Shown here: in pieces, positions 1 through 64,000 of the stretch
How positions within the stretch are numbered: position 1 is the stretch's first letter
How the letters are laid out: every line of letters starts with the position of its first letter
Source of the DNA: Mobula hypostoma
Taxonomy: Eukaryota
Direction of reading: 5' to 3'
Assembly (NCBI RefSeq): GCF_963921235.1
Contig: NC_086108.1
Span: 66,032,001-66,096,000, forward strand
Length of the DNA: 64,000 nt
Notes under the pieces: model-generated
The model's database searches: none
What the model was told of the DNA's origin: nothing
Seen by the model: the letters and a program-made list of their open reading frames with translations, nothing else
Program-made: the position numbers and the translations under genes

Positions 1-2221
1 TCACAACTCTATCTCCTTTACCATAGCATTGGAGAGGGATAGGAACAGACAAGTTAGGAATGTGTTTATTTGGAGTAAGGGGAAACATGAGGCTGTCAGG
101 CAGGAACTTGGAAGCATAAATTAGAAACAGATGTTCTCAGGGAAACGTATGGAAGCAATGTGGCAAATGTTCAGGGGATATTTGCGTGGATTCTGCATAG
201 GTACATCCCATGAGACAAGGAAAGGATGGTAGGGTTCAGGAACTGTGGTGTACAAAGGCTGTTGTAATCTAGTCAAGAAGACAAGACGAGCTTATGAAAG
301 TTTCAAAAAACTAGGCAATGATGGAGATCGAGAAGATTATAAGGCTAGCAGGAGGGAGCTTAAGAAGGAAATTAGGAGAGCCAGAAAGAGCCATGAGAAG
401 GCCTTGGCGGACAGGATTAAAAAAACCCCAAGAATGTGAATAGCAAGAGGATAAGATGTGAGAGAATAGAACCAATCAAATGTGACTGTGGAAAAGTGTG
501 TTGGAACCGGAAGAGATAGCAAAGGTACTTAATGAGTACTTTGCTTCAGTATTCACTGCGAAAAAGGGTCATGGCGATTGTAGGGATGACTTACAACGGA
601 CTGAAAAGCTTGAGCATGAAGATATTAAGGAAAAGGATGTGCTGGAGCTTTTGGAAAGCATCAAGTTGCATAAGTCACGCAGATGAAATGTACCCCAGGC
701 TACTGTGGGAGGCAAGGGAGGAGATTGTTGAGCCTCTGATGATGGTCTTTGCATCATCAATGGGTATGGGAGACGTTCCAGAGGATTGGAGGGTTGCGGA
801 TGCTGTTCCATTATTCAAGAAAGGGTGTAGAGCTAGCCCAGGAAATTGTAGACAAGTGAGTCTTACTTCAGTGGTTGGTAAATTGATGGAGAAGATCCTG
901 AGAGGCAGGATTTATGAACATTTGAAGAGGTATAATATGATTAGGAATAGTCAGCATGGCTCTGTCAAAGGCAGGTCATGCCTTACAAGCCTGATTGAAT
1001 TTTTTGAGGATGTGACTAAATTCATTGATGAAGGTCGAGCCATGGATGTAGTGTATATGGATTTTAGCAAGGCATTTGATAAGGTACCCCATGCCAGGCC
1101 TATTGAGAAAGTAAGGAGGCATGTGATCCAAGGGGACATTGCTTTGTGGATCCAGAATTGGCTTGCCCACAGAAGGCAAAGAGTGGTTGTAGATGGGTCA
1201 TATTCTGCATGGAGGTCGGTGACCAGTGGTGTGCCTCAGGGATCTGTTCTGGGATCCCTACTCTTAATGATTTTTATAAATGACCTGGATGAGGAGGTGG
1301 AGAGATGGGTTAGTAAATTTGCTGATGACACAAAGGTTGGGGGTGTTGTGGATAGTGTGGAGGGCTGTCAGAGGTTACGGCGGGACATTGATAGGAGGCA
1401 AAACTGGGCTGAGAAGTGGCAGATGGAGTTCAACCCAGATAAGTGTGAGGTGGTTCATTTTGGTAGGTCAAATTTGATGGCAGAATGTAATATTAATGTT
1501 AAGACTCTTGGCAGTGTGGAGGATCAGAGGGATCTTGGGGTCCAAGTACATAGAACACTCAAAACTGCTGCTCAGGTTGACTGTGATTAAGAAGGCATCC
1601 GGTGCATTGGCCTTCATCAGTTTAAGAGCCCAGAGGTAATGTTGCAACTATATTGGACCCTGGTCAGGCCCCACTTGTGCTCAATTCTGGCTGCCTCACT
1701 ATAGGAAGGATGTGGAAACAATAGAAAGGGTGCAGAGGAGATTTAAAAGGATGTTGCCTGGTTTGGGGGGCATGTCTTATGAGAACAGGTTGAGTGAACT
1801 CGGCCTTTTCTCCTTGGTGCAACGGAGGATGAGAAGTGACCTGATAGAGGTGTACAAGATAATGAGAGGCATTGATTGTGTGGATAGTCAGAGGCTTTTT
1901 CCCAGGGCTGAAATGACTAGCACGAGAGGGCACAGTTTTAAGCTGTTTGGAAGTAAGTACAGAGGAGATGTCAGGGGTAAGTTTTTTACGCAGAGAGTGG
2001 TGAGAGCGTGGAATGGGCTGCTGGCAACAGTGGTGGAGGCGGAAACAATAGGGTCTTTTAAGAGACTCCTGAATGAGTACATGGAGATTAGAAAAATAGA
2101 GGGCTATGGGTTACCCTCGGAAATTTCTAAGGTAAGGACATGTTTGGCACAGCTTTGTGGGCTGAAGGACCTGTATTGTGCTGTAGAGTTTCTATGTTTC
2201 CAGATATTTTTCTATGTTTCT
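1..2221 (+). mobile_element. CR1-clade LINE, family A; ORF2 RT region plus 3' end, frameshifted, runs off the window start
   Basis: RT motifs [30 protein letters not shown] and KFADD in ORF 532-1590. CR1 C-terminus (ERVQRRF, FFTQRVV..WN) and TTTCTATG tail repeats at about 2188-2221. Confidence 0.92.
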
Positions 2222-3690
2222 CAAACTGTTGACAATACTTCGTGAGGCCTGACTAGTGTCTTCTAAAGCCTCAGCATTATCTCCTTGGTTTTATATTCTA
2301 TTCCCCTTGAAGTAAATGCCAACATTGCATTTGCCTTCTTTACCACAGACTCAACCTGTAAATTAACTTTCTAGGAGCCTTGCACGAGGACTCCTAAGTC
2401 TCTCTGCACCTCTGATGTTTCAACCACCTCCCCATTTAGATAATAATCCACATCATTGTTCCTTTTACCAAACTGCATTATTGTACATTTTCCAACATTG
2501 TATTCCATCTGCCACATTTTTTGCCCATTCTTCCAATTTTTCTAAGTCCTGCTGCAATCGCATTGCTTCCTCAGCACTAACCACCCCTCCACATATTTTC
2601 GTTTCATCCGCAAACTTTGTGACAAAGCCATCAATTCCATTATCCAAATCATTGACAAAGCATGTGAAAAAAGTGGTCCCAGTACTAGCCCCTGAGGAAC
2701 ACTACTAGTTACTGGCAACCAACCAGAAAATGCTCCCTTTATTCCCACTCGCTGCCTCCTGCCTGTCAGCCATTCATCTACCCATGTCAATATCTTTCCT
2801 GTAATGCTATTGGATTTTATGTTGTTAAGCAGCCTTGTGTATGGTACCTTATCAAATGCCTTCTGAAAATCCAATTAAATCCACGGCCTTTCTTTTTCCA
2901 CCCTGCTTGTTACTTCCTCAAAGAACTCTAACAGTTTTGTCAATCAAGATTTCCCTTCACAGAAACCATCCTGATTTTGACTTATTTTATCATTGGTCTC
3001 CAAGTAACCCAAAACCTCATCCTTAATAATAGGCTCCAACATTTTCCCATCCACTGAGGTTCGGCTAAATGCCCTATAATTTCCTTTCTTTTGTTTTCAT
3101 CCCTTCTTAAAGACTGGAGTGAAATTTGCAATCTTTCAGTCCTCTGGGACCATGCCAGAATCAAGTGATTCTTGAAAGGTCATGACTAATGCATCCGTTA
3201 TTTCTTCAGCAACCTCTCTCAGGACTCTGGGAGGTAGTTCACCTTTGATTTCCCCTAGCACTTTTTCCTTTGTAATAGCAAGGGCACTCATTCCTGCTCC
3301 CCAGCGTTCACGGACCTCTGGCACACAGCTAGTGCCTTCCACAGTGAAGTCTGATGCAAAGTACGAATTAAGTTCATCTGACATTTCTTTGAGCCCCATT
3401 ACTACCTCACCAGCATCATTTTCCAATGGTCCAATATCAATTCTCACCTCCTGTTTACTCTTCATATAACTAAAAAACTTCTAATATCCTGCTTTATATC
3501 ATTAGCTAGTTTGCCCTCATATTTCATGTTTTCCCTTCTTATAGCCTTTTAGTCACCTTTTGTTGAATTTAAAAGTTTCCCAATCATCCAACTTCCCACT
3601 CACTTTGGCTACCTTATATGCCCTTTCCTTGGCTTTTTTATACAGTCCTTATCTGCCCTTGTCAGCCACGGTTGCTTAGCCCTGCCATTG
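2222..3690 (-). mobile_element. Degraded CR1 LINE ORF2 fragment, probably the host of the 1-2221 insertion
   Basis: Minus-strand ORFs with DFQKAFDKVP, VPQGLVLGP, KFADETK and ELNSYFAS. Many frameshifts. Confidence 0.85.
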
Positions 3691-3909
3691 CACAGGTCAT
3701 ACCATCCCCAGAAGAGAACAGGAGTACATCCCACTAATATTCTGAAGGCCCATTAATTTACACCTTTACTATCTTCCTTGGTTGCTCTTTTACAAATATT
3801 TCTTACAGCAGTTTAGTGCTTTTAAAGTTGCTTTACTGGAAATGTTAACCTACATGATTAAAACATAGCCACCTGAACAGTTACATTTTTGGACCAGAGA
3901 ATTTTCCAG

Positions 3910-4872
3910 TCAAGGTGGCGCCATCAAACAATGATTCTGTGGATGACATCTTTCAGATAGTTAATCTCTTCAATTGTGTCCCTTTCTCTACGTCTTCTGC
4001 TTGTTCGTTTATTCTTGATTGTGTTACAGAAACTGTTGGAGGCTGTGACATGCAGTTTTGAAATCGATCGAATGACTTTGCACTCAGCTGTACCCAGAGA
4101 TCTGCCTCGAGGAGAAGACCAGAGACAGCGTTCCGAAAAGGACCGAGAAAATGAACTAGAACAAGCAAGAGATGGGACGCCATTTCGAATATTCAGGAAG
4201 ATTGAAGCATCCAGGCGATTGTGGAGGGGGTCAGCGATCACTCGTAATGGAGGTCTTGGGGGCATTGATCAGACCCGGTGTGTTGGTTGCTCTTCGCGGA
4301 AGGTCTGAGTTCAGGTGGCTGCTCTCCTTGTATGCTGACGAGATGTTTTTGATATTCTGAGACTTATGTGATTATTGGACTACTTTATATTCGTCTCCTT
4401 CAGCTTTTCAGTGTTTTCTTTCTGGTAGCCTGTTGGCAGGTGTGCAATATGTTAGTTTTTGTGAGGGGAAGGGGCTAGGGATTTGGGATCAGATTTTCTT
4501 GGTGTTTTTCTGGGTGGACGAGTCTCTCATTTTTTTGTGTTGGGGATTTGATTATCTTGTTGCTGTTCTTTCCTTTGAGGGAAGGGGTTAGCGGTTTTGC
4601 TGCTCTTGTCTGTTTTTTTTTCCTGAGGATGAGCAGGAGGTTAGGAATTTTATATTATTGTCAATGTTTTTTCCTCTGTGAGGGAGAGGGTTTCTGGGGT
4701 TTGCAGGCTTTGTTTTGATGCTTTTTGTGCAGGGGGGTGGTTGGTAATTGTTGTCTTTTCTTTCAACAATGTCCATGGTTTTTCTGTATTTCAAGGCTAC
4801 CTGGAGAAGATGAATATCAGAGTTGTATTGTACATGAATATTTTGACTATAAAATGAAACTTCAAGCCTTTT
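3910..4872 (+). mobile_element. Putative non-autonomous, non-coding retroposon with a Rex1-type 3' tail
   Basis: Starts with a CAAGGTGGCGCC head and has a GT-rich body. Its 3' end (agatgaatatcagagttgta...tttgactataaaatgaaacttcaa) resembles the tails at 33405-33472 and 58820-58890. Confidence 0.5.
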
Positions 4873-5819
4873 AACCTACTGATATAAACTTTGATCAAAT
4901 TGCTTGCTGTGTACCAAGTCCAACTTGGATCTGCAAAGCACAATGGTAATATTGGAGCATAAATAAGACACAAAATATGCTCATTAATATTTGATTAAAA
5001 GAGATTAGAAATGTTTAGCAGGTGAACTGAGAAAAGTCTTACTTGATGCCAATTGGCCTTTGATTTCCTTCAGAAAAGTTGTGTGTCATTTACATTATAT
5101 CATTAGGCCCTCTTCTGTCAGTATTACCTCAGTAGTTTGAAAGACCTGTGGTCATTCACCTCTTTAAAATTTCTAGCTTTAGAAAGAGATTACTAATTGA
5201 AACCAGAGCAGATTTCTGGATCAGTTCAAAGGGCCCTGAGGACTCCATGCAGAATGATAATTAAAATGTTGTGGAGCTTTTGTAAGTAAAAGGATTGCTT
5301 AAAAATAACCTGAGACTGCAAACACAGAGGATACAAGACTAAATCACACCTGTTGTGTATGTTCATTTCTGGACATTTTACCTCAGAATGCAACTGAATC
5401 CAAGGGTTAAAGTAAAATCAAAAATTATGGAGAAGCATAATCTCTCCTTTTATTTTAACCCTTGAAGTATTATCTTCAAGATAGGGCAGTGTTTTTTATA
5501 ATGTAAAAGACTCAAGTTGATTTGTAAACCTATTTTGTGGAGAATATACAGGGTAAATGGACTGGTATGTTTTTTCTGCAGATTAGGGACAACCACACAT
5601 TTTAATGCTGAATTAAGGATTATTTGTGGAAATTTCTAATTTGTCCTCAATAGAAGAATTGATGCTGCTTCTGTTGTTCATGTTACCTGATATGCTCACT
5701 TGATCATTTCTGATCAAATTACACTATTGGAAGGTATTTGCCAAGGTTCTAATAATAATTTCAGCATTTCTGTGTACTGAATCCTTTCTACATGTTTGCT
5801 GGTAGAGTAGAAACAATTG

Positions 5820-6016
5820 GGGCGTATGGGGTGTCCAGGGAGCGATAGGACCTCTGGTGAAAGGACTTGTCATGCCCGTTGTGGGACAGCTCACTCACCA
5901 TTGGGCTTCACAGGACATCAGCTCTCACTTGTGGCTCAAGAAGCTGTTTGCATGTGATGACAGCCACACCCCAGTACACCCCTTGGACAGGCCAAGCTAA
6001 ACCAGGTGAGGATAGC
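5820..6016 (+). mobile_element. 5' part of a GC-rich non-coding repeat (RTE 5'UTR/SINE-like), split by later insertions; continues at 7883-7920 and probably at about 8680-8958
   Basis: The sequence reads through across the GATAGC duplication flanking the CR1 (…ggtgag GATAGC / GATAGC caatggg…). It contains an HDV-like pairing scheme. The RTE assignment is inference. Confidence 0.45.
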
Positions 6017-7876
6017 TTTCATAGATATGTGAAAAGAAGAAGATGGGTTAAGACAAATGTAGGTCCCTTACAGTCAGAAACAGGTGAATTGATCATGGGG
6101 AACAAGGACATGGCAGACCGATTGAATAACTACTTTGGTTCTGTCTTCACTAAGGAGGACATAAATAATCTTCCGGAAATAGAAGGGGACAAAAGGTCCA
6201 GTGAGATGGAGGAACTGAGGGAAATAAATGTTAGTAGGGAAATGGTGGTAGGTAAACTGAAGGGATTAAAGGCAGATAAATCCCCAGGGCCATGATGGTC
6301 TGCATTCGAGGGTGCTTAAGGAAGTAGCCCAAGAGATAGTGGATGCATTAGTGATAATTTTTCAAAACTCTTTAGATCCTGGATTAGTTCCTCAGGATTG
6401 GAGGGTGGCTAATGTAACCCCGCTTTTTAAAAAAGGAGGGAGAGAGAAACTGGGGAATTAGAGACTGGTTGGCCTGACGTCAGTGGTGGGGAAAATGCTA
6501 GAGTCAGTTATCAAAGATGTGATAACAACACATTTGGAAAGTGGTGAAATCATTGGACAAAGTCAGCATGGATTTGTGAAAGGAAAATCATGTCTGACGA
6601 ATCTCATAGAATTTTTTGAGGATGTAACTAGTAGAGTGGATAGGGGAGAACCAGTGGATGTGGTATATTTGGATTTTCAAAAGTCTTTTGACAAGGTCTC
6701 ACACAGGAGATTAGTGTGCAAACTTAAAGCACACGGTATTGGGGGTATGGTATTGATGTGGGTAGAGAATTGGTTGGCAGACAGGAAGCAAAGAGTGGGA
6801 ATAAACGGGACCTTTTCAGAATGGCAGGCAGTGACTAGTGGGGTACCGCAAGGCTCTGTGCTGGGACCCCAGTTGTTTACAATATATATTAATGACTTAG
6901 GTGAGGGAATTAAATGCAGCATCTCCAAGTTTGCAGATGACACAAAGCTGGGCAGCAGTGTTAGCTGTGAGGAGGATGCTAAGAGGATGTAGGGTGACTT
7001 GGATAGGTTAGGTGAGTGGGCAAATTCATGGCAGATGCAATTTAATGTGGATAATTGTGAGGTTATCCACTTTGGTGGCAAGAACAGGAAAACAGATTAT
7101 TATCTGAATGGTGGCCGATTAGGAAAAGGGGAGGTGCAACGAGACCTGGGTGTCATTGTACACCAGTCATTGAAAGTGGGCATGCAGGTACAGCAGGCGG
7201 TGAAAAAGGCGAATGGTATGCTGGCATTCATAGCAAGAGGATCCGAGTACAGGAGCAGGGAGGTTCTACTGCAGTTGTACAAGGCCTTGGTGTGACCACA
7301 CTTGGAGTATTGTGTGCAGTTTTGGTCCCCTAATCTGAGGAAAGACGTTCTTCCCATAGAGGGAGTACAAAGAAGGTTCACCAGATTGATTCCTGGGATG
7401 ACAGGACTTTCATATGAAGAAAGACTGGATCAACTGGGCTTATACTTGTTGGAATTTAGAAGATTGAGGGGGGATCTTATTGAAACGTATAAAATTCTAA
7501 AGGGACTGGACAGGCTAGATGCAGGAAGATTGTTCCCGATGTTGGGGAAGTCCAGAATGAGGGGTCACAGTTAAGGGTTAAGGGGAATCCTTTTAGGACC
7601 GAGATGAGGAAAAACTTCTTCACACAGAGAGTGCTGAATCTGTGGAATTCTCTGTCACAGGAAACAGTTGAGGCCAGTTCATTGGCTATATTTAAGAGGG
7701 AGTTAGATATGGCCCTTGTGACTAAAGGGATGGGGGGGCGCGTATGGAGAGAAAGCAGGTACAGGGCTCTGATACAGAGTTGGATGATCAGCCATGATCA
7801 TACTGAATGGTGGTGCAGGCTCGAAGGGCCAAATGGCCTATTCCTGCACCTATTTTCTATGTTTCTATGTTTCTAT
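6017..7876 (+). mobile_element. 5'-truncated CR1 LINE, family B, with TSD
   Basis: RT motifs in ORF 6483-6992 (YLDFQKSFDKV, GVPQGSVLGP, KFADD) with several stops. (TTTCTATG)n tail. Flanking GATAGC at 6011-6016 and 7877-7882. Confidence 0.93.
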
Positions 7877-7920
7877 GATAGCCAATGGGCCTCATATCCT
7901 GATGAGATAGGGATATGCAT

Positions 7921-8675
7921 GTTCAAGTTCAAGTTTAATTATCATTCAACCATTCATAAATATAATCAAAACAAAACAATGTTCCTCTAGGGCCAAGAGG
8001 CAAAACACATTACTAGCAACACGCAGTTTTCTGTACATAGCATAATTGGTTATGATTTCAGAAAAAAAACATGCAGTCACAAAGAGCAACAACGAAAAAT
8101 ATATCCCCAGTGTCTTGAGTGACATGACTGTAGAACTGGTCGTAATTTGTCCTGGTCCAGCTTGTTCTTCTACCAAACAAACACAGGAGAGCAGTACCGA
8201 CGGGATGGCCAGACCCCAAACCAAACACGGTTCCAGCGTGCCCCACGGGTGTTCTCGCATATTGCCTCAGCATCTCCTCTGCTGGTCAGCTTCAAAAGGC
8301 GACGCCGCGACCTCGACCTTGTTCTCGCCACAACCGAGGTAATGCAGCTCCCCAGCCGTCGGTCTCACCAATGAACCAGTGAACCGGACAGTATTCTAGA
8401 TTACCAATATCCAACAGGTCTTCTGATCACAATAAAAAACATCCAAGACAATCACTCGAACTGCGTACCATCCAACGGTACACGGCAAGTCCAGGCCACA
8501 ACACAACAATAATACGCTCCATCACTACGGAGTAACTCACTGATGGGATAGTCTTGCAGCACTTGATGTTCTTTGTATCCATCAGTGACTTGCAATCATA
8601 AAAAAGACGAACAAATGCACCTTGGATTGGACTTGGAGCAGCCACTGTGGCCCAGCGCACCGCCATCTTTACAGA
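7921..8675 (-). mobile_element. Non-coding retroposon with AAGATGGCG head and (AACTTG)n tail
   Basis: The minus strand begins aaagatggcggtgcgc near 8670 and ends aattaaacttgaacttgaac at 7921. No coding homology is visible in between. Confidence 0.5.
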
Positions 8676-11149
8676 AATATATGTGAAGTCCACTCCTTCG
8701 GAATGAGCTGGATAAGATCAACAGTGGGATCCAACTGCTAAGAACAAGGTTCTCCAACGCTTCATGAGAGAGTGAGGGGTATGACAAACACTGAAGATGT
8801 CATGGTCATCTACTGCAACCAAGGAAGACCCCAATTTGTGACAACTACTGGACCTGGACTTCCAAGGTCGAGACATTGGAACAGCCCCAGTTTAAAAACT
8901 TGAAAAACTTTCCCGCATAGGTCTCCTGTCATTGTTGGATACGACGGACAACTAACAGTTAAAAAGAAACCAAAATTATTTGAAAATAACAGGCTTTAAA
9001 ATCACTTGCCTATTTAACGGCAGCTAAAGTCATTTAAACAACCTGTGCAGTATGTTCAACGGAGGCTCAGTATTATTTTGCATCAATTTTAATTGTACTC
9101 AGAATGATACTATGCTATCATTTTATTAAATTCTTCTGGCAGTTGGAACCGTGATCTCAGAATCATAGAAGAAACAGCCGAAATATGGCTATATTCCAAC
9201 AGCAACTTTTACGGAACGTCTTCAGTTTCCTCATTCTGGAAATGTTTGAAGTTAAGATGAACAGAATGAAGTACTTTAACGTTGTATTTTCTTACTTTGC
9301 TAATCAGTCCAAAAAATTATCGAATTGTCTTGCTTACAGTATTTACTGAGTTTATGTCCACTTCAAATATGCACAGTAAAACTTACTCCCAGTAAGGTAC
9401 AGACAAAATTTTCCCGGTCCTTGAATAGAAGGAAAAACCGGCCAGGTAGAATACCTGATCTAATTTGGATGTTGGAAATATAGAAATAATACGATCACAA
9501 ATGTACACGAGCGAATTATGTGTTTAATGTCACGAGCACCCAAAGGATGGTTGCGACACCACTACTCAGATGAAATTTAGAATAGAGGCCATCCATAAAA
9601 TTAATACCGTGTAAACATAATTGCATCATTTGCCTTTATGAGCTTAGCAAAAATATTGAAGCTGATGCTTGTTTTAAAGTATAAAACCTGTAAATGGATC
9701 GAACACAAAACATTTAATTCGAATCGTAATGGTATCTCATTTACAGGTTTCTAAAGTAAATATAATACAACGTAGAAATGAAATACAATTTAGAAAAAAG
9801 GTGTTTTCTTGAAATTGAAGTATTTAGTTTGCGCTTCAAACAACTTCTGCCTTTCTGCGGAGAGACACAGGTCAGTCTGGTTCTCTGAAGGGGAAGGTCC
9901 GATTAAAAAGCTTTGTGCTTGACTGGAGACCAGGGTCAGGCAAAGAGGCAACTTTTACCTGAGATAACAAACTCCGGAACACACCAAGACCAAACATCAG
10001 ATCTTCACACTAGGGTCCACGATAGCAGCCTTAAGCCACTCGTGGCTCGACCCGAAATCCTTGGGATGGAGTTTACCACTAAAGCCACCCGCTTTCCGCG
10101 CATATTTCTGTAATTCGTAATTAACCTGTGATTATTCCTCTTTCCAAATCTTCCTGATACGAGTCGGTTGAATGTTATAATGATGCCTCAACCGGCAACA
10201 ACATTGCTGTTGCAGAGATCAGCGCCGATGAACTGTCATCTTATAAAGTCTTTTTTCTTTCCCTGATAAAAGATGTCATAAAATTAACTCCAAAGAGGAT
10301 GGGAAATCTCGGATTTTAACGCCGAATATCAACATTATTTTAAAATTTCAATACAGAAATGGATAAACATGAAAGGTTAACTGTAAGTTCGCAGGACAAC
10401 TTTCATACAAATGCCTGAACTAATTAATTTCGTCATCTAATAATTACTTAAATAACGATGTAGAAATAACGCTCATAACATGTTCGCAGATAATTCCAAT
10501 TATCCAATGCACGACAGCTATTAAAGGGGTAAACTCAACTTTTCTAAAAGTTATAAATATCCGTCCGCAATATTCGCTGCAGCAGAACTTCGAAAACCGA
10601 TACACAAATGTACAACTTTCTAACGCGAATGATTTATAGGAAAGATCCCACTTCAAATGATTAAACTGATTTTAATAACTCTCAATGCAATTTCTTTGAG
10701 TAATTATAGATGAACGAAATTGCTTAATTTTCAATATATTTTTATGCAAAATAGACACATCATATAGTGATTTAACAATTTGACCATGTTGTCGAAACTC
10801 TAAGGTTAGTTAATCCATTCTTAACTTTACTCGTTTAAAACAATGCCATACGTATTTAATAAAATTAGCGGAATGTGTGCTTCATGATCTAGGGGACCGT
10901 ACCGCCGCACTGGACGGCAATTACCACTCAGTTCGAAACGAAAGTCTGCAATGCAGAACAATAGTCGATATTAAATTCAGCTCCAGTCACCCTGACCTTA
11001 ACGCATCCTTACGCACTTTCTAAACCGTCTCCTGGTTCTCCTTACTGACCACTTCCTATAAAGCACGTATCAAGAATTCTAAGGAGAAGCGAGTTGTTAT
11101 TACATTGTGCACCTCTCTGGAGAGACCCTTTAGGAAGGTGGGTGGGCAT

Positions 11150-11250
11150 GCTAATTGAAGCACTGACACAATGAGGGCAAATAGGGTGGCGCCAGCCTCC
11201 TTTTGCTCTGACATATAAACCAGGTGGCGTCAGTTCAACACCTGATCCCG
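11150..11250 (+). promoter_or_regulatory. Probable FOXE1 core promoter with TATA box
   Basis: TATAAA at 11214-11219, about 135 nt upstream of the ATG at 11352. A second TATAAA lies at 11057-11062. The TSS cannot be determined from sequence alone. Confidence 0.5.
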
Positions 11251-11351
11251 GCCTCTTCGGTAGCAAGCATTACGCCGGACTGCCCAGAGCAGACCTCAGG
11301 CTGAAGTTTATGAATCTAACCGACATCTCGTACTTTACTGGCGCATGCACC

Positions 11352-12554
11352 ATGACTGCAGAGTCTCAGCAGTCACCCACCGAAGCCTCCACCGCTTCGG
11401 TGCCCCTGGAGAGCTCAGCGGATATATCACTGGAGACTCCGGGGAAGAACGAGGTGATGGTCAAATCGGAGCCGCAGGGCAGCACGCCGATCACGGAGAG
11501 AGAGGACGAAGAAATTGGGGACATTGAAGGACTCATCCCCACTTCAGGAAGCAGGAGGAGGAAGCGCCCTATCCAACGCGGTAAACCTCCTTACAGTTAC
11601 ATCGCTCTTATCGCCATGTCCATTGCCAACTCGCCAGAAAGAAAGCTGACGCTTGGAGGAATTTACAAGTTTATAATGGACCGGTTCCCATTCTATAGGG
11701 AAAATTCCAAAAAGTGGCAAAATTCCATAAGGCACAACCTAACGCTCAATGATTGTTTTGTGAAGATCCCCCGTGAACCCGGGCGCCCCGGGAAGGGCAA
11801 TTACTGGACGCTAGACCCGGCAGCTGAAGATATGTTCGATAACGGAAGCTTTTTACGTCGGAGGAAACGTTTCAAGCGCTCAGACATCACTACTTACCCA
11901 GGTTACATGCAGAATTCCAGTGCCTTCACCCCCACTCCGGTTGGGAGACCTTCCTATCCCAATGCACTGTATCCCAGCGTGTGTTCGGCCTATAGCCCGC
12001 AGGTCCACAGCAGTAGCCACAACCCGGCCATGCTGCATCCCTACCAGGGGGCAGCGGTTAGTCAGGCCCAACACAGGATGTTCAGTATTGACAATCTCAT
12101 CGGGCCACAATCCGTTTTGCAGGCTTCATCGGGGATTGACTTAAACTCTCACTTAAACGGAGATATTGGACCAATGGTCAGTTGCTCTATTGGCGGAGTG
12201 GACGTTTCCAGTTTTCAACCACAGTCCGCCAGCCCTACTGGGTCCGGGGCAGGGGCCGGGGCCGGGTTGAACAGGTCTTCCAACAGCATTACTTCTAATA
12301 CGACCTATTCGTATTCTGCATCCCCTCCTCACCTATCTATATCTCAAGCCAGCTACTCTGCCAATAACACCCAGATGTACTGTCCTTCCAATCGACTTGC
12401 CATGCCGCCCATGAGACCCAACTCCTGCTCAGATCACAGCGATCAGCTTTTGGGTTTATCCAACCATCAGATGAACGGACTTGCACAGTTCAATGCCAAT
12501 AATTCATACATGCGACAAGCAAACTGTGCACCCGCCCTTGACAGATTCATGTAG
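11352..12554 (+). CDS. FOXE1: Forkhead box protein E1 (thyroid transcription factor 2), single-exon gene
   Basis: Uninterrupted ORF 11310-12554. The strong-Kozak start gcaccATGa at 11352 gives the N-terminus MTAES, as in tetrapod FOXE1. Forkhead domain [22 protein letters not shown]...[35 protein letters not shown]...[17 protein letters not shown] is FoxE class, and the KRSD.T/STYP extension favours FOXE1 over FOXE3. eh1-like FSIDNLI at 12081-12101. Confidence 0.92.
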
Positions 12555-12969
12555 AATGCCTTTTAGAGAAGAGAAGTCACAAAACAAAGTCATTCCTGTG
12601 CTACAATACAGGTCAAGGTTAGCTCTTTTACATTTTTATATATTTGGAAACATTGTCAAATTCATATTCACCTTACCCCTTCTGTAAATATATAGTATGT
12701 ACCATTGTGCTCTTATATACATTTGCATTTCTAGAACGTACGACCTATATTTAATCTCTAAATCGAAGAGGGTCGTTGTCACAAGTAAACAATGTTACAT
12801 TTGCCTGATTAAAGGTGATCAAGATTTCGTTCTGTTAATGATTTAGAAAGGAACTGTGTTCCTTGTGGTACTTTTGTATTTCAGGAGAAAACGTTAATCG
12901 TGTAATTTCTACTTTAGTTGTTTTAGATGGAAAATGCCTGGTTTATTCTTAATGTCAATGACAAAAAAC

Positions 12970-12975
12970 AATAAA
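12970..12975 (+). terminator. Probable FOXE1 polyadenylation signal
   Basis: AATAAA about 415 nt after the stop codon, followed by T/GT-rich sequence (gattttttaa, ttgtcgttttttt). Confidence 0.55.
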
Positions 12976-15900
12976 CATCTGATTTTTTAAGTACAAAGAA
13001 ATTGTCGTTTTTTTAGAAAGCATGTTCACACATAAAGTACGTACGAACCGATCAGTTTTCTGAATCATGCATATTAGACATCAACATTTGCACAGAAATA
13101 AGAAACTGTACAACTCTATCTGCCTTTTTTACTCGGATTGGATTTTTAAAAACAAATTAATGAAGATTGCTGTACATGAAACGTCTGTTCATGTGTATTT
13201 GTACATAGAATCTAGAATATCGTAAAGTAAGAAAATTTAGAAAAGTAGTAAAATTAATGAACAGTTTCACATTTCAAAATGAACTGATATAGAAATATAT
13301 TAGTTATATGATATAATTATTTGACAAAACTTCGAAACACGACTCATTGTAGTTAAATTAGACACTGGAATTTTCCCTAATGAATAATTAGAAAAGATTT
13401 GGACAGCTTCAGTCTAGTGATTAAATTAATTGTAGGTCAAAACCTATTTGCTATCATTCAGATCACAATGTATCTGTTTATAACATTTTATTAAAACTAA
13501 TCTGAAATAGTTTAAAATGCCCCCAGACGGCCTCGAGAGGAACAACTGGGAAACTCTGAAGACGTTTCACAAAGACGCAAAGTGATAATTCACTGCCACT
13601 CCGGAGAACGGCAGTGAATTATCACGTCAGACAGCGGTGTCAAGGGTTATTCAAAGTTATCCCAACGAAAACTAGGTATCTAATAAGGCCCGGGCTCTAG
13701 AGAAAATAGTAACATGTAAACTATTGAAAGAGAGCCTTGGATCATCTATACTGTACTTTTATTATTTTAAAAATATTACTTTAAAGTGGGCGCAACCTGC
13801 AAAGGATATTAATTTTCTGGAAGTGTGATGATCCAGTAAATTTATTTAGATACATGAAAGAGGCAAAATACTGTAACAGCGCGCTTACCTGGCACTGCTG
13901 TATGTATTACCATTTTTCTCCGATATGATCAACACTGGAAAAACCTGCCGTACTTTCCTTTCATTGATTTGTTTTTGTCCTCCCCCCCCCCATTTACAAA
14001 GCTATCAATCAATCTGGCAACAGATAAACTCGGTAACTTTCCGTGGATATCTCATTTTGTGCCAGTATAAAGTTCAAGCATATCAGACAAAAGTTATTGG
14101 AGATAATATTTTTCTATTGATTAGATGCTATTGAAATTGAAGTTATTTTGTTTATTTAGTGATATAAATTATACGAAATACACAAATTAGTTAGAAGTAT
14201 TATGACCTATTTTACACATTTCTATTCAAGCCACTCAAAAATTTTAATTACTGTTTATTCATAAATAAAGTTTGCAATCCGGCCGATTTTATCTAGTGCG
14301 TTCAATGAAGAGACAGAAACCGCATGCCTTACTGAAGATTTTTATTGAAGGTAACAGCTCTCAGTTCTGGTTTCACCTCAAGTGGTTGTGGAGCCAAGAA
14401 AGCTCAGAATGTCTGACGGCGGCTTTCGTATCGCTGGTCACCATCTCCATCTGGCATTATTGACCGTGTTTGCTGTTCTGCATACTCTGCTACACACAGC
14501 AGCCACTTTAATAGGCTTCTTTTTGCATGGACACTCAAATCCGAAAATTCTTTTTTAAAACCTGGAAGGTTCATGTTTTATTTTGGATGGGTAACTTTTG
14601 CTGAGCAGCGTAAAAGTGTAATAGGAATATCATCAATGGATAATTTAAACAACGGTATTGGTTTTCTGAAAATGTGGTGAATTTTACAGATATACCAATA
14701 CAACAAAAGGAAATATATTAATTATAATGTAATACCAATGGGTTTAAGCAGCGTTTGTTGACCTCTCCAATATCCACAACCGTCCGTACTTGAGAGGTAA
14801 GTGACTTGGTTTGAACCGCGGTTTGGATGATTCCAGAATCCGGCTAAACCACTTCTCTGATCTGCAAGAAAAAGGGCACATGGTACTAGGAAACAGTTGT
14901 GGTCTAAACACGAACCTCCTCGCTGTCAACCTGATAATCGCGTATTTGCAAACCGTAGAAAGCAAAGGAAAAGTTCGCTTTTGGAATGTTGATCATCCCC
15001 GTTACAAACGCCCAATTTCTGGACATCCTTAAGTACGAAGCAGCTCTCTTAAGATAACTAAATTCAAGAGTCTGATTTATGTATAGAAGTTTACTGCTAC
15101 CAACGGCAGAAGTCGTTTCTCCTTTATCCACTATAGTAATTGTTCTTTCCTATTATTTTTTTTTGTAGTTTTGATGTCGTTCCTCACAATACTATAGAAG
15201 TATGATATTATAGAGTTACTTTTGTGTATTTAAGGACAAAATCGACTTATAAATCTAGGCAAAAATGAAACTGGGACAGTTGTTTTGCTCAAATACATTG
15301 AAATTAAAAAGTGAAGAAACTTGACTCCTTTTTATAACTAGGTTTATATTACTGTACTTAACTTTCCTAGCGTTTGGAGGAAAAATGTTATTAAGATCTA
15401 CTTTCTCTTGCACTTTTTTTTTGCTTCATTGAAATACTCCTCCCCCATTCGCCAGTCCAGCTATCATCCTTGATTCATTCTCTTCCCCGGGATGCACTGC
15501 CTTCTGAAGTAGGTGACTCCTCAGCACTCCTGACATTCCTACTCACTTGGTGTCATTCCAAGCATTGATTTGATTTTAAATAAAGTTACACTACCCCTCT
15601 GCACCTCTCTTGCCATCCTTTTAAGGGTCCAAGGAGACCATCACAAATGTCTCCATCTGAACAGTAGCCCAGTGCGACAATTGTCTCCATTCAGTCCAAA
15701 TCACCCCGAGAATATTGTCAATGGATGAGCTATCACAATACTTCTCTGCATTTCCCTCCTCAATTTCCATTCACCTCAGTACAAGACCTTGGCTGTTCAT
15801 GAATGATTATGTCAGAAAATGCCCTTGACAAAAGTTGCAGGGAAAATACTTCCCAACTGGCTATACCTTCTCCAGTTGCCCTACCTAGGCCATTTGGCAA

Positions 15901-17689
15901 GCTTCTAATTGTTCAATCACAGCTTATCATTTCTCCATATCCCTTGCCAATTCTCCCACAAGAGCTTTTAATCTTTTTTTTCTGTTGTTCTCACCCTTAG
16001 ATAAAAATTCTTCTTTTATATCATTCATCCAAGCCCCTTTAACGTTTTCTCACCAAGAAGCCTTCTCTTTAACTTCTGCACTTCTCATATTCACTGTCCC
16101 CAGAAATCATTAGTTTTATTTCTCAATCGCTCATACAAAAATAGGCTTTAAACCATGTTCATAATCTTCCACTTCCTTGCTGGTATGCCTTTTCCATGTA
16201 CTTCCATTTTCTCTGCCACAGATAAGGACATCATGTGCTGATCCTGCAATGGAAACATGTATCCCTTCCCCTTTTCCAGTCAACTTGCTTCTGTGTTATA
16301 TTTCTTCAATTCACTAAAAAATGCACATTCAAAATCCCAACTGTTTAATTCTGGTCCTTTATTCACCATGTCATTTCTGCAGCTGCCATCTGCTCAATAT
16401 ATGCTGTCACTTCTATCTTCTATGCCCTAGTCACAATTAAGAATATTACTCTATTTCTCCCTCTAGACCTATCTTTTGCTCCTTTAAGGAGGAGGAACGA
16501 GACTTGAAAAGATATGACAAACAAGTGAATTAGAGACAGAATGACAGATGTAGTTGAATAAAATCATGTTCCATCAAACCTATATTTCTCAAGAGAGTTA
16601 AATATTGGTATATGAAATATTGTATTAATATTGTTTCCCACAGTCTGGGTGCACATGTTTATCAATGCTTGTGGTTTTGCTCAATGGAGGCACAGATTGC
16701 TTACCTCAGCACAGTTCCTTTTGGATTCATTATTGAAAGTTAGTAGTTGGTATAAACCAAGGAACCTGTATGACATGAGTTATAAACTAATTATTAAGTT
16801 AGATCATATGTTAAATCATTGGCCCTGTTTATTTATAACGGCCCTATTTTTTTTTACATAAATCCAATGTAAAGATCATACTGTGTCCTTAATTTACAAG
16901 TGCATATATATTGTTGCCCAAGATGAGCAACATATGAATGTTGCTTACGTGCCCATTTCATTCATCAAATATTGTTTCTGCCAACATCTTTATCTTAAAA
17001 CATTGTTCCACTTTTCTTTGTTGTTTTGGTCGAATCATGTTTACTAGAAGTTTTGTAGCATCCAGCCTAGAATTGACACCAAAGCGCACTGATGCTCTAT
17101 TTTGTAGAAAACAATGCTTAGCTACACAAAAATTTATACATTGTGTTAGATTTGCACCTATCATTATTATATGGCAAATAGCATTCCTGATAAGAAACCT
17201 TGTAGTGTGCGGCTCAAATTATTGATATATCATGGCAAAATAAATGCTATCTTGTACCGTGCAATGGACTCAGTTCACACTAATAACTGAGAACCTGCAC
17301 CAACCACACATTGTATAGTGAATAATTAGAAGATATTTGTAGAAAGGTAGCAATCAGTCGTTATTAGTATTATTATTTTTGGAATGTTTACTCAGATTTC
17401 CTAAGAGGCGATGGAAGAGGAATTGATTTGTATTATCAGTATGCATAAGGATCAGAATATTTATTATACCAATGCTATGACTTAGAACTCAAGAGTTATG
17501 AATTTCCTTTGGCTGGGTTATGTTTCTAAAGCAATGTTACAAACAAAGAGCTTAAATTGTTCAAATTAATTTTCAAACTCCTGGGAATGCACATCTTGCA
17601 GAGTCTCATGGTCTCAGAACACATCCTACACAATCAAGAAAGCTCATTAACACCTCTACTTTCTGAGGAGGCTAGAGAGTGCTGGACTA

Positions 17690-18918
17690 TGCACATCAAT
17701 GCTCAAGTCCTTAAATGGATACACAGTAGAGAGCATCCTAACATGCTGCATCATTGAATGGTACAGAAACTGCAACGTGGTGGAAACTGCAAGGCTCTAT
17801 ATTTGTAGCCAAAACTGCCAAACGAATCTACGGCACCAGTACCCACCATCAAGGACATATAGAAACATAGAAACATAGAAACATAGAAAATAGGTGCAGG
17901 AGTAGGCCATTCGGCCCTTCGAGCCTGCACCGCCATTTATTATGATCATGGCTGATCATCCAACTCAGAACCCAGCCTTCCCTCCATACCCCGTGACCCC
18001 TGTAGCCACAAGGGCCATATCTAACTTCCTTTTAAACATAGCTAATGAACTGGCCTCAACAGTTTGCTGTGGCAGAGAATTCCACAGATTCACCACTCTC
18101 TGTGTGAAGAAGTTTTTCCTAACCTCGGTCCTAAAAGGCTTCCCCTCTATCCTCAAACTGTGACCCCTCGTTCTAGACCTCCCCAACATCGGGAACAATC
18201 TTCCCGCATCTAGCCTGTCCAATCCCTTTAGGATCTTATACGTTTCAATCAGATCCCCCCTCAATCTTCTAAATTCCAACGAGTACAAGCCCAGTTCATC
18301 CAGTCTTTCTTCATATGAAAGACCTGCCATCCCAGGAATCAATCTGGTGAACCTTCTTTGTACTCCCTCTATGGCAAGGATGTCTTTCCTCAGATTAGGG
18401 GACCAAAACTGCACACAATACTCCAGGTGTGGTCTCACCAAGGCCTTGTACAACTGCAGTAGTACCTCCCTGCTCCTGTACTCGAATCCTCTCGCTATAA
18501 ATGCCAGCATATATACAAAAGATGCTGGAAAAAAAGCCAGCAACATCATAAAGGATCCCACCCACTCTGCTCATGGACTGTTTGCCCCACTCTCAACAGG
18601 GAGGAGGCTATGTACTCTAGTATCCACACCAGGACCACCAGACTCAAAAACAGTTACTTTCCTCAAGCAGTAAGGCTGAACAATGCCTCCACGAACTACC
18701 CATTCCACCACAACTCCCACTACCACTACTTTATCATTTTCAGTCAGTCAGCTTATGTATAGACATTCCTGTGCCTAACATCATGGACATATAATCAATT
18801 TATGTATTTTGTTCATTGTCTTTTCTTATGTGCTGCATCAGATCTGGATTAACAATTATTTAGTTCTACCTTACAATTCTGTACTGGAAATGACATTAAA
18901 CAATCTTGAATCTTGAAT
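17690..18918 (+). mobile_element. Rex1/Babar-type LINE 3' fragment, interrupted by a CR1
   Basis: KKASNIIKDPTH.AHGLF.PL..GRR motif typical of the Rex1 C-terminus. Tail attaaacaatcttgaatcttgaat. Confidence 0.7.
17862..18507 (-). mobile_element. Young CR1 family B 3' fragment
   Basis: Open ORF2 C-terminus (17965-18510), (TTTCTATG)3 tail, and CATATA at 17856-17861 and 18508-18513. Confidence 0.93.
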
Positions 18919-20340
18919 TTAAAAGTAAGTTGTAGAATTTCATTCACAAGATATGTAAAAGATTATTTTTTTCTAAAATTAATACAAAATAATGAGATGA
19001 TATGATGAGCAAGACATGAAATCTAATTTTACTATTGTTACCAAATGGATTACACTCCCCAGCAACAGTAAAGAAGGTATGAAAATAGTCACAACACAGC
19101 AGGATAAATCCTCTAATCATACAGTCTAATTCAATTCCCTAATGGCAATGTTTACAGCACAAGTAAGAAAGAAAATAGCAGTTTAAAAAGTTCATAATGC
19201 CAAATGGCTTGGTTATAAAGATTGAACTAATTCAAAGGAAATTCAACTGCCCTGACATGAAATGTAACATCAGCTGCTACACTGCCATGATGTAAGAATC
19301 TGCCCAATCTGTACAACTGGGAACTGCAGAACTGAGGAAAACTGGGAAAAGCTGTTCGCTTTGAGATAATTTTAGATCCACTTATCTTTGCAGCTTGGTT
19401 TTTGTGTTATTAATCTGAATCTGTTATTTGAATATATGAATATTGAATGTGAATATGTCCTTCCCTTCTGCTTCATTTTTTGCTGCAACTCTTTGGTCGC
19501 CCACTCACTTTAATTATCCTCCATGTATAATGCACTTGAGAGTTAGCCTAGACAGTACCCAGACTGTCATCTTCTTAAAGAGCTTGAATTATTTAACTAC
19601 AGTAGGGCCTGTCAAACTTTGATTCTTAATCATCCAAGTTAGATCTACCCTGGTCGTATTGAGATTGGCCTTTCTGTAACTTACTATTTCTACCATAGAG
19701 TGGTAGACATAATTATATACTATATATACTAAACCTTGACATTTTTGCCATTATTCCAACCACCAGTTCTGGGTCATTAATTTAAAAATAACTCAAGGAT
19801 AGTTTCCACCCCACTGTTATAAGATGATTGAATTGTTCCCTGGTATGTTAAGATGGCCTCTTGCCCTGATAATCTACTTTGTTATGACCTTGCACCTTAT
19901 TGTCTACCTGCACTGTATTTTCTCTGTAGCTGTTACACTTCATTCTGTATTCAATTTTTTTTTTTTACCCCTTGTACTACCTCAGTGCACTGTGTAATGA
20001 ATTGATCTGTATGAACAACATGTCAGCTCCTCACTCTCACAGACAAACTCTCCTACTGAAACCTCAGCTACGTTTTGGATACCTGCAGTAACTTGGCTTT
20101 TATTAATTTCTCTGCGAGGAAGCTATAAATACAATACTTTTCCAACAAAGTGGTCATTTATTTTTCACTAAATTACTTTCAACTTCTTTGCTTCCACCCT
20201 CTGAGATGACATTCACCCATATATTCAAAAAAAATGTCATCGTCTTTATGTCTTCCACACAATGAAGAAATTGTATGCAAAGTGGAGCAATTCAGTCCGT
20301 TAACATTTAGGGAACAGCAATCATATGTAGAAAATTTAAT

Positions 20341-20646
20341 GTTCAAAGTAAATTTATATTCAAAGTACATATATGTCACCATGTACAACCATGAAATTCA
20401 TTTTCTGGTAGGTATAACTGAATAAATCCATAACTGAATGATAGAGTCAATGAAAAACCGCAACAACTTGGGCATTCAACCAGTGTGCAAAAGACAACTA
20501 ACTCTGCAAATACAAAAAGAGGGAAATAATAATATTAATTAAATAAGCATTAAATATCAAGATCATGAGGTGAAGAGTCCTTGAAAGTGAGTCCATAGGT
20601 TGTGGGAACATTTCAGTGATGGGGCAAGTTAAGGTGAATGAAGTTA
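20341..20646 (-). mobile_element. Rex1-type 3'UTR fragment
   Basis: Reverse complement of the 3'UTR/tail seen at 33140-33472 and 58600-58890 (cctatggactcactttcaaggactcttca … tactttga…aaatttactttgaac). Confidence 0.7.
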
Positions 20647-21033
20647 TAGACCATAAGACCATAAGATACGGGAGCATAATTAGGCCATTTGGCCCATGAA
20701 GTCTGCTCCACCATTTCATCATGGCTGATTCAGTTTTTCTTTCAGCCCCAATCTCTTACCACTCCCCCCTCCACCTCACTGTATCCCTTCATGCTCTGAC
20801 CAATTAAGAATCTTTCAATCTCTGTCTTAAATGCACATAAAGACTTAACCTCCACAGCTGCATGTGGCAAAGAATTCCACAGATTCACCACTCTCTGGCT
20901 AAAGAAATTCCACCTCATCTCCATTCTAAAAGGATGCCCTTCTATTCTGAGGTTGTGTCCTCTTGTCTTAGACTCTCTCACCAGAGGAAAGATCCTCTTT
21001 ACATCCACTCTAACAAGGCCTTTCACCATTCGA

Positions 21034-21188
21034 AAACACAAACACGAGGAAATCTGCAGATACTGAAATTTCAAGCATTTCAAGCAAGTGTTAGTCCTGA
21101 TGAAGGGTCTCAGCCAGAAACGTCAATTGTACCTCTTCCTAGAGATGCTGCCTGGCCTGCTGCGTTCACCAGCAACTTTTATGTGTTG
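21034..21188 (+). mobile_element. Penelope-derived ~155-bp inverted mini-element with hammerhead motif
   Basis: 14-bp TSD CTTTCACCATTCGA at 21020-21033 and 21189-21202. Homologous to the 3' end of the PLE at 24613-24750. Hammerhead core at 21093-21128. Confidence 0.85.
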
Positions 21189-21945
21189 CTTTCACCATTC
21201 GATAAGTTTTAATGAGGTCACCCCTCATTCTTCTGAATTCCAGTGAATACAGGCCCAGAGCCATCAAATGATCTCCACATGACAAGCCATTCAGTCCTCG
21301 AATCATTTTTGTGAACCTCCTTTGTACCCTCTTTAGTTTCAGCACATCCTTATTAAGATAAGGGCCCAAAACTGCTCACAATACTCCAATTGAGGCCTTA
21401 CCAGTGCTTTATGAAATCTCAACATTACATCTTTGCTCTTATATTCTAGTCCTCTTGAAATAACATCACATTTGCCTTCCTCACCACAGACTCAACCTGC
21501 AAATTAACCTTTAAGGAATCTGTACAAGAGCTCCCAAGTCCAGTTGCACCTCAGGTTTTCGTATTTTTGCTCCATTTAGACAATAGTCAACCCTTTCATT
21601 TCTTCTACCAAAATGCATGATCATACCACTTCCTGACACTATATTCCAGCTGCCACTTCTTTGCCTATTCTCCTAATCTGTCTAAGTCCTTCTATAGTCA
21701 CTCTACTTCCTCAAAACTACCTGCCTTTCCACCTAATTTCGTATTGTCTGCAAACTGCAACAAAACCATCAATTCCATCATCCACATCATTGACATATAA
21801 TGTAAATAGAACTGGTCCCAACACAGACCCCTGTGGAACAACACTAGTCACCAGCAGACAACCAGAAAAGGCTCCCTTTATTCCCTTTATTCCCACTCTT
21901 TGGCTTCTGCCAATCAGCCACTGCTTTATCCACGCTAGAATCTAT

Positions 21946-22962
21946 CCACAAGGCTCAGTGCTGGGACCCCAGTTGTTTACAATATATATTAATGACTTGG
22001 ATGAGGGAATTAAATGCAGCATCTCCAAGTTTGCGGATGACACGAAGCTGGGTGGCAGTGTTAGCAGTGAGGAGGATGCTAAGAGGATGCAGGGTGACTT
22101 GGATAGGTTGGGTGAGTGGGCAAACTCATGGCAGATGCAATTTAATGTGGATAAATGTGAAGTTATCCACTTTGGTGGCAAAAATAGGAAAACAGATTAT
22201 TATCTGAATGGTGGCCGATTAGGAAAAGGGGAGGTGCAACGAGACCTGGGTGTCATTATACACCAGTCATTGAAAGTGGGCATGCAGGTACAGCAGGCGG
22301 TGAAAAAGGCGAACGGTATGCTGGCATTTATAGCGAGAGGATTCGAGTACAGGAGCAGGGAGGTACTACTGCAGTTGTACAAGGCCTTGGTGAGACCACA
22401 CCTGGAGTATTGTGTGCAGTTTTGGTCCCCTAATCTGAGGAAAGACATCTTTGCCATAGAGGGAGTACAAAGAAGGTTCACCAGATTGATTCCTGGGATG
22501 GCAGGTCTTTCATATGAAGAAAGACTGGATGAACTGGGCTTGTACTCGTTGGAATTTAGAAGATTGAGGGGGGATCTGATTGAAACGTATAAGATCCTAA
22601 AGGGATTGGACAGGCTAGATGCGGGAAGATTGTTCCCGATGTTGGGGAGGTCTAGAACGAGGGGTCACAGTTTGAGGATAGAGGGGAAGCCTTTTAGGAC
22701 CGAGGTTAGGAAAAACTTCTTCACACAGAGAGTGGTGAATCTGTGGAATTCTCTGCCACAGCAAACTGTTGAGGCCAGTTCATTAGCTATGTTTAAAAGG
22801 AAGTTAGATATGGCCCTTGTGGCTACAGGGGTCAGGGGATATGGAGGGAAGGCTGGGTTCTGAGTTGGATGATCAGCCATGATCATAATAAATGGCGGTG
22901 CAGGCTCGAAGGGCCGAATGGCCTACTCCTGCACCTATTTTCTATGTTTCTATGTTTCTATG
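21946..22962 (+). mobile_element. Young CR1 family B, 5'-truncated, open reading frame
   Basis: Uninterrupted frame from PQGSVLGP/KFADD to the stop at 22863, then a (TTTCTATG)3 tail. Confidence 0.94.
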
Positions 22963-24029
22963 TAATACTATGGCTCGTAGCCTGTTAAGCAGCCTCATGT
23001 GTGGCAACTTGTCAAAGGCCTTCTGAAAATCCAAATACACAACATCACCAATTCTCCTTTGTCTATCCTGCTTGTTATTTCCTCAAAGATTTGTCAGGGA
23101 AGATTTTCCCTTGAGGAAACCATGCTGACTATGGCTTATATTATCATGTGCCTCCAAGTACCCCATAACCACATCCTTAACAATCGACTCCAACATCTTC
23201 CCACCACTGAGGTCAGACAAAATGGCCTATAATTTCTATTTTTTTCTGCCTCTCCCTTCTTGGAAGAGTGTAGTGACATTTGAAATTTTCCATTTTTCTG
23301 GAACCGTTCCAGAATTTAGTGGAGGGCCATCATTGTGGGGACCTGAGAGGCTGAGACAACTGAAACTTAATTGGAGATCCATCTACCATTTGCATGCCAC
23401 ATTCCCTGCAATAGTCAACTGAAAACAAATTAAGAAAGGTACTAGATGACTGTTTCCATGCTGTATACCTTGATCTGTTACCCAACAGAAGGCAAACAGG
23501 TGTTCGTACAAACCTTTGTGCCCCTGGTTAGAAAGCATACTGGTCCAAGAAAGGATCATGCTGCTCAGAGGAAGCATGAAAGTGATGAAAGCTCTGGTTT
23601 GACTCCGACAGTTTTTGCAGGCAAAATATCTGAGAAAGCTTCTGATATCTTAGTCAGGCATGTAGAAATGTAGCTTGGTTTTAAGCTGGAAGTGAGTTCA
23701 AGGAGCTTCAGGAATGTTGTGAGCACTCAGATTTTGTGAGTATAAAGAAACAGACTCCACTCGAGTGCATTAAGGTTATTGCATGACCTTCAAGTACGAG
23801 ACAAAAAGCTGCTTCTAAAAGCAGATGCAAAGACCCAGCTGGATGAATGGAAGGCCAAAAAGAAAAGAGTCAATGGAGATACAAAAACAGAGGATTCATC
23901 AGATGATGTTGTGGGTGAGGAAGCCAAGAGAGATCAGATCCTAAAGGAGGCAATAGAAGGATTAATAAGAGAATACTCCAGTGAACTAAATACACTTTCC
24001 CAAGAGCAAGATGAACAAACTAGAAGAAA

Positions 24030-24599
24030 TAAAAGGAAGGAGAAGAAAGGTGTTCAGAGTTGTCTTAACTGCTTCCTTCAGCCTCAGAATCAACTCCTAC
24101 AACCACCATGAAGGAGGCCCCAGAACTTGAGATTGTTTTCACAGCCACAGGTCTCACCTGCCAAGCAGAGTCATCCCCCTTGTCAGGAAAGATGATATCA
24201 TACCAGGGTGAGAAAGCCTCCACCACACCTGAATCAGGACAACTAAAAAATTTACTCTGCTGTGAATCTCTGTATAGTAGTTGTATTATATAGTATTCTC
24301 TGTATATAGTTGAGATGCACTCTTTAGTGAGTTGGAGCTTCTAGCTAAGTAGGGAGGCACGTTGTATATTTAATATTTCAGTAATATTTGAGTAATCTTG
24401 AGGTATGTTGTTGATTAAACATTCTTTGTTTAAGTAATTCATTATTGGCTGAATGTAAAAATATTTGAATTGCATATGTCATGACGCTGTCATGTGATAT
24501 GTGCGCACTTCGCATTAAGTAAAAAACAAACTGAGACTCACATATCTCGGCTCTCTTATTTTCCTTTAAATGAGTTCAAAATTTTGGAGTTACAAAACA
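24030..24599 (+). mobile_element. Probable Gypsy 3' end: post-integrase region, PPT and LTR at about 24360-24599
   Basis: Purine tract AGGGAGG at 24351-24357, followed by (c/t)GTTGT…ACA resembling the LTR start at 48473. Pro/Glu/Ser-rich degenerate coding sequence lies upstream. Confidence 0.5.
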
Positions 24600-24612
24600 G
24601 AAAAGGCAGGAA

Positions 24613-25340
24613 ACAACAGGAATTCTGCAGATGCTGGAAATTCAAGCAACACACATCAAAGTTGCTGGTGAACGCAGCAGGCCAGGCAGCATCTCTAGGA
24701 AGAGGTGCAGTCGACGTTTCAGGCCGAGACCCTTCGTCAGGACTAACTAAAGGAAGAGTGAGTAAGGGATTTGAAAGTTGGAGGGGGAGGGGGAGATCCA
24801 AAATGATAGGAGAAGACAGGAGGGGGAGGGATAGAGCCAAGAGCTGGACAGGTGATAGGCAAAAGGGGATATGAGAGGATTATGGGACAGGAGGTCCGGG
24901 AAGAAAGACGGGGGGGGGGAACCCAGAGGATGGGCAAGGGGTGTATTCTGAGGGACAGAGGAAGAAAAAGGAGAGTGAGAGAAGAATGTGTGTATAAAAA
25001 TAAGTAACAGATGGGGTACGAGGTGAGGTGGGGCCTTAGCGGAAGTTAGAGAAATTGATGTTCATGCCATCAGGTTGGAGGCTACCAGACGGAATATAAG
25101 GTGTTGTTCCTCCAACCTGAGTGTGGCTTCATCTTTACAGTAGAGGAGGCCGTGGATAGACATGTCAGAATGGGAATGGGATGTGGAATTAAAATGTGCG
25201 GCCACTGGGAGATCCTGCTTTCTCTGGCGGACAGAGCGTAGATGTCCAGCAAAGCAGTCTCCCAGTCTGCGTCGGGTCTCGCCAATATATAAAAGGCCAC
25301 ATCGGGAGCACCGGATGCAGTATATCACCCCAGTCAACTC
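24613..25340 (-). mobile_element. Penelope-like element 3' part: GIY-YIG endonuclease, pyrimidine-rich spacer and hammerhead
   Basis: GVIYCIRCSRCGLLYIGETRRRL..(R)F..H…LEEQHLI. 11-bp TSD AAAGGCAGGAA at 24602-24612 and 25341-25351. Confidence 0.9.
24709..24744 (-). ncRNA. Minimal type I hammerhead ribozyme, intact core
   Basis: The minus strand reads AGTC CTGACGA AGG GTCTCGG CCT GAAA CGTC GACT: stem I AGTC/GACT, core CUGANGA and GAAA, stem II AGG/CCT, palindromic ACGU stem III and a GUC cleavage triplet. Confidence 0.8.
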
Positions 25341-25846
25341 AAAGGCAGGAATTTTCATTTCTTGATAAACTTTTTGTGGTGCTTGGACATAGTGATCTTG
25401 TCGCACTCATTTCCACGACCTGGAGCATCTAATGATTGTGCCAACCATTCTATTTACCAAGAGAGTTCCCCTCCATGATCCTGACCACAGTTTACGTACT
25501 GCCACAAGCTGATATTCAGCAGGCACCCAAGGTACTGAGTGCAGTGATTAACAATCAAGAAACAGCCTACCCTGACACCTTTCAAATCATTGTCGGGGAT
25601 GTCAGTCAGACTTGCTTGAAGATATCTCTGCCCAATTATCATCAACGTATCACCTGCAACACCAGGCATACAACAGACTTGACCACTGTTATATGATGAT
25701 TAGGGATGCCTACCATTCCATCCCTGGACAGCATTTTGTCTGTGCTCCTTCTACCTGTATACAGGCAGAGGGTGAAGGGCAAGACTCCAGTGAGTAGAAC
25801 AACAAAGAAGGTGTGTGGGCAGAGGAGTGGCTATGGGATTGCTTCA

Positions 25847-28800
25847 TAGAAACATAGAAAACCTACAGCACATTACAGGTCCATTGGCCCACAAAGTTGT
25901 GCCAAACATGTCCCTACCTTAGAAATTGCTAGGCTTACCTATAGCCCTCTGTTTTACTAAGCTCCATGTACCTATCCAAAAGTCTCTTAAAAGACCCTAT
26001 CGTATCCGCCTCCACCACCGTTGCCAGTAGCCCATTCCATGCACTCACCACTCCCTGAGTAAAAAACTCACCCCTGACATCTCCTCTGTTCCTACTCCCC
26101 AGCACCTTAAACCTGTGTCCTCTTGTGGTAACCATTTCAGCCCTGGGAAAAAGCCTCTGACTATCCACACAATTAATGCCTCTCATCATCTTATACACCT
26201 CTATCAGGTCACCTCTCATCCTCCGTCACTCCAAGGAGAAAAGGCCGAGTTCACTCAACCTGTTTTCATAAGGCATGCTCCCCAATCCAGGCAACATCCT
26301 TGTAAAGCAACACACATCAAAGTTGCTGGTGAACGCAGCAGGCCAGGCAGCATCTATAGGAAGAGGTACTGTCGACATTTCAGGCCGAGACCCTACGTCA
26401 GGACTAACTGAAGGAAGAATAAGTAAGAGATTTGAAAGGGGGAGGGGGAGATCCAAAATGATAGGAGAAGACAGGAGGGGGAGGGATGGAGCCAAGAGCT
26501 GGACAGGTGATAGGCAAAAGGGATATGAGAGGATCATGGGACAGGAGGTCCGGGAAGAAAGACAGGGGAGGGGGGGGATCCCAGAGGATTGGCAAGGGGT
26601 ATATTCAGAGGGATAGAGGGAGAAAAAGGAGAGTGAGAGAAAGAATGTGTGTATAAAAATAAGTAACAGATGGGGTACGAGGGGGAGGTGGGGCATTAGC
26701 GGAAGTTAGAGAAGTCGATGTTCATGCCATCAGGTTGGAGGCTACCCAGACGGAATATAAGGTGTTGTTCCTCCAACCTGAGTGTGGCTTCATCTTTACA
26801 GTAGAGGAGGCCGTGGATAGACATGTCAGAATGGGAATGGGATGTGGAATTAAAATGTGTGGCCACTGGGAGATCCTGCTTTCTCTGGCGGACAGGGCGT
26901 AGGTGTTCAGCAAAGCGGTCTCCCAGTCTGTGTCGGGTCTCGCCAATATATAAAAGGCCACATCGGGAGCACCGGACACAATATATCACCCCAGCCGACT
27001 CCTTGTAAATCTCCTCTGCACCCTTTCTATGGCTTCCACATCCTTCCTGTAGTGAGGTGACCAGAACTGAGCACAGTACTCAAGTGGGGTCTGACCAGGG
27101 TCCTATACAGCTGCAACATTACCTCTCGGCTCCTAAATTCAATTCCAGGATTGATGAAGGCCAATACACTGTATACCTTCTTAACCACAGATCAAGCTGC
27201 ACAGCTGCTTTGAGTGTCCTATGGACTCAGACCGCAAGATCCCTCTGATCCTCCACACTGTCAAGAGTCTTACCATTAATACTATATTCTGTCATCATAT
27301 TTGACCTACCAAAATGAACCACTTCACACTTATCTTTGTTGAACTCCATCTGCCACTTCTCAGCCCAGTTTTGCATTCTATCAATGTCCCGCTGTAACCT
27401 CTGACAGCCCTCCACACTATCCACAACACCTCCAACCTTTGCGTCATCAGCAAACTTACTAACCCATCCCTCCACTTCCTCATCCAGGTCATTTATAAAA
27501 ATCACAGAGAGTAAGGGTCCTACAACAGATCCCTGAGGTACTCCACTGGTGACCGACCTCCATGCAGAATATGACCCATCTACAACCACTCTTTGCTTTC
27601 TGTGGGCAACCCAGATCTGGATCCACAAAGCAATGTCCCCTTGGATCCTATGCCTCCTTATGTTCTCAATAAGCCTCGCATGCAGTATTTTATTGACTGC
27701 CTTGCTGAAAACCATATACGCTACATCTACTGCTCTTCCTTCATCAATGTGTTTAGTCACATCCTCAAAAAATTCAACCAGGTTCGTAAGGCACAGCCTG
27801 CCCTTGACAAAGCCATGCTGACTATTCCTAATCATATTATACCCCTCCAAATGTTCATAAATCCTGCCTCTCAGGATAATTTCCTGGGCTATCTCTGCTC
27901 CCTTTCTTGAATAAAGGAACAACATCCGCAACCTTCCAATCCTCCAGAACCTCTCCCATCCCCATTGATGATGCAAACAGCATCGCCAGCAGCTCATCAA
28001 TCTCCTCCGTCACCTCCCACAGTAGCCTGGGGTACATCTCATCCAGTCCCGGCGACTTATCCGACGATGCTTTCCAAAAGCTCCAGCACATCCTCTTTCT
28101 TAATATCTACATGCTCAAGCTTTTCAGTCTGCTGCAAGTCATCACTACAATTACCAAGATTCTTTTCCATAGTGAATACTGAAGTAAAGTATTCATTAAG
28201 TACCTCTGCTATTTCTTCTGGTTCCATACACACTTCCCCACTGTGACACTTGATTGGTCCTATTCTTTAGGTCTTATCCTCTTGCTCTTCACATACTTGT
28301 AGAATGCCTTGGGGTTTTCCTTAATCCTGCCCGCCAAGGCCTTCTCATGGCCCCTTCTGGCTCTCCTAATTTCCTTCTTAAGCTCCTTCCTATTAGCCTT
28401 TTAATCTTCTAGGTCTCTAACATTACCTAGCTCTCTGAACCTTTTGTAAGCTTTTCCTTTCTTCTTGACTAGATTTATTACAGCCTTTGTACACCACAGT
28501 TCCTGTACCCTACCATAACTTCCCTGTCTCATTGGAACGTACCTATGCAGAACTCTACACAAATATCCCCTGAACATTTGCCACATTTCTTCCGTACTTC
28601 TCCCCGAGAAAATCTGTTTCCAATTTACTCTTCCAATTTCCTGCCTGATAGCCTCATAATTCCCCTTACTCCGATTAAACACTTTTTAAAATTGTCTGTT
28701 ACTATCTCTCTCCAATGCTATTGTAAAGGAGATAGGATTATGATCACTATCTCCAAAATGCTCTCCCACCGAGAGATTTGACACCTGACCAGTTTAATTT

Positions 28801-30751
28801 CCCAATACCAAATCAAGTACAGCCTCTCCTCTTGTAGGCTTATCAACATATTGTGTCAAGAAACCTTCCTGAACACACCTAACAAACTCTACCCCATCTA
28901 AACCCCTTGCTCTAGGGAGATGCCAATTGATATTTGGGAAATTAGAAACTCCCATCAGGACAACTCTGTTATTATTACACCTTTCCAGGATCTGTTTCCG
29001 TATCTGCTCCTTGATATCCCTGTTACTAATGGGCGGCCTATAAAAAACACCCAGTAATGTTATTGACCCCTTCCTGTTCCTAACCTCCACCCACAGAGAC
29101 TCCGTAGACAATCCCTCCAAAGTGTCCACCTTTTCTGCAGCCGTGACACTATCTCTGATCAACAGTGCCATGCTCCCATCTCTTTTGCCTCCCTCTCTGT
29201 CCTTTCTGAAACATCTAAAACTCAGCACCTGAAGTAACCATTCCTGTTCCTGAGCCATCCAAGTCTCTGTAAAGGCCACCACATCATATCTCCAAGTACT
29301 GATCCACCCTCTAAGCTCATCTGCGTTGTTGACAACACTCCTTGCATTAAAATAGACACATCTCAAACCTTCAGTCTGAGTGCGTCCCTTCTCTATCACC
29401 TGCCTACCCTCCCTCTCGCATTGTCTACAAGCTTTCTCTGTTTGTGAGCCAATCTCCTCTTCCCCAGTCTCTTCAGTTCGGTTCCCACCCCCCAACAGTT
29501 CTAGCTTAAACTCTCCCCAGTAGCTTTAGAAAACCTCCCGCCAGGATATTGGTCCCTTGGGATTCAAGTGCAACCCGTCCTTTTTGTACAGGTCACACCT
29601 GCCCCGAAAGAGGTCCCAATGATCCAGAAATCTGAATCCCTGCCCCCTGCTCCAATCCTTCAGCCACACATTTATCCTCCACCTCATTCTATTCCTATTC
29701 TTACTGTCGCGTTGCACAGGCAATAATCCCGAGATTACTTCCTTTGTGGTCCTGCTTCTCAACTTCCTTCCTAACTCCCTGTAATATTTTTTCAGGACCT
29801 CTTCCCTTTTCATACCTATATCATTGGTACCAGTATGTACCACAACTGCTGACTGTTCTCCCTCCCACTTCAGGTTATCTTGGACGCGATCTGAAACATC
29901 CCAGACCCTGGCACCTGGGAGGCAAATTACCATCCGAGTTTCTTTCTTGTGTCCACAGAATCACCTGTCTGACCCCCTAACTATAGAGTCCCCTATCACT
30001 ATTGCCTTCCTCTTCCTTTCGAGCTGAGCCACAGGGCCAGACTCTTTGCCAGAGGCACGGCCACTGTCACTTACTCCAGGTAGGCTGTCCCCCCCCCCCA
30101 ACAGAACTCAAACAGGAGTACTTATTGTCAAGGGGTACAACCACAGGGGTACCTCTAGTTTCTGACTCTTCCCCTTCCCCCTCCTGACTGTGACCCACTT
30201 GTCTGTCTCCCGTGGCCCCGGTGTGACCACCTGCCTATAACTCCATTCTATCACCTCCTCGCTCTCCCTGACCAGGCGAAGGTCATCAAGCTGCAACTCC
30301 AGTTCCCCAACTCGGTCCCTTAGGAGCTGCCGCTCGACACACCTGGTGTAGATGTGGCCGTCCCGGAGGGTGGGAGACTCCAGGATCTCCCACATCTGAC
30401 ACCGAGCACAGAAAAATGGCCTCACGCACAGACTTCCTCCTTTCTGTAAATAACATGGTAAACCTACCTCGCCTAGTCCCGTTACCGCCTAAGCCCATTG
30501 AGGCCAAAGCCCTATCACTCTGCTGCCCGCTGGATATGGCGGTCTTCTTTTTAAACCTTTCGTGCTCTACTGGCTGATGTCACGCGCCTGTGCAGTCTCG
30601 CCTCTCTTTTACCCCGAGTAGTAAAAAGCTGATTTTGCTCCGGAAATCAGCCATCCACTCACAGCCTTCTTGCTCCGAATCAAAAACTGTTGAAGATTCC
30701 TTGCCTTTTTAAACATTTCATGCTTGTCACGTGCCTGCACAATCTCACCTC
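25847..30751 (-). mobile_element. Nearly full-length CR1 LINE, family A (ORF1 and ORF2), inactivated
   Basis: ORF1 Cys-motif N-terminus (CARCQMWE, 30108-30425) and SGNH-esterase domain (CLPGA, VVHTGTND, DGLHL; 29526-29933). APE endonuclease (YFNARS, FTETW, LDLVLGN; 28794-29495). RT (27227-28000) and (TTTCTATG)n tail. CTTCA at 25842-25846 and 30752-30756. Confidence 0.93.
26307..26999 (-). mobile_element. Penelope-like element 3' part inserted in the CR1
   Basis: Open GIY-YIG domain GVIYCVRCSRCGLLYIGET…QPDGMNIDFSNFR* (26696-26992). 10-bp TSD TCCTTGTAAA at 26297-26306 and 27000-27009. Mutated hammerhead at 26370-26405. Confidence 0.92.
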
Positions 30752-31023
30752 CTTCAATTATACCATTGCCTGAGAAGAACATGGTGACCTGCCTCAATGA
30801 CTGTTGTCCAGTGGCACTTACATCCCCTGTGATGAAGTGCTTTGAGAGGTTGGTGTTGAAACATGTCAACTTCTGCTTGCTTGGATCTGCTCCAATTTGC
30901 CTATCACCACAGCTGGTCAACAGCAGATGCCGTTTTATTGGCTCTTTACTCAACCCTGGAACATCTAGACAGTGAAGATACATACATCAGGATGCTCTTC
31001 ATTGACTACAGCTCAGCATTCAA

Positions 31024-32290
31024 TAGAGTCATAGAGTCATAGAGAAGTAGAACAAAGAAACAGGCCCTTTGTCCCATCTAGTCCATGCCTAAACTATTTA
31101 AACTGCCTACTCCCATTGACCTGCATCAGGACCATAGCTCTCCACATCCGTACTATCCATGTATCTATCCAAACTTCTCTTAAATGTTGAAATTGAACTT
31201 GTATGCACCACTTGTGCTGGCAGCTTATCCCACAGGCTCATGACCCTCTGAGTGAAGAAGTTTCCCCTCATGTTCCCCCTAAAACTTTTTGCCTTCCACC
31301 CTTAAGCCATGACCTCTGGTTGTACCCCCACCCAACCTCAGTGGAAAAACATGCTTGCTTTTACCTTCATAATTTTGTATCCCTCTATCAAATCTCCTCT
31401 CAATCTTCTATGTTCTAAAGAATATAGTCCTAACCTGTTCAATTTTTCCTTATAACTCAGATCCTTCAAACTCAGCAACATCCTTGTAAATTTTCTCTGC
31501 ACTCTTTCAACTTTGTTTACATCTTTCGAGTAGGTAGGTGACCAAAATTGCACAAAATTCTCCACATCACTAAGCACAGGCCTCCAGTCAAAGAGGCAAC
31601 CCTCTACTATCACTCTCTGTCTTCTCCCACAAAGCCAATGTCTACTCCAATTTACTACTTCATCTTGAATGCCAAATAACTGAACCTTCTTGACCATCCT
31701 TCCATGTGGGACTCTGTCAAATGCCTGATATAAGCACCTCAATTGTTCTTACTAGCCTATACCTGCTATGCCCCTCCTTTTTCTCTTAACCAGGGCCTCA
31801 ATATCTCTTGAAAACCAAGGATCTCTGCAATCATTATTTTTACCTTTTATTCTGTCAGGCACATACAAGCTTTGTACTCTCAAAATTTTGTTTTCGAAGG
31901 CCACCCACTTTCTAAGTACACCTTTGTCGGAGAACAGCCTGTCCCAATTCACACTTGCCAGATCATTTCCAATACCATCAAAATTGGCTTTTCTCCGATT
32001 TACAGTCTCAACCCATGGACCAGACCTATCATTCTGCATACTTACTTCGAAACTAATGGCATTGTGGTCACTGGATTCAAAGTGCTCCTCTGCACAAACT
32101 TCTGTCATCTGCCCTGTCTCATTCCCTAAGAGCAGATTCAGTATCGCATGCTCTCTTGTTGGGACTTTTACATCCTGATGAAAGAAAGAAAGTTCCTTGA
32201 ACACATTTGACAAACCTTATCCCATCTAGTTCTTTTTACAGTATGGGATTCCCGGTCAATAAATGGAAAGTTAAAATCACCTACTATAAC
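31024..32290 (-). mobile_element. Multiply deleted CR1 LINE, family D
   Basis: (ATGACTCT)n tail. EN remnant (PTREHAILNLLLGN, SDHN) is joined to RT and C-terminal remnants (AFDRVPH, VQFWSP). CAAT occurs on both flanks. Confidence 0.8.
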
Positions 32291-34133
32291 AATCTATCAT
32301 CCCCTTAAAGTTAATCAATAAGCAAAATCTGGGACTCAATACCTCCTTGTGCAACTGGTTCCTGGAAATCCTGATTTGCAGACCCCTGTTCTAACCACTT
32401 CATACATTTGATTGTGAGGTGAAGCACAGCCCTGATACCATATTTAAGTTTGCTGATGACTCCACTGTCACTGGCTGAATCAAAGGTGGTGATGATTCAG
32501 AATATAGGAGAGAGATTGAAAATCTGTCTGAATAGTGCCGCAACAACAGCCTCTCACTCAATGTCAGCAAGACCAAGAAGCTGATTATTGACCACATGAG
32601 GAAGAGATATGCCAGTCCATGTCAGGGGAATTAGAGGTGGAAAGTGTCACCAACTTGAAATTCCTCTGTGCTTTCATTTCAGAAGATCTGTCCTGAATCC
32701 GACATGTAAGAGCCACCACAAACAAAGCACAGCAGCACTTCTACTTTCTTAGCTTATGAAAATTCGGCATGTCATCAAAAACTGACAAACTTGTATAGAT
32801 GTGTGGTGGAGAGTATATTGACTGGTTGCAACACAGCCAGGTATGGAAACATCAATACTCTTCAATCGAAGAGCCGACAAAAAGCCTGCTTTACTGGTAA
32901 AGTCCTTCCCACCACTGGGCATATGTACATGGAGTGCTGCCGCCAGAAAGCAGCATCCATCATCGGGGACCCCCCCACCATCCAGGCCATACTCTCTTCT
33001 CACTGCTGCCATCAGAATGGAGGTACAGGAGCCTCAGGAGCCACACCATCGGAATCAGGAACAGTTACTACCCATCAACCATCCAGCTCTTGAACCGAGG
33101 TGGTGAGGGGTGGGGAGAATACCACTCGATCTCACTCCCTCCAACAGTGAACTTTCCCCACAACCTATGGACTCACTTTCAAGGACTCTTCATCTCGTTT
33201 TTGATATTAATTACTTATTTATTTATTATCATTATTTTGTTTTTTTTGTTTCTTTGTATAGATAGATAGACATACTTTATTGATCCTGAGGGAAATAGGG
33301 TTTCGTTACAGTTGCAGCAACCAATAGAGTATAAATATAGCAATATAAAACCATAAATAATCAATAATATGTAAATTATGCCAGATGGAAATAAGTCCAG
33401 ACTGAGAAAATGAATCTCAGGGTTGTATATAGTGACATACATGTACTTCAATAATAAATTCACTTTGAACTTTAGACTGGGTTTTTCTTTTGGCAACCCT
33501 GATAGCTTTAGAGAGATTCGATGGTCGTGATGGAATCTGGAACCTCAGCTCAAAGAGGCTTCCACTGGACTTAAATGTCAAATCATAACTTAAATCTCAA
33601 TTTGCTGGTGCTAATATAACAGACTTTGGAGCTTTATGTTAAAATTTAGCTTCATGAATTCATCAGTGCCAATAACAGGTTTGGTGAATCTCTACACAAT
33701 AATGTTTTAGTACAAATAAGCATAAATACAAATATTTCCCAAGTATGAGTGAGATTGGGAAAGAATGGCAGGGAGGAACCCAAGACCTAGTTTGCAAATC
33801 CAAGACAAGTAACAATCTGCAAGACAGATGTAATGATTTTGGATAGTAACACAATATCTGAAAACCCTATTTATTCAGTAAAATGTTGAAACACATTAGA
33901 AGAAATCACAATTGTGTGTTAACTTGTTGAATACGATTTAAAATAAATTTGTTTTGTATTTTTTAAAATAATTTAAATAAAATCAATAAACTAGGTACAA
34001 ACTGAATACAGAAACATGGATAATGCAAGCCCATATTAACGGTGTCATAATAATGATCACTTCTTGTTGTATTTAGCCCTTAGGATAGAGAAGAAACCTA
34101 CATATAGCACAAAAGCAACCTGTACTTTAATCA

Positions 34134-34288
34134 ACACACATAAAAGTTGCTGGTGAACGCAGCAGGCCAGGCAGCATCTCTAGGAAGAGGTGCAGTCGAC
34201 GTTTCAGGCCGAGACCCTTCGTCAGGACTAACGAAGTTTTGTGTGTGTTGCTTGAATTTCCAGCATCTGCAGAATTCCTGTTGTTTGT
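34134..34288 (-). mobile_element. Penelope-derived ~155-bp inverted mini-element with intact hammerhead
   Basis: 14-bp TSD CTGTACTTTAATCA at 34120-34133 and 34289-34302. The PLE 3' segment is on the minus strand, followed by an inverted terminal tail. Confidence 0.88.
34194..34229 (-). ncRNA. Minimal type I hammerhead ribozyme, identical to 24709-24744
   Basis: Plus strand agtcgacgtttcaggccgagacccttcgtcaggact, the same 36 nt as at 24709-24744. Confidence 0.8.
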
Positions 34289-34813
34289 CTGTACTTTAAT
34301 CATCTTTTTCTTGTTTACCAAAGACAAATACTGATCCGGATGGCAGACAGGAGAGAAAAAGAGTTAAAGCTCATACTGGATTTTAAGTGCTGCACACATT
34401 TCTGGCCATCATATTGCAGGAAAGATGTGATTGCATTAGAGAGGTTCCAGTGAAGTTTTACCCGGATATTGAGAAGACTTTTTTTTTTGTTAAGAGGTCT
34501 GGCTAGGCTAAGTTTATTTCCCTTGAACAGAGATTGAGCAAACATTTAATTGAGGTGTGTAAGGATAAGAGAGGCATGAAGAGAATGGTTGGAGGGATTT
34601 ACTTCCATAAGCAGTGAAGTCAATAATGAGTAGGCTGAACTTTAAAATAATTGGCAGAAGGATTAGGATGAATTAAGTATGTTTTTTTTTAACCTTACCT
34701 GGTGTGCATGCTGGAAGTTTGGAACTCATTTTCTGAAAAAATTGAGTGATACAGCACAGAAATAACCTCTTCAGAGCTCTGAATCTGCACCGTAAAGTAC
34801 CCTTTTACACTAA

Positions 34814-35335
34814 TCAAAGTTCAAAGTATATAAATTATCTAAGTATGTGTACTATATATAACCTTGAGATTCATCTCCTTACAGGCAGCCACAAAACAAA
34901 GAAATCCAATAGGACCCATTAAAAAAAGACCGTCAATCAGCCAATGTGTAAAAAAAACAGATTATGCAAACAGTAAGTCAAATAATATTCAGGCCTAAAG
35001 TTCATGAAAGTGAGTTCACAGCCACGAACAACAGGAATTCTGCAGATGCTGGAAATTCAAGCAACACACATCAAAATTGCTGGTCATCACTGCAGCTAGT
35101 TTAAGAGCCCACAGCTTCAGTTCAGTACAGAGATGAGTAAACCCTGCTGAGCAGTGAGCTGAACTCTAGCCCATTCCTTGCCTCCGGCCCCAACATCCTA
35201 ACCTTTTTACAAACGTAATTTGACCCAGTGCTTAAAATGGGCAAACATCAGCTGGTTCTTCATTCTCAGACCCAGGCTCTGCCACTTCAAAATGCTCTCG
35301 GGCCCAGGTCCACTGCCTTGATTTGGCAGTTCATG
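34814..35335 (-). mobile_element. Non-coding retroposon with Rex1-like (AACTTTG) tail, carrying a PLE tail fragment at about 35025-35083
   Basis: Tail caaagttcaaagt…aaccttgagattcat is similar to 20341-20400. 35025-35083 matches 24612-24670. Confidence 0.5.
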
Positions 35336-36611
35336 AACCAACTGACATAACCCTAATTATTACAGTATAGCAACATTATGACCACTTTGATCATCTCTTA
35401 TTTTGGTTCTAATTATGTTCTTTCTGGTAAAATGAGTGAATAACCTATGCTTAATATCTGTTTTTTTTTTTGCAAATACTGGTTTTGTGATGTTATGGGC
35501 CTGTAATGCTGCTGCAAATAATATTTTCATTGGACTTGTGCAGGCATCTGCTTGGGCTTTGACTTTAACCTAGGCCATTATGTACCTAGGCCTTGAGATG
35601 TTCTCTTAAGTGGGAGACCAAAAATAGATCTTAAAAATGCTGTCTAATTAAGGAAAAATATTTTTGATAAATTAGACCCATATTCGAAGTGTTAAACATA
35701 GTGATATCAATCATTCTTGTCCTGCATATCCTTCAACATCTTTAATTGTTTGCAGCATGTTTGTAGGTACAATACACACAAGGATATTTTCTGATAATGA
35801 CCGTGAACCTGTGCTTCCATTACATGCACCTATTCCCTTGAGTTCCATGACTTACTCAATTCAAACACTTGGATTTAGTGTAGTCCCTTCAATACTTTGG
35901 CTATTACCTTTGATTTATGTCTATGTTTTCCTGACGTGAAAAAGAATGTGCCTCAGCCTTTTCTGGCAATTATAGATTTGGGCTCTGCTCAGAGTATGAT
36001 ACCGATGAAAGGGTTGGTTATCAGATGATGTCATTCAGATCCTTTGGTTTATAGTGTCATGGACTATTAAGTTAAACTTCAGTGTTTGGTCTTTGTCTAA
36101 GAGTAAGTATTGCAAACAAGGCTAAAATTACAACCTTCGGATGTATAGCTGCAGAATTCATTTTAACAGCACACAAAATAAGTCGTATTGGCATAAGCAA
36201 TATCTCTCCATTGTGAAAGCTAGGCTATAATATTAGCAACTGTGATACCAATCAATCTCTTCCAGCATATCCTCCAACACCTTCTTAGTGGAGTTCCCAG
36301 GATGAGTACATCGCTCAGCATTCTGCTAAAATTCCATTGGACTCCTTCATTCGGGTCCCTTGACATAATGCCTACTTAACATAAGCAGATTTAACTTTCC
36401 TCCCAGCAAAAGCAGTAAGAGCTGTAAATTAAAAAAAAAAAAAATTTGATTTCACCTTCTGTTTTATCCAGTTTCCATCCTGGGAAGGAAATTAATATTC
36501 CCTGAGCTTGTCCTCAACTTCATGGGGACTGGCTGCTGTACAATAAGAAACTAGCGCCATCAGGTGGCTATTCAAAGTACTGACCAGAGCATCACCAATA
36601 TGCAAAAACTA

Positions 36612-37020
36612 TTAAGACCACAAGACAAAGGAGCAGAAGTCGGCCATTCGGCCCATCGAGTCTGCTCTGCCATTTTATCATGAGCTGATCCATTCTCCCA
36701 TTTAGTCCCACTTCCCTGCCTTCTCACCATAACCTTTGATGCCGTGGCTACTCAGATACCTATCAATCTCTGCCTTAAATACGCCCAATGACTTGGCCTC
36801 CACTGCTGCCCGTGGCAACAAGTTCCATAGATTCAGATTCACCACCCTCTGACTAAAAAAATTTCTTCGCATTTCTGTTCTGAATGGGTGCCCTTCAATC
36901 CTTAAGTCATGCCCTCTCGTACTAGACTCCTCCATCATGGGAAACAACTTTGCCACATCCACTCTGTCCATGCCTTTCAACATTCGAAATGTTTCTACGA
37001 GGTCTCCCCTCATTCTTCTT
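36612..37020 (-). mobile_element. CR1 3' fragment
   Basis: ORF 36702-37013 (RGDLVETF…FFSQRVVN…GYG) and a CR1 3'UTR with tail. Confidence 0.88.
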
Positions 37021-37704
37021 CCTCATTATTGGAATGTACTTCATTACTTTAAGTGTTTTAAATTTGTTTCTCAGAATACAGTTAACTGTCTTGAACTAAA
37101 ATTCAAAATGATCACTGTAAATTCCAGTTGATGATATTCTTGACTGTAATGTCCTCTGAAAGACCCTGAGCATCCATACCCTGGGCAATATTCTGTAATG
37201 AGTGGATTCCCATAGCTTCCCCCACTACTAATAAGACATAGGTCAGAAATGCAAGGGGATAGTCTCTGCTTCATGTAATTGGTTGCAGCATTGACCACAT
37301 CCAACTTGGTTCGAGCAAGATCAAATCAACCCACTTCTAAGGGGACTCATTCACCAATTTCAATACCTTTTCGTTCCACTGCTGACGTACAGTGACCACA
37401 GCTTGTGCTACCTACACAATGCACTGTAGTAGCTCACTAATGTTTCTTCCCAATCTCTCCCAAGTCCATGAACATTGATACCTATAAAGAATAACATCAC
37501 CATGAACTCTTCTCCAACTCACACACCTGACTGATTTGGGCTCTTTCCCGAGTCAAACTCCAAGAGTTCCATTGCTGCCTGCACTACAGAAGTACCTTCA
37601 GCACATGGAGTAGGGCAATTCAATAATGCCACTTATTAAATTCCTAAGGGCAACCAGGGATTGACAAGAAATGTTGACCCTCCCTTCCAAATAACTGCTA
37701 TATC

Positions 37705-39682
37705 TGGATGAGTATGCTGTAGTTGTTACCGACTTATTAAAACCATGTGTGGATGAGTGTGTGCCTTCAAAGACTTGCTGTACATTCCCAAACCAAAAAC
37801 TGTGGATGAACCAGGATGTATGTCATCTGCTGAAGGCTAGATCTGGGTCATTCAAGGCTGGTGACCTAAATCTGTACCAGAAAACCAGGTCTGACTTGTG
37901 GAGGGCTATTTCAAGGGCGGAGACAATTTTGAACGAGGTTGGAGGTGACATCGGATGTACGACAACTCCAGCAGGTTTGCAAGACATTACTTCCTACAAG
38001 TGAAACCCAGTAGCATGAATGGCAGTGCTGCTTCACTACCAGATGATCTCAATGCCTTCTATGCCCAGTTTGAAGGGGAGAACATAACTACAGCTGTGAA
38101 GATCTCTGCTGCACCCAGTGATCCTGTGATCTCTATCTCAGAGGCTGATGTCAGGCTGCCTTTAAAGAGGGTGAACCCTCGCAAGGTGGAAGGCCCTGAC
38201 AGAGTACCTGGTAAGGCTCTGAAAACTTGCACCAACCAAGTGGCAGGAGTATTCAAGGATATTTTCAACCTCTCACTGCAACAGGAAGATGCTCCCACTT
38301 CTTACAAAAAGGCAACAATTATACCAGTGCCTAAAAAGAATAATATGAGCTGCCTTAATAACTATCACCCAGTAGCACTCTCATCTACAGTGATGAAATG
38401 CTTTGAGAGTTTGGTTGTGACTAGACTGAACTCCTGCCTCAGCAAGGACCTGGATCCACTGCAGTTTGCCTATCGCCACAATAGGTCAACGGCAGATACA
38501 ATCTCAATGGCTCTTCACATGGCCTTAGACCTCCTGTTCAATACAAACACCTATGTCAGGATGCTGTTCATTGACTACAGCTCAGCATTTAATGACACCA
38601 TTCCCACAATCCTGATTGAGAAGTTGCAGAACCTGGACCTCTGTACCCCCCTCTGCAATTGGATCCTTGGCTTCCTAACTGGAAGACCACAATCCGTACA
38701 GATTGGTGATAATATCTCCTCCTCGCTGATGATCAACACTGGTGCACCTCAGGGGTGTGTGCTTAATCCACTGCTCTACTCTCTCTATACACATGACCGT
38801 GTGGTAGGCATAGCTCAAATACCATTTATAAATTTGCTGATGATACAACCATTGTTGGTAGAATCTCGGGTGGAGAGGAGAGGGCTACAGGAGTGAGATA
38901 TATCAACTAGTGGAGTGGTGTCTCAGCAACAATCTTGCACTCTATGTCAGTAAGTCGAAGGAGTTGACTATGGATTTCAGGAAGGGTAAGACAAAGGAAC
39001 ACATACCAATGCTCATAGAGGGATCAGAAGTGAAGAGAGTGAGCAGTTTCAAGTTCCTGGGTGTCAAGATCTCCGAGGACCTAACCTGGTCCCAATATAT
39101 CGATGCAGCTATAAAGGCAAGACAGCAACTATACTTCATTAGGAGTTTGAAGAGATTTGGAATGTCAACAAAACCGCTCAAAAGCTTCTACAGATGTACC
39201 ATGGAGAGCATTCTGACAGGCTGCATCACTGTCTGGTATGGGGAGGCTACTGCACAGGACCGAAAGAAGCTGCAGGGGGTTGTAAATTTAGTTGGCTCCA
39301 TCTTGGGTACTAGCCTACAAAGTACCCAGGATATTTTCAAGGAACGGTGTCTCAGAAAGGCAACATCCATCATTAAGGACAGCTAGCACTCGGGATATGC
39401 ACTTCTCTTTGTTACCATCAAGTGGGAGGTTCGGAGGCCTGAAGGCACACACTCAGTGCTTCAGGAACTGTTTCTTCTCCTCTGCCATTTGATTCTTAAA
39501 TGGACATTGAAGCTGTGAACACTACCTCACTTTGAGATATTATTTCTGTTTAATCTATTCAATATACATATATGGTCATTGATTTATTTATTATTACTTC
39601 TTCTATATTTTGTATTGAACTGCTGCTGCTAAATTAACAAATTTCACAACACATGCCAATGATAATAAACCTGATTCTGATT
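37705..39682 (+). mobile_element. Rex1/Babar LINE, RT region and 3' end
   Basis: [28 protein letters not shown] and TGAPQGCVLNPLLYSLYT (ORF 37955-38896), frameshifted at KFADD. C-terminal ORF 38910-39386 and tail aataaacctgattctgatt. Confidence 0.9.
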
Positions 39683-39879
39683 TCTAATGAAATGAACAGA
39701 ACAAATTACCACTGTGAGTGGTGCTTATAATGAGGCAAAATTACTAAGGCAGGGTGGTATCAAACAAAACAAGCCATGTATGAGGATGTTAGATGTATGG
39801 AAAGCTGAATAAAAGCTTTGTCAAAGATGAAGGGTTTATGAAATTTCTCAAAGGAGGTGAAAGCAACATAAATGACAAG

Positions 39880-42445
39880 GTTTTGCTTCCAGATGAGCTC
39901 AGTGTCTTTTATGCTCACTTTGAGAGATTAAAGATGGAGGCAGCTTCATAAATCCCCACAGCCCCTGACAATCATTCAGAGGGTGAACCCATCAAAAGCA
40001 TCTGATCTAGATGGCGTACCTGGCCAAGCACTGAAGATCTGTGCTAATCAACTGGTTGGAGTGATTCCCACTGCTCCTGGGAAACACTGTCTCATTCTGC
40101 CCTGCAGAGCTGATGTACAGTTAGAATGACAATAAAGTTTTTTGAATCTTGAATCTTGATTACAGACATCTTCTACCTCTTGATTTGGCAGTCAGACATA
40201 CCTGCTTCAGGAATGCTTTAATTATACCAGTGCCCAAAATGAATGCAGTAATCTGCCTCAGTGACTAACATCCAGCAGCATTTACTATCAATCCACTGTG
40301 ATGAAGCCTTTGAGAAGCTGGTCATGAAGCATATCAAATCTTGCCTGAGGAGAGACTTGGATCTGTTCCAGTTTGTCTACTGTCACAACAAGTCAACAGC
40401 AGATGCCATTTCATTGGCCTTTCACTTAGCTCTGGAACATCTTGTCACAATGGGGGCATTGATGGCAGACCCAAATGCAAGACACAGACACTGAAGTACA
40501 AGGAACAGGACTCGACTAAAGTAGGAATGTGACAGGATACAGACAAGGAGCAGGGCCAAGAAAGCAGACTTGGGCTAGGGCATGGACAAGACAGGGAACC
40601 CAGACAAAGAACTATGCACTAGGAGCCTGGGCTTGGGCTCTGAGCCAGAGACTGGACAAGGACCCAGAAAGGGACAGAACCAACCACAGGGTAACAGCAA
40701 TTACAGCCTGGCTTACCCAACAGAAGCAAGGACAGGAAAGGAACTCAATCCAGAGTGGCTCTGAGTCTCAGGGCAGCCAGCAACCTTGGCTGGCTACAGA
40801 AACAGCCAAATCCATACCACAATGACTACTCCAACAAGTGACAACAAGGCTCCATGAAGTAGACCTAGAGATCACAAATGGTTTCACTAGCCTTCCATCA
40901 GCAGGTTACTCCAAGGGGGACTGACAAGACAAACCAGCAGCCCATACTCAACCCCAAGGCTACTTATATTCCAAGCCACAAGATGGGAATCAGGTGCCTA
41001 AGCTTAACTCAATCAAAACAAGGGACAGCTGGAAGACCCGGAGTCCTGAGTCCATGGACCAGACTGTGAACCGGAATGCGGACTTCATGGACCAGACCAT
41101 GACACATCTATACAACGAAGATGCATGCATCACGATGCTCATTATTGACTACAGCTCAGCATTCAACACTATCATCCCCTTCAAACTCATCACTAAACTC
41201 TGAAATATGGGGCTCAATACCATCCTCGATTTCCTCACTTGCAGACTCTAGACAGTACAGGTTGACAACAAATTTTCCTCCTCAATCATCCATCAGCACA
41301 GGTGCACCACAAGGTTGTGTGCTTAGCTCTCTGCTCTACTCACTTTATACTTACGACTATGTGGTTAATTACAGCTCAAATGTCATATTTACATTTGCTG
41401 TTGGCACCACTGTTGGTTGAATCAAAGATAGTGACAAACTGGCATGAAGGAGGGAGATTGACAAACCTAGTTAAATGGTGCCACAACAACCTCTACCCAA
41501 CGCCACTAAAACCAATGAGCTCATTATCGACTACAGCGGGGAGAAGCTGGTGGTCCATGAACTAATCCTCTTTATGGGACCAGGGGTGGAAACTTCTATA
41601 GCTGCCTTCTAAAAACTTCTATAGTTGTACCATGGAGAGCATTCTGACAGGCTGCATCACTGTCTGGTATGGAGGGGCTACTGCACAGGACCGAAAGAAG
41701 CTGCAGAAGGTTGTAAATCTAGTCAGCTCCATCTTGGGTACTAGCCCTCAAAGTACCCAGGACATCTTCAAGGAGCGGTGTCTCAGAAAGGCAGCATCCA
41801 TTATTAAGGACCTTCAGCACCCAGGGCATGCCCTTTTCTCACTGTAACCATCAGGTAGGCAGTACAGAAGCTTGAAGATACACACTCAGCGATTCAGGAA
41901 CAGCTTCTTCCCCTCTGCCATACAATTCCTAAATGGACATTGAATCTTTGGACACTACCTCACTTTTTTTTAATATACAGTATTTTTGTTTTTGCATATT
42001 TTTGTAATCTATTCAATATACATAATTGATTTACTTGCTTATTTATTATTATTATTACTTATTTATTATTTTTTTTCTCTGCTAGATTATGTATTGCATT
42101 GAACTGCTGCTGCTAAGTTAACAAATTTCGCATCACATGCCAGTGATAATAAACCTGATTCTGATTCTGGAGAGGGTCAATAGATTTACATTCCTTGGGA
42201 CTAACCCAAAGGATGTGTCCAAGGACCATCATGTAAGTGCCATCATAAAGAAGACATTGCAGTACCTATACTTCCTTAGAAGTTTGTGTAGGTTCAGCAT
42301 GTCACCAAAAAATTGGACAGCTTCTATAGATGCACAGTGGAGATTACCCGTACTGGTTGCACATGACTTGGTATAGAAACACCAATGCCCAGGGACAGAA
42401 AATCGTGCAGAAGAAAGTGGATGCAGCCCATTCCTTCACAGGCAA
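39880..42445 (+). mobile_element. Older Rex1/Babar LINE hosting a solo LTR and a younger Rex1 3' fragment (41591-42167)
   Basis: FEKLVMKHI…[28 protein letters not shown] and TGAPQGCVLSSLLYSLYT. The host sequence resumes at 41105 and 42168. Confidence 0.8.
40443..41104. mobile_element. Solo LTR, 662 bp
   Basis: Termini TGTCA…TGACA. 5-bp TSD CATCT at 40438-40442 and 41105-41109. It interrupts a Rex1 RT frame. Confidence 0.85.
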
Positions 42446-42449
42446 AATC

Positions 42450-46220
<3,771 letters not shown>

Positions 46221-46221
46221 T

Positions 46222-47730
46222 GATTGAAAGGGAGAACAAAACTACAATGGTGTGAATCCCTGCAGCATCTGGTAACCCTATGAACTTTGTTTCAGAGGCC
46301 GATTTCAGAACGTTTTCAAGAAGATGAACCCTCACAAGGTGTCAGGACTGATGGTAGGTCTCTGAAAACCTGTGCCAACCAACTGGCGGGAGAGCTCAAG
46401 GACATCTTCAATCTCTCACTGCTGCAGTTGGAGATTCCACCTGCTTCAAAAGTTCGACAATCATGCTAGTGCCCAAGTAGAGCAAGGGCAGGGTAAGCTG
46501 CCTCAATGAATATCACCCAGTTGCACTCATATTTATTGCGATGAAGTGCTTTGAGAGGTTGGTCATGGCTAGAATCAACTCCTGCCTCAGCAAGGACCTG
46601 GGCTCCCTACAATTTGCCTCTTGCTACAATAGGACTACAGCAAAATACAATCTCAGTAGATCTCCATTTGGCCTGCTCACTTGGACAATCACAATACCTA
46701 CTATATGTCAGACTGCTGTTTATTGACTACAGCTCAGTGTTCAACACAACCATACCTTCAGTTCTAATCAACAAGCTCCAAAACCTGAACCTCTGTACCT
46801 GCATCTGCAACTGAATCCTTGCCTTTCTCTCCAGGAGACCACAGTTTGTGCAGATCAGATGCAATCTATAAATTTGCTGATGACACATCTATTGTTGGCA
46901 GAGGTTCAGATGGTGATGAAGAAGCATACAGAAGCAAGGTAGATCAGCAGGTTGAGTGGTGTCATAGCAACAGCCTTGTACTCAATGTCAGTAAGGCCAA
47001 AGAATTGCTCGTGGACTTCAGAAAGGGTAAGACAACGGAACACACACCAGTTCTCATTAGTGGATCTGCAGTGAAAAGGGTGAGCAGTTTCAAGTTCCCG
47101 TGTGGCAACATCTCTGCCGATCTATTCTGGGCCCAATATATTGTTGCAATTACAAAGGAGGCACAACAGCGACTACATTTCTTTAGGAATTTCAGGAGAA
47201 TTGGTATGTCACCAAAGACACTTAATAATTTCTACAGACGTCCAGTGGAGGGCATTCTAACTGGTTGCAGCACCATCTGCTATGAAGAGGCCACTGCGCA
47301 GAATTGGAAAAAGCTGCAGAAATTTGTAAACTCAGCCAGCTCTATCATGGGCACCAGCCTTTCCAGCATCAAGGACACCTTCTCAAGGTGATGCCTCAAA
47401 AAGGCAGCATCCATCATTAAGGACTCCTGTCACCCAGAGCAAACCCTCTTCTCATTGTTACCATCAAGGAAGAGGTACAGAAGCCTGAAGACACACACTT
47501 AGTCTTTCAGGAACAGTTGTTTTCCCTTCCCCATCGGATTTCTGAATGGACAGTGAACCCCTGAACACTACCTCAGTAGTTTTCCTTTATTTTTGCACTA
47601 CTTATTTAATTTAATTATATATATTTACTGTAATTCATAGTTTTTGTTATTATATATTGCAGCATACTGCTGCCACAAAACAACAAATTTCATGATATAT
47701 AACAGTAATATTAAACCTGATTTGGATTCT
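46222..47730 (+). mobile_element. Rex1/Babar LINE fragment
   Basis: MKCFERLVMARINSCL, LLFIDYSSVFN and YKFADDTSIVG. (GATTCT)-type tail near 47715-47730. Confidence 0.85.
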
Positions 47731-48999
47731 GGATCTCTGGTGATACCTTTTGGACTTTCCAACAGTTCAGCCATTTTCCAAGCCTTCATTAATGAGATAC
47801 TCTGAGACATGTTACACAGTTATGTCTTCTTCCACCTTGATGACATTCTCATCTTCTCCAAGGACCCCCAAGACCATGTCTATCACATCCATTCAGTCCT
47901 TCAGTGTCTCCTCAAAAATAACTGTACTGCAAGTTAGAGAAAATGCTAGTTCCACACCACAGTTATTTCCTTCCTGAGTTATATCCTTTCATCCTAAGGC
48001 ATAACCCTGGACCCAGAGAAAGTGCGCATCATTGTTAAATGGCCTTGACCATGCTCCCTCATACAGCCACAGCACCTCTTGGGATCTTCTGATCCCTATC
48101 GCTGTTTAATCAGAAATACAGCCAAATTGCTGCTCCTCTCACCTCCCTTACCATGTCACCTACCTCATGGATAACCTGATCTGCTACCTTGGACCACACT
48201 TTTGAGGAGCTCACCAGATACTTCACCACCACTCCCATTTCTTGGCCATCTGAACCCCTCTGGTCCTTTTGTGGTACAGATGAATGCATCTGACAATGGG
48301 CACCAGGGCTATCCTCTTCCAGTGAGGACTGGATGGGAAGATACCTTTGTGGCTTTTTCTCGGTTAAGTTCAACTTTGCATAGTGCTGTTATGGAGGAGA
48401 CAGGGAGCGACTCACCATTAAACGGGCTATGAGGAATGGGCACATTGGCTATCGGGAAACACTAGCTCATCCTGTTGTGTAGTCATGCATATGTTGATCC
48501 TTCTGGGTTGCTGCCAAGCTTCCCTGTGTGTTACGTATTGGACATAATGTGAGAGGTCATTCTGGGTACATGATTCACAAGCTAAATAAACAGCTGTACG
48601 TTTGTTCTTGACCCTGTCTCTCATGTCTGTTATTCACAGCCGCTCAGCTTCCCAGTACCACAAACATAACAACTGATGACAAGGTGACAAATCCTCACAC
48701 TATGTTTATTGTTTTGTTCCCTTCGGTAAGAAAAGTCTGTGTGCCAGGCTGGCTGGGTACTGACTGTGTAGTGTGGGTGAGAGTAAAGAAACCAGGTGCA
48801 AGCTGCGTGGTGAGGGGAATCTGAGGGAAGAGAATGAGAGCAGGACAATTAAATAAAACCATAAGAGGGAGACAGCCAGATAAGACTGGTTAACTTTTCA
48901 TTGTTTGGAAGTATGGCGCCGTATGGCAAAATGACAACAATGAAGTTTATATACTGAAAGATTTGAATATTTTGCACTAGCAAATCAAATTTCAGATAA

Positions 49000-49118
49000 G
49001 GGCAATGTGTGGTTAAGTGCCTAGCTCAAGGACACAACATGCTGCCTCAGCTGAAGCTCAAACTAGCGACCTTCATATCACTAGACCAACGCCTTAACCA
49101 CTTGGCCACGCGCCAACA
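49000..49118 (-). mobile_element. tRNA-derived SINE head (partial)
   Basis: The minus strand has A-box TGGCCAAGTGG (49098-49108) and a degenerate B-box AGTTTGAGC (49056-49064), followed by ttgtgtccttgagc. Confidence 0.7.
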
Positions 49119-50204
49119 TGGTCAACCAAGAACACTGAAATAAAGAAAAATATCTTTTGATAAAACTAAAACTTGACCAAGATAGAGCATACTGAGGATG
49201 GACTGAGTGACTCTCAGTCTGTGGTTAAAGAAGTTTGCATGTTTTATCTGCTTCAGGACACAAAGATGGCTACTGGGTGACCCCACAATTGGACAGGACC
49301 ATAGTCAGGATACAGGTGGACACCAGTGCTGCAGTATTGCCGTTATCAGAGACATTTTACAAGGAGGTGACCTCTTTGCAAGATTGACTGGAGGACAGAC
49401 ATTTAGCAAGATTGACTTGTGTGAAGATTACTTGCAGATGCACGTGGAGCCAGAGTCACAGGAACTGTTGACCATAGTGACTCACAAAGGAATGTTCCGG
49501 TACTGAAGGCTTCTGCTTGGTATCACCTAGGCTCCTGCAGGTTTTCAGTGAGCAATTGACCAGATCCTGAGTGGGTTGACAGGGGTGCAACACTATTCTG
49601 ATGACTTACTCATTACTGGGAAAACTGAGCATGAGCACCTACAAAGCTTAGATCCTACACCACAAAAATTAAAGGAATATGGGCAAAGGATCCAGAAGGA
49701 CATGTTTGAGTTCTTTTGACCTTCGATTGAATATTTGGGTCATGCGATCGACAACTCAGGGCTTCACAAGGCACCATCAAAGGTGAAGACAATTGTAGAG
49801 CCTCCACCACCAGAGAATATGTCAATTAAGATCTTTCTTAGGACTACCAACATACTACGCAAAGTTTGTTCCTAACCTAATTAGCACATTGAATCCAATT
49901 GATAAGCTCTTAAATAATCATCTGGTAGTAGACAGATTGCTGTGAAGAGGCTTTTTAAAAGTCCAAAACAGCTCCGCCACAATCTGAAGCACTCACACAC
50001 TTCAGCCATTCATTGCCCATACATTTGGCCTGCGAAACATCACCCTATGTTCAGGGGGCATTTATCACACACATCATGCCAATAGGTGAAGAGTGTCCAA
50101 TACCTTTTGCATCAAGGTCATTAAGTAGGGCAGAAAGCTAGTAAGCCCAGATTGAGTGTGAAGCACTTGTAATTGGAGTCAGGAAATTCCTACAAACCTG
50201 AATA

Positions 50205-50421
50205 GACTTTGAAGCTTTGGACACTACCTCACTTTCGTAATATACAGTATTTCTGTTTTTGCACATTTTTTAATAATCTATTCAATATGTGTAATTTACT
50301 TGTTTATTTATTATAACTATATTTTCCATCTCTGCTAGATTATATATTGCATTGAACTGCTGCTGCTGTTAAATTTCACATCACATGCCTGTGATAATAA
50401 ACCTGATTCTGATTCTGATTC
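50205..50421 (+). mobile_element. Rex1 3'UTR fragment inserted in the Gypsy RNase H region
   Basis: Matches 41935-42167 and 55350-55577. (GATTCT)3 tail. Confidence 0.8.
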
Positions 50422-53131
50422 TTTGTTCAACGATTTACACTCCTGACAGGTCATTGCCCCTTGATGTCAATTTTTGGTCTACGTGCAGGTATTTCTTCCC
50501 TGGCTGCTAGCTGAATACAATGTTGGGCTCTGTTACTATCTGCACATCTGTACGATATAAAGCACAGGTCTGAGACCCATTTGAATGCTGATGGACTATT
50601 CAGACTTCCCTTTGCTGTTCCAGATCCAGAGCTATCCCCAAAAGATTTTTTATTTCAAGGAAGTATCTACAGCTCCAATAACTGTGCTGCAAGTCTGAAA
50701 GCGCACACATAAACACTCTGTTCTACCAAAACTGGTGGAAATGGTAACTGACAAATGGAAAGGAGAGCCAACCATAGAACAGAAACCTTACTAGACTCGA
50801 TAGAAGGAGCTCACAGTCCAACCAGGAAGTTTACTATGGGGTTACCATGTTGTCACTCTTCCACCATTAAGAAAGCAAGTGCTTGATGAGGTACATGCAG
50901 GAACTATGGTGTAATGTGCAGGGAAGTAATCACACACAGCTACGTTTGATGGCCAGGACTAAGTTTAAGCATTGAAGAGAAGGCTAAAGAATGCCCATAT
51001 TGTCAGCAAATGAGAAATGTTCCTCAGCTTACTCTTTTGAATCCAAGAGAATTGCTTGAAGAACCATGGCAGAGGATTCACATAAGATCTGAAGAAGGCC
51101 ACACGTTTGTGGTCGTAGTGGACACACACAGCAAAGGGCCCAAGAATGCCATCACGAAGAGCAGTACATCTGAAACTGAAGAGCTACGTTCCATCTTGAA
51201 CAGATTGTAAGTGGCAACTCCTGTCTGAAGAGTTCAGGGCCTTTATGGAAGCAAACGGTACTCAGCACAACAAGTCAGTGCCATATCATCCAGCTACTAA
51301 TAGCCTTGCTGAATGATTTGTACAAACAATAAAACAAGCCTTCAAAACTTCAGTGGGGAGTGGAACCCTCAACTAGGGTCTAAGCACCTTCTTGCTATTA
51401 TACTGCAAAACACCTCACGCCACCACCAAAATAGCACCAGCTACTCCACTGATCAACAGACAGATTTTCACCTGGCTTGACCTGCTTAGATCCCCAAAGA
51501 CAAAAAAGACTGCTCTAAATTAACAGAAAACCCAAGCAAAGAGATGTGCCAAAGTGAAGTACAGAAGTGTTACTTGGCCAGAATGGCATCTTTGGAACAA
51601 AGTGAATACCTGTGATAGGGCTGGAGGAAACTGGTCCTTTGTCATACACAGTGGGAACTAGTAAAGACAACATCCGGAGAAGGCAAATTGATCAGCTGTT
51701 ACCCACTTCGGAGGCTACCGAAAACCAACACAAACTGACCAATCCACATTCAGTTGTAGAAATGGGACAAGATTCTGAGATAACTGCAGAACCTGATGGA
51801 GCCATGGTGATCATGGCTGTGGCAGACCGATTCTTCAAGGTGGCCCACTTCAATGCCCTCCCCAACTTGCATCAGCCACTAAGATGGTGGACCTGGTCCT
51901 CCAACATGTAGTTCACTTCCGCAGATTTCATCAAGCTTTGTGCTGAATTGGAGCACACAACTTTCTCTCCCTCTTCTGGCAAGCCTTCTTCTCTCTCTTC
52001 CACACCTCGGTGAGTTTGTCCTCTGGCCATCATCAGCAGACCAACGGTCAGGCAAAAAGCACCACTCAGCATGTGGAGAAGTTTCTGTGATGCTTTGCTG
52101 CCTCTAAACTTGCTACCAGGAAGAAGTGTCTGCTCTGAGACAAGCTGTGCCACAATCTACAAAACTCCTCTGCTCAAGGATGCCACCTTTTGAAGTGCTT
52201 CTTGGCTACCCCCATTATTCCCCATGGAGGAGCCAATGGTGGAGGTCCCATCCACCAGGGCCCTGGCTTGCTGCTCACTGAATGCTTGGAGAACCATCCT
52301 AGCTTCCAACCACACCTACCACCACCAAGCCAATTGCTGGCAGTGCCTAGCCAGACTGCTACGGCCTGAGGAATGTGTGTGACTATCCACCCAAGATCTG
52401 CCCCTGCACATCAACTCCCACAAGCTCTCACCCTGGTTCATTAGTCTCTTCAACATTATCCATAACATCAATCCAGTCACTTACCATCTGCAGCTGCCAA
52501 CATCCCTCAGGATCATACCTACCTTCCATGTGCCCTGCCTTAACCCCATTATCAACCCACCTGGGCCAGCACCACTGGACGCTAGGATGGTGCAAGGTGG
52601 TCCAGTGTACATCGTTTGCCAATTGATGGATTCACATCATCCTTGATAGGGTGTGTAGTACCTGGTTCACTGGGAAGGGTACCAGGAAGAAAGGTTTTTG
52701 GTACCATCCAGTTTTGTCTTGGATTCATCGCTCATTCAGGAATTCCATCAGTCCCACCTGGATTATCTTAGGCCTTTGGATGCAGGCCATAGGAGGGGGA
52801 GTCCTGTCAGGCCTGCACAGGCAGTCACCTCCCAGTCTCCATCCAGCAAACAGGAGTCACCTGCTACTCCTTTCCAGATCAACACCTGCAGCCTGTTTAA
52901 ACCCAGCTCTCATCCTCACTCCTTGTTCACCCATCGAACCAGCCAGCCACAACCAGTTGCTCCAATTCTTCAATTACCTTGCTGCCTGTTGTGTTTAGTA
53001 TCTGTTCTCTCTTGTCTTGTGGCTCCTTGTGGCTTCTAATTTTGCAGTTTATTAGTAAAGTATCATTTACTGCTAAACCATCTTCGCTACTCTGTTTTTG
53101 GGTCAAGCCTTCTCTACATTCCCTGAAAAAC

Positions 53132-53594
53132 GAGTTAGGGTGAAAGATGAAAAGTTTAAGGGGAACAAGAGGGGTACACCTTCACTCAGAGGGCTGTGAG
53201 AGTGTGCTAGCAGACTGTGGATGCCAAGTCTCTGAATGCTTTCAAGGAAGAGATGGATAGAGCTCTTAAAGATAGCGGAATCAAAGGTTATGGGGATAAG
53301 GCAGGAACTGGATACCGATTGTGGATGATCAGCCGTGATAGTGAATGGCAGTGCTGGCGTGAAGGGCAGAATGGCGTACTCCTGCACCTATTGTCTATTG
53401 TCTATTGTCTATTGTGATGGATTTGGGTTCAATTTTAACATTTACGAGAAATTTGGATAGGTACATGGATGGGAGGGGTATGGAGGGCTATGGTTCAGGT
53501 GCAGGAACTAGGCAGATTAAAAGTTCAGCATGGACTAAGTGGGGCAAAAGGCATGTTTCTACACTGTAGTGTTTTATTACTCTATGACTCTATT
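53132..53594 (+). mobile_element. Two adjacent CR1 3' fragments
   Basis: The first ends in (CTATTGT)4 at about 53388-53415 (…FKEEMDRAL..GIKGYG). The second ends in actctatgactctat near 53594. Confidence 0.7.
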
Positions 53595-53838
53595 TGAGAT
53601 AAGGCTCACCACGATGGTATCATCTTAAGGCAAATTTGTAGATGGAGAAAGAGCAAATTCTGGTCACATAGTCATGAGTGTACAGGAAGTAGGGGCTAGG
53701 AATGCAGCCTTGTCAGGCACCAGTGTTGAGGATAATTGTGACAAAGGTGTTGCTGCCTATCTTTACTGATCGTGGCCTGTTGATCAAGACATCAAGGATC
53801 CAGTTGCAAAGAGAGGTGTTGAGTCCCAGGTCTAGGAA
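53595..53838 (-). mobile_element. Rex1 RT fragment
   Basis: Minus strand ctctttgcaactggatccttgatgtcttg…ctcaacactggtgcctgacaaggctgc, homologous to 38650-38800. Confidence 0.65.
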
Positions 53839-54117
53839 TATGGAATTACACTGTTGCAGGGGGAGCTGTAGTGCCCACTGTACAGGGGCTGAGTGATCCA
53901 GAAAAGGCCACCTGCTGAAGTCCCTGCGTTAAGTAGCCCTGGAAACTGTGTTTTAATTTCTTTTGAGCCCAGTCAATTTGTTACTGCTAATCCTGAGCCC
54001 CTGCTAACACCCTCAGCCTTTCAAACTCTCCCAGACTCATCTCTCATGAGCAGCATTCTCCTGGCCTGGCCTACAAGGGAATTGTTTCTTACTCTTCCTA
54101 ACAGCTGGGAGCTTTGT

Positions 54118-54414
54118 TGAGTTTAATTTATTTTTCTTAGTGATACAGCATGGAGTAGGCCCTTCTGGCTCTTCAAGCCACGTTGCCCCAGCAACCCCAC
54201 AACCCTGATTTACAATTAACCCCCTTCGAGACAATATTACATTGGCTAATTAACCAAACCGGTACATCTTTGGACTATGGGAGGAAAGTAGAGCACCCAG
54301 GGAAACCCCACACACTCCATAGGGAGGACGTACAGAGATTCTTTACAGAACAGTGCCTGAAATGAACTCCAGAACTGTAATAACTCTGTGCTAACCGCTA
54401 TGCTGCCATGGCAC
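54118..54414 (-). mobile_element. V-SINE / HE1-like tRNA-derived SINE
   Basis: tRNA-like head (tggcagcatagcggttagc). V-domain-like core gtgggtttccctgggtgctctactttcctcccatagtccaaagatgt. CR1-like 3' end gaagggcctactccatgctgta. Confidence 0.75.
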
Positions 54415-54704
54415 CTGTGACATGAATAGTTGCTTTCATACATTTTTAAAGTGCCATTTCCTGTGCTTTCATTAAATGTTGGCTTCACTGGAAGTGTTAT
54501 TACAATATTGCTTAAAATTCAAAAATATTTAGAAAATGTACTGGGATAAATAATACCCAATAGTCCTGAAAATATGCTCCTGCAATCCTAATAAAATATT
54601 GGGGTGTCAAATTATTGGAACTTTACTGTAACTGTCTTGAAATAACTGGTACCAAACCCGAAGTCTCAAATCAATTTTCTCATTTTGTTGAATATGTGAA
54701 AAGA

Positions 54705-55577
54705 AGTTGCTGACAACACGACCATTGTTGGTAAAATCCGAGGTGGTGATGAGAGGGCGTATATGAGTGAGATACGCCAACTAGTGGAGAGGTGCCACAG
54801 CAACAACCTGGCACTCAACGTCAGTAAGACGAAAGAGCTGATTGTGGACTTCAGGAAGGGTAAGACGAAGGAACTCATACCAATCCTCATAGGGAGATCT
54901 GAAGTGGAGAGAGTGAGCAGTTTCAAGATCTCTGTTGATCTAACTTGGTCCCAACATATCGATGTCGTTATAAAGAAGGCAAGACAGCGGTTATACTTCA
55001 TTAGGAGTTTGAAGAGATTTGGTATGTCAACAAATACACTCAAAAACTTCTATAGATGTACCGTCGGGAGCATTGTGACAGGCTGCACCACTGTCTGGTG
55101 TGGTGCGGTGGGGGTGGGGGGAGCTACTGCGCAGGACCGAAAGAAGCTGCAGAGGGTTGTAAATTTAGTCAGCTTCATCTTGGGTACTAGCCTACAAAGT
55201 ACCTAGAACATCTTCAGCGAGCGGTATCTCCAGCACCCTGGGGATGCCCTTTTCTCACTGATACCATCAGGGAGGAGGTACAGAAGCATGAAGGTGCACA
55301 CTCATTGATTCAGGAACAGCTTCTTCCCCTCTGCCATCCGATTCCTAAATGGACATTGAACCCTTGGACACTACCTCACTTTTTTTAATATACAGTATTT
55401 CTGTTTTTTTGCACATTTTTAATCTATTCAATATACATATACAGATTTGATTTACTTATTTATTATTATTATTATTTTAATTTTTTTTTCTTCTATATTA
55501 TGTATTGCATTGAACTGCTGCTGCTGAGTTAACAAATTTCACATCACATGCCGGTGATAATAATAAACCTGATTCTG
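54705..55577 (+). mobile_element. Rex1/Babar 3' fragment
   Basis: NNLALNVSKTKELIVDFRK, KKARQRLYFIRSLKRF and a shared 3'UTR/tail. Confidence 0.88.
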
Positions 55578-55639
55578 AAGAACAATGCCCGCTTCATGTA
55601 GAGACTGAATTGAATTATTGGGAAATGATGTAAAATGTT

Positions 55640-55740
55640 TCAAACAAAAATACCGGAAAAACTCCACAAGGCAGGCAGCATCTGTGGAGAGAGAAATAAA
55701 GTCAACATTTCAGGTTGATGACACTTCATCTGATCTGGAA
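55640..55740 (-). mobile_element. Old Penelope 3'-end remnant with decayed hammerhead
   Basis: Minus strand …CAGATGA AG TGTCATCAA CCT GAAA TGTT GACT followed by cagatgctgcctgcc, colinear with the younger copies. Confidence 0.55.
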
Positions 55741-56181
55741 AATTTGTAAGCTTCAAGTTATAAAGAAGAAAGGGAGAACATGCAGATAAGAAATGGAATG
55801 CTTGTGATACAGTGGCAACCAAGGCTGTCCAGTTGACATATTTGCTTTGATGCCATTAAGTGAACAAATGAATGAAGGCAATGGAGAGAGAAAAGAAATA
55901 AAAGAACATGTTGAAAGGTTTCAGTTTGGATGCATAATATCCATTATTTACCGGCCATCGAGCCTCCATGACCTAGATCAACATGTTGACATCGTACGGT
56001 GGTTTGCATACTTCAAGGACTGCATCAGATGTTGCCAACTCATGACCACCCATGTTGGAATGGCTCTGGATGAGAAGCCAGACAAAAGTTGATCCAACCC
56101 CGGCTCCCAAACAGACAGACCCATGTTTGCCCCTCCCAAACCATGCCACACAAAATGACAAACAGCATCAAAGAAATAGTA

Positions 56182-56962
56182 CAGTGGATTCCAGTTAATT
56201 GTAGCAGCCTCTTACTTGGACAACTCTTAAAGAATAAAATATAATCAAGAAAGTAGCTGGCATTCCATTTGTTTATTTGAGGCACTATGCTGCTTAACTG
56301 AGGCAGGAGACTGTTGTCAAACAGTTTCTAACAAGCATGAAACACGTGCACTTGCATGGCCTTTAGACACCACATCCTGCTTAGAGCCAACAGTTTTTAC
56401 ATAGTGTCAGTTGCATGCGATTTTGTTCAAAAAGTAGTGACTTTTGTCTCGGATAGTTGGTGGAAAATAAGTGGTAAGACAATTCTAAACTGTTTTGCTC
56501 ACTGAGGTTTCAAGCATTCAGGCTTGGAGATGCTAGAAATGGCTGGGGGTGAAAATGAAAACAATTTCACTACTTCAGCAAGTTAAGAACTCCAAAAAAG
56601 TTGAACTTATTGACAGTCATTTGAATGATAATGACAATGAAGATTTGGACGATGCAGTCATCAATAGCATTGTCTACACAAGGTGTCTGAGCTGATTTAG
56701 TTCATTTATTGTTATCAAAAGCAGCATACACTGGATGAATTTCTCCATCGATAACTATAGGGAACTAATGCACAGTTTTATTGTACTATAGTACTATTAG
56801 TGTTCTAATTTGTTCTGTATTTCATTTACATATGTAGTTCGGTACTCAGTTAAATGGCAATTTGTCTTTTTATACCTCTTTAACTATTTGTGTGAAACTT
56901 CATCTAATTAGGGTATCTGCTTAATTGGGCCAAAATATGCCCCAGTTAATTGGAATCTTCTG
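56182..56962 (+). mobile_element. Tigger/pogo-like (Tc1/mariner superfamily) non-autonomous DNA transposon
   Basis: Imperfect TIRs CAGTGGATTCCAGTTAATTG and (rev-comp) CAGAAGATTCCAATTAACTG, with TA on both flanks. Internal remnant DSWWKISGKTILNCFAH*GF resembles the pogo transposase C-terminal W…TI.NCF..GF motif. Confidence 0.75.
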
Positions 56963-58589
56963 TATATACCTTGTTTTTAATATTTTCAAAACTATCTACT
57001 TTTAGTTTTACTCTTATTGTTGACAATTGTAAGTGTAAATGGTGCTTCTACATTTGTAAGGGGTGTTGAGTATTCTTGTAAGCCTCTGCTTTCCTAAGCA
57101 GCCGAATACTCCTCTACGCTACTCTGTGCTACTAGCTACTTGTATGAAATTGAAACTAGAAGTGAACTCCCACTGTCCCTTTTTTTTACAAGTTGCTCAC
57201 ATGAGCAAGCAACAAAAGACAGTCCAAAGGGTTGAATATAACCTTACTTCACTAACATAACAAATCTATATTACTCATATGTACTGGCTTAGAAACGTTC
57301 TCCCTTGTGGACAATCCATTGCATTTAATAACCTCAGGTGAATTATCCTCTATTGCTAACATGTGGCAACATTAAAACTGCATATGTTTGGTATTTTTTC
57401 CCAAGAGGACAATCCTCCTCCTTATTTATGGCTTGATGGCCCCCAAGACTCTGCTGCTGTCTAAGGAACAGGAAGTTACACTGCACACAGCAGAACGTGA
57501 GACAGTTGCCCTCACTGAGATATCACAATATACTGATGTCACAAACCTTAATCCCGTGCTCAGTGATTACCTGATGACTCCAGTCATAATCCATCTTGAA
57601 ATGAAACTGTATTTCAAACAATCAAACATCCAGGAAACTAGCTTGTTAATGTGTTGAAACAAGTAATTTCTCTGTGGATGTCCTGGCTACCAACCATTTG
57701 TTGCTCCCTATTTTTGGCACTCCGCATTAGCATCAAGAGCCACATGGCTGAGGTAAAGCTTGGTAAATTGAAAAATTGTACAAGCATCCTGTAATCAGTC
57801 CCAACAACTTGCCATATTTCAATCTTTTGAAAGATGCCGCCTTTTCCTTAATAAACTTCTGAGGAAAGCAGCTAAAGTTGTTAACATTTTCAAGCTCATT
57901 GGCGTCAACATGTACAATGTAAATGTGTGCTTAGTGGTGCTAATTGCAAGTGAAATGCAGAAACTGCAAATAATTTTGAAAGAAAACTCTTGTTACTCCT
58001 GCTCTTTCTTGAGTTCTGCAAGGCATTAGGCTGCTGTGCCAAATCTTACATTGCCAGCTGCTACCTAAAATCTCTCACTGTGGTACTAGAAGCAAATAGA
58101 ACCACAGGATACATTTTGACTTCAATTATCCAGCTATAAAAATATATAGATGCTCAGGTTACATGAATGACCTTGAGTTTGACAAGGTTTTCAATCTTCC
58201 ATTTGGACACTTTAATAAGACTTTCAGCACTTAGGTTATTCTCAGTTAACATGCTTGAATTTCAGCCTGCTATATAGCCAGTCATTGTATAATCATCTCT
58301 CAAACTACAAACATAATTTAATTCTTATTTTATGTTTTTTTTATGATTCTTTGTTGATTTTAAAATATTTGCACTGAGATCACTCAGTTTCCCAGAATCA
58401 TCACTATCTTTGTCAATTCATTTTTAAATTTCACAGATGTTTTCAGGGTTTAGCTAGGAAAACAATCAGAAAAATAAATGAATAGTAATATTATTTCTAT
58501 TGAATTTTATTGAATTGTTCTTGCTAAAGAGCAACTTTTTCCAACATATGCCCCTCCTTCAGATTCAGGTTCATTTATTTATCACAAGT

Positions 58590-58897
58590 ACATGCTCCAC
58601 CATTGAAATGTTCCCATAACCTATGGACTCACTTTCAAGGACTCTTCATCTGATGTTTTCAATATTATTGTTGTTTATTTATTTAGTATTATTATTTCTT
58701 TCTTATTGTATTTGCAGTTTGTTGTCTTTTACACTCTGGGTGAATGCCCAAGTTGGTGGGGTCTTTCATTGATTCTGTTATGTTTATTATTCTAGTACGG
58801 ACTTATTGAATATGTCCATAAGAAAATGAATCTCAGAGTTGTATATGCTGCCATATATGTACTTTGATAATAAATTTACAATCAACTTTGAACTATG
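58590..58897 (+). mobile_element. Rex1-type 3'UTR fragment
   Basis: Matches 33150-33472. Confidence 0.7.
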
Positions 58898-59197
58898 AAC
58901 ATAGAGAGCAACATGTCATTTGTGTTAACAGCTAACACAACCTAATGATGTGCTGGGGGAAACATCAGATAATCTGCACCACCCTAAGATACATGTTTAA
59001 GAGAAAAGTAGGGAAAACATTTATATTTCCTTTCAGTGCACTTATTTGTGTCTCCCTATATCACGCACAACCCTACATGAGAAAGGGACAAGCCTGGTCG
59101 CCATTTTCAGATCTCTGATACTATCACTCAATTATTCTGCCTGTTCTACACCCCAACTCTAGTAAAATCCACAATTAGGCAAACTGCGGTTCATGAA

Positions 59198-59410
59198 TAA
59201 ACACAAGAGATTCTGCAGATGATGGAAATTCAGAATAACTCACACAAAAATAATGCTGGATTTACTCAACAAGTCAGGCAGCATCTACGGAAAGAAATAG
59301 AGTCGATATTTCAGGCCGAGAATGGTCTCAGCCCAAACATCGACTCTTTATTCATGTCCATAGATGTGGCCCGACATGTTGAGTTCCTCCAGCATTTTGT
59401 GTGTATTACT
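59198..59410. mobile_element. Old palindromic Penelope-derived element
   Basis: Two PLE 3' arms joined back-to-back at about 59320 (gagtcgatatttcaggccgaga / ggtctcagcccaaacatcgactc). Confidence 0.7.
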
Positions 59411-60488
59411 GCAATCCTTAAGTGCTATTTGAGCACTGACACTCTGTAATTTTCAGTGATGCCCTAATTCACATCTATGGATCACACATATCTATTGTGA
59501 AGGGAAATACAAAATAGACTAAAGGTTGGTGATATTACACCAATGAGTTGTCTATAAAATATTGTAGCGTGATGCATCATTCAGCACTACAGTTCAAATG
59601 TGAACAGGGCCTACAATTCAAAATGTGTCGTAGTGTTTGTCTGTGTGCTATGCTGTACAATTTAACTTCAATGACATGGAGTATGGTGGTTTCTGCTGGA
59701 AATACCAGCATTTCTCAATGTAAGTGCTAAATTCTCAGATAAGTTTAAAGACCCCAGCATGAGTGGAAGTCTCAAATTTATTGGTGGATTTCAAAAATCC
59801 AACTTTGTTTTACTGCTGTGCTCACACAGAGCCCAAAAATAAACCAAAGGTTTGCTGTGCTTCTTTAGTATTTATGTAAGGAAGTTTGCACTTGGACGTC
59901 ATGCCAGATCTGGCGTAGTGTGCACATTTCATTGGGGTTTGTAGGACTGTGGGAAAGAAAGAGAAGAATAAGGTAAGTGACACATTTTATCAATCATTTA
60001 TTTGGATTAATGATTGTAATTATTTATAAGTATTTTAAACTAATGTAAATATGGAGTTATAAGTTTTTTATATTTTAAAATGAATTCCTTCTTTTTAAAT
60101 ATTTTAAATGCTTCTGAAGGAAAGAGACATCAAAATCATTAGAAATCTTTGACTCCTTTAATGGATGGAAGAGTTCAGTAGGTTGGACCTGTTCCACCCC
60201 ATCAATTTTGCTTTATTACATTACTTGGGGTCCTGCCAGTTCTATCCAGGCCAGCAGGATTGGCTTGCCTCACTTGGTAAAGTTGAGGAAATGAAAAATA
60301 TCGGTGGTAAGTGTGGGCATCTGGGCTATTGATAAAAGTGCCATAAAAATAGATCATTACTGTGGAAACCTTCAAAACAAACAACCTTTTGATGACCACA
60401 GCATTTCAGGGTTTCCATGTTAAATTAATCAGTAAGGAAATCCCTCAGTCATGAATTAATATTTGTGGAAGTTAATAGTGGTCATTAT

Positions 60489-63400
60489 TAGAACATAGAA
60501 CAGTACAGCACATTACAGGCCCTTCGGCCCACAATGTGGTGCTGACCCTCAAACCCTGCCTCCCATATAATCCCCCACATTAAATTTCTCCATATACCTG
60601 TCTAGTAGTCTCTTAAACTTCACTAGTGTATCTGCCTCCACCACTGACTCAGGCAATGCTTTCCACGCACCAACCACTCTCTTAGTAAAAACCTTCCTCT
60701 AGTATCCCCCTTGAACTTCCCACCCCTTACCTTAAAGCCATGTCCTCTTGTATTGAGCAGTGGTGCCCTGGGGAAGAGGCACTGGTTATCCACTCTATCT
60801 ATTCTTCTTAATATCTTGTAACCTCTATCATGTCTTCTCTCATCCTCCTTCTCTCCAAAGAGTAAAGCCCTAGCTCCCTTAATCTCTGATCATAATGCAT
60901 ACTCTCTAAACCAGGCAGCATCCTGGTAAATCTCCTCTGTACCCTTTCCAATGCTTCCACATCCTTCCTGTAGTGAGGTGACCAGAACTGGACACAGTAC
61001 TCCAAGTGTGGCCTAACCAGAATTTTATACAGCTGCATCATTACATCGTGACTCTTAAACTATATCCCTTGACTTTTGAAAGCTAACACCCCATAAGCTT
61101 TCTTAACTACCCTATCTACCTGTGAGGCAACTTTCAGGGATCTGTGGACATGTACCCCCAGATCCCTCTGCTCCTCCACACTACCAAGTATCCTGCCATT
61201 TACTTTGTATTCTGCCTTGGAGTTTGTCCTTCCAAAGTGTACCACCTCACACTTCTCCAGGTTGAACTCCATCTGCCACTTCTCAGCCCACTTCTGCATT
61301 CTATCAATGTCTCTCTGCAATCTTCAACAATCCTCTACACTATCTACAACACCACCAACCTTTGTGTCGTCTGCAAACTTGCCAACCCACCCTTCTACCC
61401 CCACATCCAGGTCGTTAATAAAAATCACGAAAAGTAGAGGTCCCAGAATAGATCCTTGTAGGACACCACTAGTCACAACCCTCCAATCTGAATGTACTCC
61501 CTCCACCATGACCCTCTGCCTTCTGCAGACAAGCCAATTCTGAATCCATTTTGCCGAACTTCCCTGGATCCCATGCCTTCTGACTTTCTGAATAAGCCTA
61601 CCGTATGGAACCTTGTCAAATGCCTTACTAAAATCCACGTAGATCACATCCGCTGTACTATTCTCATCTATATGCCTGGTCACCTCCTCAAAGAACTGTA
61701 TCAGACTTGTTAGACACAATCTGCCCTTCACAAAGCCATGCTGACAGTCCCCGATCAGACCATGATTCCCTAAATGCCCATAGATCCTATCTTTAAGAAT
61801 CTTTTCCAACAGCTTTCCCACCACACATATAAGGCTCACTGGTCTATAATTATCCGGACTATCCCTGCTACCTTTTTTGAACAAGGGGACAATATTCGCC
61901 TCCCTCCAGTCCTCCGGTACCATTCCTGTGGACAATGAGGACATAAAGATCCTAGCCAGAGGCTCAGCAATCTCTTCCCTCAACTCGTGGAGCAGCCTGG
62001 GGAATATTCCAACAGGCCCCGGGGAATTATCCGTCCTGATGTATTTTAACAACTCCAACACCTCCTCTCCCTTAATATCAACATGCTCCAGAATATCAAC
62101 CTCACTCATATTGTCCTCACTGTCATCAAATTCCCTCTCATTGCTGAATACCGAAGAGAAGTATTCATTGAGGACCTCGCTCACTTCCACAGCCTCCAGG
62201 CACATATTCCCACATTTATCTCTAATTGGTCCTACCTTCACTCCTGTCATCCTTTTGTTCTTCACATAATTGAAGAATGCCTTGGGGTTTTCCTTTACCC
62301 TACTCACCAAGGCCTTCTCATGCCCCATTCTTGTTCTTCTCAGCCCCTTCTTAAGTTCCTTTCTTGCTTCCCTATATTCCTCAATAGACCCATCTGATCC
62401 TTGCTTCCTAAACCTCATGTATGCTGCCTTCTTCCACCTGACTAGATTTTCCACCTCACTTGTCACCCATGGTTCCTTCACCCTACCATTCCTTATCTTC
62501 CTCACTGGGACAAATTTATCCCTAACATCCTGCAAGAGATCTCTAAACATTGACCACATTTCCATAGTACATTTCCCTGCTAAAACATCATCCCAATTCA
62601 CACCCGCAAGTTCTAGCCTTATAGCCTCATAATTTGCCCTTCCCCAATTAAAAATTTTCCTGTCCTCTCTGATTCTATCCTTTTCCATGATAATGCTGAA
62701 GGCCAGGGAGCAGTGGTCACTGTCCCCCAGATGCTCACCCACTGAGAGATCTGTGACCTGACCCGGTTCGTTACCTAGTACTAGATCCAGTATGGCGTTC
62801 CCCCTAGCCGGCCTGTCCACATACTGTGACACTTTACGCCCTTTATTCTGCTTCTCTTTCCTCAAAGCCTCTCTATATGTTAGATCTGGCTTTACTCCAT
62901 GCACTTCTTTTACTGCTGTATCGCTTCAAGTCCCATCCCCCTTGCAAATTAGTTTAAACCCTCCCGAACCATGCTAGCAAACCTACCTGCAAGGATATTG
63001 CTCCCCCTCGAGTTCAGGTGCAACCCATCCAATCTGTACAGGTCCTACCTTCTCCAGAAGAGATCCCAATGATCCAAAAATCTAAAACCCTGCTCCCTGC
63101 ACCAACTCCTCAGCCATACATTCAACTGCCATCTCCTCCAATTCTTACCATCACTGTCACGTAGCACTGGCAGCAATCCTGAGAACGTCACCCTTGAGGT
63201 CCTGTTCTTCAGCCTTCTGCCTAGTTCCCGAAACTCACACTTCAGGACATCATCCCTCTTCCTGCCTATGTCATTGGTCCCAACATGTAGCACGCCTTCT
63301 GGTTGCTTTCCCTCTCGTACCAGGATGTCGTGCACCCCGTCAGAGACAACCCTGACTCTGTCACCCGGGAGGCAACAAACCATGCGGGTGTCCACAAAAT

Positions 63401-63755
63401 CACCCAATGACCTGCTTCCAGCAGCCTAGGTGTGACTACCTCCCTGTAGCTCTCATCTATGACTGCCTCATTTTCCCTTATGAGTCGAAGGTCATCCAGC
63501 TGCTGCTCCAGATTCCTTACACGGTCTTCCAGATTGCCCAGCCGCATGCACTTCTGGCAGATGTGACTCTGCGGGAGAGGGAGTTCCCCTAAGACAGCCA
63601 CATCTCACATGAGAGGCACATCACCGTCTCAGGAAGCATTGTAAAGACTAACTGCGAGCAAGCTTGTCCTCCGCCTCTTCTCATCGAAGCCTCTCGAGTC
63701 AAAGCCTCAAAGCTCCACTCCTTCACTGGCCCACTCACTCACTGGCCACTTTCCA
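60489..63755 (-). mobile_element. Long CR1 LINE, family E, with ORF1 and ORF2 and two internal deletions
   Basis: (TTCTATG) tail. 526-aa ORF2 segment with RT motifs (61324-62904). ORF1 esterase (CLPG, LHVGTND; 63045-63407) and Cys/coiled-coil region (63410-63601). Most of the APE domain is missing near 62830. Confidence 0.92.
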
Positions 63756-64000
63756 GTCTGTCTTATTGAAGACACTTCTGCACTCAGTTCTCAAAACAGG
63801 ACACAGATATGCTTTCATCAAAAGAAAAGTAACATTTTTTCTGAATTATGACAACCACACATTGTTTTTTACCTTTTTCCCCCTACTTTTTAGACTTAGT
63901 GATGATAACATACTCCTGGCTTTTGGAAGTCTAATGGACATATGTTATCATAAAAAAAAAAGGACATGCTAAAACCATGCAGTGGGCCAGGCAGCATCTG

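Follow-up and report, generated by a model that had tools for sequence, protein, structure and literature searches.

The repeated 36-mer of this Mobula hypostoma locus is a genuine and ordinary member of the small-hammerhead class already described for Penelope-like elements. Its copies in the window (the whole 64-kb stretch of DNA that was analyzed; Table 1) are very probably independent insertions, truncated at the 5' end, of a Penelope-like retroelement that encodes an endonuclease. Near the 3' end of this element, the 36-mer is a minimal hammerhead that would likely cut only where an active parent transcript brings two motifs together and is likely inert when solo.

Table 1. Element copies, hammerhead motifs, and coding remnants in the 64-kb window
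Feature	Position	Strand	Evidence or remark
Intact minimal type I hammerhead motif	24709..24744	-	Predicted cut between 24713 and 24712; core and descriptors
Intact minimal hammerhead motif, same sequence as 24709-24744	34194..34229	-	Core and strict descriptor
Mutated hammerhead	26370..26405	-	A9->U, C15.2->U, final helix I pair gone
Hammerhead with core kept, broken closing pairs	21093..21128	+	Helix I G1.1->A; helix II closing pair gone
5'-truncated Penelope-like element copy	24613..25340	-	TSD 11 bp, 24602-24612 and 25341-25351
Optional 33-nt tail	24613..24645	-	Bounded by the two 3' end points that recur
GIY-YIG endonuclease remnant; a 1-nt gap near 25086 shifts the frame	25036..25340	-	Pfam PF01541 E=0.0045, under curated cut-off
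Second 5'-truncated copy, without tail	26305..27001	-	TSD 10 bp, 26297-26306 and 27000-27009
Open C-terminal 101 aa of GIY-YIG endonuclease (P0001)	26696..27001	-	Pfam PF01541 E=3.9e-5, 24.3 bits vs cut-off 22.6
155-bp copy with inverted arm	34134..34288	-	TSD 14 bp, 34120-34133 and 34289-34302
155-bp copy with inverted arm	21034..21188	+	TSD 14 bp, 21020-21033 and 21189-21202
Tail-only fragment (seventh piece), without hammerhead	35028..35095	-	nhmmer E=1.9e-13
Old diverged relative, core reads CAGAUGA not CUGAUGA at 55700-55736	55657..55736	-	nhmmer E=1.3e-4
Old head-to-head fold-back of two halves	59206..59415	.	nhmmer matches on both strands

The 36-nt motif and its variants

A sequence-only reading had described two identical 36-mers as minimal type I hammerheads of a Penelope-like element. 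Both were recovered as described, each with CUGACGA, GAAA, GUC, and a 4-bp helix I; the core order and the GIY-YIG context uphold the identification, and the predicted scissile bond, after GUC, falls where it had first been placed. A strict minimal-hammerhead descriptor applied to both strands of the window returned exactly these two sites (24709-24744 and 34194-34229, both minus), as compared with a mean of 0.0 sites across 200 Markov-1 simulated 64-kb windows. A relaxed descriptor, permitting a U3-A8 core and a helix III insert of 0 to 8 nt, returned the same two sites only and no further hammerhead family in the window, and an Rfam covariance-model scan gave seven matches up to E=10, with no hammerhead among them.

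The type I order of CUGANGA, GAAA, and NUH is present in two of the six motifs originally listed, and the earlier count of about six ribozyme copies was therefore too high. The four listed variants are indeed related in sequence (nhmmer E values of 6e-29 to 9e-4), but none is an intact hammerhead. The supposed variant at 59302-59346 is without CUGANGA and is instead the junction of two head-to-head halves, both of which begin within helix II; the complete fold-back is predicted to form a long hairpin (-99.4 kcal/mol). No TSD was found around the diverged relative at 55657..55736 or around the tail-only fragment.

The two intact copies are identical and lie 9,485 nt apart on the same strand, as might be expected if the host retained them as a pair acting in cis to cut a long transcript of the minus strand downstream of a forkhead gene. 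This is almost certainly not their role: the 104-nt forward parts shared by the two copies differ at just two positions, so that a perfect match across 36 nt is no more than their youth predicts, no known transcript spans both copies, and sister copies are decaying in the hammerhead core. Identity of the pair as a demonstration of selection was rejected.

The element and its insertions

In both long copies the hammerhead lies ~290 nt past the GIY-YIG stop, the pLTR position 3' of the endonuclease gene. P0001 is 94% identical to M. hypostoma LOC134353856; the 94%-identical ray protein (P0002) contains, in addition, the RT motif YIDD and a linker of the form C-x4-C-xx-C. P0002-P0006 and P0017, the closest relatives, have the CX2-5CxxC linker, which truncation has removed from the window copies; RT, linker, and the tandem arrangement are known from relatives only. 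The RVT_1 match of P0024 is weak (E=0.0077), and a telomerase-like RT is absent from the window by tblastn. The element is probably a Neptune/Nematis-type Penelope-like retroelement, linker and RT being seen in relatives and the two clades taken jointly.

Hallmarks of EN+ Penelope-like elements are present in the form of TSDs of 10 to 14 bp in four of the seven pieces, a 33-nt tail, two inverted arms, and one fold-back. The 24-kb copy runs from the end of the GIY-YIG gene through a pyrimidine-rich 3' UTR, the hammerhead, and a downstream stem region to the tail, and is 93% identical to the 26-kb copy over 704 columns (47 differing). The 26-kb copy, whose outermost 2 nt at each end overlap its TSD, sits in an older LINE, the halves of which are contiguous in copies near 1.7 kb and 60.9 kb. 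The tail is present at 24, 35, and 59 kb; the copies at 21, 26, and 34 kb lack it at their 3' ends. In the 34-kb copy the inverted arm (about 34238-34288) is the tail end reversed, 98% identical to 24611-24660 reversed, and is joined to a forward part that starts 3 nt ahead of helix I; the forward part of the 21-kb copy likewise starts there. A tblastn extension to 25388 was rejected as element sequence because it passes beyond the TSD, and a reading of the 24-kb and 26-kb copies as two pLTRs of one element was rejected in view of their separate TSDs and the unrelated DNA in between. The copies are solitary insertions, 1.7 to 9.5 kb apart; no tandem array was found in the window, each young copy having its own TSD and no adjoining unit, and no full-length Penelope-like element was found within the 64 kb. 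A degenerate motif scan of metagenome contigs yielded 0 loci, and protein profiles searched against metagenome, prokaryote, and viral contigs gave four, four, and one weak short matches; these nine loci were dropped as relatives, three of them matching a loose core pattern and none resembling the ray family.

The start points of the two long copies coincide to within 2 nt despite different TSDs and their 47 differing columns, which has a probability of ~0.002-0.01, calculated post hoc, if truncation is uniform over 0.5-3 kb. This, and the common start of the forward parts in both short copies, would be expected of a non-autonomous derivative, such as a solo-pLTR or a retrozyme-like unit, whose own RNA ends are fixed, and not of random truncations of full elements. 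Such a derivative is nevertheless quite improbable: each coincidence has n=2, no tandem array exists in the window whereas retrozymes by definition consist of tandem units, the two short copies differ in their inverted-arm junctions, and the relatives show no common start at that residue, although gene models are a poor test of this. Very doubtful, too, is a scheme in which short RNAs with fixed 5' ends (at the GIY-YIG segment start and the outer helix I edge) spread non-autonomously and the hammerhead is a gated switch, locked alone by self-pairing of the core and opened solely where a dimeric element protein unites two RNAs in trans. None of the four TSD-bounded copies starts or ends at the cut site and all four span it intact, so that they derive from uncut or rejoined RNA.

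Helix geometry, predicted folding, and conservation

As first proposed, helix III consists of a loop-less palindrome, ACGU, and can form solely between two copies; 15.2/16.2 are palindromic without a stable monomer helix III, and a nested double hammerhead could be built from the 36-mer and scored. The implied novelty of a loop-less helix III did not hold, since a GAAA-CGUC ending occurs in 13 of the 56 rows of the alignment published in 2014 (PMC4209133). The proposed AGG/CCU register of helix II was not supported either: a GGGU/GCCU alternative is predicted to be 1.4 kcal/mol more stable, and the published consensus leaves the base after A9 unpaired. Helix II, short at 4 bp, likely pairs in this shifted register, and with U at position 11.1 the 10.1-11.1 pair closes as G-U in place of the G10.1-C11.1 pair typical of the class, like 7 of the 56 rows in PMC4209133.

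Nearest-neighbor energies, from a folding model that leaves out core contacts and Mg2+, were unfavorable to the active double hammerhead (-9.5 kcal/mol) as compared to two monomer rods (2 x -10.0 kcal/mol) and an inactive dimer (-28.3 kcal/mol). In the isolated 36-mer the core is predicted to self-pair (GACG with CGUC, probability 0.96-0.98), and in natural flanks hammerhead helices I and II are predicted not to form (probability 0.00-0.11). Core self-pairing as a special lock was rejected, as it is likewise gone in context (0.00-0.11) and the same pairing potential exists in published motifs.

The 24-kb and 26-kb copies differ at 3 of the 36 motif positions, at 15 of 306 within the GIY-YIG segment, and at 2 of 65 farther downstream, with 27 differences in 290 nt of UTR (gap columns counted), indicating that the motif is unprotected once inserted. 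Of the best 24 of 2,696 loose-end rows from four public contig sets, 5 fall at 24708 and 24743-24744, the motif edges (contig support of 316, 430, 470, 60, and 24), and no variant row lies inside 24708-24748 among the best 40 of 160, where ~2 were expected (alone not significant); these tables comprise the best-supported rows, and their 80% identity filter favors conserved blocks. Run X1 had no motif-edge row among its six listed. Contigs do not record RNA ends, and a pile-up of ends was absent from the rows listed. As judged from these alignments, the motif is a sharp-edged conserved block across subfamilies, yet decays like its flanks after insertion.

Block conservation would also be seen if the element were as described but the motif no longer cut in the ray lineage and owed its retention to a role as a structural signal, a signal for protein binding, or a component of the pLTR promoter. 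The self-pairing core of the isolated 36-mer, the hammerhead helices predicted to be unformed in context, and the absence of the cut site from the ends of all four TSD-bounded copies are consistent with such a loss. So are findings in PAc, the Poseidon element of Anolis carolinensis (Frangieh et al. 2024), for which PMC11167929 reports that core mutants leave insertion unaffected and that no RNA-seq reads start or end at the PAc site. Loss of cutting is still unlikely, as every core base and both palindromes are retained in the two young copies, the CUGACGA...GAAACGUC pairing potential is also found in published motifs, e.g., those of Acropora and Ixodes (PMC4209133), and the PAc motif cuts once protein is added (PMC11167929).

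Known systems and proposed mechanism

Minimal hammerheads (min-HHR) in pLTRs of metazoan Penelope-like elements were described in 2014 by Cervera and De la Pena (PMC4209133). As presented there, they share with the ray motif the type I topology, a short helix I, CUGANGA, GAAA, a loop-less palindromic helix III, NUH, a U-rich 5' flank, and, in the likely shifted register, one unpaired base after CUGANGA and G10.1, and, as with the ray copies, they occur mostly as single motifs inside truncated elements. An Acropora Neptune row in the same work shares the CUGACGAA-GGG...CGUC frame with the ray motif. In contrast to the ray motif, none of the 56 rows of its Fig. S3 comes from cartilaginous fish.

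According to the account of PAc in PMC11167929, that element and the ray element are alike in having two internal RT start points that bound an optional tail (30-40 nt), in the extension of both DNA strands, and in a pLTR hammerhead carried into insertions by uncut templates. PAc differs in belonging to the Poseidon clade, which is without a Zn-finger linker. An AC-rich stem-loop holds the PAc start sites, in contrast to the ray ends, which are UG-rich on the hammerhead strand, and protein-assisted cleavage has been demonstrated for PAc. Neptune/Nematis EN+ elements, as described by Craig et al. 2021 (PMC8557442), resemble the ray element in their C-terminal GIY-YIG, 5' truncation, inverted partner, and tail; their CX2-5CxxC linker is matched in the ray-element relatives, the window copies being without linker and RT. 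Non-LTR retrozymes, for which a PLE origin is proposed and an occurrence in one chondrichthyan genome reported (PMC7229834; bioRxiv 10.64898/2026.07.22.740005), have a type I hammerhead, as do the ray copies. They are tandem non-coding repeats that yield circular RNAs, whereas the ray copies are solitary and TSD-flanked, two of them with endonuclease coding sequence, and do not form tandem units each with a hammerhead.

By analogy with PAc, the element protein would nick DNA and prime reverse transcription at either of two internal RNA sites, which would account for tailed and tail-less ends; the inverted arms would result where both strands are primed, and the usual template would be uncut RNA. 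In a partial-tandem parent transcript, two motifs may swap strands, with ACGU pairing to ACGU as a 4-bp helix III and helix I of each motif forming across copies, followed by a cut after GUC. This strand-swapped cleavage would probably require the element's protein as a chaperone. Selection would act on the parent elements, and inserted copies would decay neutrally. Published minimal motifs cleave poorly even in dimer form. The expectation of very many potentially self-cleaving RNAs is thus upheld as regards abundance of the family but not as regards self-cleaving RNAs, given that the copies are solitary, the fold is predicted not to form in its flanks, and minimal motifs are weak as dimers.

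The ray family adds a cartilaginous-fish example to the class described in 2014; the in vivo role of Penelope hammerheads is called unsettled in PMC8557442 and PMC11167929. Were the hammerhead a gated switch after all, and with intact copies every few tens of kilobases, expression of the protein would cut host transcripts bearing solo copies, and a strand bias between intact and dead motifs would remain in introns. Because the family is young and very abundant and has copies bounded by TSDs, its junction positions and its strand bias in introns can be counted as a genomic record of whether the ribozyme ever cuts.

Hammerhead motifs and their class

The hammerhead motif is real and represents a further example of an already known class, the minimal type I hammerhead of Penelope-like elements, to which the sequence-only reading had correctly assigned it. 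Two 36-mers of identical sequence lie where that reading placed them, each running from a helix I strand (AGUC) through the core CUGACGA, the helix II region, GAAA and CGUC to the second helix I strand (GACU), with a predicted cut, in the first of them, between 24713 and 24712. A strict descriptor returned these two sites only (mean 0.0 in 200 Markov-1 simulated windows), a relaxed descriptor added no further site in the window, and the seven weak matches of an Rfam scan of the window included no hammerhead. All six sites originally listed as motif copies are indeed related, but four of them are broken, as listed in the table.

The minimal motif was defined by Cervera and De la Pena, who found it in the Xena, Poseidon and Neptune elements of fish, saw it mostly as a single copy per locus, and report for one Schistosoma motif no cleavage of the monomer and low cleavage of the dimer and trimer (PMC4209133). 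By our own count of the 56 rows in Fig. S3 of that paper, 13 have a GAAA-CGUC end and seven a helix II closed by G-U; cartilaginous fish appear in none of the 56, and the ray family is not claimed as unreported. Since the consensus published there has one unpaired base after A9, it favors a GGGU/GCCU register of helix II over the AGG/CCU pairing first proposed, and folding agrees by 1.4 kcal/mol. A 2026 preprint describes tandem retrozymes in one chondrichthyan genome (bioRxiv 10.64898/2026.07.22.740005).

Window coordinates of the Penelope-like pieces, their hammerhead motifs and other features
Feature	Position	Strand	Detail
Intact motif	24709-24744	-	
Intact motif	34194-34229	-	
Broken motif	26370	-	A9 to U and C15.2 to U
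Broken motif	21093	+	helix I and helix II each without their closing pair
Broken motif	55700	-	core reads CAGAUGA
Broken motif	59302		fold-back seam; CUGANGA absent
Long (24-kb) copy	24613-25340	-	
Long (26-kb) copy	26305-27001	-	
Short (21-kb) copy	21034-21188	+	155 bp
Short (34-kb) copy	34134-34288	-	155 bp
Seventh (35-kb) piece	35028-35095	-	only the tail, without hammerhead
55-kb piece	55657-55736	-	
59-kb piece	59206-59415		fold-back
LINE fragments with RVT_1 or AP-endonuclease matches	520-1590, 21637-22863, 27227-29525, 37949-38896, 61324-62925		
Inverted repeat	17865-18511 and 22317-22963		LINE-like sequence
Forkhead frame	11175-12554	+	single open frame (459 aa between stops) with a Pfam match to the Forkhead domain at E=1.7e-37; presumably FoxE-like

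Host element and independent insertions

The two long copies, each of ~700 bp, share 93% identity, and the 26-kb copy holds a 101-residue open frame with a GIY-YIG match exceeding the Pfam cut-off. Of 76 candidates, 29 gave hits to this frame; a protein of Mobula hypostoma comes first, at 94% identity, and Hypanus sabinus proteins come next, so that a ray is the likely host. Nearest relatives exhibit an RT motif (YIDD or variant) and, ahead of the endonuclease, a C-x3/4-C-xx-C linker, a kind described as a mark of the Neptune and Nematis clades (PMC8557442). A tblastn search of the window found no RT from this Penelope-like element family. Four ray gene models among the relatives (P0004, P0006, P0027 and P0030) include pieces of the same Penelope-like element under host-gene names (divergent protein kinase domain 1C, mucin-2, neuromedin-U receptor 1 and ABHD14A), which suggests exonisation or annotation errors.

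A separate target-site duplication (TSD; 11, 10, 14 and 14 bp) flanks each of four pieces, none was found for the other three of the seven, and the 26-kb copy splits an older LINE whose halves are contiguous in other LINE copies. The copies are therefore independent insertions; a tandem arrangement, or the 24-kb and 26-kb copies as two ends of one element, is ruled out by the separate TSDs and the interrupted LINE. Despite different TSDs, the 5' junctions of the long copies (25340 and 27001) fall on the same base within 2 nt, just ahead of the first GIY-YIG motif (n=2). In both short copies the forward part begins 3 nt upstream of helix I (34232 and 21090; n=2), and their inverted-arm junctions differ. 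Elsewhere in the window, the arms of a 647-nt inverted repeat are 100% complementary at a spacing of 3,805 nt; the pair could have arisen by gene conversion or very recent duplication, or be produced by the assembly. Of the whole window, 37% is present in a second within-window copy.

Ends of the copies and their RNA templates

The copies have two 3' end points, ~33 nt apart, with the tail kept in the 24-, 35- and 59-kb pieces and the 21-, 26- and 34-kb copies ending ahead of it. Both 155-bp copies open with an inverted arm whose start coincides with the tail end. Members of the class are described as typically having an inverted 5' partner and, optionally, a tail of 30-40 nt (PMC8557442, PMC3846280). 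In PAc, the Poseidon element of Anolis carolinensis, RT can start at either of two internal sites, which delimit the tail, and it extends both DNA strands (PMC11167929). By analogy with PAc, the tailed and tail-less ends in the window would arise from a choice between two such sites, again with extension of both strands.

Each of the four copies with a TSD extends across the cut site, so the RNA templates were uncut or rejoined. These copies agree with PAc, for which unprocessed RNA is described as the main substrate and the ribozyme as cutting only with protein (PMC11167929). For the old fold-back at 59230-59420, folding predicts a long hairpin (-99.4 kcal/mol), which, if transcribed, would be a possible source of double-stranded RNA.

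Folding, abundance and conservation

Folded by itself, the 36-mer is predicted to adopt a rod shape with core GACG paired to CGUC (probability 0.96-0.98; -10.0 kcal/mol), and the predicted double-hammerhead dimer reaches -9.5 versus -28.3 kcal/mol for an inactive dimer. With at least 30 nt of flanking sequence, core self-pairing drops to a probability of 0.00-0.11, and so do both helix I and helix II. Because the folding models leave out core contacts and Mg2+, and the energies have no known-active motif as yardstick, they support no more than the view that a single copy would not readily reach the active fold; solitary copies are likely inert.

Four public contig sets (of 24 runs) were aligned to window 24560-25400 at 80% identity, placing 47,921 of 22.2 million, 70,947 of 21.3 million, 16,697 of 1.74 million and 8,843 of 0.86 million contigs, records that are assembly fragments rather than copy numbers. 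Several organisms clearly carry the hammerhead-bearing Penelope family in very high abundance. Among the best 24 of 2,696 loose-end rows, five coincide with an edge of the 36-mer (24708 or 24743-24744; three of four runs), and others lie at 25041-25042, where the reading frame ends, and at the 1-nt gap of the 24-kb copy. The best 40 of 160 variant rows include none in 24708-24748 (closest, 24707 and 24749), where an even spread would give ~2, making the zero weak by itself.

Among the window copies, the motif shows no protection: the 24-kb and 26-kb copies differ at 3/36 motif positions, compared with 15/306, 27 in 290 and 2/65 in neighboring parts. The forward parts shared by the two intact-motif copies differ at just two of 104 positions, so the identity of the 36-mers is best read as youth. 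Taken with the sharp motif edges across contigs, the unprotected motif in the window suggests that selection acts on the parent elements, not on inserted copies.

What the first reader, a model, noticed from the sequence alone, without database searches (positions are those of the whole stretch)
34120..34302. ~155-bp non-coding ribozyme mini-element with inverted architecture and 14-bp TSD
Seen: a hammerhead plus PLE 3' segment on one strand fused to the PLE terminal tail on the other (caacacaca.aaaa … ttttgtgtgtgttg), bounded by a perfect 14-bp TSD. The copy at 21034-21188 has the same layout in the opposite orientation and also a 14-bp TSD. In both, similarity to the long PLE begins at the same place, GTTAGTCC, 3 nt before stem I. 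Inference: either a self-propagating non-autonomous 'retrozyme/SINE-like' family mobilised by PLE RT and GIY-YIG, or a stereotyped product of PLE integration with a defined RNA end next to the ribozyme.
Basis: partly seen in the sequence, partly recalled or inferred. Interest (0 to 1): 0.72.

Follow-up and report, generated by a model that had tools for sequence, protein, structure and literature searches.

The report
Two-ended Penelope retrotransposon insertion stub
This 155-base insert is one of likely tens of thousands of short head-to-head stubs of a Penelope-type jumping gene, not a ribozyme element that spreads by itself; it was likely built at landing when both cut DNA strands copied one RNA from two fixed start points and ran to its likely front end, which would explain the one-sided "tail" of these elements.

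Summary
In detail: a 155-bp insert (34134-34288), an exact 14-bp TSD, a minimal hammerhead on the minus strand, and a second copy at 21034-21188 with the same layout. The retrozyme/SINE reading fails. This junction occurs once in the 3.5-Gb genome. Such stubs carry the same subfamily haplotypes as long copies. Their inner ends avoid the ribozyme cut site.

It is the short end of a series of head-to-head insertions (about 0.15-4.2 kb) of a protein-coding PLE with a Neptune/Nematis-type linker. In 73 of 81 short two-arm insertions one arm ends near +100 and the other near +136; none has two like ends. TSDs peak at 14 bp. Both arms share a haplotype in 53 of 61 (11.5% by chance). Inner ends pile up at -1..+5, with the mode at +3/+4; GTTAGTCC is a minority end.

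Best model: each nicked strand primes cDNA at a different fixed site on one RNA, and the two cDNAs join. That the inner end is a transcription start is inferred only (about 50%). The layout is published, and two start sites with both-strand extension were shown in vitro. This scan noted the same pattern in at least 10 other genomes.

The parts
34120..34133 (+). Left target-site duplication (14 bp); its last 2 nt (CA) also match PLE +100/+99, a possible priming microhomology
34134..34232 (-). Arm A: PLE leader/pLTR positions 0..+98 (sense on the minus strand); inferred cDNA primed at the inner (about +100) start site and ending at 0
34194..34229 (-). Minimal type I hammerhead motif (helix I +3..+6 / +35..+38, core CUGACGA, GAAA, palindromic loop 3; predicted cut between 34198 and 34197); activity not tested
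   Evidence: read from sequence against the min-HHR description in PMC4209133; no Rfam hit
34233..34236 (+). GAAG junction bases, inferred fold-back or cross-annealed extension on the quasi-palindrome at 0..+17; the same junction word occurs 386 times in the genome
34237..34288 (+). Arm B: PLE +87..+137/138 including the 36-nt tail; inferred cDNA primed at the outer (about +136) start site from the other strand and stopped just past arm A's start
34289..34302 (+). Right target-site duplication (14 bp)
21020..21202 (+). Second, older stub with the same layout in the opposite orientation: TSD 21020-33 and 21189-202; tail arm 21034-21077 (antisense), 12 extra nt, leader arm 21090-21188 (0..+100, sense)
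24611..25345 (-). 5'-truncated long copy of the parent PLE (about -600..+136): GIY-YIG C-terminus, 3' UTR, pLTR with tail
26305..27001 (-). 5'-truncated long copy ending at the inner site (about -600..+103, no tail)
35027..35095 (-). Short single-arm fragment of the same PLE end (+67..+135)

Best explanation
The insert is a head-to-head stub of a protein-coding Penelope-like retrotransposon, likely assembled afresh at its landing site rather than copied from another stub. Shown: the parent unit is 3,520 nt, with a 1,012-aa RT + GIY-YIG frame in one copy; short two-arm insertions have one arm ending near +100 and one near +136, TSDs centred on 14 bp, arms of one haplotype, and inner ends piled at -1..+5. 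Inferred: the protein (probably a dimer) nicks both strands about 14 bp apart; one 3'-OH primes cDNA at about +100 and the other at about +136 of the same RNA; the +100 cDNA runs to the template's front end; the +136 cDNA either stalls where the first was primed (this element, +87) or also runs to the front (the ~220-bp palindromes); the two 3' ends join by microhomology or after a few bases of fold-back (GAAG). Least sure (about 0.5): that the front end is the transcription start, at an initiator-like TTAGTCC (A at +3) with a weaker one at -1. The hammerhead is a passenger.
For: Outer ends: 73 of 81 short two-arm insertions pair a +85..112 end with a >=+124 end, 0 have two like ends, 8 have one intermediate end (loci chosen by inner junction or unselected, not by outer ends). 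Unselected 1.464 Mb: 19 of 23 inverted insertions of 144-4,234 bp show that pairing, none two like ends (binomial 4e-6 for 19 of 19). Exact TSDs in 68 of 81; 56 are 13-15 bp, mode 14. Arms fully concordant at 5 diagnostic sites in 53 of 61 short pairs against 11.5% of random pairs. Inner ends: 18 of 57 at +5..-4; 9,570 pattern matches genome-wide with mode +3/+4; TSD abuts the end in L228, L247, L248 and three unselected copies. Where both arms reach +15 or further, both stop (6) or both read through (8), mixed 0 of 14 (hand count; Fisher 1/3003), as expected if the template itself ends there. One full-length copy starts at about 0 inside an 11-bp TSD (L171). In vitro, Anolis Poseidon protein cleaves and extends both strands, starts at two internal sites that bound the tail, does not need ribozyme cleavage and is modelled as a dimer (PMC11167929, parts 1-2 of 4 read).
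Against: No RNA start was observed: only assembled contigs were available. 8 of 9 full-length copies extend 42-1,646 nt upstream of 0 without a scar, and 5'-versus-3' pLTR divergence is not lower upstream of 0 (46/3,628) than downstream (16/885; p=0.26), so a strand jump at 0 is not supported and many templates must start further upstream. A predicted RNA hairpin spans -7..+17 with its loop at +4..+7 and could itself cause the stop. One mixed case (L202) and two ambiguous ones (young arm abutting an older fragment on C5; left out of the 14) exist. Long pairs are concordant in only 6 of 13 (pairing not TSD-checked). Concordance cannot separate one RNA molecule from one source locus, or from fold-back copying. 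The in vitro work is on another clade.
Confidence: 0.75

Rival explanations
1. Same two-ended priming, but the inner end is set by the -7..+17 hairpin (RT stall, cDNA fold-back, or cutting in its loop) on RNA that continues upstream, not by a transcript start. This is a variant of the best model; the number is its share of the inner-end question.
For: Predicted hairpin with loop +4..+7; 386 exact fold-back junctions at 0 that skip the bulged A; 8 of 9 full-length copies run on past 0; no divergence step at 0.
Against: Independent stalls should give mixed pairs (one arm stopped, one long): 0 of 14 in unselected DNA, and no partner beyond -12 among the 17 two-arm insertions, though long pairs have very unequal arms. 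The fold energy of the region is not unusual (z -0.44).
Confidence: 0.3
2. Self-priming (fold-back) on a single, possibly antisense, template makes the inverted arm, as proposed for Adineta PLEs, without a second target-primed event.
For: Palindromes at inverted junctions, proposed as self-priming in PMC3846280 (passages read); fold-back bases at the junction here; it also predicts concordant arms.
Against: A fold-back copy of a +100-primed cDNA cannot supply the +101..+136 tail, yet either arm can be the one with the native inner end; arms of this element overlap by only 14 nt; many junctions keep two native inner ends (L232, L242, L243).
Confidence: 0.1
3. A self-propagating non-autonomous family (retrozyme or SINE-like) mobilised in trans by the PLE protein.
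For: Intact-looking hammerhead core, TSDs, many copies. The T90 variant carried by this element is enriched in stubs (9 of 24 versus 3 of 37 read-through arms, p=0.008; exact read-through link 6 of 33 versus 36 of 100, p=0.08), which would fit a leader-only source lineage. Non-autonomous PLE derivatives are published (PMC8557442 passages; bioRxiv 10.64898/2026.07.22.740005, parts 1-2 of 5).
Against: Exact junction unique in the genome (1 exact match, itself, plus 1 one-mismatch hit not examined); the two window copies differ in junction and subfamily; 9 four-site haplotypes occur at least twice in both stubs and read-through copies; 33 changes on the tree; no tandem arrays of the unit in 1.464 Mb; no ends at the cut site; T90 read-through copies exist.
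Confidence: 0.07
4. Ordinary random 5' truncation with inversion, as in L1 twin priming, with no programmed sites.
For: The layout of this element is that of L1 twin priming (recalled, not read here); 2-nt microhomology at arm A's start; two unselected insertions have an inverted arm that is internal.
Against: The second priming site is fixed near +99..+101 and the first near +134..+138, both also used by single-arm copies; the inner end is a narrow peak.
Confidence: 0.05

Closest known systems
EN+ PLE insertions with an inverted 5'-truncated copy and a one-sided 30-40-bp tail (Adineta Pen2a, PMC3846280; scheme in PMC8557442; D. virilis Penelope, PMC2377424; passages read)
   Same: Head-to-head arms, tail on one arm only, TSD round the whole unit, palindrome at the junction, hammerhead in the pLTR
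   Different: Here the unit is only the 0..+137 leader, with no ORF; numbers allow end histograms; a narrow inner-end peak at -1..+5 was not seen in the passages read
PAc, Poseidon of Anolis carolinensis, in vitro (PMC11167929, parts 1-2 of 4 read)
   Same: Two internal RT start sites bounding the tail, both strands cut and extended, ribozyme cleavage dispensable, AT-rich targets (TSDs 68% AT versus 57% background)
   Different: Other clade (this protein has the CX2-5CxxC linker); the paper saw no difference in start site between strands and did not, in the parts read, relate the sites to inverted insertions or TSD length; here the two arms of one insertion use different sites
Metazoan non-LTR retrozymes (PMC7229834, passages; bioRxiv 10.64898/2026.07.22.740005, parts 1-2 of 5)
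   Same: Type I hammerhead, PLE ancestry, long TSDs, no protein
   Different: Retrozymes are tandem direct repeats cut into monomers and circles at the ribozyme; this is a single inverted unit whose ends avoid the cut site and which is not recopied
L1 twin priming (Ostertag and Kazazian; recalled, not read)
   Same: Two primers from one staggered cut on one RNA; inverted 5' part; small overlap at the inversion point
   Different: No poly(A); both priming sites are fixed by the element rather than by chance homology; both arms often copy the same stretch

Membership tests
EN+ Penelope-like element (parent) | Single ORF with RT and C-terminal GIY-YIG | tested here: met
   1,012-aa frame in L176; RVT_1 E 1e-4 to 1e-5, below the curated cut-off, and GIY-YIG E 6e-5, above it, in L127
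EN+ Penelope-like element (parent) | pLTR by partial tandem, inverted truncated copy, 30-40-bp tail | tested here: met
   8 of 9 full-length copies are partial tandems; tail +101..+136
Neptune/Nematis clades | CX2-5CxxC linker before the GIY-YIG (PMC8557442) | tested here: met
   C-x4-C-xx-C upstream of the nuclease in L176
Neptune/Nematis clades | Placement on an RT tree (Neptune versus Nematis) | not tested
   no reference RT set was fetched
Non-LTR retrozyme | Tandem direct repeats, each with a hammerhead | tested here: not met
   single inverted unit; no tandem arrays of the unit among 62 young insertions in 1.464 Mb
Non-LTR retrozyme | Unit boundaries at the ribozyme cut site | tested here: not met
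   0 of 79 arms start at +35; nearest +27 and +54
Non-LTR retrozyme | Self-cleavage and circular RNA | not testable with these tools
   needs an assay and raw RNA reads; MFE of arm A RNA pairs the core into a hairpin with the added bases
SINE-like non-autonomous family | Many copies of one fixed sequence descending from a master | tested here: not met
   junction unique; haplotypes shared with long copies, 33 changes on the tree
SINE-like non-autonomous family | A leader-only source lineage | tested here: inconclusive
   T90 enrichment in stubs p=0.008 and p=0.08 in two samples
Minimal type I hammerhead of PLEs | Core, 4-5-bp helix I, palindromic 15.2-16.2/loop 3, G10.1-C11.1 pair (PMC4209133) | tested here: inconclusive
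   core, helix I and palindrome present by eye; position +26 is U here (G-U instead of G-C); C in 31 of 244 arms; no Rfam hit

The most novel reading that the evidence does not exclude
PLE integration is programmed twin priming: a dimeric RT-endonuclease cuts with a ~14-nt stagger and each strand starts at its own site on one RNA, so the one-sided tail, the inverted pLTR and the TSD come from one step. The leader stubs are run-off ('strong-stop'-like) cDNAs that mark the capped start of the element's mRNA at the first base of hammerhead helix I, and because that start lies inside the stub, some leader-only copies may be re-transcribed and form a nascent non-autonomous lineage (the T90 type).
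Probability: 0.3. Interest if true: 0.65.

Novelty: new variant of a known kind. Interest (0 to 1): 0.42.

Why it matters
How PLEs make inverted pLTRs and a tail on only one side is described as unresolved in PMC8557442 and PMC11167929. The stubs are a very large natural record of cut stagger (14 bp), start sites (about +100 and +136) and template end (-1..+5), and give direct predictions for the existing in vitro system. They also warn that hammerhead-bearing short repeats in such genomes need not be retrozymes. About 3x10^4 short two-arm insertions are extrapolated (13 in 1.4 Mb of seven hand-picked blocks); the palindromic ones would form ~100-bp RNA hairpins if read through (inference).

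Tried and rejected
Rfam scan: 0 hits. An internal 63-nt DNA query returned nothing because common words are skipped; this shows that the hits are biased towards the rare junction, so they were not used for frequencies. Arms under 88% identity were dropped from the histograms (114 arms): their +3 peak is at least partly an alignment artefact of older subfamilies with a different upstream sequence, and a few such read-throughs are among the 100 rows. RNA: no RNA holder listed with raw reads; contigs of four runs cover the region and show opposite-strand joints but cannot show starts. Splice-acceptor idea (pyrimidine tract ending in AG at -1/0 and +3/+4; in D. virilis the intron ends at helix I, PMC4209133): rejected for these stubs, since the TSD abuts the end and no shared upstream exon follows in the 100 rows or among the 15 of 18 joints shown. 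Cap-templated extra base: C follows in 8 of 26 +3 ends, no excess (hand count). Strand transfer at 0: no divergence step. Genome-wide control windows for the inner-end peak were not obtained, so the control is the 1.464-Mb sample only. Literature searches listed no paper whose listing applies twin priming to PLEs; the two hits were seen as listings only, supplements were not opened, and subscription journals are not covered.

Full report
Observation. The insert spans 34134-34288 between exact 14-bp duplications, and the copy at 21034-21188 has its own exact 14-bp duplication. The minus strand of 24611-25345 encodes the C-terminus of a GIY-YIG nuclease followed by the same terminal sequence, which fixes the sense strand. 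With G of GTTAGTCC as 0, the insert is arm A (+98..0, antisense), GAAG, and arm B (+87..+137, sense). Each arm reads from its duplication as a cDNA would. The hammerhead (+3..+38) was read by eye against the minimal-motif description in PMC4209133 (parts 1-2 of 4 read); Rfam does not report it.

Parent element. A search with an N-terminal stretch had 2,556 candidates, 40 scored. Of 20 such loci fetched, 9 hold a full unit of about 3,520 nt; L176 has a 1,012-aa frame starting at +173. RT and GIY-YIG profiles match weakly and the CX2-5CxxC linker of Neptune/Nematis is present. One of the 9 starts at about 0 inside a TSD; 8 carry 42-1,646 nt of upstream tandem. Exact 20-mers of the end occur 18,813 + 78,984 times, and the exact read-through word 46,805 times.

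Unselected sample. The window plus seven 200-kb blocks (1.464 Mb, hand-picked, not random) hold 62 young insertions with 79 arms (>=88% identity, 3' end >= +85). Outer ends are bimodal: in the first 1.264 Mb, 35 of 68 at +90..107 and 33 at +124..136. Inner ends: 18 of 57 arms at risk fall in +5..-4 (one is the selected 21034 copy; this element's own arm is recorded at -5 because of its fold-back bases), 6 of 63 in +15..+6, and 0-3 in each other bin from +75 down to -104; none lies at the ribozyme cut (+35). A smaller pile at +95..+76 (9 of 79) includes tail-only arms like arm B. Of 23 inverted insertions (144-4,234 bp), 19 pair a short with a tailed end and none has two like ends. Stubs and long inverted copies are therefore one series.

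Targeted samples. The fold-back junction word has 386 exact matches; most of the first 30 are 200-250-bp palindromes, with the native inner end on the short or on the tailed arm. A pattern for ends between +7 and -3 has 9,570 matches under three extra constraints; a hand count of the first 100 gives +7:6, +6:3, +5:12, +4:22, +3:26, +2:10, +1:6, 0:7, -1:3, -2:3, -3:2 (both arms of some palindromes and a few older read-throughs are included). In 30 of these loci (28 insertions) single arms often abut their TSD, and none of 17 two-arm insertions has a partner beyond -12. Pooled and de-duplicated, 73 of 81 short two-arm insertions pair unlike outer ends, 0 like ends; 68 have an exact TSD, 29 of 14 bp and 56 of 13-15 bp; the short boundary peaks at +99..+101, the long at +134..+138.

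Family or repeated event. The junction of this element is unique. Stub arms (136) and read-through arms (72) share haplotypes; on a 155-row tree of about 85 nt the stub label changes 33 times (shuffles: mean 41, minimum 33), and 69 of 98 stubs are as close to a read-through copy as to another stub. The two arms of one short insertion agree at all scored diagnostic sites in 53 of 61 cases against 11.5% at random. So stubs arise many times, each from one source. Against this: the T90 variant, which this element carries, is enriched in stubs, so a leader-only source lineage is not excluded.

Mechanism. PMC11167929 (parts 1-2 of 4 read) shows for Anolis Poseidon that both strands are cut and extended, that RT starts at two internal sites bounding the tail, and that ribozyme cleavage is not needed. 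PMC3846280 and PMC8557442 (passages) describe the inverted copy, the one-sided tail and junction palindromes, and leave their origin open, the former proposing self-priming. The counts here join these: one site per strand. In this element the tail-primed cDNA stopped 14 nt past the other primer, as in L1 twin priming (recalled). The other cDNA reached 0 and gained 4 nt, likely on the quasi-palindrome at 0..+17, before joining. What sets the inner end is open. For a template end: both arms stop or both pass (6 and 8, mixed 0), the modal end is the A of TTAGTCC, a match to the initiator consensus YYANWYY (recalled; weak evidence in pyrimidine-rich DNA), and D. virilis Penelope has an internal promoter with an initiator (PMC2377424, passages). 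Against: most full-length copies pass 0 without a scar, there is no divergence step at 0, a hairpin overlaps the site, and no raw RNA reads were available.

Comparison and verdict. It works like published EN+ PLE inverted insertions and belongs with them; it fails the tested retrozyme and SINE criteria. After I had recorded this reading, the scan's index showed 19 findings in at least 10 other genomes under the same words, and the 8 shown reach similar conclusions; these are unchecked notes and were not counted as support. Novelty: new variant of a known kind. Interest 0.42, for the testable mechanism rather than for the element.

Noticed in passing
window 11175-12551 (+): 459-codon stop-to-stop frame with a Forkhead domain (PF00250, E 1.7e-37); likely a single-exon host Fox gene
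   Followed up: partly
window 17865-18511 and 22317-22963: 647-bp inverted repeat with 100% complementarity, 3.8 kb apart, enclosing the 21034 stub; recent conversion, inversion or assembly artefact
   Followed up: no
L174, 5' versus 3' pLTR: Only 4 differences over about 1,480 nt upstream of -155 but 14 over the next 290 nt, suggesting a template switch or conversion tract near -155
   Followed up: partly
PLE position +26 (window 34206): U in most young copies, C in 31 of 244 arms; U replaces the conserved G10.1-C11.1 pair of the hammerhead by G-U
   Followed up: no
window 34241: Arm B has G where arm A has A at +91, inside the 14-nt overlap; mutation or editing not resolved
   Followed up: no
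joints 3634-3502 (X1) and 3624-3505 (X5) on L176: Single contigs in two other runs join the tail end back to +3/+6, a possible tandem of the leader unit
   Followed up: no
window 59199-59321: Older, more diverged relative of the same PLE end (74-82% identity)
   Followed up: no
window 520-1587, 37949-38893, 61327-62925: RT-bearing frames of other LINE-like repeats (PF00078)
   Followed up: no
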